From Nitrosospira multiformis ATCC 25196 (GTDB lineage Bacteria > Pseudomonadota > Gammaproteobacteria > Burkholderiales > Nitrosomonadaceae): a stretch of DNA of 32,000 nucleotides. Below the pieces are notes generated by a model that ran no database searches, was not told where the DNA came from, and saw only the letters and a list, made by a program, of their open reading frames with translations. Below are positions 1 through 32,000 of this stretch, piece after piece. The DNA is taken from contig NC_007614.1 in assembly GCF_000196355.1 (NCBI RefSeq), positions 1,050,001 through 1,082,000 of the forward strand, written 5' to 3'. Positions within the stretch are counted from its first letter, which is position 1. Each line of letters begins with the position of its first letter. The position numbers and the translations under genes are program-made.

Positions 1-225
1 GGAAGGAATGATATAACCGTACATGGTTTTCGCTCATCATTTCGAGACTGGGCTTCGGAATGCACAAATTTTCCAAGAGACGTATGTGAGATGGCGCTTG
101 CCCATACGATAAGCAATAAAGCAGAAGCAGCTTATCGTCGAGGAGACTTGTTCGAGAAGCGGAGGGTATTGATGGAAGAGTGGGCGGGATATTGCTACGA
201 TGGCTCAGCAATTATGTCAAGGTAA
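1..225 (+). CDS. Tyrosine recombinase / phage-type integrase, C-terminal fragment (5' part outside window)
   Basis: Frame 1 from nt 1 reads GRNDITVHGFRSSFRDWASECTNFPRDVCEMALAHTISNKAEAAYRRGDLFEKRRVLMEEWAGYCYDGSAIMSR, then TAA at 223-225. HGFRSSFRDW ... LAH ... AYRRGD is the HxxR / catalytic-Tyr C-terminal box typical of P4/CP4-57-type integrases. Confidence 0.85.
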   Translation, partial: GRNDITVHGFRSSFRDWASECTNFPRDVCEMALAHTISNKAEAAYRRGDLFEKRRVLMEEWAGYCYDGSAIMSR

Positions 226-320
226 TAACTATAGGGAATGCTTCTGTTCGAATCATCTGCAAGAAGTACTTGCCAGTTTAGGCTTCTATAAAAAGTCAGA
301 GTCAGTTGTTGAATCTAATG

Positions 321-380
321 GAGGGAACTTAAAATCCCTCGGGCTTAACCGCCCGTGCCGGTTCGATACGGCTGCGGGAC
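321..380 (+). other. Degenerate tRNA-Leu(UAA)-like 3' fragment; candidate att remnant of the integrase-bearing element
   Basis: GAGGGA-ACTTAAAA-TCCCTC (6-bp stem, loop containing CTTAAAA), then GGGC-TTAACC-GCCC (class-II-tRNA-like variable hairpin), then GCCGGTTCGATACGGC (T-arm-like, GGTTCGA), then TGCGGGAC. The order and spacing match the anticodon arm to 3' end of a tRNA-Leu. However, the loop has 8 nt, the T-arm is imperfect, there is no CCA, and no complementary 5' acceptor strand exists in 285-320. Confidence 0.4.
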
Positions 381-727
381 TAATATCCAAGAGCATAGAT
401 GTGTTCTAATCTTTCCGTCTATAATTATTTACTGTCAGGTTGACAACCCAGCCCAAAGCTGAAGTTGTTCTATTAGCATATTGCTAAACATCATACCGCT
501 GGCAGCTGGTCGGCTGTTCCTCGTCGACAACAACATCCCACCCATCTCCTCAAGCAGAGCCCACCTTTCCGTGCAGTGACTGTTTTTGAAAAGATTGCAG
601 CGTGTTCAAGGATCTGTCTTTATCAAAACTGTCTACCACAGCTGTTAGATTCACATATCATGGTGCAGAGGGAAGATAGGGCATCCTGCTTTTATTGACA
701 CCAGCCAAGCTCATTTGCATGAGAGCA

Positions 728-1663
728 TCAATCTCCCGATTTCTCATTCCTGGATGTTAACGAGTAATTTGAGCTGCGGATCGATTCTCCCGATGCGCGT
801 CGATGAACAGTTTGATGCATAACGCGCGTGTTCACACCCGGCACGCTCACCCTGCATTTTATGCCTGCAGGTAGTTTGGAATCATCATTGGCAATTTCCA
901 TTCGTACCCCAAAAGTACCGCTCGCTGTATCCATGACTTTATCTACGATTTTCACTCTGGCTTTATAAGACCCCCCCACAGGCGCCTCCGGAAATACTTC
1001 CAATAGTTGCCCTGGTTTGACCTTTCCATAAGCCTCGAGCGGGAGAAGTGTTTCTACATGTAAAACTGTAATATCCGCTATTTTCAAAATAATTTTCCGA
1101 TTATCACTCCTTGCGTCTGTCAACTCTCCAGGGTGCATCATCCGGTCGACGACAATTCCATTGAATGGACTTCTTACGGTCCGTAGACGTAGCTGTTCAC
1201 TGGCACGCCGGTACTCGAGCTGAGCCACGCGTTTATTATCCAGAGCCTCCTTTAGCTCTGCTTCAGCCAGTCGTTTCTCTGTCTCTGCTTCATCACGATC
1301 CTGTGTAGATACAAACTTCTGTGCAAGTAATTGTTCACGGCGATGATGCTTCAAGGTCGCATATTCGGATCGACTCTGGCTGGCCTGTATAGCACCTTCC
1401 ATAGTTGAACGGTATTTGGCAAGCTCGGTAGTCGCTTTTTCCAAGCCTGAATCCAGCGTTACAAGTATCTGACCAGTATTGACGGCGTCACCGCGATCCA
1501 CCCAGATTTTTTCGATAATTCCGGTCGTGCTCGGTCGGATCTCTACTATCTGGCGCGCCTCGATCAGGCAGTCAAACTCCCCTGCCCACCCAAATGCCGC
1601 CCCCCAAGAGGATACGCAGGCAAACGTAACTTGTGCCCAAAAGCGCCTCACATTAATAGTCAA
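728..1663 (-). CDS. Periplasmic adaptor, HlyD/membrane-fusion-protein family (stand-alone, signal peptide)
   Basis: 311-aa ORF. The N-terminal hydrophobic leader is RRFWAQVTFACVSSWGAAFGWA. A lipoyl-like hairpin (IRPSTTGIIEKIWVDRGDAVNTGQILVTLD ... VRSPFNGIVVDRMMHPGE) flanks a coiled coil (EAETEKRLAEAELKEALDNKRVAQLEYRRA), followed by a beta-barrel-like tail. TTG start at 1663 lies 8 nt after GGAAGGA. It starts 30 nt downstream of the SecA-like stop. Confidence 0.85.
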   Translation of the reverse strand: MTINVRRFWAQVTFACVSSWGAAFGWAGEFDCLIEARQIVEIRPSTTGIIEKIWVDRGDAVNTGQILVTLDSGLEKATTELAKYRSTMEGAIQASQSRSEYATLKHHRREQLLAQKFVSTQDRDEAETEKRLAEAELKEALDNKRVAQLEYRRASEQLRLRTVRSPFNGIVVDRMMHPGELTDARSDNRKIILKIADITVLHVETLLPLEAYGKVKPGQLLEVFPEAPVGGSYKARVKIVDKVMDTASGTFGVRMEIANDDSKLPAGIKCRVSVPGVNTRVMHQTVHRRASGESIRSSNYSLTSRNEKSGD

Positions 1664-1693
1664 CGTTTGATTCCTTCCAATCGAGATATATCA

Positions 1694-3694
1694 TCACTCT
1701 CCACGTCCCGCAAAAGCCAGCATCTTCGCTAGTCGTTGATCTTCCAGCACAGTCTGGCGACGTATTCTCGAGTAATACCGTTCTGATGATCGTTGTGCCG
1801 ATCCCCGCAGCAGTTTTGCTTTCATGCCGGTTATTACATTACTGAAACTTGAATTGCTCATAACCCTACGAGCCATCTCTCCCGAAAATAGAACAAATAG
1901 CTCGTCTTCCAAGGAGACAATGGATTCGTAACTTCCCTTATCCCCCTGGCGTCCAGCACGTCCATAAAGTTGTCGGTCGATGCGGGGCGATTCGTGGAAC
2001 TCAGACAAAATTACGTGCAATCCTCCTCTATCCGATACGCCAGATTCCAATTTAATATCAGTACCGCGCCCCGCCATATTCGTCGCGACTGTGACACGAC
2101 CAACGCGGCCGGCCTGCTCAACGACAGTTGCCTCGTCTTCATCCTGGCGAGCATTAATCACGCTATGTTCGATTCCTTCTGTCTTGAGCAGGCTACTCAA
2201 ATGCTCCGAAGCAGCTACCGAACGCGTTCCAATCAGAACGGGACGACCTTCATCGCGAACACGCCGTATACTTTTCAGTACCGCATCCCAACGGGATGCG
2301 GTATCGAGAAAGATTCTCGTTCCCAAATTCTTTCGCTGTACCGCACGATTAGTTGGAATTCGCAGCACGTCCAGCCCGAATATGGCACTTAACTCGCCCA
2401 CCACCTCGGCTGCGGTGCCAGTCATACCGCCAAGCCGCAGATATCGTCTAAAAAACCGCTGATATGTTATGCGAGAAATGGTTTTACGACGATCGGTAAG
2501 CGCACATCCTTCCTTTACTTCAATCATCTGGTGCAATCCGCTTTCCCAAGTCCGATCCGACATGACTCTTCCGGTATATTCATCTACAATCTGCACCTTC
2601 TCATCCTTTACGATGTAGTGCTTGTCGCGCATGTACAGCAACTGGGCTGCCAGGGCCTGCTCGATCAACTCGAAGCGGGCGCGTGCAACTTGCCAAACGC
2701 CAGGAAGGTTGCCACAGATGTTCGTAATGTGATCACGACCGGCAGGAGTCAACTGGATCAACTTATCAGCAGCAAAAATCCGAAAATGCAGTCCATCTCG
2801 AAGTTGTCGGCAAAAATCCAATGCTCTCCGGTAGTCATCGACTCCTTGCTTGTCAGACACACTGCTGGAAATGATGAGCGGGGTTCGCGCCTCGTCAATG
2901 AGCACGCTGTCTGCTTCATCGACAATCCCAAAAAATAACCCACGTAAGTAAGCTCTGGAATTCTCGTCACCCCTGAACAGGCGAGCTACAGCGCGGCGGG
3001 CATCCGAGACATCGCGATTAGAGTCAATCCGGTCACGCAGATAATCGAATACTAGATCTTTGTTGACGCAATAGGTGACATCACAACCATAGGCATTCCG
3101 TCGTGTTTCCGGATCCTGATCTGGAACCACCATTCCCACGTCAAGGCCAAAAAACTCATACACCGGTCGCATAAATCTGGCATCACGCCGGACAAGATAT
3201 TCATTTACCGTAATTACATGAACTGGTAAACCTGACAGGGCCACCGCTATCGCGGGAAGTACCGCGGTGAGTGATTTACCCTCTCCGGTTTGCATCTCCG
3301 CCAGCTTCCCGGCCAATATTACCCGGCCACCGATCAGCTGCACCGGAAAATGCCGCAATCCCAGTTTACGGCCGCAAACTTCCCTTACCAATGAAAAAAC
3401 TTCAATCGTCAGATCTTCCGTTAACCCTTGGCGGGCAAGCTTCACCCTAAGATCGTCCACGCACGCAGCGAGCTCTGCTTCAGATAAAGCGGAGAGAGCG
3501 TTGCTTCGATGCACAACCTTGTCCGCAAAGCTCCTCAAGCGTTTAAGTCGAAGATGGGATGCCCATAACCGCGCTTGCCCAAGCGATGAGCCTAAAAAGC
3601 GATCCAGAGCATTATCATTCGTATCCAGCCGCTCCGGATAAGGTGCTGGGGCAAGGCTGTTTATTCTCCAGGCAGCAAGCAAGGCTTTAGACAT
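1694..3694 (-). CDS. SecA-like DEAD-motor ATPase, C-terminally truncated (NBD1-PPXD-NBD2 only)
   Basis: SecA signatures are present: AEMQTGEGKSLT (Walker A), VHVITVNEYLVRRD, VDEADSVLIDEARTPLII, TNMAGRGTDIKL and RIDRQLYGRAGRQGDKG. Only ~95 aa follow the last motif, so most of the helical scaffold/wing/C-terminal linker is missing. The protein is ~666 aa versus ~900 aa for housekeeping SecA (from memory). I chose the start at ATG 3694 (MSKALLAAW), which overlaps the upstream stop by 8 nt (ATGTCTAA). The ORF-track start at 3799 would overlap the upstream gene by 113 nt. Confidence 0.85.
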   Translation of the reverse strand: MSKALLAAWRINSLAPAPYPERLDTNDNALDRFLGSSLGQARLWASHLRLKRLRSFADKVVHRSNALSALSEAELAACVDDLRVKLARQGLTEDLTIEVFSLVREVCGRKLGLRHFPVQLIGGRVILAGKLAEMQTGEGKSLTAVLPAIAVALSGLPVHVITVNEYLVRRDARFMRPVYEFFGLDVGMVVPDQDPETRRNAYGCDVTYCVNKDLVFDYLRDRIDSNRDVSDARRAVARLFRGDENSRAYLRGLFFGIVDEADSVLIDEARTPLIISSSVSDKQGVDDYRRALDFCRQLRDGLHFRIFAADKLIQLTPAGRDHITNICGNLPGVWQVARARFELIEQALAAQLLYMRDKHYIVKDEKVQIVDEYTGRVMSDRTWESGLHQMIEVKEGCALTDRRKTISRITYQRFFRRYLRLGGMTGTAAEVVGELSAIFGLDVLRIPTNRAVQRKNLGTRIFLDTASRWDAVLKSIRRVRDEGRPVLIGTRSVAASEHLSSLLKTEGIEHSVINARQDEDEATVVEQAGRVGRVTVATNMAGRGTDIKLESGVSDRGGLHVILSEFHESPRIDRQLYGRAGRQGDKGSYESIVSLEDELFVLFSGEMARRVMSNSSFSNVITGMKAKLLRGSAQRSSERYYSRIRRQTVLEDQRLAKMLAFAGRGE

Positions 3695-5834
3695 TGAAGT
3701 TCGATAACAGGAGTTGCCGCGATGCCCGGTACCAGCGGAATGCCAGGGGTTCTGGAGCGAGATCAAAACGGACATGGACACGCGCTCCCAGTGACACATC
3801 TCCTACCGATGGAGGAAGCAGCAAATCGAACTGGAATACGCGCGCAAGTGTTTTCGTTCCATTCTCATCACGAGGATCAGTGGCGTGAATTCCACCATGC
3901 TCAAGCGCCAATGCCTTGCTGGGAAGCTGGTCGCGCCCGCCGGGCACCTCCCGCAACACCTGTGCCGGATAAGTATCGCTCAGGCGATCGATCAACTTGA
4001 GATGTACGCTTTTGAGGCCACTGCGAACAACATCGATGTCATCCTGGGTAAGCACAACTCGAACCGTTCTTATTGGCCCTTCCAATACATATCCCACGAG
4101 TTCCCCTTGTTGCATAAATTTACCCGGTAAATCGGGTGCGTTTGGAATTACCAGTCGCCCTGATGTCCGAGCTTCTACCATCAACTCCTCGACACGATTT
4201 TCCAGTCTGGCTAGCAGAGTGCGCTCTTTTTCCAGTTCGTCATGGGTAATAGCCGCCTGTAAGCGGTCTTCAAGAAAGCTTGATGAGTATTGAACCACCA
4301 ATTGGTCTACTCGTGACCGCTGGGATAACAATTGCGTGATGAGGTCAGGATCACTGGACTCAATCACCATTTCTCCCTTGTTAACCTGCACTCCCGAATC
4401 CACCAATAACCGCTGCACGAACCCTGCGGTGTTTGCCCGAATCTCCGCATCTTCCGGTATCCAGATCACGCCTTCGGCATGACGATAAAACGGCATAGGT
4501 ACCGCCAAAGAGAACAGGACGATGAAGGCAATTCCCCCCAAAGTGACACCTACTGCACGGCGCCGCTGCCGATGAAGCGCGGGGCTATAAAACACATGAT
4601 GAATTCCCTTCACGATTGGAATTACGAGCATACTGGCAACACTCCACATCGCAAGGATCACCCCGACAAAGAATAACTCGCCTGCAATGAACACGACGAT
4701 TGCAAATGTCACAAACAGCCTATAAGCGAATGACGCCAGCGCGTAAAACACCAGCCATAATCGCTCGCTTCTGGTTTCTGGGAGCGGCTGTACATCCCGT
4801 TTTCGGAATGCATAACGCTGGACAAGGTATCCCACGTACTGGTTGGCGCGACTGGCGAGATTTGGAATCTCGATCAGGTCGCTAAGAATGTAGTAACCGT
4901 CAAAACGTAATAGCGGATTGCCGTTAAAGACAATGGTGGATAGCCCGGCAACGAAAATCACGTTAAAGGCCAAAGCGTGGATTATTCCATGTTCAACTAC
5001 CAGCCATACATACATGGCCAGAGCAGCCAGGAACAACTCGACCATCATTCCGGCCGCTCCAACCAGAGCACGACGCCGCTTACTGCGAAATGCCGTTGCG
5101 GCGGTTGCGTCCACGTAAGGAACAGGCATCAGCACGAGGAGCATGATTCCCATTTCATGCACTTCGCCGCCACCGGCCTTGGTCGTATAGGCATGGCCCA
5201 GTTCATGCAGCAGTTTCACCAGAGGAAAAACCAGCCAAAGGGCGAGCAGATTGCTGGATGACAAAACCCGGTCACTGAGGTTCTGCGTCAAATCCTCCCA
5301 GTGGGAGGCTGTCATGATTAAAGCGGGTGTCACCACTGCCAGCCAGAGAAGGCCGCCACGCCAGGTGAAGAGCCACTTAAGATAGGGATAAGTGAGGTTG
5401 ATGAAACGATCCGGATCCCACAGGGGAAAACGGATCGACATCGGATTCAGGAAATTTTTTATCCATTTCGACTGCCGTTGCTTGACTCTGCGTTGGGATA
5501 GCTCCAGCAAATCCGGCGACACATCACTTTGCAGTATGTCTGCCATATGCAACTGGGTAAGGAGTTGAATCATGTCGTCCTGAGACGGCGCCGCTGCCTC
5601 AAGCTCCTTTGCAACCAGCACCCAGATTTCCTCGACGGTATGTTTCCCGTCCATCAGGCTGATAGCGAGATATGCACCCGGCGCGAAACGATGCATGCGG
5701 CCTGTGGCCGGATCCTGTAATACATACCAGGCCCGCCCCCGAAAACGATGGCGGTGCACCTTGGCATGCGTCCGCAGGACCGGTTTCAGATCAGCGACAC
5801 GATACCAGGAGCTACTCAGGGAAGATTCAGCCAC
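3687..5834 (-). CDS. Three-part fusion: PqqD/RRE-like N-domain + M50 site-2 metalloprotease membrane core + HlyD/MFP-like C-terminal periplasmic domain
   Basis: 715-aa ORF. LLHELGHAYT (HExxH) and NGNPLLRFDGYY (NxxPxxxxDG) are the two S2P/M50 catalytic motifs, embedded in several hydrophobic helices. The N-terminal ~95 aa (WYRVADLKP...MDGKHTVEEIWVLVAKEL...MIQLLTQLHMADIL) resemble PqqD-type peptide-binding domains. The C-terminal ~270 aa has the MFP pattern (IRANTAGFVQRLLVDSGVQVNKGEMV ... coiled coil ... ARTSGRLVIPN). GTG start at 5834 follows GGAAG. Confidence 0.85.
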   Translation of the reverse strand: MAESSLSSSWYRVADLKPVLRTHAKVHRHRFRGRAWYVLQDPATGRMHRFAPGAYLAISLMDGKHTVEEIWVLVAKELEAAAPSQDDMIQLLTQLHMADILQSDVSPDLLELSQRRVKQRQSKWIKNFLNPMSIRFPLWDPDRFINLTYPYLKWLFTWRGGLLWLAVVTPALIMTASHWEDLTQNLSDRVLSSSNLLALWLVFPLVKLLHELGHAYTTKAGGGEVHEMGIMLLVLMPVPYVDATAATAFRSKRRRALVGAAGMMVELFLAALAMYVWLVVEHGIIHALAFNVIFVAGLSTIVFNGNPLLRFDGYYILSDLIEIPNLASRANQYVGYLVQRYAFRKRDVQPLPETRSERLWLVFYALASFAYRLFVTFAIVVFIAGELFFVGVILAMWSVASMLVIPIVKGIHHVFYSPALHRQRRRAVGVTLGGIAFIVLFSLAVPMPFYRHAEGVIWIPEDAEIRANTAGFVQRLLVDSGVQVNKGEMVIESSDPDLITQLLSQRSRVDQLVVQYSSSFLEDRLQAAITHDELEKERTLLARLENRVEELMVEARTSGRLVIPNAPDLPGKFMQQGELVGYVLEGPIRTVRVVLTQDDIDVVRSGLKSVHLKLIDRLSDTYPAQVLREVPGGRDQLPSKALALEHGGIHATDPRDENGTKTLARVFQFDLLLPPSVGDVSLGARVHVRFDLAPEPLAFRWYRASRQLLLSNFNV

Positions 5835-5858
5835 TACCTGCTTCCTATGGATTCAGGT

Positions 5859-7703
5859 TCACGGCAGCCAGTTCCAGCTCAGCATACGCAGCCAGTCGAT
5901 AAATCGATGGGTCCATATCCAGATCAACGTTCGTTCACCGACACTAATTTTCCCTACGCCCTCCATCCCGGGGCGAAGTCGTGGAGGGGCATGCTGAAGC
6001 TTCGCCTCGACACGAAAATAATTGTGCCCCTCTTCGGCTTCGGCGATTGAGATATTGATCACCTCCAGAGGCATGGACTCGGCTGATAGGCCGGACAGAA
6101 CAATAGTGCCTTTTTGTCCTGCCGCCACATCACGAATATCCCGCTCATCGACCTTGAGTATGACCCTGTAGGCATCGAGCGGTGCAACTTCAAACAAAAG
6201 TTTCCCTCGCTCCACCGGGCTTCCAAACATCTGGCTCAGATCACCCGTCACCACGATCCCGTCAAAAGGGGCACGAATGGCAGTGCGCGCCAGCTTTTCT
6301 TCCACGAGGGTCAGCTGGGCCTCCGCTTGCGCGACTTGCGCCACCAGAATACGAACTTGCGGTCGATCTCGTTTGGCAAGCGCATCGCGGTACTTACGAT
6401 CATTCTGCTCAAATTCGCTCAGCCATTTCTGGCGCTCTACCAGCAAATCGCGATCATCCAGCTTGGCAAGCAATTGTCCGTGTTTCACGGTTTGACCGGC
6501 CCGTATATAAGCTTGAGCGATATAGCCTTCAAAGGGCGCAACGACCGCCCGCTGGACCTCACCTTCCAGCACTGCTTTGGCGGGGACCCGGTATTCAGCT
6601 TCAAATACCGAAATGAAAATCAGAAATGCCAGCAGGAAAGCAGCAGCGTAGCGGAAACTCGGGCGACGTGGATCCACCAGAGCTTGAGCAGCTGCGCGCA
6701 GCTGCTGCGCGGAGCGACCCGCAATCCAATGAGTCGCATCCTCTTTCATATCCAAGATGGGGCCGATTAACGACGCCGTAGCCTGGCATAGCTCCACGTC
6801 GGCGAGCATAAAGCGTGTTTCTGCTCGCTCCAATGTAATCACGCCCACGCCTCGCCCGGCGCTCCACAGTACTATGGACAGAACCGAACCTGTCTTGGCT
6901 ATATCCTTGTTTGCTACCGCAATGCCTTTGGTCAGTCCCTCGATCGGGGGATATGCGATGGTTTTACGCTGATCGAGCGCTTCGTCCATGGCATTCTCGA
7001 TTTCGGTCACAAACTGGCTTTTTTTTTCAAACCAGGCAGAGTTGGAAAGTGCAATCAGGTGAACCTGATTTTTTCGCTCCATGCCAATCGCGATTCGCGT
7101 GCAGGCAAGACGTTTGCATAGTTCGTTTGCAATCGCGAGGGAAGCATCTTCGAGCTTTGGGTGTTCTCCTGCCAGCGCGGCTACATCCAGCGCTATCGCC
7201 GCGCGTTCCAGTTGCCGAGAATCGTCAGTACTTTTCTGGCGCCAGAAATGGGATTCAAACCATCCCATTCCCCAACTTAATTGCTGATTTATCTTTTGCA
7301 GCGCGGCAGCGGGACGCTGCGTGACCTCAAGCGCTACCGCTCCGTGCAGGCGTCCATTCAGCTCGATGGGCCAGGTAATCAGAATCGTTTGATCGGTTTT
7401 TCCGGGCTGCGTGTTGCCTGCCCGGCAAATAAGGCACTTTTGCACGGCGCTGCCAAGATGAGTGACATCCCGTGTTCCATGAGGCCAAATACCTGCTGGA
7501 ACATAAGTATTAGCGGATTCCTCTATTACAAGAAGGCCCGTTTCGACCCCGTCCAGCATGCCGCACAGACGCCCAAGCCATGCTTGTGAAGGGCCTTGGC
7601 CAGTGCGGTATCCGCTGGAAACGCCGTATAGAGTTACTTGATCTTTTGATTCAGCAGAAATCCCTGGGGTCGAAGTCTCTGCATTCGACGCGGGCTGTGT
7701 CAC
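5859..7703 (-). CDS. GAF-like (x2) cytoplasmic domains + single TM + HlyD/MFP periplasmic adaptor
   Basis: 614-aa ORF. Residues ~40-330 form two GAF-like alpha/beta units (e.g. ...WPIELNGRLHGAVALEV... and ...SIVLWSAGRGVGVITLER...). The TM segment is FRYAAAFLLAFLIFISVF. The classical MFP part follows (VVAPFEGYIAQAYIRAGQTVKHGQLLAKLD ... coiled coil ... IRAPFDGIVVTGD ...). GTG start at 7703 lies 7 nt after AGGGG and 35 nt after the giant ORF stop. The GAF assignment is pattern-based only. Confidence 0.8.
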   Translation of the reverse strand: MTQPASNAETSTPGISAESKDQVTLYGVSSGYRTGQGPSQAWLGRLCGMLDGVETGLLVIEESANTYVPAGIWPHGTRDVTHLGSAVQKCLICRAGNTQPGKTDQTILITWPIELNGRLHGAVALEVTQRPAAALQKINQQLSWGMGWFESHFWRQKSTDDSRQLERAAIALDVAALAGEHPKLEDASLAIANELCKRLACTRIAIGMERKNQVHLIALSNSAWFEKKSQFVTEIENAMDEALDQRKTIAYPPIEGLTKGIAVANKDIAKTGSVLSIVLWSAGRGVGVITLERAETRFMLADVELCQATASLIGPILDMKEDATHWIAGRSAQQLRAAAQALVDPRRPSFRYAAAFLLAFLIFISVFEAEYRVPAKAVLEGEVQRAVVAPFEGYIAQAYIRAGQTVKHGQLLAKLDDRDLLVERQKWLSEFEQNDRKYRDALAKRDRPQVRILVAQVAQAEAQLTLVEEKLARTAIRAPFDGIVVTGDLSQMFGSPVERGKLLFEVAPLDAYRVILKVDERDIRDVAAGQKGTIVLSGLSAESMPLEVINISIAEAEEGHNYFRVEAKLQHAPPRLRPGMEGVGKISVGERTLIWIWTHRFIDWLRMLSWNWLP

Positions 7704-7738
7704 TTAACTACCCCTGTCTGGTCTGTCACTCATTTGTT

Positions 7739-10700
7739 TCATACCAAAGCCTCATACACCACGCCATTGGATGAAGCGACACGCAGCGAGCCATCCGGGG
7801 CAAAGGCCAAGCCGGAGATCTCACTGTCGTTGACACCCTGGGAGGCAAGATCGATGCGGCGCACTTCCGTGCCGGTGCGGGTGAACTCCACCAGCGTGGC
7901 GGCTGCAGAATAGGTTCCCAGCCACAGGTTGCCCGTGACCGGATCGATCGTCAGGCCGGCATAGCTGTATGTGGTGAAAGGCACCGCGAAACTCGCGATC
8001 TCGGCACCGGTCGCGGCATTGATCTCCACGATGCGGTTGCCCGAATTGCGCGCATCCGTCACGAACAGGTGGCCGCTGGCCGCATCGAACACACCGGCGG
8101 CAAGATCGTAGTTCTGCCCCAGCGTGAGGCTCGCAATCACCGCCCCATTTGCCGCATTGACGGCAACCACCCGGTCTGGGCTGGCGTAGCCATTGAACAG
8201 CAGCAGGCTGCCTTGAGGCACGTTGGTCCCATTGAGATTGATCGCCTCGCCCAGCACCTGCAGCCCCGCCAGGCTGAAGGCATAAGGCGCGCCAAAGGCA
8301 TCGGTGAGCGTGATGGTCTGCAGGATCGCGCCGCTGGCTTCATCGATGCGCAGGATATGGCCGGGATTGCTGTTGTCGCTCACCCACAACGCTCCCGTGA
8401 CAGGATCCACCGCCACATCGCCCAGAAGACCTATCGCCCCCGTGTCGCTGCCCGGGCGCAGCAGGTTGAGATCCAGCGCCGCGGAGGTGCCGCCCGCGGT
8501 AGTGACGGTGAGCCCCCCCAGGCCGTGGCGCGGCAGAGTACTGTTATCCAGATAGGCGCGCCCATTCTGGTCGGTGTTGTAGTACACATCCACTCCACCA
8601 TTGACCCGGCTGTCGGCTACCGTTGCGCCGGCAAAGCCATAGCTGCTCGCGCCTTCCACGAAACCCGAGCCGTACAGGTACAGTGCGCCACTCTGCACAT
8701 CAAAGCCGGTAAGCTTGGGCACGATCTGCAGCAGGGGCTGGCTGGCCGAGCCGAATACCTGCAAACTGGCTACCCCATTGGCGTATTCCGGAATGACGAG
8801 CGTGGCGCTGCTGCCATCGGCCGCCGCGCTGGTCGGACTCAGGCGGGTCATCCGCGCATCGCCGTTGACATCGGTCCAGCGCAGCAGCACATCGGTGGCG
8901 GTGGATAGCCCCGTGCCCTGCAGGGTGACCGCCTGCCCCGGATTGGCCGAGGCCTCGTCCGCATCCGCGGGTGTGCCGCTCAAGGCCGTGGCGGCTATGC
9001 CGCTCAAGTTGACGCTGTAGCTCGCGCTGGCGCCGCCCGCGGTCCTGATGCTGATGGGGCCGAAGGTGCCGCTCGACAGCGGCACCGTCACTGTGACCTG
9101 GCCGTTGGCGGTGTACACCCCATTGACATATCCGTAATAAACGTCCGGCCCGGTGTTCACCCCCGCATCCAGCACCACGTCGCTCCCGAACCGGTATTCG
9201 CTGTTGTTGCCTTCCACAAACCCCAGTCCGCTGATCACTACCGTCGCACTGCTGCCATCACTCGCCACTCCCTGTACCTGAACGTCCACAATCACAGGAA
9301 GTATCTGCAAGGCCAGTGCGCTGGCGTTGCGGTCGCCCACCACACGCACCGTGCCGGTAACCGCATTCAATGGCACCGCCACCTGGATTTCCGTGCCCCC
9401 CGCATTGACGGTAGCGGGCCGCACAATCAACTGGCTGCGGTTGCCGTTATTGTCCACCGTCTCGAACACCACATCCGTGCTGGCATCCAGCCCGCTGCCT
9501 TGCAGCTTGATGGTCTGGCCGGGCACGGCTGAGGCCTGGGTACTGTTGGCAGGCGTGCCGCTGTCGGCGCTGGCCGTAATGCCGGTGATGCTCAAGCCGA
9601 AAGCAGCGCTGGTGCCACCAATGGTGGCGACCTGAATGGGGCCAGTGGGGACGTTCGTAGGTACAATCAGATTGAGGGTCGTATTCTCTCCATAGCCCAA
9701 GGCTGTCTTGCCATCGACATAACCTTGATAAACGTCCGGTCCGGTATTCCGTGATGAATCGTTCAGTCGCTGACCACCGAACAATACGGCAATGGCGCCT
9801 TCGGCAAAACCGCTGCCGCTGAGCGTCAGGAAGCCACCGTTGTAAATACTGTTGAGGCTGGCACTGATATCGCCTAGTGTGGGCACGATCTGCAGCAACA
9901 CGCCGCTGCTGTCTCGGGCAAGACGCAGCGTGCCGGTGGTCGCGTCAACGGGCACGACCACCGTCATGCTGTTGCCATCCGCAGCCACGCTCGCCGGCAC
10001 GATAGCTCGCTCAGCCAGCCGACCGGAACTGTCGATGGTGGTAAACACCACCCTGTCGCTGCCTTGTAGGCCGCTGCCTTGCAAGGTGATGGTCTGACCG
10101 GTGTTGGCGGAAGCAATGCCACTGCTGGCAGGCGTGCCGCTGCCAGCAATGGCGCTGATGCCCGAGAGATTCCTGCCTGCCAGGCTGGCCGTTCCACCGC
10201 GGGTGCTGACGGTGATGATGCCTGTTGTCACCCCGGTGGGTACGGTCAGGGTCAGCAACTGCTGATCTGCCGAACTGCTGCCAAGACCCTCGAACACAGT
10301 GCGTACATTGAAGCTGCCGGTGGCGCGGCCATCGATCTGCACGGTCAGTTCGGAACCGACCAGCCCAGTGCCTTCCAGCACCACGGTGCTGCCTGGTGCC
10401 AAGCTGCCTCCAAGCGACTTGAGGGTGGGCACGATCTGCAGGTCGAAGCCCGCGTTGCTGCCCAGCACCGTGACCTTGCCCGTGCGCGCCAGCGCAGGTA
10501 CTTCGATGCTGAGACTGGTGCCACCGCTGCCCGGCGTGCCGGTGCGGGTAATGGTGCCCAGCGCCCCGCTGTCGTCGATCCCGGTAAACTGCACCAGGGT
10601 CTGGGCGGTGAAAGCCTGTCCGGTAAGCGTGATGGTCTGCCCGGTGTTGGCCGAGGCCTTGGTGGCATCGGCCACCGTACCGCTATTGGCTGACGCGGTA

Positions 10701-13700
10701 AGACCGGTGAAGAGAACGGTCGGCTGCGTCCCGAAGGCCGAGCCTGCGATCTCGGCATAGCCGCCTTCGGTGGTCACGCGGATGGCGCCATCGAGCGTAC
10801 GTGGGGCTATCACGCCCAGGGTGTCGTTGCGCGTCCCGCTGACATCCACGCCATTGACCGCAGCGCCAGTAAAGACCCTGCCGCCGATGGTCACGGTGCT
10901 GGTTCCTTCCATGAAGCCCGAGCCGATGAGGTTGAAGGCATTGTCGCTGCCCGGCCGCCCGCTCAGACCACTCAGAGTCGGCACGATCTGCAGGCGTATG
11001 CCGCTGCTGGCGCCATAAGTTTGTACCGATTGTGCATCCGGATAGTAATTGGCGAAGGTTTCCCGGAAGATCTGCTGCCCGTCGGCCGTGATCTGGATGA
11101 GATCCGGGCCAGCGGTGGGATGGCTCCCCTCCCAGCTGTCCAGCGCATACAGATCGAAGCTCAGGGTATAGGTCTGCCCGGCAGTCAGCCCGCTCAGGTT
11201 CAGCACCTGGCTCGCATTGCCAAAGCGCCCGGAGAATTCGCTGAAGGTGCCCAAGGCATTGCGATTGGTTATCTGGTTGCTCCAGTTGGCCTTGGCCCCG
11301 CCTTCAAAGGTGTCCGCAAATACAGTAGTTGAGCCTTGCTTGACGACAACGTTGTCGATGCCCCAGCTCTCGTCGTTGATATCCTGCAGCCCGCCGTCGG
11401 CAAAGCGCAGCACGGCCGTGCTGCTATTGGCCGTAAAGGTGGTCGTGACATTGCGGTAGATGGCATCGTTGTAGCTGGTGAAACCGAGGTTGCTGGCGCC
11501 TGTATTGACGACCTTGACCTCTCCGGTCGCAGCCAGGTCGGGCACCAGCACCTGCAAACGCGTGCCCGCATCATTTATCGCCAGAGGCTTGATGGCGACT
11601 ATGCTGGTGTTGCCGTTGCTGTCGCGGGTGTTGAACAATACCTGGGTGCCCGCCCCGAAGTTGGTGCCGCGCAGTTCGATGATCTGGCCGATATTGGCCG
11701 CGGCCACGCCGCTCTGTGCAGCCACGCCATCGGTGGCGGAAGCCAGGACCTGCGTGAGTGTGGCGCGCTGAACCGCGTCATCATGCGCAGGATCGATCCG
11801 GTACACCACGCCATTGGATGAAGCGACACGCAGCGAGCCATCCGGGGCAAAGGCCAAGCCGGAGATCTCACTGTCGTTGACACCCTGGGAGGCAAGATCG
11901 ATGCGGCGCACTTCCGTGCCGGTGCGGGTGAACTCCACCAGCGTGGCGGCTGCAGAATAGGTTCCCAGCCACAGGTTGCCCGTGACCGGATCGATCGTCA
12001 GGCCGGCATAGCTGTATGTGGTGAAAGGCACCGCGAAACTCGCGATCTCGGCACCGGTCGCGGCATTGATCTCCACGATGCGGTTGCCCGAATTGCGCGC
12101 ATCCGTCACGAACAGGTGGCCGCTGGCCGCATCGAACACACCGGCGGCAAGATCGTAGTTCTGCCCCAGCGTGAGGCTCGCAATCACCGCCCCATTTGCC
12201 GCATTGACGGCAACCACCCGGTCTGGGCTGGCGTAGCCATTGAACAGCAGCAGGCTGCCTTGAGGCACGTTGGTCCCATTGAGATTGATCGCCTCGCCCA
12301 GCACCTGCAGCCCCGCCAGGCTGAAGGCATAAGGCGCGCCAAAGGCATCGGTGAGCGTGATGGTCTGCAGGATCGCGCCGCTGGCTTCATCGATGCGCAG
12401 GATATGGCCGGGATTGCTGTTGTCGCTCACCCACAACGCTCCCGTGACAGGATCCACCGCCACATCGCCCAGAAGACCTATCGCCCCCGTGTCGCTGCCC
12501 GAGCGCAGCAGGTTGAGATCCAGCGCCGCGGAGGTGCCGCCCGCGGTAGTGACGGTGAGCCCCCCCAGGCCGTGGCGCGGCAGAGTACTGTTATCCAGAT
12601 AGGCGCGCCCATTCTGGTCGGTGTTGTAGTACACATCCACTCCACCATTGACCCGGCTGTCGGCTACCGTTGCGCCGGCAAAGCCATAGCTGCTCGCGCC
12701 TTCCACGAAACCCGAGCCGTACAGGTACAGTGCGCCACTCTGCACATCAAAGCCGGTAAGCTTGGGCACGATCTGCAGCAGGGGCTGGCTGGCCGAGCCG
12801 AATACCTGCAAACTGGCTACCCCATTGGCGTATTCCGGAATGACGAGCGTGGCGCTGCTGCCATCGGCCGCCGCGCTGGTCGGACTCAGGCGGGTCATCC
12901 GCGCATCGCCGTTGACATCGGTCCAGCGCAGCAGCACATCGGTGGCGGTGGATAGCCCCGTGCCCTGCAGGGTGACCGCCTGCCCCGGATTGGCCGAGGC
13001 CTCGTCCGCATCCGCGGGTGTGCCGCTCAAGGCCGTGGCGGCTATGCCGCTCAAGTTGACGCTGTAGCTCGCGCTGGCGCCGCCCGCGGTCCTGATGCTG
13101 ATGGGGCCGAAGGTGCCGCTCGACAGCGGCACCGTCACTGTGACCTGGCCGTTGGCGGTGTACACCCCATTGACATATCCGTAATAAACGTCCGGCCCGG
13201 TGTTCACCCCCGCATCCAGCACCACGTCGCTCCCGAACCGGTATTCGCTGTTGTTGCCTTCCACAAACCCCAGTCCGCTGATCACTACCGTCGCACTGCT
13301 GCCATCACTCGCCACTCCCTGTACCTGAACGTCCACAATCACAGGAAGTATCTGCAGCAGGAATGTCCCATCCGCAAAAGTCGTTTTGGTACTGCCGACC
13401 TGTGAAAACACCTGGATCTCGCCGGTGACCGCATCCAGCGGCACCCTGAAATAAGCCAGGCCCTGCGTAGCATCAAAACGACTGACCACCACGTCACGCG
13501 TGGTTTTGTTTCCACTCGCATCGATCACGTTGAATGTGGTGCGGGCCGTGGCAGGATCGAAGGGAACGGGTAGGCCGATTTCCTGGCCTGGATTGGCAGA
13601 GGGCGCCTGGGTGATTTCAGGCATGCCGCTGCCCGCGCGGATATCGCTGGCAGGACGGATGGTGAAATTAAGGACAATGGGCGCGGTAAGCGCATTGCCC

Positions 13701-16700
13701 GCCTTGTCCGCTATCACCGACGGATCGATGCGCAACTGGTAGGTTCCGGGCAGCAGGTAGCCATTCGGCAGGATGGAGAGCGATTGGCCGAAGGAGCGGG
13801 TATCCAGCCGCACATCGATTGCCCTGTCATCCGCCGTGCCCGCGACGCCATCCGAACCGGTGTTTATCAGCTCAATGCCCGACAGGTTCAGCTTGGCAAG
13901 ATCCAGCGGCTCGTCGAACGACACGTCGATCGAACGGACGAAGAAGACGCGTGCGCCCTCATCCAGGCTCATCTTCGTCACCTGGGGTGCGAAGGTGTCA
14001 GGTACCACGTCCAGCACCACCGGATCAGACAGTGTGGCGTTGCCGCCTGTATCCGTGGCGCGGACCTGGATGGTCAGCTTGTTGCCGCTTTGTGCGATCG
14101 TTGGCGCCTGTGCGAACAGTTCGAACGGGAAGGCGGCGTCGTTCGATACCACCTGCCCGTTGACCAGCAGCTCGACATTGCGCACCTGCACATCATCGGT
14201 CACAGTGGGAATGACACTGACCGTGCGGCCTTCCAGCACCTGGATGCCGGCCTTTTCCGGATCGACATCGATCCCATCCACCTCGATGGATACCGTGGGG
14301 GCGACACCCTTGGTATCAAACCCTATGTAGTTGACGATCTGCAGTCCGGCTGCGCCATCGGCGACGAAGGCGAGACCGTTGGCGAGCACCACATCCCTGG
14401 GAGCAGCCGGCAGGTTGATGCGGGTGATGAAGCTGCCGGTATTGGTGGGATCGTTGCTGCTGCTGACATCCAGTGCATAAATCTGCTCGCCGCGTGGACC
14501 GCGCAGATTGCCGGCGGTGACGAGCAGCCCGGAACCGGTGGCAGCCAGCGACTGACCGGCTATATTGGCTGCATCGATGCTGCTAATCAATTTCAAGTCG
14601 GCAGGGTCGGAGACATCGACCGTGCTGTACCCCTGGGTGAAATCGGTGGCAGTGCCGACATAGGCCACGCCGCCACCCACGAAGAGCTTGCCGCCGCCGG
14701 CGTCCAGCACTAGCGAATCGCGCAGGGTGAGCAAATCGCCATCTATACTGATTGCACGCAGCGTACGGTTGGTATCCATGGTGTAAAGTGTCTTGCCTTC
14801 GAGCGCCAGGCCGGTCAGTGTCGTCCCACTAGAATTCCCCAGATCCAGAGTCTGGCGTATATCCCCCGTATTCAAGTCCACGGCTGCGACGCTATCCCCA
14901 ACTGCGATATAAGCGAGACCATCGCGCACTTTGACCTGCGTGACGAAATCGCCAAAGGTTATCGTTTGTCGCAGGACGGGCAAAACAGGGTTCGAGACAT
15001 CGATGATATGCAGTCCACCCTCGTTAGCCGCCACAGCGGCCAGTCCACGGACTGCATCTACGGCGACATCTTTGTTTGAGCCGGAGAGCTTTAGCTCGGC
15101 AAGTAATGTAGGTTTGGTGAACCGTGATACGTCGACTACGGCCAGACCAGAACTACCGGTGGCGACATAAGCAGTTAGTTTCGACGCATCGGAAGTAGAC
15201 CCTGCAACTGACACCGCTTCGGCTGTGCCCTGGAGAGTTGTCGCAGACACCACACCTGTGGGAATGCCAAGCCCGCCAAGTGGATTGAGGCCCTGCAGTA
15301 ATTCAGAGAAGTCAAGAATGCCGTCTCCGTCAGTATCTCGATCTAAAAGATTTGTTCCAATTATTTTTTCAGCAACATCAGGTAAACTGTCTGAGTCCAA
15401 ATCAATAAGTCTGCTAGCTGACAAATAGAGCGGATTTGGAATTCTCGTGCTTGTACCGGAGGCGGAACTACTGAATTCGGCCCAACCGTAGCGGCCAGAA
15501 GCAGCGTCATAGATTTCAACTCTAAGCTTAGAATCGGCAGGAAGCATCGTATCTATGGTTCCATCTGCAGCTGTTTGTCCTCGAAGTTCGAACCCCGTTC
15601 TTAAATCCGTTATCAAGAAAAAAGCGTTGCCTGGGTTTCCTACAATGCTAGCTATTCCATCTGCTAGTGTACTGCCTACATTAAGGACCTTTGATTCAAG
15701 ATCGCCTATGCTGATCGCAGAGGAGTCGATTAATTCCCGTTGGTGAGCCAATAAGGCAGTAAAAGTGTTGTTGGTGGCTGCAAGCAGGTCATCCGATGTA
15801 GTGGCGACAGCGGTCTTACTTGAATTCGCTATGAAAGCTACTCCCGATGTGAGAATACTTCCCGATTCTGTCGATTGCGCTTCAATATCACCGATTCCCA
15901 GCGCGACTTCGATAGCATCAAGACCTATGCATACCGCTTCGAAGCCCGCTTTTGTTATTAAATTCTTAATGCCCCCTCTAACCAAGTCTAAAAGGCTTTC
16001 GGCGTTGCTAACCGTAAACTCCGCGACATCTATCGCACTGCAACCGACCTCGACCCAAAAAGTCGGACAATCATGCTCCTTTAGGGCTTTAACAAGCGAG
16101 TCGCAGGCTTCGCTAAGTTCCTCAAGGATAGGTTTAGCCGCTTCAAGCGTTTTTTCCAACAGTCCAACAGGATTTTTTGACGTCGCTTGTTCGACCACGG
16201 CCTCATATATAGCTTTCCACCGATCCTTGTTCGTTTTGATTAATTCAAATCCTAATCTAAGGGCACTAGGATCCCCACCACTATCAACCTGCTTTTTAAA
16301 TTCGGCAAATTGTTCAATCATTGTGGTGGCCATTTGAGCAGACTCACTCATGATGGTATAGAACTCACGCAGACCCGCAATGTTCTTGACCAGATTGCGT
16401 ATGAGACTATCAACAGCGGCAGGGACGCGATCTAAGAGCGCATCCTTTGCTGCACCTAACTCGTCACAGTCTTCCTCGGGTAATGGATCTCTTGGGGGAT
16501 TCGGACCATTAGTCGGCGAGCCTGGCGGTGTCATCCCATGCCACCCCGGTGCCATAACCCCTGACCCTTCATCTGACACCACTGTTTTTCCATCGGCAGA
16601 TACCGTCCCGGTGCCGCTGATCACCAGCAATCCGGTCGTATGATCGAAGCTCAGAATGTTGAGCTTAGTTCCCGGAGCAGCATTGAACACGTTCGGGAAG

Positions 16701-19700
16701 GTAATCTGTACGGGCTGGGTGAACGTGTTGACGCCCGGCGCCTGTATGGTGATATCGAAGCTGTGCTGCAAGACGCCTGGCGGCAGCATGTCGCGCACGA
16801 GTTCCGGCGGTACGGTGTTGATGCCGATCTTGACGTCATCCAATACCTTGCCGTCGAACCCCACGGCGCTGCCGGGCGGGACGGTCAAGGTGAGCTGGCT
16901 GCGCTGCTCGCCCGTCAGGTCCGGCGCGGATTTGTCGTCGACAGTGACAACGGTGGTTTCCGTCTGGCTGATCTGCTGGAGAGCGGAGGTCTGCACGCGT
17001 GGCAGGTAGACTTCGCGCCGGTCCGCATTGGCAAGCCGTTCCTCGTTGGAGCCCATGCTGCCCATTACCGTGTTGGTGATGCCAGGCAGCAGTTGTGTCG
17101 ACATGACCATCTCAGGGAAGAAGATCCCCTCCGGCGCATTGGTGGCTGTGCGCCCATCCACGACGACCTTGACTTCCCCTACCGGTACCTCGGTCAGCTC
17201 GAAGTTGCCATTGGCGTCGGTGTAGACCACCTTGTCTTCCAGACCGATGATGTAAACCTTGGCGTGCGCGATGGGGTTGAGGAAAACGTCGTCCGGGGTA
17301 TGGATGACGCCATCCGGGCCACGGCGGATGTCATCGAACGTCATAGGCAGCAGGTCGGGGCCGGGATCCACAACTTTGCCAACCAGCTTTGTGCCGGCGA
17401 CGACAGTGCTGCTGATGCTGGTAAAACTCCAGGTGAATTCGCCGCCCGCCGCGCCATTTCCATCCGCGTCCAGGAAAGCCCCGTCAGCCTGGGCGCGAAT
17501 GGCGGAGCCATTCAGGTGCAGCGTGATGTTGGAGCCGCCCGGCATGGGCTTGTCGAAGAACACCCAGGCGAAGCTGCCATCGAGTGCAGGAACGATGGTG
17601 GTATCGAGTTTAGTGCCATCCGGCCCGGTGGCGTAGAAGGTATTAGCGGTCAACGTATTGGGGTTGACCTCGCGCGAGAAAAATACCTGCGGACGATAGG
17701 TGACGCCCACGTCCCCGGTGCCTCCGGTGGGCGTCACCCGCGTGATGGTGAAGGGTGCCAGCGCCTCGACCTTGACCTCTCGTATGACATTCGCCGTGTT
17801 GCCGGCCGCATCCCTGGCGTTGAGCGCGAGCTTATGGTCGCCGATCCCCAGGTTACCCAGGATCAATGCCTGATCGAAACTTCCGGTGGTTGTATCGAAA
17901 ATCAGACTGTGCTTCTGCCCGCCATCCACGGTGTAGAACAATTCCACGAGCCAGGTGCCGGTGGGATCAGCCGTTCCCGTTACGCGGCTGGCAGCGGAAA
18001 GGGTTGCACCATCAGCGAGGCTTGCAAGGTCGAGCGCGGGTGCTTGGGTATCGAGGGTGAAGCTGCGGTTGAATCCGGCGGCGAGGTTGCCCGCGGCATC
18101 GCGCGCCAGGATGGTGACTGTGTGGCTGCCATCCGCCGTGCCGTCAAGTGCAAAAGCAGTAGTGATGCTGAATTTGCCATCCGCATCGAGCGCGAGATCC
18201 TTCAGATCACCCCCGTCGATCCGATACTGCGCGCTCACAACACCCGAGAGATTGTCCAGAATCTGGCCGCTGAGAGCGAGGTTGGTATTGAGCGCGACAG
18301 GTGTATCCTGGGCGATGACCATTGGTGCCTGGGTATCCGCATCGAGCGCGAAGCGGGCCAGTACTGCCTCGGCCACCTGGTGCCCCAGAGTCTGCCCGGC
18401 CTGGTTGGTAAATTCGTAATGAATGCCCCCGTAGACGCGACTGCGCCCCGCTTCGCCGGCGGCCGCATCGAAGTTGTCGAAGCTGCGGGTGACACCGGGA
18501 AGCGTGTAGGAAGTGGTGGAAAAGGAGGTATCGTTGCCGAAGACTTGATTGAGAATGCCGGCGGCGGCGGCACTGAATGTGGAGTGTCCCGAGACATATT
18601 CCGGATGGGCCGGGGTGATGAGCAGCGGTTTCCAGCCCTCTTCCTTGATGGTGGCTGCGTTGTTGTCCAGATCGGCGTTGTTGATCGCCGTTTCCGGACG
18701 CCACAAGCCGTAGGTATATTTTGCGTCCCAGCAGGCGATGGCTGCGTCAGCCAGAGCTATATTGAGCATGGCAAACAGCCGGGCATTGGCACTGAGGCTG
18801 TTGCCCTGCGCCCGCGCAATTTCCTCCGCAATCTGGTTCCAGTGGCCGGGCGGCGTGTAGCTACCCATACCATCTGCCCAGAACTGGGCCTGCTCCGTCT
18901 GGTCAGCGGTTCGCGTTGTGCTGTTGGCGCTGCCCACGCTGCGAACTTCTTCCACGGACTGTGCATACTCAGATGAGTCAAGCGCCGGTGGCGCGGGGGG
19001 ACGGAACTGATTCGCGGCGCTTAAAGCAAATGGGGTAACGGTTGACCATTGCGGTTGATCTGGAACATCGAACATCGGACCAGTTGGCCGCCATTTGCCC
19101 AGCTCGGTACTGCCCGGATAATCCACAAAGGTCTGTGCACCATCGTTGCCGCGCAACGCGAGAACGGTATCGGCCACTGCTGTGCCCAGTGCAATGCCGG
19201 CATCCTTGGCCGGTCCTTCCGCGACTTTAGCCAGGGAAGCTGCCAGCGCGGCGTCGAAGGTTCCTTTCTGGCCAGGATATTCCACAGTAAGAACCCGATG
19301 AGCTGCTGCCGCCACTGCGGCATCGGCGGAAACAGGGCCCGTGGCGCTGAGCTTGACCAGGTATGCCTGAGTGCCATCGATCGCGGCCAGGCTGTCGTAG
19401 ATTGCCAGACTCACCATGGCGAGCAGACGGGTCGCGATTGGGGGGTCAGTCACATCGAGGCGTATGGCTTCGAGCGCCTTACTGTTCCAGAACAGCGCCT
19501 GATCCTGCGTTATCTCTCCGGTGCGCTGGAAGGTGAGGCTGCGCTCCGAGGTATTTCCCGCTGCATCAATGGCGCGCAGGGTCAGGACATTGGCGCCATC
19601 CTGCAATGAAATGCCGGCCAACTGGAAGTTGCCCAGGTTGTTTGCAAGCGCTGAAATGGATGTGCCCACCACGGATATGCTGACTCCGGGTTCGGAGGTT

Positions 19701-22700
19701 CCCACCAAGGCGACCTTGGCTGCGTTGGTGATATGGTCCCCCACCGTTCCGGAATCGGAAGTGACCGCGAGGTCGAACACGGGCTGGATGGGTGCGGCAG
19801 TATCGAGCGTGAAAGCGACATCGATCTGTGCGGAAGCATTTCCTGCCGCATCGAAAGCCTGCAGATGGAGGGTATGACTGCCATCGGTCAATGTCCCGCC
19901 GAAAATGGTTTCCAGCCGCGGAAGATCGAGTACGAACTGACCATTGCTGCTTACATGGCTGATTATCTCCCTGTATTGCGCGACAGGAGTGGCATCGAAG
20001 CCCGCGAGCAGGCTGGTGACCGCCACATTGTCGCTGGCTGTGCCGGAGATGCTTACGCTGGAAGTGATGCCATCCGTTGCGCTGGCACCGGTATCGCCAG
20101 TCAAAGCGGCATTCAGTTGAGGCAGAACGGTATCACCGCCGGCGGGTATCTCGCTGCGCCTGATCGTCTGGCTGAATTCACTGCTGTTACCCGCCCCATC
20201 GGTGGCGCGCGCGGTAAAGTCGTTATCACCGAGTGCAAGGGGGACCTCACTGAACGAGAACGCTCCCTGGCTGTCGGCTACCGTATTGAGGGCTGCTTCG
20301 ACCAGATCGACACGTGCACCGGGCGAAGTGGAGCCCGTCAGAACCACGGTGTCGTTAGTCGTTGTATTGTCCCCGAGCGTGCCTGTGTCCGACTCGGGCG
20401 CGAGCCCAAGCGTCGGGGTCGACGGGGCGGCCGTGTCCAGAACGAATTGCAGTTCGAGACTCCGCGTGTTTCCGGCTCCATCCCGAGCAATGAGGTGCAG
20501 GTTATGCGCTCCATCAGCCAGCGGTGCGCCATTGATTGCCGCCAGTTGCGCCGAAGTAAGGTTGAACGTGCCATCCGTTTGAACGCTGTCGAGGATTTCC
20601 TGGTATTGCTCTGGCGGCATGGCATCAAAACCTGCCAGGAGACTGGTTAACCCGACATTGTCGCTGACCGTGCCGATAATGCTTCCGTTGGAAGTGATGC
20701 CGTCGGTTGCGCTGAAACCGGTGTCGTTGACCAGCGCCGCGTTCAGTTGTGGCAGGACAGTGTCCCCGCCGCTGGGTATTTCGGTGCGTGTGATCTTCTG
20801 GCTGAACTCACTACTGTTACCCGCCACATCGGTAGCTCGCACGGTAAAGTCGTTATCACCCAGTGTGAGCGCTACCCCGGTAAAGCTGAACGCACCTTGA
20901 CTGTCCGCTACTGTGTTGAGGGCAGCCTGGACCAGATCGACACGTGCACCGGGCGAAGTGGAGCCCGTCAGAACCACGATCTCGTTAGTCGTTGTATTGT
21001 CCCCGACGGTGCCCGTATCCGACTGCTGCGCTAGAGCGAGCGTCGGTACCGATGGAGCAGTCGTGTCGACCGTCAACTGCAGAGCGGGAGACGCACTGCT
21101 GACGTTGCCAGCCAGGTCTTCCGCTGTTGCGTTCAACGTATAGGCGCCGTCAACCAGTTTATCCAGCTGGTACTGAGTCTCAGGCCCCGACCTGATCCCG
21201 GCAACCAGTAATGCGCCCATATAAAGCCTGATGGCGGTTTCCGCTTCCGCGCTGACGTCGATCCTGGGGGCGTTGATGTTGGTAACGTTGTCATCGTTTG
21301 CGCTTCCGCTATCATCTCCTGCCGCAAGATGGACGCTGGGTGAACCAGGTGCGGTAGTATCGAGAATGAATCGGAGATCGAAACCCTGCGTGTTTCCAGC
21401 TTTGTCTGTGGCGACAAGATGCAACGTGTGCTCGCCGTCAGTCAGCGCCGACCCGTTGATGACAGCCAGTTGGGCGGCGGTAAGAGTGAGTGTGCCATCC
21501 GCCTGCACATCGCTGAGGATTTCGGAATACGGGGCGAGGAGTGCATCATCAAAGCCAGCCTTGAGCGATGCAATACCATTGGCATCCGTAATCAGTCCTT
21601 CAATCGTGGCATCGAATGTTACATGGTCATCAGCACTGCGTCCGGTATCATTTGAAAGCGCTGCCTTTACGCTGGGCTTCGTGGTATCGATTGTGGATGT
21701 GGCCAGTTGCGGCAGGGTCGATGGCGAGACAGACAGGCCCTCGATCTTCACTAGGCTGGGAAAAGAGCCCGCAATGATGTTCGAAGATGAGCTCAGGCTG
21801 CCGCCAATGATGATTTCCTGGATTCTGCTCGCCGTGCCGCCAGTCACGACATCGTTGCCATCATCGAATATTCCGTTGCCCGGGTCGATGCCGACCCAGA
21901 CATGGGAGTCGATGACAGAGCCGGTAACACGGAGCCGGCCAAGCAAGCCTGAGGCAAACTGATCCGCAGCACTTCCTGTGCCTCCGAGCCCACCATCGCT
22001 CCCCAGGTTTGCACCCACGATAATGCGCGCCTGCTCCAGGTTACCACCCACCTGTAGCATCTGCAGGGATGGTGTGGAAAGCTGGCCGCTGGCGGTGCCC
22101 CTGGTGGAGAATAAAGATAAAGGAGCTGCAAACGCAGCTTTCCATGATGCGTCCGTTGACTGCGCGACTATCTGGCCTGCACGACCCAGCACTATCCATG
22201 AGCCACCACTGATGGCGCCGCCAATCTGGGCATTGACAAGGGTATAAGAGGTGGCCGGGGCGCCGGACAAGTTGATATCCGCGGAGAACTCTCCAGTGGC
22301 AGTCAGCGTACCCAAAGAAGGTCCATTGATGGATGCGGGGGCAGAACCAGACGCAAGCCATTCCTGTACCGCCACCGTATTGATTGGCGTTGCACTGGTC
22401 AGTACCAGTGAGCGTACACTTCCTGCGCTGAACGCCATGCCGGACCCCGTCCCTTGCACCAGCAACGATGAGGTTCCCTTCACGTCGCCTAGCGTAATGT
22501 TCTGAATACTGCCTGAAATGCGGGCGGTTCCCAGTAAATCCAGGTTCGATGCAAGAATGGACTTGATATTACCGTCGACTGCCAAGCCGGTCAGAAGTGA
22601 ATGACTCCCGCTGGTGGTGACGGTCAACGCGCTTGTGGTATCGGTAGAAAAGAGCGACAAGGCAAGGCCCGCTCCGGATCTCGTTACCTCGCCCCATCCG

Positions 22701-23389
22701 GGGCCACTCAGGGAGAAAGTGACGGCTGTGCCATTTGTATCATTGACGCTCAGCGATGTCGGCAATGCATGACCTGGAACCTGGCCGAACTGCCGCGCGA
22801 TATTCAGGGCTCTCTCCGCCAGGAAAATGTTATTGTTTTCATCTTCTTCCGCAATTTCCTGATCTGGATCGGCCGAAGCGATGAGTTGATAGCTGCCTAT
22901 ATCGAGGGCGCCGACTGAAACAGGGACATCGAGTGTCGTGGATGTCCCAGGCAATAATTCCGGGGAAGAACTGGTTGCGGTACCGATCAGGGTATCGCCA
23001 GCATCCAGTTGTGAATCGGATGAGGCGAAGAGTTTTACGGTAACGGGTGTGGCGGGTGCATCGCCCTGGTTGGTAATGAGCACCGAGATTGAGGCGGGCT
23101 CCGTAGGAAGGAAATCGCGGTCAAGCGAAGATGAGTCAATTGAACCGATGAGATCGGCACTCAGCAGCAATCTCGGCTCAAGCGCTTCAATCACCAACCG
23201 CTTGTGCTGTGGAATATGATGGGAATCTTCGGGCGTACTATCCTGCACGCCTGTCCTGCGCAACAAACTATCGAGTAGCTGGCTAGCACGGTTATTATTC
23301 AATTGCTTACGCTGGTCCAGACGTGCACGCTGATTCTTGGATTTTTTTGCCACGAATATTCCCCTTAGTAGCGTATTATTTGGCGTCAC
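7739..23389 (-). CDS. Giant (5,216 aa) multidomain extracellular/surface protein with N-terminal LEPR-XLL motif
   Basis: This is a single uninterrupted 15,651-nt ORF. Domain order N to C, read by eye: a basic N-terminus with LEPRLLLSAD; a CARDB-like domain; a G/S/T-rich beta-helix-like region; tandem Ig-like pairs (VDTTAPS...). Next come a PAP2/vanadium-haloperoxidase-like domain, SbsA-Ig/Ig-like domains, a carboxypeptidase-regulatory-like domain and a helical Cys-containing module. These are followed by a Ca-binding-like DRDTDGDGILD motif, LVIVD repeats (GLAVVDVS, GLHIIDVS, GLQIVNY), cadherin/Ig-like domains and many IPT/TIG-like domains. The C-terminal part has a lectin-like beta-sandwich and two NHL-like beta-propellers. 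The annotated start at 23389 is GTG with AGGGG directly abutting it. An alternative GTG at 23353 (VAKKSKNQ...) has AAGGGG plus a 7-nt spacer and may be the real start. Confidence 0.9.
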   Translation of the reverse strand: MTPNNTLLRGIFVAKKSKNQRARLDQRKQLNNNRASQLLDSLLRRTGVQDSTPEDSHHIPQHKRLVIEALEPRLLLSADLIGSIDSSSLDRDFLPTEPASISVLITNQGDAPATPVTVKLFASSDSQLDAGDTLIGTATSSSPELLPGTSTTLDVPVSVGALDIGSYQLIASADPDQEIAEEDENNNIFLAERALNIARQFGQVPGHALPTSLSVNDTNGTAVTFSLSGPGWGEVTRSGAGLALSLFSTDTTSALTVTTSGSHSLLTGLAVDGNIKSILASNLDLLGTARISGSIQNITLGDVKGTSSLLVQGTGSGMAFSAGSVRSLVLTSATPINTVAVQEWLASGSAPASINGPSLGTLTATGEFSADINLSGAPATSYTLVNAQIGGAISGGSWIVLGRAGQIVAQSTDASWKAAFAAPLSLFSTRGTASGQLSTPSLQMLQVGGNLEQARIIVGANLGSDGGLGGTGSAADQFASGLLGRLRVTGSVIDSHVWVGIDPGNGIFDDGNDVVTGGTASRIQEIIIGGSLSSSSNIIAGSFPSLVKIEGLSVSPSTLPQLATSTIDTTKPSVKAALSNDTGRSADDHVTFDATIEGLITDANGIASLKAGFDDALLAPYSEILSDVQADGTLTLTAAQLAVINGSALTDGEHTLHLVATDKAGNTQGFDLRFILDTTAPGSPSVHLAAGDDSGSANDDNVTNINAPRIDVSAEAETAIRLYMGALLVAGIRSGPETQYQLDKLVDGAYTLNATAEDLAGNVSSASPALQLTVDTTAPSVPTLALAQQSDTGTVGDNTTTNEIVVLTGSTSPGARVDLVQAALNTVADSQGAFSFTGVALTLGDNDFTVRATDVAGNSSEFSQKITRTEIPSGGDTVLPQLNAALVNDTGFSATDGITSNGSIIGTVSDNVGLTSLLAGFDAMPPEQYQEILDSVQTDGTFNLTSAQLAAINGAPLADGAHNLHLIARDGAGNTRSLELQFVLDTAAPSTPTLGLAPESDTGTLGDNTTTNDTVVLTGSTSPGARVDLVEAALNTVADSQGAFSFSEVPLALGDNDFTARATDGAGNSSEFSQTIRRSEIPAGGDTVLPQLNAALTGDTGASATDGITSSVSISGTASDNVAVTSLLAGFDATPVAQYREIISHVSSNGQFVLDLPRLETIFGGTLTDGSHTLHLQAFDAAGNASAQIDVAFTLDTAAPIQPVFDLAVTSDSGTVGDHITNAAKVALVGTSEPGVSISVVGTSISALANNLGNFQLAGISLQDGANVLTLRAIDAAGNTSERSLTFQRTGEITQDQALFWNSKALEAIRLDVTDPPIATRLLAMVSLAIYDSLAAIDGTQAYLVKLSATGPVSADAAVAAAAHRVLTVEYPGQKGTFDAALAASLAKVAEGPAKDAGIALGTAVADTVLALRGNDGAQTFVDYPGSTELGKWRPTGPMFDVPDQPQWSTVTPFALSAANQFRPPAPPALDSSEYAQSVEEVRSVGSANSTTRTADQTEQAQFWADGMGSYTPPGHWNQIAEEIARAQGNSLSANARLFAMLNIALADAAIACWDAKYTYGLWRPETAINNADLDNNAATIKEEGWKPLLITPAHPEYVSGHSTFSAAAAGILNQVFGNDTSFSTTSYTLPGVTRSFDNFDAAAGEAGRSRVYGGIHYEFTNQAGQTLGHQVAEAVLARFALDADTQAPMVIAQDTPVALNTNLALSGQILDNLSGVVSAQYRIDGGDLKDLALDADGKFSITTAFALDGTADGSHTVTILARDAAGNLAAGFNRSFTLDTQAPALDLASLADGATLSAASRVTGTADPTGTWLVELFYTVDGGQKHSLIFDTTTGSFDQALILGNLGIGDHKLALNARDAAGNTANVIREVKVEALAPFTITRVTPTGGTGDVGVTYRPQVFFSREVNPNTLTANTFYATGPDGTKLDTTIVPALDGSFAWVFFDKPMPGGSNITLHLNGSAIRAQADGAFLDADGNGAAGGEFTWSFTSISSTVVAGTKLVGKVVDPGPDLLPMTFDDIRRGPDGVIHTPDDVFLNPIAHAKVYIIGLEDKVVYTDANGNFELTEVPVGEVKVVVDGRTATNAPEGIFFPEMVMSTQLLPGITNTVMGSMGSNEERLANADRREVYLPRVQTSALQQISQTETTVVTVDDKSAPDLTGEQRSQLTLTVPPGSAVGFDGKVLDDVKIGINTVPPELVRDMLPPGVLQHSFDITIQAPGVNTFTQPVQITFPNVFNAAPGTKLNILSFDHTTGLLVISGTGTVSADGKTVVSDEGSGVMAPGWHGMTPPGSPTNGPNPPRDPLPEEDCDELGAAKDALLDRVPAAVDSLIRNLVKNIAGLREFYTIMSESAQMATTMIEQFAEFKKQVDSGGDPSALRLGFELIKTNKDRWKAIYEAVVEQATSKNPVGLLEKTLEAAKPILEELSEACDSLVKALKEHDCPTFWVEVGCSAIDVAEFTVSNAESLLDLVRGGIKNLITKAGFEAVCIGLDAIEVALGIGDIEAQSTESGSILTSGVAFIANSSKTAVATTSDDLLAATNNTFTALLAHQRELIDSSAISIGDLESKVLNVGSTLADGIASIVGNPGNAFFLITDLRTGFELRGQTAADGTIDTMLPADSKLRVEIYDAASGRYGWAEFSSSASGTSTRIPNPLYLSASRLIDLDSDSLPDVAEKIIGTNLLDRDTDGDGILDFSELLQGLNPLGGLGIPTGVVSATTLQGTAEAVSVAGSTSDASKLTAYVATGSSGLAVVDVSRFTKPTLLAELKLSGSNKDVAVDAVRGLAAVAANEGGLHIIDVSNPVLPVLRQTITFGDFVTQVKVRDGLAYIAVGDSVAAVDLNTGDIRQTLDLGNSSGTTLTGLALEGKTLYTMDTNRTLRAISIDGDLLTLRDSLVLDAGGGKLFVGGGVAYVGTATDFTQGYSTVDVSDPADLKLISSIDAANIAGQSLAATGSGLLVTAGNLRGPRGEQIYALDVSSSNDPTNTGSFITRINLPAAPRDVVLANGLAFVADGAAGLQIVNYIGFDTKGVAPTVSIEVDGIDVDPEKAGIQVLEGRTVSVIPTVTDDVQVRNVELLVNGQVVSNDAAFPFELFAQAPTIAQSGNKLTIQVRATDTGGNATLSDPVVLDVVPDTFAPQVTKMSLDEGARVFFVRSIDVSFDEPLDLAKLNLSGIELINTGSDGVAGTADDRAIDVRLDTRSFGQSLSILPNGYLLPGTYQLRIDPSVIADKAGNALTAPIVLNFTIRPASDIRAGSGMPEITQAPSANPGQEIGLPVPFDPATARTTFNVIDASGNKTTRDVVVSRFDATQGLAYFRVPLDAVTGEIQVFSQVGSTKTTFADGTFLLQILPVIVDVQVQGVASDGSSATVVISGLGFVEGNNSEYRFGSDVVLDAGVNTGPDVYYGYVNGVYTANGQVTVTVPLSSGTFGPISIRTAGGASASYSVNLSGIAATALSGTPADADEASANPGQAVTLQGTGLSTATDVLLRWTDVNGDARMTRLSPTSAAADGSSATLVIPEYANGVASLQVFGSASQPLLQIVPKLTGFDVQSGALYLYGSGFVEGASSYGFAGATVADSRVNGGVDVYYNTDQNGRAYLDNSTLPRHGLGGLTVTTAGGTSAALDLNLLRSGSDTGAIGLLGDVAVDPVTGALWVSDNSNPGHILRIDEASGAILQTITLTDAFGAPYAFSLAGLQVLGEAINLNGTNVPQGSLLLFNGYASPDRVVAVNAANGAVIASLTLGQNYDLAAGVFDAASGHLFVTDARNSGNRIVEINAATGAEIASFAVPFTTYSYAGLTIDPVTGNLWLGTYSAAATLVEFTRTGTEVRRIDLASQGVNDSEISGLAFAPDGSLRVASSNGVVYRIDPAHDDAVQRATLTQVLASATDGVAAQSGVAAANIGQIIELRGTNFGAGTQVLFNTRDSNGNTSIVAIKPLAINDAGTRLQVLVPDLAATGEVKVVNTGASNLGFTSYNDAIYRNVTTTFTANSSTAVLRFADGGLQDINDESWGIDNVVVKQGSTTVFADTFEGGAKANWSNQITNRNALGTFSEFSGRFGNASQVLNLSGLTAGQTYTLSFDLYALDSWEGSHPTAGPDLIQITADGQQIFRETFANYYPDAQSVQTYGASSGIRLQIVPTLSGLSGRPGSDNAFNLIGSGFMEGTSTVTIGGRVFTGAAVNGVDVSGTRNDTLGVIAPRTLDGAIRVTTEGGYAEIAGSAFGTQPTVLFTGLTASANSGTVADATKASANTGQTITLTGQAFTAQTLVQFTGIDDSGALGTITRTGTPGSGGTSLSIEVPALARTGKVTVLGSNAGFDLQIVPTLKSLGGSLAPGSTVVLEGTGLVGSELTVQIDGRATGSFNVRTVFEGLGSSSADQQLLTLTVPTGVTTGIITVSTRGGTASLAGRNLSGISAIAGSGTPASSGIASANTGQTITLQGSGLQGSDRVVFTTIDSSGRLAERAIVPASVAADGNSMTVVVPVDATTGTLRLARDSSGVLLQIVPTLGDISASLNSIYNGGFLTLSGSGFAEGAIAVLFGGQRLNDSSRNTGPDVYQGYVDGKTALGYGENTTLNLIVPTNVPTGPIQVATIGGTSAAFGLSITGITASADSGTPANSTQASAVPGQTIKLQGSGLDASTDVVFETVDNNGNRSQLIVRPATVNAGGTEIQVAVPLNAVTGTVRVVGDRNASALALQILPVIVDVQVQGVASDGSSATVVISGLGFVEGNNSEYRFGSDVVLDAGVNTGPDVYYGYVNGVYTANGQVTVTVPLSSGTFGPISIRTAGGASASYSVNLSGIAATALSGTPADADEASANPGQAVTLQGTGLSTATDVLLRWTDVNGDARMTRLSPTSAAADGSSATLVIPEYANGVASLQVFGSASQPLLQIVPKLTGFDVQSGALYLYGSGFVEGASSYGFAGATVADSRVNGGVDVYYNTDQNGRAYLDNSTLPRHGLGGLTVTTAGGTSAALDLNLLRPGSDTGAIGLLGDVAVDPVTGALWVSDNSNPGHILRIDEASGAILQTITLTDAFGAPYAFSLAGLQVLGEAINLNGTNVPQGSLLLFNGYASPDRVVAVNAANGAVIASLTLGQNYDLAAGVFDAASGHLFVTDARNSGNRIVEINAATGAEIASFAVPFTTYSYAGLTIDPVTGNLWLGTYSAAATLVEFTRTGTEVRRIDLASQGVNDSEISGLAFAPDGSLRVASSNGVVYEALV
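7755..9309 (-). repeat. 1,555-bp direct repeat, C-terminal copy
   Basis: Same as above. Identity starts at 7755, which is inside the Tyr codon 5 codons before the stop (VVY-EALV* here versus VVY-RIDPAHDD after the internal copy). It ends at 9309 (..GTATCTGCA). Confidence 0.95.
11802..13356 (-). repeat. 1,555-bp direct repeat, internal copy (IPT/TIG-like domains + NHL-like propeller)
   Basis: Identical to 7755-9309 at a constant offset of 4,047 nt, except A12502 versus G8455. The giant-protein translations and the antisense ORF translations in other frames are identical between the copies apart from that site. Confidence 0.95.
14325..15230 (-). other. LVIVD-repeat beta-propeller-like region of giant protein
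   Basis: Repeated motifs are AYVATGSSGLAVVDVS (15131-15175), AANEGGLHIIDVSNP, AYIAVGDSVAAVDL, AYVGTATDFTQGYSTVDVSDP and AFVADGAAGLQIVNY (~14326-14357). Confidence 0.6.
15885..16485 (-). other. Low-GC, predicted all-helical Cys-containing module inside giant protein (no family recognised)
   Basis: EEDCDELGAAKDALLDRVPAAVDSLIRNLVKNIAGLREFYTIMSESAQMATTMIEQFAEFKKQV...EELSEACDSLVKALKEHDCPTFWVEVGCSAIDVAEF...AVCIGLDAIEVALGIG has amphipathic heptad-like spacing and no beta-sandwich signatures. Hand GC counts of sample 60-nt lines give ~38% at 15601 and ~45% at 15961, versus ~70% at 8401. Confidence 0.5.
18335..19515 (-). other. PAP2-superfamily / vanadium-dependent haloperoxidase-like enzyme domain embedded in giant protein
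   Basis: The domain runs GEITQDQALFWNSKALEAI ... YGLWRPETAI ... ITPAHPEYVSGHSTFSAAAAGIL ... AGRSRVYGGIHYEFTNQAG ... The three PAP2 boxes are present in order: (K/R)xxxxxxRP-like WRP, PSGH-like VSGHS, and SRxxxxxHxxxD-like SRVYGGIHYEF. The VSGHS box is encoded at ~18581-18610. Confidence 0.7.
19520..21690 (-). repeat. In-frame tandem repeats of Ig-like domain pairs, period 630 bp (210 aa), about 3 units
   Basis: ACCAGATCGACACGTGCACCGGGCGAAGTGGAGCCCGTCAGAACCACG occurs at 20301-20348 and 20931-20978. GGTAAAGTCGTTATCACC occurs at 20213-20230 and 20843-20860. Both pairs are offset by 630 nt. The protein units are TTAPS.PTL.LA..SDTGT.GDNTTTN..VVLTGSTSPGARVDLV.AALNTVADSQGAFSF... + PQLNAAL..DTG.SATDGITS... 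Confidence 0.75.
22820..23107 (-). other. CARDB-like domain of giant protein
   Basis: ISVLITNQGDAPATPVTVKLFASSDSQLDAGDTLIGTA...LLPGTSTTLDVPVSV...GSYQLIASADPDQEIAEEDENNNIF follows the CARDB pattern (N-G ... D-x-LIG ... G-x-Y ... D ... E-x-NE-NNN). Confidence 0.5.
23150..23353 (-). other. N-terminal LEPR-XLL-type region of giant protein (basic, non-hydrophobic leader ending in LEPRLLLSADL)
   Basis: The sequence VAKKSKNQRARLDQRKQLNNNRASQLLDSLLRRTGVQDSTPEDSHHIPQHKRLVIEALEPRLLLSADL has LEPR at codons 70-73 (nt 23171-23182). It has no hydrophobic h-region and no twin-Arg motif. The motif name is recalled from NCBI protein naming (LEPR-XLL domain-containing protein). Confidence 0.7.
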
Positions 23390-23449
23390 CCCTGCGGGCG
23401 CCGATTGGCTCGCTGTTTTGCGATATCCGCGAGTAATTTCCTGTGATTT

Positions 23450-23995
23450 TTACCTCTTTTGATACTTTCTGCGGCCCATGACAAAAGCAGCCAGGCCAGC
23501 ACCGATCAGGAACAAACTTCCAGGTTCAGGAAGCGGATTGCCTGGATCGATGGCTGCTGGCATAGTTGCGCTGATCGCAACAACATTAAAACTATCATCG
23601 AATATTTCATATGATTGTGAGCCCGGAGTGCCAGAGCCGGTCCAATCAAAGCTCACTATAAAATCAGCGGGCAATGCGCCAGTTCCATCAGTTGATGCCG
23701 AGAAAATGCCGTCAGCAGCAAATATGAGATCTGGACCTATGGTGTAGGCGAACCATCCGGAGGGTACAGATTCGGCGGCGAGCCCGACGAAGTCTGTGGG
23801 AGCGAACAATACATTGAAACCTTCAAACGCAGTCAGTGAACCCGTGACGTGATAAGTAACTTGCCAGCGATCGGTTCCGGGTGTGCTATCCGTAAGGTCG
23901 AACATTGTATAAGTCACCGTCAACGCCGCCGCACCTGCGTTTTGGATTGCAAAGACCAATATGCCTGCAGCAATTAATTGCCTTAAAAGTTTCAC
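23450..23995 (-). CDS. PEP-CTERM sorting-domain protein (secreted, exosortase-type C-terminal anchor)
   Basis: The C-terminus is PLPEPGSLFLIGAGLAAFVMGRRKYQKR*, i.e. a PEP motif, a hydrophobic helix and a basic tail. I call the start at GTG 23995 (VKLLRQLIAAGILVFAIQNAGAAA, a good signal peptide), 6 nt after GAGGTG. The ORF-track start at 24076 adds 27 non-signal residues. The stop is 60 nt upstream of the giant ORF on the same strand. Confidence 0.85.
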   Translation of the reverse strand: MKLLRQLIAAGILVFAIQNAGAAALTVTYTMFDLTDSTPGTDRWQVTYHVTGSLTAFEGFNVLFAPTDFVGLAAESVPSGWFAYTIGPDLIFAADGIFSASTDGTGALPADFIVSFDWTGSGTPGSQSYEIFDDSFNVVAISATMPAAIDPGNPLPEPGSLFLIGAGLAAFVMGRRKYQKR

Positions 23996-24391
23996 GAATA
24001 TCACCTCATTTTTATTATTGTGCCCCGGGAGCGTGAAAACCCTTGACGAGGTTTTCCGTCTTATCCTTACCTGCAATTAACCATCATTACTGGACAACGT
24101 GGTTGGAAACAGAGTGTTTTGCGGTGGAGGGAGATACAGCAAAATCGATAATGCAGGGAGCTGCCTTCCTTGCATCCACTTTAGAAAACTCACAAGCTCA
24201 AGCACTAGCATAAAGTATGCCAAATTATTGATTATGAATTCATTCATGGAGTTGCGATAAAGGAGGGAGAAGTCTTGATGATAAGTGTAAAAATTATCGA
24301 CATTTACCAGAAACAATATCGCCCAGAGTGTGAGTTAAAATAATTTGAATGCCGTCATCACCATGCGAACCAAACAAATGGCAATATAATA

Positions 24392-24760
24392 ATGGGCGCT
24401 TTTCTTGCGATCCTGTTGCTTACCTTGAGTGCCGAAGCCTCTGCTCAGGCTGATGAATTCGAGCATGCGAGGCAGGATCGACAAAAACATGAGCAAATAC
24501 TCGAACGTCAGCGACAACAACGCCAGAAAGATTCCCGACAGCACCAGCAGTTCCAGCAGCAGCAACTGCAGCGACAGCAACAGGAACATCAGCGTCAGCA
24601 GCAACTGCGGGGGCGGCAGGAGCAGATTCGGCGCCAGCAGGACTTACAGTTTGAGCGGCAGGAGAAACAGCGGAGCGAGCAGGAAAAAACTTTCCAGCAG
24701 TGGCAAAGGGAGTATCGACAGCGACAACAACAGCGGCAGCAATATCAACCGCAATATTGA
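24392..24760 (+). CDS. Small secreted Gln/Arg/Glu-rich low-complexity protein
   Basis: The 122-aa ORF starts with MGAFLAILLLTLSAEASAQA (signal-peptide-like, AxA site). About 100 aa of Q/R/E-rich sequence follow (QRQQQRQK..QQFQQQQLQRQQQEHQRQQQ..). Two other ORFs overlap in other frames or on the other strand because of the CAG/CAA-rich DNA. This is the only one with a plausible leader. Confidence 0.5.
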   Translation: MGAFLAILLLTLSAEASAQADEFEHARQDRQKHEQILERQRQQRQKDSRQHQQFQQQQLQRQQQEHQRQQQLRGRQEQIRRQQDLQFERQEKQRSEQEKTFQQWQREYRQRQQQRQQYQPQY

Positions 24761-25143
24761 ATGGCCGCGTCGATTGAACAGGTCCGCTAGAAGAGTTCTT
24801 CCCGAATTGGGACTACCACAAACAGGATCAGCTTACAGAGAGGTGCCGCAATTTCAACAATGAGGCGATTCAACTTCTCCGTCACGCGTTGCCATCTCAG
24901 TCAGTCTCGGCTCCGAGGCTTTGTTGCCGAAAGGGCTATATCAGGGGCTATAGTTGGGGCGAGCAGCGGGTCCTGACGCGTAGATCGGTAGAGGTCTTTC
25001 CGCCATACGCGCTACTCAGCGCTGGAAGACCTTCACCGGATGAATAGCCACAATCCATTTACGCAGGACGTTCAGCTCTGAGCTTCATGTGCAGCACTCT
25101 CTCCTCATGCCGTAGTACCATTTCCGCATCTCCGACCTCCGGT

Positions 25144-25199
25144 GATCCAATGAAGGACCAGATCGATCTCGACGATCAGGAGTCTTGATCAGGAGTCTT
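25144..25199. repeat. GATC cluster (5 sites in 47 nt) including tandem 13-mer GATCAGGAGTCTT x2
   Basis: GATC occurs at 25144, 25161, 25165, 25174 and 25187. GATCAGGAGTCTT occurs at 25174-25186 and 25187-25199. Confidence 0.8.
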
Positions 25200-25461
25200 T
25201 CGTATACAAATATACCTTGCATCTCCGAGTGGATTATATAAATCAACATAACACCCCCCTTCCCAATTTCGCGCCCATCATTTTTTGCCTAAGCGCTCGG
25301 GTTCCAGGCAAAAAGCCCTTGAGTTTTGACCCCCCATCCCCCTGCAACAGCTCTTCTCCTGGCCTCTATTCCCCCTTAATAATTTATATATATAGAGGGC
25401 GAAAATAAGTGAAATAAGTCAAGAAAGGCGTGGCTATTGGGTTTGAGCCATATATTTAAGG

Positions 25462-25598
25462 GTAAGAAAAGGTAATTAAGTATGAAGTCGGCAAGTATTT
25501 ACTCTGTTTAACTTGCCCTCTTATCCTTTTTTTACTCTTTTCTTCCCCTTAATTGCCACCTCAATACCGCGCGGGCTGGCTTTTCTACCTTTTCTTAC
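25462..25598. repeat. Perfect 13-nt inverted repeat GTAAGAAAAGGTA / TACCTTTTCTTAC flanking a polypyrimidine-rich spacer just 3' of the primase gene
   Basis: GTAAGAAAAGGTA at 25462-25474 has its exact reverse complement at 25586-25598, overlapping the primase stop codon (25595-25597). Nearby are an AT tract TTAATAATTTATATATATAG (25377-25396) and tandem AAATAAGT(G/C) 9-mers (25403-25420). Confidence 0.6.
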
Positions 25599-28051
25599 TT
25601 TTTTTCGTAAGGGAAATATCGGGTTGCCGGTCGTCCGCCGGTTTGTTCCTGTTCCTGTTCAATCAATGGCGGTGCCAGATTCAACAGAGTTTTCAGCGCG
25701 TTGTCCACCTGCTTCCTTCGACTGTTTGGCCAGTGCTTTCGCAGGTTCGTTAGCGTGATGCCAGGATTTCTTGTAACGATAACCAGCACTTCAGCCTCGA
25801 AGGGATCCAGTCCGCTTTCATCATCTCTACAGTTAAAGACATAAGTTACGCTTGAATTCCAGTATTCCACCCAGGCAATAGCAGCATGAAGATCTCTTGG
25901 CTCAATGATGAGGCGTTTGTCCATTGCAGCAAAAACCATTGCAAGCATTCGCGCATACATCTCTGATCTGGCCAGCAAGCTTCCTGCCTTGCCCTCGCGA
26001 TCTCGCGTTATGGTTTCGTATTGCTCCACCCATAAGTCGCGAGCAGCATCACTGAAGGTAACCTCATACAGATTATCGTCGTGCAGATTCCCATGGGTCA
26101 CACCCATAATGGCGTCGGTTACCCGCTGCGCCAACTCTTCAATCTTCGCCTCTGGAGTTGGAAGAGGCAAGGCAACTAGCTTGGGGCGATACACGTGGAG
26201 AATCATGAACCGGTTCAACAGTCCGTTTGCCACATCGTTTGCAGTCGCCTTCTCGCGCAGTTCGTGGCTGGTAATGTGCCCTAGAATCGAGACATGAGGC
26301 CGCGTTGCCCGCGTAGGGTTGGTTTTGGTAAGCGGTTCGATGTCGCGGCCATCAAACAGATTGCGGATAGTGGCAGACAAGGTATTGTTGTCGCGCCGCA
26401 GCTGGGAGAGGACATTATCAAATTCACTCTCGATAGCCAGTAGACGCTTGTCGGTCACACCCGGGTCGCCGCCCCTGCCTTTTTCATCCGCCTCAATTGG
26501 ATCACGAATGGCCCAGGCAATACCTTCCCCTGTGGAGAGACCGCCCGTATGGCAGCGTAGGCTTTCCTCAACCTCTCGCTGTTCATTGATCAGCGCATTA
26601 GCGCGCCTGAAGATCTTGCGTACAGTCGATTCTGCCGTACCCTTGCGCGCCTTTCCGCTTTTGCCCACGATAAGTGGGAAGGGCCTGCAATGGATTACCG
26701 CATCGCCTATAGACTGGAATAATGCTCGGCCCGTCATTGCGCTGAAGTAGGCCACGGCATTTGCAGCAACCGCCACCCAATGGGCTTCGCTGTTAGCGCA
26801 AGCCACCTCGACTATGTCATGGATGAGCGGAGGAAAGCCTATTTCCGGCATCTTGGGCGGGGCAAGTGGAGCGTCACATTCCCCAGCCAGGAGCGCATCC
26901 TCCTGCTTGATTGCTTCCGGTTGCTCCCACTTGCCCGACTTAAACGTCCTACTCACTTCTATTGTCTTCGCTATTTCTGATGTCTCAGCGTCGGTTGCAG
27001 CCTCCGTATCTGTCTGGGACCGGAGGTTAATGGGTAAACCATCCAAGCCGACCTGATCACCTGCTGGAACAAGGGCTTGATGTGACATGAGGTGAGGAGT
27101 GAGCTGAGGATCTGAAACAGGCCGGGGTGGATCACCTACCTTCCTTGCTGCAGCGATGGCTTGATTTACCATGCCCTTCCCCGATAGCACATGCAGATCA
27201 TTGAAGTCGGTCGGCCTAGTACTCATATCACGCTCAGCAAAATCAGGGACAGCCAATAGTCCGCCGACGGTAAGAGCCGCCTCCGTAGCCTTGGTCAGGC
27301 CCGGGTTACCCTCGGTCCACTGATCATTATCACTACATACGATGAGAGTTGCCTCCTTAAACCGTTGCCGCATTGTCTGCACCACTAACGTGAGATTGCC
27401 TGCGTTGAACGCGACGGCGACAGCATGACCTGTCGCCTCATGTATGCTGCAACCCGTGGCATACCCTTCGGCAATGCAAATCACATCGGCAGGATCGCCT
27501 AGGACACAGCAGCCCCCGCTGATTTCACCTCCACTTAAGAATCGTTTAGTGCCGTCCTCCTCGATGAATTGGAGGCTTGTAAGCTTATCGGCTACGTAAA
27601 CCGGAACAAGTAGCTGATTATCGTGCTGCCTGATGCCACCACACGGCTTGATACATTTCCTGAGCAGGTAAGAATGGTCAGTCCTTGCCTCTTTCGCGCC
27701 CGCGTAAATTTCGGCTGCCCGCCTTGCAGCGGCTACCTGAAGCTGACGCCGTTCTTCAGCTATTTCCTCTCGGGCCTTCTTTAATGCCTCCTCGCGTGCT
27801 CTACGCTCGGGAGGTGATAAGCTCTTCTCATCTTTGGCGTTCCAGATAATCTGCGTTCCCGATTTAAAATCGCCAAACACCGCGCTGTTCCCGTCGGGAA
27901 AAAGCTTGGCGTAACCGCTGGTATTGCCATTGGCCTCGTTGCCGAGTGGAAAGCGGAGGAACCCGCTTCCGCTCAGCTTCAGCGGTTCTGGTCTGTACTG
28001 ATGTCGGTGCATGAATTCGACCAAATCGGGGGGTAGAAATGTTCTGATCAT
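25595..28051 (-). CDS. Bifunctional primase/helicase-like replication protein (N-terminal P4-alpha-like primase region + Toprim + DUF3987/YfjI-like P-loop domain)
   Basis: 818-aa ORF. The N-terminus (RFPLGNEANGNTSGYAKLFPDGNSAVFGDFKSGT) is typical of island/P4-type primases. The Toprim acidic motifs are ICIAEGYATGCSI and IVCSDNDQW. The C-terminal half, with IVGKSGKARKGTAES (P-loop-like), resembles DUF3987 proteins found next to alpA in CP4-57-type islands. ATG at 28051 follows AAGGAGG. Confidence 0.85.
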   Translation of the reverse strand: MIRTFLPPDLVEFMHRHQYRPEPLKLSGSGFLRFPLGNEANGNTSGYAKLFPDGNSAVFGDFKSGTQIIWNAKDEKSLSPPERRAREEALKKAREEIAEERRQLQVAAARRAAEIYAGAKEARTDHSYLLRKCIKPCGGIRQHDNQLLVPVYVADKLTSLQFIEEDGTKRFLSGGEISGGCCVLGDPADVICIAEGYATGCSIHEATGHAVAVAFNAGNLTLVVQTMRQRFKEATLIVCSDNDQWTEGNPGLTKATEAALTVGGLLAVPDFAERDMSTRPTDFNDLHVLSGKGMVNQAIAAARKVGDPPRPVSDPQLTPHLMSHQALVPAGDQVGLDGLPINLRSQTDTEAATDAETSEIAKTIEVSRTFKSGKWEQPEAIKQEDALLAGECDAPLAPPKMPEIGFPPLIHDIVEVACANSEAHWVAVAANAVAYFSAMTGRALFQSIGDAVIHCRPFPLIVGKSGKARKGTAESTVRKIFRRANALINEQREVEESLRCHTGGLSTGEGIAWAIRDPIEADEKGRGGDPGVTDKRLLAIESEFDNVLSQLRRDNNTLSATIRNLFDGRDIEPLTKTNPTRATRPHVSILGHITSHELREKATANDVANGLLNRFMILHVYRPKLVALPLPTPEAKIEELAQRVTDAIMGVTHGNLHDDNLYEVTFSDAARDLWVEQYETITRDREGKAGSLLARSEMYARMLAMVFAAMDKRLIIEPRDLHAAIAWVEYWNSSVTYVFNCRDDESGLDPFEAEVLVIVTRNPGITLTNLRKHWPNSRRKQVDNALKTLLNLAPPLIEQEQEQTGGRPATRYFPYEKK

Positions 28052-28344
28052 GACACCTCCTTTGCCAGAAATTCCCGAACAGCAGCTAACACTGCCCTTT
28101 GTCTTCGTCCCCCGCGACGATGTTTAGCTGCACAACCTTGGCATAGTTGGCAGAGATGCAGGATTGGTAAACGCAGGCCGTCCGGTGCAACATGCAATTC
28201 TGCAGCTGGCTGAAAAAGCGGTGTGAAAGGTTTGTGGCAGGATGCGCAGCATGTGTATTTGGCGATCGTGACTGGCAACTGATGCTTTTCCTCCAGCAGC
28301 TGAAGAAGTCTTTTTCCCTGTGGCACTTCAACGAAGTCATCCAT
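28048..28344 (-). CDS. Small Cys-rich (zinc-ribbon-like) protein, translationally coupled to primase
   Basis: 98-aa ORF with CCASC ... CQLCQGC cysteine clusters. GGAGG lies 7 nt before ATG 28344. Its stop overlaps the primase start (ATGA, 28048-28051). Confidence 0.6.
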   Translation of the reverse strand: MDDFVEVPQGKRLLQLLEEKHQLPVTIAKYTCCASCHKPFTPLFQPAAELHVAPDGLRLPILHLCQLCQGCAAKHRRGGRRQRAVLAAVREFLAKEVS

Positions 28345-28480
28345 TAACAGTCCTCCAAAATTGATTAGTAACGTTTAATTGAGTATTGCTATTAGGGAAC
28401 ATCGAATCGGGTAAGCCCCAGAAACGAGAAAGCGCCAGAGGTGGGGCCTGCCTGGCGCCTGAAAGAGGGTAAAAGTGCGC

Positions 28481-28711
28481 TCATTTCGCCCCCTTTCCTG
28501 GATTAGCAGGTGGGCGACTTGCTATCCAGGCGTGTATTTCATCGCTGCGCCATCCAACTGCTGAGCCCGACAGCTTTACCCTGCCAGGGAAAAGGCCCAG
28601 CGCTTCCAGCCGATAAATGGACGAACGCGACAGCCCGGTGAGTCCCTTTACCCTAGGGATCCGGTAAATCTCATACCATGGAGCTGCGTCAGGAAGATTT
28701 TTGGTTTTCAT
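28481..28711 (-). CDS. alpA: AlpA-family phage/island transcriptional regulator (excisionase-like HTH)
   Basis: 76 aa. The segment IYRIPRVKGLTGLSRSSIYRLEALGLFPGRVKLSGSAVGWRSDEIHAWIASR matches the AlpA/MerR-type HTH pattern (GLSRSTIYRL...FP.PVKLG.RAVGW...E...WI). AAGGAG precedes the ATG. Confidence 0.85.
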   Translation of the reverse strand: MKTKNLPDAAPWYEIYRIPRVKGLTGLSRSSIYRLEALGLFPGRVKLSGSAVGWRSDEIHAWIASRPPANPGKGAK

Positions 28712-28738
28712 GATTCTCCTTCATGGGTTGGAATAAAC

Positions 28739-28809
28739 CCCAATGGGACACATTGGGTGTGAAGGAGAATTTACAGAGGAGCATTCACGGTTTAGCGGAA
28801 ACCGTGAAT
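28739..28809. promoter_or_regulatory. Two perfect inverted repeats upstream of alpA (possible operator and/or terminator of the upstream gene)
   Basis: CCCAATG-ggaca-CATTGGG lies at 28739-28757, 28 nt upstream of the alpA start. ATTCACGGTTT-agcgg-AAACCGTGAAT (11-bp arms) lies at 28783-28809, 144 nt downstream of the 300-aa gene's stop on the minus strand. Confidence 0.35.
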
Positions 28810-28952
28810 CTGCAAGGCAAGTTTTTTTGTTTCGTTAAATTTTTTTAAGGAAGAAGTGGCAAGGTATTAGCCGTGGAAGGCCGAGATTCCGTCGATGAAT
28901 TAGAACCTCGCTTTTATTTGACCCCTTTTGGTCTGAGCTAAACCAGAAGGGG

Positions 28953-29855
28953 TTATCGCTGGTTCAGCTTCGAGGACTGTTTCTGTTTGTACGTTCCGCC
29001 GATACCGTCTTTGTAATAGCGGAACTTATTGCGAAGAGTAGCTTTACTTATTGATTTATCTTCCTTACCAATCCGATAATTGAGCTTGTCACCGTCGATT
29101 TCATGCAACTGGATTGAAGGAGTTTTTACAGTTGGATTTTGGCATTCCTTCTCTATAACCGACCAGAATGCCTCGAAATTGTCGGGTTCGCGCTGTTGGC
29201 TGCACAGTTTCTGGTACAGTCTTCTAAAATGCCGATGAATGGGACTCAGAGATCCTCGTGTTCTTCCAGATGTAAAAGAAGCTTGCCGGCCTAGAAGCAC
29301 CTCAAGTGATGCCGTGTGATAGCGCAAGAGATGAGCTTTCAGTTGTGCGACGCATTCGATGATCCACTTTTTGTCACCCGGGGATTGCTGAATTGTAAGT
29401 GCCAAGTACAAGGCTTCCCCACATGCGAGTAACGCAGGATCGTAAACTTTCAACGCCTCACCTTTCGTATTTCCCTGCGGGTTCCTTGGCATTCTCCAGC
29501 AGCCCTCTCGGAGATCATTTAGGCGCCACCACATCTCCGCATGATCCTCTAGAGCCACCCTCAAGTCCGGGTCATCATCCAGCGTCCATCCCTCTGGTTC
29601 CCAAAACCTTTCATATTCAATAAAGGCTTCCCGCAGCTTCCTGATCAGAAAGGTAAGGGGATCGGCAGTAAGATTGCGCCATAGCTCGTCCTGATTGCCA
29701 TCCCAAGTCGTCTCCGGTTTCTCCAGCACCACCGCCGCTCTACACATCTCATCAAGCAATTCATTTACATGATCCAGTTCGTACAGGTCTTGAAATATGA
29801 TTGTTGCTTGCTCGCGCGGATATCGAGCGGGAAGGGTCTTTTTTTCCATTTCCAA
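28953..29855 (-). CDS. Hypothetical protein (300 aa, no family recognised; Trp/acidic-rich)
   Basis: This is a long ORF on the same strand as its neighbours. The ORF-track start at 29855 is TTG, and an in-frame ATG at 29849 (MEKKTLPARY) is the more likely start. I see no recognisable catalytic or TM motifs. Confidence 0.6.
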   Translation of the reverse strand: MEMEKKTLPARYPREQATIIFQDLYELDHVNELLDEMCRAAVVLEKPETTWDGNQDELWRNLTADPLTFLIRKLREAFIEYERFWEPEGWTLDDDPDLRVALEDHAEMWWRLNDLREGCWRMPRNPQGNTKGEALKVYDPALLACGEALYLALTIQQSPGDKKWIIECVAQLKAHLLRYHTASLEVLLGRQASFTSGRTRGSLSPIHRHFRRLYQKLCSQQREPDNFEAFWSVIEKECQNPTVKTPSIQLHEIDGDKLNYRIGKEDKSISKATLRNKFRYYKDGIGGTYKQKQSSKLNQR

Positions 29856-29913
29856 CTACTTAGTGCATTCCTGTTCGAAAGGTCTTGATCGGGGCATCTT
29901 ATTTCCTTCCTTG

Positions 29914-29949
29914 GAGTGTGATAGCTACTAAATGTCATCTATCACACTC
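29914..29949. repeat. Perfect 11-bp inverted repeat GAGTGTGATAG-(14 nt)-CTATCACACTC in the RT/300-aa intergenic region
   Basis: Read directly: 29914-29924 and 29939-29949 are exact reverse complements. The repeat sits 59 nt upstream of the 300-aa ORF start. Confidence 0.7.
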
Positions 29950-30362
29950 GCGTAAACCTCCTCCCAGTGGCTAGTCCATTAGGGGCGCATTGCTCTCAAC
30001 GCTGATTTAAGGGGAAGCTGCGAGATAATGACGAATTGATGCGTCTCGATTTGGTATTGGTTGAGCTGGAAGAAAACAGAGGGTAGCTCTAATTCCCTAG
30101 TGGGAATCTTTCTTCTTTTTGATGGAGATATATAAACAGTATCGTCTACACTTTGAACCCTAAGGCAATCCAGCGAATATGAACTATGGCATGAACGAGG
30201 CAAGTTCTTGGCGTAGCGCTTGCAAGCTTCAGGAAACTCTGAAAGCAGTTATTATCACTCAGTAGGCCGGAGATCAATAATTTGTCGAATAAAGGGGAGA
30301 TAGTTGAATTGAATCACTACTTGTAGGCGAGGCCGCATTTTAATTTTAGAAATTTAATAAAA

Positions 30363-31619
30363 CTAAATAGCCGTGACAGTGGCCCTCATGCTTTCGTCCT
30401 TCTTACAGTCCTGGAGCAGAAATACCCCTAGCAGGCGCCTTTTATCTTCAGGGGAAAAGGCCCGGATTTTTTGCTTATATCTCCGATTGAAATTCAAAAT
30501 TTTTTCGCTGATATACCTATCTAGGTTAATCATCAAGTGATCATCTGTACAAAAGGAATACGTGTTACCCCATCCTCTAATAGTGCTACTAACCTCATTT
30601 AGCGCATCCTTGTAAGTAGTTTTTTCGTTTATGCATCGGAGCGGACTACTGGATTTTTTAATAACCTTGTCAAATATTTCATTCACACGATCTCTAAGTC
30701 TTTTTATGCTCTTATCAGAAGGACGAATGCGGTCAGGTCTTACACTACATCCTAGAAATTCAAATCCTTTATTGGATACCCCATGCTCAGCCTTATCGGG
30801 AGAGTGACGAGGGTCATATACACTTAAGTTTAGTTTTTCCAAGAAAGCTGATGCGCTAGCAAAGGCTTTAAATGCTTTTGATTCACTTGGTGCAAACAAA
30901 ATGAAGTCGTCGATATATCGGATACAGACGATGCCTCGGGCATTCATTTTTTTATCAAAATCATCTAAAAGCAAATTGCAAAGTACGGGAGAAAGGCAGG
31001 AACCTTGAGCAACACCTTTTCCTTCCAATGGAAAAAGTTCCTTGTCACGGCCTAAGGTTATAAGATTACTCAACTCTGTTGTTGTTGCTTGAGTTAACAA
31101 CGTATTGAAATCATCATCCTTAGATGCAGAAGTAATAATTTCTAATGCTTGTGAACGAGGAATATTATCGAAGAAGGCACAAATGTCAGTTCGAATAAAA
31201 TAGGGCTTTTCCAGGGCTGTTTTATAAGCTTTGAGAATCGCTTGAGGTACACCGATTTCTGCAATTCCGCCAAAATTAAAACCAGAGTCTAATTTAGCTC
31301 GGACACTTGGAATTTCTTGTACAACATCTAGCAACGCTCGCTGAACAATGCGATTAGGAATGGGGGATATTACTATCGGTCGCTTTTTGCTAGGGTTATT
31401 CTTCTTCTTAACCGCGACCCCATAGCTTTGAGAAAACACGTACCGTTTTTCTCTCAACTGATCGGCAATCCGCCGAAGGTTTTTTTCTAATGAAAGGGAG
31501 AACTGCTCGATTTCAGTTCTAATTGTAGGCGATTTAGATGAAATACCGTTTTCGTATATGGACTGCCAAGCACTTCTTAGACGATTGTTACTGTACAGCT
31601 TGCGATAAAGCTCTGCCAT
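30363..31619 (-). CDS. Free-standing group-II-intron-like reverse transcriptase (YIDD active site, thumb/X-like domain, no En/DNA-binding or extra domain)
   Basis: 418 aa. RT motifs appear in order: KKRPIVISPIPNRIVQRALLDVV (RT1-2), YFIRTDICAFFDNIP (RT3/A), GVAQGSCLSPVLCNLLLDDFD (RT4/B), IRYIDDFILFA (RT5/C) and GFEFLGCSV (RT7). The thumb-like motif is IRGWGNTYSF. The gene is AT-rich (hand counts ~38-45% GC) relative to its neighbours. Confidence 0.9.
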   Translation of the reverse strand: MAELYRKLYSNNRLRSAWQSIYENGISSKSPTIRTEIEQFSLSLEKNLRRIADQLREKRYVFSQSYGVAVKKKNNPSKKRPIVISPIPNRIVQRALLDVVQEIPSVRAKLDSGFNFGGIAEIGVPQAILKAYKTALEKPYFIRTDICAFFDNIPRSQALEIITSASKDDDFNTLLTQATTTELSNLITLGRDKELFPLEGKGVAQGSCLSPVLCNLLLDDFDKKMNARGIVCIRYIDDFILFAPSESKAFKAFASASAFLEKLNLSVYDPRHSPDKAEHGVSNKGFEFLGCSVRPDRIRPSDKSIKRLRDRVNEIFDKVIKKSSSPLRCINEKTTYKDALNEVSSTIRGWGNTYSFCTDDHLMINLDRYISEKILNFNRRYKQKIRAFSPEDKRRLLGVFLLQDCKKDESMRATVTAI

Positions 31620-32000
31620 GATTTATTTTTGTTGGGGCTCCCATCGGCAAGCAACCCACCCGCTCAAGACACTTCATCTCTCAGGCGAAACCATAAATGG
31701 CCCAGCCTGGCCTAGGCACGTATTGCGTGCTTCGGCGTCCTCGTAACATTGTGCGGCTCCACCAGCTGGTGGCCCGCTAAGCACTAAAACCGAGACGATG
31801 ACAGCTAAGCTGTACAACCACTTCCGTAAAGCACGGCTGGCACGTTTTTGCTTGCGGTCTTTATCCTCATTGCCGTCTCCAATTCTATCGTTTTTGACTG
31901 CGTTGGCAACCGCAAGTTAGCGTCGCCCTCCCCCAGAAAATAAGTCCTTCAACCGTCCGATGAGAGCCTCTATAAGGCTTTGCTCCGGTTAACTTTACAT
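31620..32000 (-). ncRNA. Candidate structured 5' leader / RT-associated non-coding RNA (continues beyond window)
   Basis: No ORF of 60 aa or more occurs on either strand in the 381 nt upstream of the RT. There is a 14-nt perfect palindrome CCACCAGCTGGTGG (31759-31772) with extendable flanks GCGG../..CCGC. Further hairpins are GCACG-tattg-CGTGC (31716-31730) and ACAGC-taa-GCTGT (31801-31813), plus others. No Shine-Dalgarno is evident before the RT ATG. Confidence 0.35.

Follow-up and report, generated by a model that had tools for sequence, protein, structure and literature searches.

How does a protein of 5216 amino acids leave the cell if it carries none of the usual export signals, and do the genes that follow its own have a part in this? 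The question arises from a locus in Nitrosospira multiformis ATCC 25196, where five consecutive open reading frames lie on the minus strand of the window (the whole stretch of 32,000 nt that was analysed). It touches on two older observations. Since 2004 the LEPR-XLL motif, which many of the largest proteins of bacteria share, has been a suspected export signal to which no machinery was assigned; a "second SecA" locus, which is widespread, was described in 2015 but given neither a cargo nor a function.

The giant protein and the four genes downstream

The gene of the giant putative cargo was called at positions 7739..23389 (minus strand; 5216 aa). The encoded protein starts with a basic N-terminal leader containing the LEPR-XLL motif, followed by a CARDB domain, Ig-like repeats of the Big_13 type, a domain resembling PAP2/vanadium chloroperoxidases, LVIVD repeats and further Ig-like domains. 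The motif itself (aa 65–86, ..LVIEALEPRLLLSADL.., positions 23132..23197, minus strand) scored 34.1 bits with NF012209, the model of the 24-residue LEPR-XLL motif, against a cut-off of 17. The giant has neither a GGxGxD (RTX) repeat nor a hydrophobic N-terminal segment of the Sec or Tat type, and both absences had been read correctly in the original prediction.

For Rhodopirellula baltica, an N-terminal motif of this kind was proposed to be a new type of export signal, with the planctomycete form RRLxxExLExRxLLA (Studholme et al. 2004, as cited in PMC8567305), and eight of the ten longest proteins of Tuwongella are described as carrying it. In the window giant and in the giants at related loci, this motif stands behind a basic N-terminal stretch. 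We propose that it is the recognition and sorting signal of the giant cargo.

Downstream of the giant follow, in this order, a GAF-MFP gene (5859..7703, 614 aa), a PqqD/RRE-M50-MFP fusion (3687..5834, 715 aa), a SecA-like ATPase (1694..3694, 666 aa) and a stand-alone MFP, a periplasmic adaptor (728..1663, 311 aa). The four are encoded on the minus strand and correspond to Nmul_A0926 to A0923. The ORF coordinates gave spacings of 35, 24, −8 and 30 nt, and thereby bore out the gene order and distances originally predicted. The ATGTCTAA overlap of the M50-MFP and SecA-like genes can be seen in the DNA at 3694..3687 (AAC TTC AAT GTC TAA / ATG TCT AAA). The longest possible SecA-like ORF starts at 3799; because most of about 120 homologues measure 655–685 aa and the window protein is listed in the database with 666 aa, 3694 is the likely start. 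The spacing suggests a single expression unit, a putative operon; terminator-like and promoter-like matches in the locus occurred at chance level only, all of them inside genes. As the original prediction had stated, the ORFs that were scanned in the 32-kb window include no gene for an ABC, RND or outer-membrane-factor (OEP) protein, and no TolC-family outer-membrane channel gene is present there.

The module is not, as first thought, undescribed. Kamneva, Poudel & Ward (PLoS One 2015, PMC4452313) reported a locus consisting of GAF-HlyD, Peptidase_M50-HlyD, a secondary SecA_DEAD protein without wing and scaffold, and an HlyD/biotin-lipoyl protein, sometimes with an OEP, SapC and a small hypothetical protein in addition; their S2 Table includes Nmul_A0923, A0925 and A0926. 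The gene set and order are those of the window module, in which the same four types, with a SecA_DEAD protein lacking wing and scaffold, form one same-strand cluster. These authors proposed that SecA_DEAD serves as the ATPase instead of an ABC transporter and that the M50 protein is the membrane part. In M. extorquens AM1, expression in exponential phase was confined to the GAF gene of the operon (PMC4452313), a point against reading the locus as an export apparatus. Apart from the re-analysis of one microarray data set, their study was conducted in silico, and cargo, giant neighbours, LEPR-XLL and PqqD/RRE were not noted in it. We found no follow-up in the literature searched. Within the full-text literature searched, the cargo link that joins motif and module and the recognition of an RRE/PqqD domain on the protease appear to be new.

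Association of the module with LEPR-XLL proteins

A census of related loci combined two independent scans, yielding 83 genome-derived loci (set 1) and 80 more divergent metagenome loci (set 2), 163 in total. The module is conserved as a unit, represented by several thousand protein clusters, and the order GAF-MFP, M50-MFP, truncated SecA, MFP is kept in nearly all loci of both sets. R. baltica, the organism in which the motif was defined, also has the module. A TolC-family OEP gene adjoins it in about a dozen of the relatives' loci.

To assess giant neighbours we considered the 29 loci with flanks of at least 6 kb on both sides. In 23 of them the flag was set, either for a giant ORF on the same strand whose end lies shortly before the module or for a LEPR ORF that begins shortly after it. 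Two of the flagged neighbours turned out to be HrpA-like helicases and were rejected, leaving 21 of 29. In six of these well-flanked loci, mostly from Accumulibacter, no giant neighbour was present.

The sequence E-x-LEPR-x-LL-S-A-D or a close variant of it was found in all 20 loci in which the N-terminus of the large neighbouring ORF was visible (nine plus the window from set 1 and ten from set 2, helicase flags left out), and NF012209 scored on 16 of the 19 N-termini from outside the window. A strict form of the pattern, sought in six-frame ORFs totalling 1.9 million residues, occurred ten times, compared to 1.1 times expected by chance, and every occurrence was at the N-terminus of a neighbouring big ORF. 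We also looked from the other side. One LEPR-XLL fragment, picked regardless of the module, directly follows genes for DUF3467, GAF-MFP, a 715-aa protein, truncated SecA, MFP and OEP. For five of six randomly picked LEPR-XLL N-terminal fragments, the module was absent within 10 kb upstream; the two are thus often but not always adjacent. In many lineages the gene neighbourhood links the module to LEPR-XLL giants rather than to small peptide precursors, as the original prediction had supposed.

On this basis we consider it probable that the four genes encode an envelope-spanning apparatus resembling type I secretion and dedicated to proteins with an N-terminal LEPR-XLL motif, the cargo in N. 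multiformis being the adjacent 5216-aa surface protein.

SecA-like ATPase, adaptors and protease

The SecA-like protein contains the SecA_DEAD, SecA_PP_bind and P-loop_SecA domains only, that is NBD1, PPXD and NBD2 with a short C-terminal tail. The Walker A motif GxGKT/S and the DEAD-like DExD are invariant in 73 of 73 orthologues, and the arginine-finger motif GRxGRQG is conserved in at least 72 of these. Its closest solved relative by sequence is the SecA2 of C. difficile (6sxh), with which it aligns over residues 18–594 of 786 (E 1e-133). It thus shares NBD1, PPXD, NBD2, intact Walker A/B motifs and the arginine finger with SecA and SecA2 ATPases but stops where the helical scaffold begins: most of the scaffold as well as the helical wing, the two-helix finger and the C-terminal linker are missing. 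The loss of the C-terminal third had already been noticed from the sequence. All NCBIfam models for SecA and SecA2 scored under their cut-offs, with 594.8 bits against 814 for the SecA equivalog (NF009538).

This kinship raises the alternative that the truncated SecA works in the manner of a Gram-positive SecA2, sending LEPR-XLL proteins to SecYEG, with the M50 protein as leader peptidase and the adaptors and TolC used only from the periplasm to the outside. Such a route would account for the missing inner-membrane channel, and canonical SecYEG does serve SecA2-only systems. The published tree, too, places the clade beside actinobacterial SecA2 (PMC4452313). Against it stand the loss of almost the entire scaffold, wing and two-helix finger, which are retained in canonical SecA and SecA2, the lack of a hydrophobic signal-peptide core in the cargo, and the absence of a SecY paralogue among the recurrent neighbours in the first 83 loci. 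Genes for MFPs and an M50 protease accompany the truncated SecA in the genome, in contrast to the SecY2 and Asp proteins of SecA2 systems. We regard this alternative as doubtful.

MFP domains were detected in all three adaptors, which confirms that the module encodes three different proteins of the HlyD/MFP type. HlyD_3 and HlyD_D23 matched two of the module proteins, and RND_mfp was above its cut-off in the GAF-MFP and in the stand-alone MFP (124.8 bits versus 94.9 in the latter), while all three remained under the cut-off of the type_I_hlyD subfamily (64.5 versus 208.65). The stand-alone MFP has the longest alpha-hairpin of the three. Its N-terminus is weakly hydrophobic; the putative signal peptide of this 311-aa protein is a call made by eye.

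The GAF-MFP, present in 82 of the 83 loci of the first set, consists of about 345 cytoplasmic residues, one transmembrane helix (aa 349–367) and, on the periplasmic side, a membrane-fusion domain whose alpha-hairpin is short. Two GAF-like domains had been proposed for its cytoplasmic part. The second half gave a GAF match at aa 184–314 that lies under the gathering threshold (20.5 versus 22.4 bits), with GAF, GAF_2 and GAF_3 matching weakly in orthologues; the first half appeared GAF-like in only a minority of orthologues (4–6 of 16; hhalign probability 21%), which makes this a weaker point of the proposal.

A sensor-like GAF region next to a protease also brings to mind the LapD/LapG control of LapA-type adhesins. 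By this functional analogy, the giants might exit C-terminus first through an ABC-dependent type I system encoded elsewhere, and the module might act on the LEPR-XLL region as an anchor, in quality control or in regulated release, with GAF as the sensor. At other loci, calcium-binding RTX repeats lie close to the C-terminus of some partner giants, as would suit a conventional C-terminal type I signal, and the C-terminal region of a LEPR-XLL giant from Vibrio is of the RTX/serralysin type. SapC, which was first described beside the S-layer type I system of Campylobacter, recurs near the module. However, the window giant lacks the RTX repeat, an HlyB-type ABC gene (fused TMD-NBD) was found in none of the 163 loci, and an ATPase with a preprotein-binding domain together with three TolC-type adaptors exceeds what a release switch needs. 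We therefore consider this scenario unlikely.

The M50-MFP protein combines a PqqD-like domain (aa 37–101), predicted to lie on the cytoplasmic side, with about seven transmembrane helices and a MexA/MacA-like adaptor (aa ~445–715). The PqqD/RRE-like N-domain inferred from the letters was recovered with PF05402 (26.3 bits, gathering 23.4), which is also precomputed on most orthologues. The motifs HELGH (aa 210–214; positions 5193..5207, minus strand), for zinc binding and catalysis, and NGNPLLRFDG (aa 304–313) correspond to HExxH and NxxPxxxxDG in transmembrane helices as in site-2 proteases, and their residues H, E, H, N, P and D are invariant in 82 of 82 orthologues, as expected of the catalytically intact M50 protease that had been predicted. 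The Pfam model for Peptidase M50, PF02163, gave 17.5 bits against a gathering threshold of 27.2. In the AF2 model (pLDDT 83) the C-terminal third resembles MexA, MacA and AcrA (Foldseek, MexA E 7.5e-12), and an AF2 model of aa 1–445 had the site-2 protease 3B4R as its top PDB match, at only E 6e-3 and TM 0.45.

That the module instead matures and exports a small leader-bearing peptide, the giants being incidental neighbours, is suggested by the best NCBIfam matches of the protease, which are RiPP leader peptidases (daptide_HExxH, E 8e-42; YydH/LiaK, E 4e-10), and by its NCBI name "PqqD family peptide modification chaperone", but is highly improbable given scores far under the equivalog cut-offs (143.7 bits versus 300 and 39.7 versus 225), the lack of any recurrent RiPP-modifying enzyme family when the neighbouring genes of the first 83 loci were clustered, and the recurrence of giant LEPR-XLL proteins as neighbours much more often than chance would give.

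A possible export route and its relation to known systems

For the dedicated export apparatus the following sequence of events can be envisaged. The cytoplasmic RRE of the M50-MFP would bind the LEPR-XLL strand of the unfolded cargo, by analogy with RREs and RiPP leaders. The truncated SecA, effectively a natural NBD1-PPXD-NBD2 motor, would thread the cargo at the expense of ATP in the stead of an ABC ATPase, through an inner-membrane passage that may be formed or surrounded by the polytopic M50 domain and the single transmembrane helices of the adaptors. Across the periplasm, the three MFP domains could form a duct that ends at a TolC-family channel, whose gene adjoins the module in some genomes and presumably lies elsewhere in the genome of N. 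multiformis. The M50 site might remove the leader, again by analogy, and the GAF region might gate or regulate the machine; DUF3467 and SapC proteins would be accessory factors where genomes have them. There is no obvious protein-conducting channel among the module components, and the truncated SecA is devoid of the two-helix finger with which canonical SecA reaches into the SecY channel; both points count against reading the module as an exporter. Whether these parts add up to a distinct pathway, a TolC-coupled tripartite exporter with a SecA-derived motor whose LEPR-XLL leader is read by an RRE and removed by an adaptor-fused intramembrane M50 protease, we judge to be evenly balanced.

If motif and module do complete each other, they would define a genetically testable route to the cell surface for adhesin-like giants that have no Sec, Tat or RTX signal, in organisms as different as nitrifiers, polyphosphate accumulators (Accumulibacter), Bordetella/Achromobacter, sulfate reducers and planctomycetes. 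A SecA motor would then be at work outside the Sec translocon, and leader recognition of the RRE type would extend beyond peptide natural products, as the first RiPP-style case for megadalton proteins. Leader and module might be used to export very large recombinant proteins, and LEPR-XLL might help annotators to flag giants that are secreted.

Among known systems, type I systems and tripartite pumps (HlyBD-TolC, LapBCE, MacAB-TolC, AcrAB-TolC) are alike in their alpha-hairpin MFP adaptors and in the TolC-family OEP found beside some modules, as well as in a giant, repeat-rich cargo without a Sec signal peptide. In contrast to them, the module has no ABC, RND or MFS inner-membrane transporter and uses three different adaptors, two of which are fused to further domains, and the conserved motif of the cargo is N-terminal instead of a C-terminal signal. 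The planctomycete motif stands without a machinery in the searchable literature, whereas here the gene neighbourhood ties it to a specific four-gene module. The RRE-fused M50 leader peptidases of RiPP systems (daptide, NF041824; YydH/LiaK, NF058609) and site-2 proteases show the same succession of a PqqD-like domain and a polytopic HExxH...NxxPxxxxDG membrane metalloprotease, and leader cleavage after RRE-type recognition in the former is the natural analogy for the window fusion. The latter differs from these peptidases in scoring well under their family cut-offs and in being joined to a complete periplasmic MFP domain, and its module has multi-thousand-residue proteins as neighbours in place of short precursor peptides.

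The four-gene module in the window

The giant ORF (23389..7739, minus strand; 15,651 nt, 5216 aa) is followed on the same strand by the genes for the adaptor GAF-MFP (7703..5859; 614 aa), the RRE-bearing protease-adaptor M50-MFP (5834..3687; 715 aa), the truncated SecA, tSecA (3694..1694; 666 aa), and a stand-alone MFP (1663..728; 311 aa). The gaps are 35, 24, −8 and 30 nt, consistent with the original prediction, and the 8 nt overlap between M50-MFP and tSecA could be read directly from the sequence as ATGTCTAA. The longest possible tSecA ORF starts at 3799; a start at 3694 is likely because the homologs (about 120) are mostly 655–685 aa long and the database entry of Nitrosospira multiformis ATCC 25196, with which the SecA-like protein is 100% identical, has 666 aa. 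Promoter- and terminator-like matches in the window were at chance level and inside genes, and simple scans of the intergenic regions yielded nothing above chance, so that the predicted operon of the giant and the four module genes is called from spacing only. No ABC, RND or TolC-family outer-membrane factor (OEP) gene turned up in the window ORFs that were scanned, in agreement with the original claim.

Annotation with Pfam and NCBIfam bore out the predicted domains of the four proteins except for the doubling of the GAF domain. GAF-MFP matches HlyD_3 and HlyD_D23, with RND_mfp above the cut-off, and has a single transmembrane (TM) segment (aa 349–367) in addition to its periplasmic adaptor domain. 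The second of the two proposed GAF domains corresponds to a weak match below the cut-off (aa 184–314; 20.5 bits vs 22.4) and the first is weakly supported; this part has a putative role in the module. The 311 aa MFP is an RND_mfp adaptor scoring above the cut-off. M50-MFP contains a PqqD domain (aa 37–101; 26.3 bits, cut-off 23.4) and a weak Peptidase_M50 match. Among NCBIfam models it comes closest to the daptide RRE-M50 leader peptidase (E 8e-42), scoring 143.7 bits and thus below the cut-off of 300. None of the four proteins has a model of its own in NCBIfam release 20, and the NCBI names are generic (“preprotein translocase subunit SecA”, “PqqD family peptide modification chaperone”).

An AlphaFold2 model of M50-MFP (68-sequence alignment, mean pLDDT 83) predicts a small alpha/beta domain, then about seven TM helices, in which the HExxH helix, a beta-hairpin and the NPxxxxDG helix would be placed as in site-2 proteases, and a C-terminal adaptor whose hairpin consists of two helices of ~25 residues each. 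From the odd number of helices in the model, the PqqD domain would be cytoplasmic and the adaptor periplasmic. In a Foldseek search with the model the C-terminal third resembled MexA, MacA and AcrA (E 7.5e-12), and for a separate model of aa 1–445 (pLDDT 81) the top PDB match was the M. jannaschii site-2 protease 3B4R, a weak one (E 6e-3, TM 0.45).

The SecA-like protein carries only SecA_DEAD, SecA_PP_bind and P-loop_SecA and reaches none of the equivalog cut-offs for SecA and SecA2. Its best match among solved structures is C. difficile SecA2 (E 1e-133), of which residues 18–594 of 786 are covered, in line with the predicted loss of the C-terminal third. Since the match stops there, tSecA ends at the start of the helical scaffold; wing domain, two-helix finger and C-terminal linker are missing. 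An accessory-Sec role, in which this truncated protein would work via SecYEG, is a minor possibility on the unlikely side; we favor a motor within a dedicated export machine.

Conservation of the module and its neighbors

To assemble set 1, one genome per species was scanned with an alignment of three M50-MFP orthologs, yielding 331 stretches that encode a relative. The best 80 of the 331 were taken with flanks up to 10 kb, giving 83 loci including three non-redundant earlier loci and the window. For set 2, metagenome contigs were searched independently, with several aligned distant representatives as the query (80 loci), after a scan with a single distant representative, P0504, had given no matches. 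The M50-MFP proteins of set 2 share just 35–40% identity with the reference member. The order GAF-MFP, M50-MFP, tSecA, MFP was found in nearly all of the 83 set 1 loci and likewise in set 2. Across the 82 M50-MFP orthologs there is no variation at the H, E, H positions of HExxH or at the N, P, D positions of NxxPxxxxDG. Both Walker A (GxGKT/S) and DExD box are likewise unchanged in all 73 tSecA orthologs, at least 72 of which also keep the arginine finger GRxGRQG. The M50-MFP family comprises at least 4399 clusters at 50% identity with E ≤ 1e-30, and nearly all members listed are 710–720 aa long.

Large neighbors were flagged when a giant ORF on the same strand ended within 3 kb upstream or a large ORF started just downstream. 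This applied to 23 of the 29 set 1 loci whose flanks each reach 6 kb or more, and the flagged upstream giants usually extend beyond the flank, leaving >2000 aa in view. The large closed ORFs upstream in L075 and L082 were rejected as cargo, both being HrpA-like helicases, which leaves 21 of 29; the loci without a giant neighbor are mostly from Accumulibacter. An HlyB-type ABC gene was found in none of the 163 loci, which hold only five small importer-type ATPase subunits. RTX repeats in some partner giants would suit a module that anchors or releases cargo exported by an ABC system encoded elsewhere, a reading that we consider distinctly unlikely. A peptide exporter is unlikely as well, as the census speaks against it; a dedicated machine for the giant neighbors is the reading we pursue below.

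Several further genes recur at these loci. Directly upstream of GAF-MFP, 31 of the 83 set 1 loci have a DUF3467 gene (~100 aa; e.g., L005:5680-5982), the “cluster 5” hypothetical of Kamneva et al.; it is absent from the window, where only 35 nt separate the end of the giant gene from GAF-MFP. Sequence comparison lent no support to a SecB-like chaperone function of DUF3467 (hhalign probability 0.5% against E. coli SecB), and a profile search of PDB sequences gave no significant match. SapC-family genes (PF07277, E 9e-74) lie between giant gene and module in ~10 set 1 and 3 set 2 loci (e.g., L037:9535-10413 and L043:7132-7989), an OEP gene adjoins the module in 10 set 1 loci, and a P-loop protein with a partner lies beside it in 9. 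In one subclade (L053, L059, L061, L065, L071, L072, L085, L086) a conserved gene pair just downstream of MFP encodes a ~230 aa P-loop kinase-like protein and a ~280 aa protein without Pfam match.

The window has its own neighbors. Immediately 5′ of the giant gene, and in the same orientation, lies the gene for a PEP-CTERM protein of 208 aa (23450-24076, minus strand), which places a second, unrelated surface-protein sorting signal, the exosortase-sorted one, beside LEPR-XLL. Mobile-element-like genes flank the locus (25595-28051 and 30363-31619, both minus strand), encoding a Toprim/DUF3987 primase-like protein and a group II intron reverse transcriptase/maturase, and at the other end a 44 aa ORF (91-225, plus strand) without Pfam match resembles, by eye, the C-terminal end of a tyrosine recombinase. 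There is no tRNA gene in the window. The flanking genes fit with the horizontal transfer proposed for the module.

The LEPR-XLL leader and the giant proteins

The giant matches NF012209, the LEPR-XLL model, at aa 65–86 (34.1 bits vs 17), followed by CARDB, eight Big_13 repeats, a PAP2/vanadium-chloroperoxidase-like region, LVIVD repeats and more Ig-like domains. As predicted, it has neither a GGxGxD motif nor a hydrophobic segment near the N-terminus that could point to a Sec/Tat signal peptide.

All large neighbors in set 1 that start inside the fetched DNA read h-x-h-E-x-LEPR-[ILV]-LL-[SD]-A after a basic stretch (L011, L014, L016, L029, L037, L043, L063, L078, L079 and the window). The strict pattern was seen 10 times vs 1.1 times expected by chance (1.9 million residues, six-frame ORFs), and all 10 occurrences lie at the N-termini of neighboring ORFs. 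In set 2, the ten large neighbors with visible N-termini (L092, L097, L109, L111, L125, L153, L161, L167, L168, L171) all have the motif, either as such or in a slightly changed form (LEARQLF, LSARQLF, LEDQILY, MEPRLLF, LEQRVLL). Across both sets, 16 of the 19 N-termini outside the window score on NF012209; these counts cover N-termini within the 10 kb flanks, beyond which the upstream giants of ~30 loci, with genes of 15–40 kb, begin. Arg-rich long ORFs in L155 were rejected as giants since they look like spurious high-GC frames. The neighborhood evidence for the link to LEPR-XLL proteins is strong; the original interpretation as a whole is partly supported.

A reverse search with the leader profile mostly hit contig-end fragments, with six on longer contigs. 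One of the six lies directly after genes for DUF3467, GAF-MFP, a 715 aa protein, tSecA, MFP and OEP; another heads a gene of >8000 aa whose far end is beyond reach, and four have no module within 10 kb. The power of this search is low, as the usual place of the module, 3′ of a 15–40 kb gene, is beyond the 10 kb flank. With one adjacent module and four fragments without, adjacency is common, not obligatory.

In eight more divergent loci (L092, L097, L109, L111, L161, L167, L168, L171), a conserved block ELVFVDxxVxxYQxLxxD ... VVLLDxxxDGIxQIS begins 40–80 residues after the LEPR-type motif, within the N-terminal ~130 aa of the downstream giants. We take this block to resemble the DUF4347 N-terminal domain of giant adhesins; at its place the window giant has CARDB.

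The giant gene is itself repetitive. A direct repeat of ~1.56 kb (7755-9309 and 11802-13356; copy starts 4047 nt apart, one mismatch) corresponds to an almost exact duplication of a long C-terminal block with an IPT/NHL-like region, and may reflect a very recent internal duplication or assembly collapse/expansion. An older repeat lies in the Big_13 region (19965-20264 and 20595-20894; 300 nt, 76% identity, 630 nt period). Over much of its length (8001-15000) the gene has 60–65% G+C, vs 46–55% in the module and flanks (1-8000 and 23001-32000), for which a composition bias from Gly/Ala/Thr/Val-rich repeats or foreign origin could account. In Accumulibacter phosphatis (L087:10001-16460), a relative of the giant (CARDB, Big_13, VCPO-like) is split into several consecutive ORFs beginning with a 101 aa LEPR-XLL fragment, the module being elsewhere in that genome; frameshifts or decay of this copy may explain the split, as may sequencing errors in so repetitive a gene.

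Comparison with described systems

The module had been presented as undescribed, which does not hold: it has been known since 2015 as an uncharacterized locus defined in silico. Kamneva, Poudel and Ward (PLoS One 2015, PMC4452313) described “secondary SecA_DEAD domain proteins” without the wing-scaffold domain in a conserved locus that also has Peptidase_M50/HlyD, GAF/HlyD, HlyD/biotin-lipoyl and sometimes OEP proteins. They proposed the SecA_DEAD protein as an ATPase in place of an ABC transporter and the M50 protein as a possible membrane-embedded part. Among the entries in their S2 Table are Nmul_A0923, A0925 and A0926 from this genome, RB142-146 from R. baltica, SapC proteins and a small hypothetical protein whose gene immediately precedes the GAF gene. 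They named no cargo, and the words “giant”, “LEPR” and “Nitrosospira” are absent from the main text. We found no later experimental or computational study of the module.

The motif has a separate history. The consensus RRLxxExLExRxLLA was found on cell-surface proteins of R. baltica (Studholme et al. 2004, as cited in PMC8567305), and 8 of the 10 longest proteins of Tuwongella immobilis carry it. R. baltica, the source of the motif, has the module (PMC4452313). A 2026 Chlorochromatium preprint reports N-terminal LEPRxLL on Cag_663 (36,806 aa) and Cag_665 (20,647 aa) of Chlorobium chlorochromatii, flanked by SapC (Cag_662) and TolC genes and sharing a co-expression cluster with a “recently acquired” gene described there as secA, Cag_1676. 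Our literature search found no paper linking motif and module; this link and the RRE reading both appear to be new, and the link merges two old open questions into a single testable hypothesis.

In the best-supported reading, the module is dedicated to exporting and processing LEPR-XLL proteins and follows the tripartite adaptor/TolC plan. The SecA-derived motor would replace the ABC transporter; the identity of the inner-membrane passage, the stoichiometry of the three adaptors and the direction of transport are matters of inference. The leader peptide KRLVIEALEPRLLLSADL is a putative ligand of the RRE domain, and the RRE-M50 unit may recognize the N-terminal leader and cut it off, as the analogy to RRE-fused M50 leader peptidases of RiPP pathways suggests.

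Follow-up and report, generated by a model that had tools for sequence, protein, structure and literature searches.

A 32,000-nt stretch of the Nitrosospira multiformis ATCC 25196 genome (the window) ends in a free-standing reverse transcriptase (RT) gene preceded by a long leader, and raises the question of what the enzyme does and what the leader is for. An earlier note made from the sequence had offered two answers: an RT-plus-ncRNA anti-phage system, possibly of an uncharacterised clade, or a G2L4-like repair RT. The second is correct and was understated. By exact-sequence look-up, the 418-aa RT has 100% the same sequence as ABB74237.1 / WP_011380282.1 (Nitrosospira multiformis ATCC 25196), the founding G2L4 sequence and the BLAST seed by which Park et al. 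2022 defined G2L4 (bioRxiv 10.1101/2022.03.14.484287).

The locus is the G2L4 RT module of N. multiformis, and a G2L4 repair RT with its leader module, bearing long direct repeats (LDRs), is very probably the best explanation overall. The RT adds no new system here, the family having been published in 2008, 2014 and 2022, crystal structures included. New here are the concerted evolution of the LDRs, covarying helices in the leader, a conserved promoter-like box, an SD-led ORF, the CAAAAACGTGCC motif and an open frame.

The RT ORF is real. Pfam RVT_1 covers residues 71-292, and the group-II-like thumb described earlier is supported by a weak GIIM match at residues 334-383. The best solved-structure match is PDB 9d5x_A, 'Group II intron-like 4 reverse transcriptase' (E 4e-74, residues 1-405); two G2L4 RT structures top the PDB list at 251-253 bits, followed at 70 bits by a group II intron RT. 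Over its full length the alignment to the P. aeruginosa G2L4 RT shows 38% identity. The YIDD active site (residues 235-238) is unchanged in 36/36 homologues (alignment A1) and is a distinctive G2L4 feature according to Toro & Nisa-Martinez 2014. The group-II-type motif GVAQGSCLSP is also present. Profile searches of the 418 aa found no extra domain (endonuclease, DNA-binding or effector), and Rfam, group II intron models included, matched nothing but the tRNA at E<=1 in a 2.9-kb segment containing the RT (L001 9100-12000, L001 being the other N. multiformis assembly); at gathering score it gave zero matches across the whole window. Descended from group II intron RTs, the enzyme is now free-standing: it retains the N-terminal extension, the fingers/palm and a maturase-like thumb, whereas the intron RNA, the DNA-binding domain and the endonuclease domain are gone. 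Two further points of the earlier note hold: the gene is AT-richer than its neighbours (38-42% GC vs about 54%) and starts with an ATG that has no SD.

What the enzyme does can be approached through its orthologue. In published work, the P. aeruginosa G2L4 RT is described as a DNA-repair polymerase that acts as a homodimer and joins double-strand breaks by microhomology-mediated end joining (MMEJ), on the evidence of knockout and complementation phenotypes under DNA damage plus MMEJ biochemistry; it is the only G2L4 enzyme for which MMEJ or snap-back repair activity is on record. The Ile of YIDD in that enzyme favours strand annealing over primer extension. By homology to this one orthologue, at the level of identity given above, the N. 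multiformis RT is probably a DNA-repair polymerase as well. In E. coli a G2L4 RT is functional without LDRs, and the leader is therefore dispensable for catalysis. The published G2L4 work also reports that RT-sense RNA is 20-fold higher over the LDRs, and that LDR co-expression 'modulated' survival with the RT protein level unchanged.

The surroundings only partly support the P4-like element proposed earlier: an AlpA regulator and a Toprim/DUF3987 primase are present, and neither an integrase nor a second att copy was found. The RT has a tRNA-Ser 776 nt upstream, with no gene between the tRNA and the RT module, and a second copy of the tRNA-Ser 3' end was not found in the window; the candidate attR of a tRNA-Ser island within the window was accordingly dropped. 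Pfam and PADLOC gave no match, SLATT included, to the flanking ORFs or a 300-aa downstream ORF, and the leader peptide matched neither SLATT nor any PADLOC model. Island-like DNA next to tRNA genes is a setting commoner for accessory or defence cargo than for housekeeping repair, and as such speaks against a repair role.

Among relatives, homology stops 5-55 nt 5' of LDR1 and 18-60 nt past the RT stop, and no protein-coding neighbour recurs over 80 loci. The G2L4 module is self-contained.

The 381-nt leader seen in the window is the RT-proximal piece of the known G2L4 upstream module, already published with its 'long direct repeats'. The complete upstream module is ~530 nt long; the window end cuts the leader, and LDR copy 1 falls just beyond it, at a place read in the other N. 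multiformis assembly (L001). The whole module spans ~1.8 kb in the order putative -10 box, LDR1, spacer, LDR2, conserved 45-nt segment, RT gene, and the spacer contains a hairpin, a promoter-like box, an SD-led short ORF and the near-invariant motif (Table 1).

Table 1. Features of the G2L4 module and its surroundings. Positions are those of the window, except where L001, the other N. multiformis assembly, is named.
Feature	Position	Strand	Basis or remark
LDR1	L001 9485-9603		beyond the window end
a (CCCAAGCTCA), H2 partner of a'	L001 9604-9613		just past the window end
Hairpin H3 (AACCGG...CGGTT), in spacer	31946..31989	(-)	alignment helix 3
b (GGCTCTCATCGG), in H3 loop, pairs with b'	31955-31968	(-)	
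Sigma-70-like promoter box TTGCCA-N16-TAGAAT, spacer	31882..31909	(-)	best promoter-like site of the region, 10/12; A5 run at 31891-31895
GGAG SD (31877-31880) and 21-codon ORF	31805..31880	(-)	ATG 31868-31870, TAG 31805-31807
Near-invariant motif GCAAGCAAAAACGTGCCAGCC (family consensus CATGCAAAAACGTGCCA)	31835..31855	(-)	alignment A2; A5 run at 31845-31849
Open frame (..AAG CAA AAA CGT GCC..), motif through LDR2	31674..31855	(-)	TGA 31674-31676 straddles the LDR2 3' edge
LDR2 (L001 9830-9948)	31675..31787	(-)	direct-repeat search: 119 nt, 98%, spacing 345
14-nt palindrome CCACCAGCTGGTGG, tip of first LDR hairpin, within LDR2	31759..31772	(-)	
a' (CTTGAGCGGGTGGG), 3' strand of long-range helix H2	31655..31668	(-)	RNAalifold helix, columns 218-227:696-705
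b' (GCCGATGGGAGCC), 3' strand of pseudoknot helix H4	31636..31648	(-)	ends 16 nt before the RT ATG
G2L4 RT gene	30363..31619	(-)	418 aa; ORF; Pfam RVT_1; exact-sequence look-up
YIDD active-site codons	30906..30917	(-)	RT residues 235-238
AlpA-family regulator, outside the G2L4 module	28481..28711	(-)	Pfam PF05930, E 8e-16
Toprim (Toprim_3) and DUF3987 primase-like protein, context	25595..28051	(-)	Pfam

The 14-nt palindrome of the earlier note is thus part of a repeat. The repeat measures 113-119 nt, and over its 113-nt core the two N. multiformis copies are 100% identical. Over 11.6 kb the two N. multiformis assemblies show only two differences, +1 A in each of the two spacer A5 runs, so that the promoter-like box reads N17 in the other assembly. 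In alignment A2 this box is kept as TTGaCa..AAAAA.GTA..T.

We compared 54 LDR-bearing loci. Across them the LDRs are 105-142 nt long with a spacing of typically 334-376 nt, and copy 2 ends 50-117 nt before the RT. Park et al. 2022 described ~140-bp LDRs and a ~240-bp spacer at ~70% of G2L4 loci (bioRxiv 10.1101/2022.03.14.484287), and the N. multiformis locus agrees with two LDRs and a ~240 bp spacer less than 1 kb upstream. The two copies evolve in concert: 380 substitutions are shared by LDR1 and LDR2 vs 16 that are private to one. The pairs are identical in 35 of the 54 loci, and the 26 inter-copy substitutions in total show no adenine bias in either direction. As a pattern, this is that of copies held identical by gene conversion. 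Copy number varies, with 3 copies in one locus (L028) and single-copy alleles elsewhere. Tandem repeats farther upstream in three loci (L010, L048 and L073), considered as older decayed LDR units, proved unrelated to the LDR module.

The leader had also been called rich in stems. Folding of the single window leader does no better than shuffled sequences (z -0.69), whereas comparative analysis finds 94.1% of cells paired in the helices vs 77% in shuffles, a value that none of 500 shuffles reaches. Sliding the helix partners lowers pairing to 28-45%, and compensatory changes occur in 30/32 helix pairs (alignment A2). It is by comparative evidence only, then, that the stems are real. Upstream of the RT there is a structured RNA, conserved in the sense that its helices covary across loci, and its repeats were already on record.

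The 45 nt that precede the RT start take part in two covarying long-range helices, one with the stretch following LDR1 and one with the loop of the hairpin in the spacer. H4 (b:b') is 98.7% paired with compensatory changes in 8/8 pairs, the spacer hairpin H3 is 94.8% paired with 6/6, and H2 (a:a') has them in 8/10 pairs. Because MAFFT misaligns the N. multiformis locus, its a:a' helix was read by eye, as 4+5 bp plus an internal loop. The helices a:a' and b:b' cross as a pseudoknot and may therefore be alternatives rather than simultaneous.

The description of the leader as ORF-free and untranslated needs amending. The SD-led 21-codon ORF crosses the conserved motif in the ..K-N-V-P.. frame, and in 40/41 loci an SD-led start codon lies at -14, -17, -20 or -23 relative to the AAA codon and without exception in this frame. 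A different frame, the one running through LDR2, is open in 36 of 37 homologous loci, whereas the other sense frames are open in 0/37 and 7/37; in 27/54 loci its stop falls no more than 6 nt from the edge of LDR2. The product would read KQKRASRALRKWLYSLAVIVSVLVLSGPP...SPER, with a cationic N-terminus (+3 to +7) followed by a hydrophobic stretch, and synonymous changes are weakly in excess. In the window no in-frame ATG lies 5' of the basic N-terminus, and AAG stands where most loci have ATG. The peptide frame is thus startless or broken at this locus, in L048 (TAA) and in L060, yet their LDRs stay identical.

The hairpin that follows the A-run does so at a spacing of zero, unfavourable for a -1 frameshift stimulator. 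Read from the other strand, this hairpin together with T5 would resemble a weak terminator. The open segment that follows LDR1 shows no excess of synonymous changes, and protein-level constraint on that frame was rejected on this ground. The openness of this segment could partly stem from conserved RNA motifs that happen to give both other frames their stops. A holin/antiholin-like pair was dropped: the LDR 5' edge cuts in the middle of the hydrophobic stretch, and a frame initiated in LDR1 therefore lacks the full helix.

What could such a leader do? RNA phage MS2 offers a parallel, in that a long-distance coat-replicase interaction links an upstream translated segment to the region before the polymerase start. 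By analogy, the G2L4 leader may be a cis-acting control region for RT expression, a proposal to which we give roughly even chances. In transcripts starting 5' of LDR1, the segment after LDR1 would pair with the segment after LDR2 (a:a'), and the loop of the spacer hairpin with a stretch lying 16-30 nt ahead of the RT start (b:b'). Both helices would be melted by ribosomes translating the open leader frames, and RT synthesis would be coupled to leader translation, as in the MS2 coat/replicase interaction. The likeness is one of working principle only: b' does not cover the RT start codon, and G2L4 is a bacterial chromosomal module. That b' stops short of the start codon counts against this control model. 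The published LDR effect, not being at the protein level, is awkward for purely translational control. The model also leaves the need for two identical copies unexplained.

Several other explanations compete. The RT could belong to an RT-based defence of the DRT type, acting against phage or by abortive infection, in which an ncRNA (LDR1 plus spacer) partners the RT and the LDR2 peptide is a membrane effector. The order of elements parallels the ncRNA-SLATT-RT of DRT10, the structured RNA is conserved, the conserved frame encodes a charged and hydrophobic peptide as described above, and RNA over the LDRs is abundant in the published work; the module sits in island DNA by tRNA genes, AlpA and a primase, and 25% of G2L RTs are reported close to defence genes. 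UG17 is moreover the best specific PADLOC match, full length (142 bits over residues 5-389). However, the generic RT model scores just as high, and a match to UG17 is no surprise: this group was formerly called G2L3 and is a sister lineage, group-II-like as well and distinct from G2L4. The clade has been characterised, its published phenotypes concern DNA damage with the RT alone enough in E. coli, and neither the neighbours nor the peptide have a SLATT or any PADLOC match; a defence partner and a conserved neighbour are both missing. Moreover, the peptide frame fails at the three loci named above while their LDRs remain identical, and the family occurs in 0/50,697 phage records and 1/72,556 plasmids. 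DRT10/UG17 (PMC12632851; bioRxiv 10.64898/2026.04.29.721553) does resemble the G2L4 locus in having a group-II-like RT after a structured RNA and a small hydrophobic frame, but it has SLATT, whereas the G2L4 locus has none, carries long direct repeats, probably belongs to a different clade and has DNA repair as its published phenotype. In DRT10 a ~137-nt ncRNA templates a 7-nt tandem-repeat cDNA (same sources); the G2L4 leader RNA is built differently and gives no apparent sign of a 7-nt repeat template of this type. On balance a defence system of this kind is improbable. An even less probable reading would make the gene a mobile or decayed group II intron ORF, or a retron RT with an overlooked RNA partner, and this we hardly credit at all. 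The NCBIfam model group_II_RT_mat (TIGR04416) aligns end to end, and the database name of the protein is 'retron-type RT', but the alignment scores 146 bits against a cut-off of 300 bits and the retron RT model NF038233 47 bits against 235. Intron and retron RNA families have no match at E<=1, the D/En domains are absent, and the upstream RNA consists of direct repeats plus a pseudoknot instead of domains I-VI or msr/msd. Mobile group II intron RTs such as GsI-IIC RT and LtrA are the next-best structural relatives, with RT0-7 and the maturase-like thumb in common; the G2L4 locus differs from them in lacking ribozyme and D/En, and in having YIDD, not YADD.

The repeats themselves invite comparison with the TR/VR pair of a DGR: both are two ~110-140-nt repeats by an RT, one of which forms the 3' end of an ORF whose stop falls at the edge of the repeat. 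DGR-type mutagenesis is ruled out, since the 26 inter-copy substitutions show no adenine bias. A faithful, non-mutagenic variant can be imagined, in which LDR RNA is copied into cDNA by the G2L4 RT and replaces the other copy, so that a 'template' copy and one lying at the 3' end of a small ORF would stay identical. It would suit the TR/VR-like layout of 105-142-nt repeats, the strong concerted evolution and the variable copy number, and the +1 A in two spacer A5 runs between assemblies is a slip of the type expected of an RNA/cDNA intermediate. These A-run differences could, however, be homopolymer sequencing errors, and RecA-dependent conversion of 120-bp repeats 230 bp apart is explanation enough. 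The LDRs are either identical or differ without adenine bias, an Avd-like gene is absent from G2L4 loci, and both the GVAQGSCLSP motif and the closest solved relatives of the RT point to G2L4 and group II intron RTs. We therefore regard such retro-conversion as very unlikely. A broader proposal, also unlikely though worth stating, is a retroelement-like module made of a pseudoknotted RNA, one or two small frames that have the LDR in common as identical coding sequence, and an RT that uses the leader RNA, be it for LDR conversion via cDNA or for the control or deployment of a membrane peptide. One frame would be reached from the SD-led short ORF by a -1 shift on the invariant C-AAA-AAC, and repair would be only part of the biology.

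The preferred reading, a G2L4 repair RT with its LDR-bearing leader, is close to what is known for P. aeruginosa AZPAE12409 (WP_034031052; PDB 9d5x/9d4s), which shares YIDD, the maturase-like thumb and the absence of D/En, as well as the low-GC, horizontally acquired setting and the two LDRs plus spacer upstream. In L085, a Pseudomonas locus with an RT 89% identical to the protein that was crystallised, the architecture is the same, as are the CATGCAAAAACGTGCC motif, the MQKRA frame and the a:a'/b:b' pairings. [quoted passage not shown]

The LDRs have been without explanation since 2022. The comparative anatomy replaces 'two palindromic repeats' with specific, mutable elements, among them frames with start and stop at the repeat edges, a slippery-looking motif, and single- and triple-copy alleles. 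Should the RT turn out to act on the RNA of its own leader, domesticated repair polymerases would, through G2L4, be connected with two kinds of RNA-templated system, DRT and DGR.

Finally, we considered a DRT2-like 'never-ending ORF' on a concatemer or circle. As a family feature it is rejected, the spacing being a multiple of 3 in 15/54 loci, which is chance level. In the L001 assembly (A6/A6, 345 nt) the whole repeat unit happens to form one open frame.

The RT is identical in sequence to ABB74237.1 / WP_011380282.1 of Nitrosospira multiformis ATCC 25196 (exact-sequence look-up). This same protein, 'a G2L4 RT (ABB74237)', was the BLAST seed with which Park et al. (bioRxiv 10.1101/2022.03.14.484287, afterwards published in Cell) collected the G2L4 family defined by Simon and Zimmerly (2008). 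Among all PDB sequences, the top two matches are 9d5x and 9d4s, both 'Group II intron-like 4 reverse transcriptase' (E 4e-74, residues 1-405), while the next is a group II intron RT at just 70 bits. Aligned over its full length, the RT shares 38% identity with the P. aeruginosa G2L4 enzyme. YIDD, the distinctive feature of G2L4 according to Toro and Nisa-Martinez, is invariant across an alignment of 36 family members (41-93% identity to the query). We conclude that the RT is a G2L4 reverse transcriptase and that the locus is real yet already known.

The descriptive core of the earlier note stands: the RT of 418 aa carries YIDD, and its gene is AT-rich (38-42% GC vs ~54% in the neighbours) with no Shine-Dalgarno (SD) sequence at the ATG. 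Residues 71-292 match Pfam RVT_1 and residues 334-383 give a sub-threshold maturase (GIIM) match; Pfam, PADLOC and NCBIfam profile searches found no additional domain. The palindrome was also confirmed. As the note had it, intron RNA is absent: the whole window has no Rfam match at gathering score, and at E<=1 the 2.9 kb around the RT gene yield a tRNA only, with no group II intron RNA or retron RNA. The PADLOC UG17 match (142 bits, the score of the generic RT model) is unsurprising, given that UG17 was formerly called G2L3 and is a sister group-II-like lineage. NCBIfam retron, Drt and group II models all score far under their cut-offs. Readings of the locus as a DGR, a retron or a group II intron each failed on defining features.

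We recovered the locus with its flanks from assembly GCA_900108135.1 (L001). There, ~1 kb without called genes precedes the RT, and tRNA-Ser(GGA) lies 776 nt upstream of the RT ATG. L001 carries a long direct repeat (LDR) of 119 nt, 98% identical overall and 100% over a 113-nt core. Position 9618 of L001 corresponds to the window end, and the window therefore holds the copy nearer the RT (LDR2) and most of the spacer, not LDR1. Park et al. had already described such LDRs, of ~140 bp with a ~240-bp spacer, at ~70% of G2L4 loci.

Coordinates of the RT gene, its leader and neighbouring features
Feature	Window	L001	Remarks
Primase, Toprim/DUF3987	25595-28051		past RT; Pfam
AlpA	28481-28711		past RT; Pfam
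RT ORF	30363-31619 (-)
YIDD	30906-30917		RT residues 235-238
b'	31636-31648		CCAACAGG-like, 16-30 nt before RT start; 8-bp helix with b
a'	31655-31668		directly after LDR2; 10-bp long-range helix with a
LDR2	31675-31787	9830-9948	spacing to LDR1 345 nt
Palindrome, 14 nt	31759-31772
A-run hairpin	~31822-31844		A2 columns 436-460
A-run in motif	31845-31849	9724-9729	A5 (window) vs A6 (L001)
A-run in promoter-box spacer	31891-31895	9771-9776	A5 (window) vs A6 (L001)
b	31955-31968		in loop of H3
H3			spacer hairpin, AGCCG..CGGCU (A2)
a	5-14 nt past edge		directly after LDR1
LDR1	beyond end	9485-9603
LDR hairpins			3' hairpin of each LDR, two helices (A2)

Scanning one genome per species, we found 80 loci across Proteobacteria, Acidobacteriota, Nitrospirota and Bdellovibrionota, whose RTs share 31-56% identity with the query. 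An LDR pair is present in 54 loci (L001 counted). The repeats are 105-142 nt long, apart from one 95-nt pair cut by a contig end and the 506-nt three-copy tandem match of L028. They are typically spaced 334-376 nt apart, and LDR2 ends 50-117 nt before the RT match. The LDRs are the best-conserved part of the module (88-95% identity vs 70-78% for the whole 1.8 kb), and 35 of the 54 pairs are identical, the remainder 98.3-99.3%. The copies undergo concerted evolution: when related loci are compared, 380 differing sites have the same state in both copies of a locus and only 16 sites differ between the two copies of one locus. The 26 inter-copy substitutions have no adenine bias. Homology between relatives starts 5-55 nt upstream of LDR1 and stops 18-60 nt past the RT stop, and no protein-coding neighbour recurs across the 80 loci; therefore the unit is leader plus RT.

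LDR copy number varies, since L028 has three LDRs in a perfect 506-nt tandem duplication (period 376, -980 to -99 relative to the RT). Eight loci that seemed repeat-less have a single LDR upstream of the RT (L021, L026, L031, L040, L065, L074, L078 and L083), in the order promoter box-LDR-a'-b'-RT. A deletion by recombination between the two LDRs would leave exactly this layout. L040 and the two-LDR locus L039 come from the same genome record. Short-read contigs often break ~86 nt before the RT (L002, L003, L084), and some single-copy alleles may therefore be assembly collapses. In L010, the spacer (-860 to -214) has a ~420-nt insertion, hence an LDR spacing of 772 nt; this is probably a small mobile element, with a 246-nt inverted copy downstream of the RT (+1423 to +1656).

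RNAalifold on an alignment of 48 leaders (A2), combined with a pair count and with one helix added by eye, predicts five covarying helices: two LDR hairpins, H3, a:a' and b:b'. Across these, 94.1% of cells are paired, compared to 77% in column shuffles (0/500 reach the observed value) and 28-45% with slid partners; compensatory changes occur in 30/32 pairs. For b:b', 98.7% are paired and 8/8 pairs covary (e.g. GC:26 / AU:20). As b:b' crosses a:a', both together form a pseudoknot, and the helices require an RNA spanning the LDR1 3' edge to the RT start. Accordingly, the earlier note's 'rich in stems' is supported by the 48 leaders but invisible in one sequence: the window leader folded alone does no better than its shuffles (z -0.69). 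In most loci the A-run is immediately followed by a further covarying hairpin, CGYGCC-loop-GGCRCG; seen on the opposite strand, this is a hairpin plus T5 and may be a weak antisense terminator.

The leader also contains conserved motifs and frames. Upstream of LDR1, at a distance of 15-25 nt, is a TATAAT-like box (A2). The region's best promoter-like site (10/12) is a sigma-70-like box in the LDR spacer, TTGCCA-N17-TAGAAT, kept family-wide in A2 with an invariant A-run inside its own spacer. Downstream of this box are a G-rich SD and a start codon, the latter at -14, -17, -20 or -23 relative to the AAA codon in the near-invariant motif CATGCAAAAACGTGCCA, a spacing that always places the start in frame ..C-K-N-V-P.. 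(40/41 loci, the window among them). This short ORF terminates after 12-58 codons. One base back, the frame ..Q-K-R-A.. stays open all the way from the motif to the LDR2 end in 36/37 non-redundant loci, compared to 0/37 and 7/37 for the other sense frames. Both observations call for amending the 'ORF-free' leader of the earlier note. In 27/54 loci the end of the ..Q-K-R-A.. stop codon is no more than 6 nt from the LDR2 3' edge; the frame encodes a +3 to +7 N-terminus, then a hydrophobic stretch, and has a modest excess of synonymous changes. An in-frame ATG (M-Q-K-R-A) without SD is found in 24/41 loci, with AAG in its place in the window. We infer only that a -1 slip on C-AAA-AAC would shift ribosomes from the SD-led ORF to the long frame.

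Past LDR1, 36/37 loci keep the same frame free of stops for 120 nt or more (others 2/37 and 5/37), with no synonymous excess. About 17/39 loci have a start codon no more than 6 nt from the LDR1 5' edge. Thus the repeat edges provide a possible start (copy 1) and stop (copy 2). In L060, a single A-to-T inter-copy difference introduces an early TAA into the frame that runs through LDR2, and L048 has TAA in place of the Gln codon of M-Q-K-R-A. The frame is therefore breakable while the LDRs remain (near-)identical. Just two 1-nt differences separate window and L001 across 11.6 kb, both in A-runs where the family consensus is A5, as in the window. With A6 at both, an upstream ATG comes in frame and the whole LDR1-to-LDR2 unit is one ORF. 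Either genuine slippage variation or homopolymer sequencing error could account for these differences. The same layout, with 142-nt LDRs, MQKRANSARAAAKLFLAALCFVCLLV.., a:a' and b:b', recurs in the Pseudomonas-clade locus L085, where the RT shares 89% identity with the crystallised protein.

Park et al. reported that RT-sense RNA over the LDRs is 20-fold more abundant, and that LDR co-expression 'modulated' survival after DNA damage with the RT protein level unchanged. Our literature search found no later paper mentioning LDRs. By analogy with the P. aeruginosa work, we infer that the RT would repair double-strand breaks by MMEJ. The anatomy of the leader suggests a region of control in cis: translating the leader frames would remodel the helices reaching the RT start. 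Alternatively, the RT may act on its own leader RNA, by retro-conversion of the LDRs, or a small leader-encoded peptide may be the effector of a DRT-like system. The comparative anatomy (repeats, helices, frames and boxes) is new in the present analysis, and makes a hitherto unexplained LDR leader concrete and testable.

Park et al. found the G2L4 unit at varied genomic sites, often near recombinases. In our searches the family is on 1/72,556 plasmids and in no phage record. The P4-like element proposed in the earlier note is backed by AlpA and the primase, but no integrase lies between tRNA-Ser and the module and the window has no second att copy; at most, the setting is what remains of a P4-like island. 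Elsewhere, bare G2L4 modules (~2.2 kb, no integrase) are flanked by direct repeats, from the tRNA-Val 3' part in L039 (~70 nt, 5187-5256 / 7419-7488) and likewise L040, and from the tRNA-His 3' part in L054. They resemble a cis-mobilisable mini-island.

Between RT and primase, ORFs of 300 aa (28953-29855, -) and 98 aa (28048-28344, -) have no Pfam or PADLOC match and are not kept beside other G2L4 modules. Finally, a 5216-aa ORF with CARDB and Big-type domains (7739-23389, -; L001 gene table) has internal duplications, e.g. 8069-8908 and 12116-12955 (opposite strand). A PEP-CTERM protein (23450-24076) comes next, and the pair points to a giant, exosortase-dependent surface protein.
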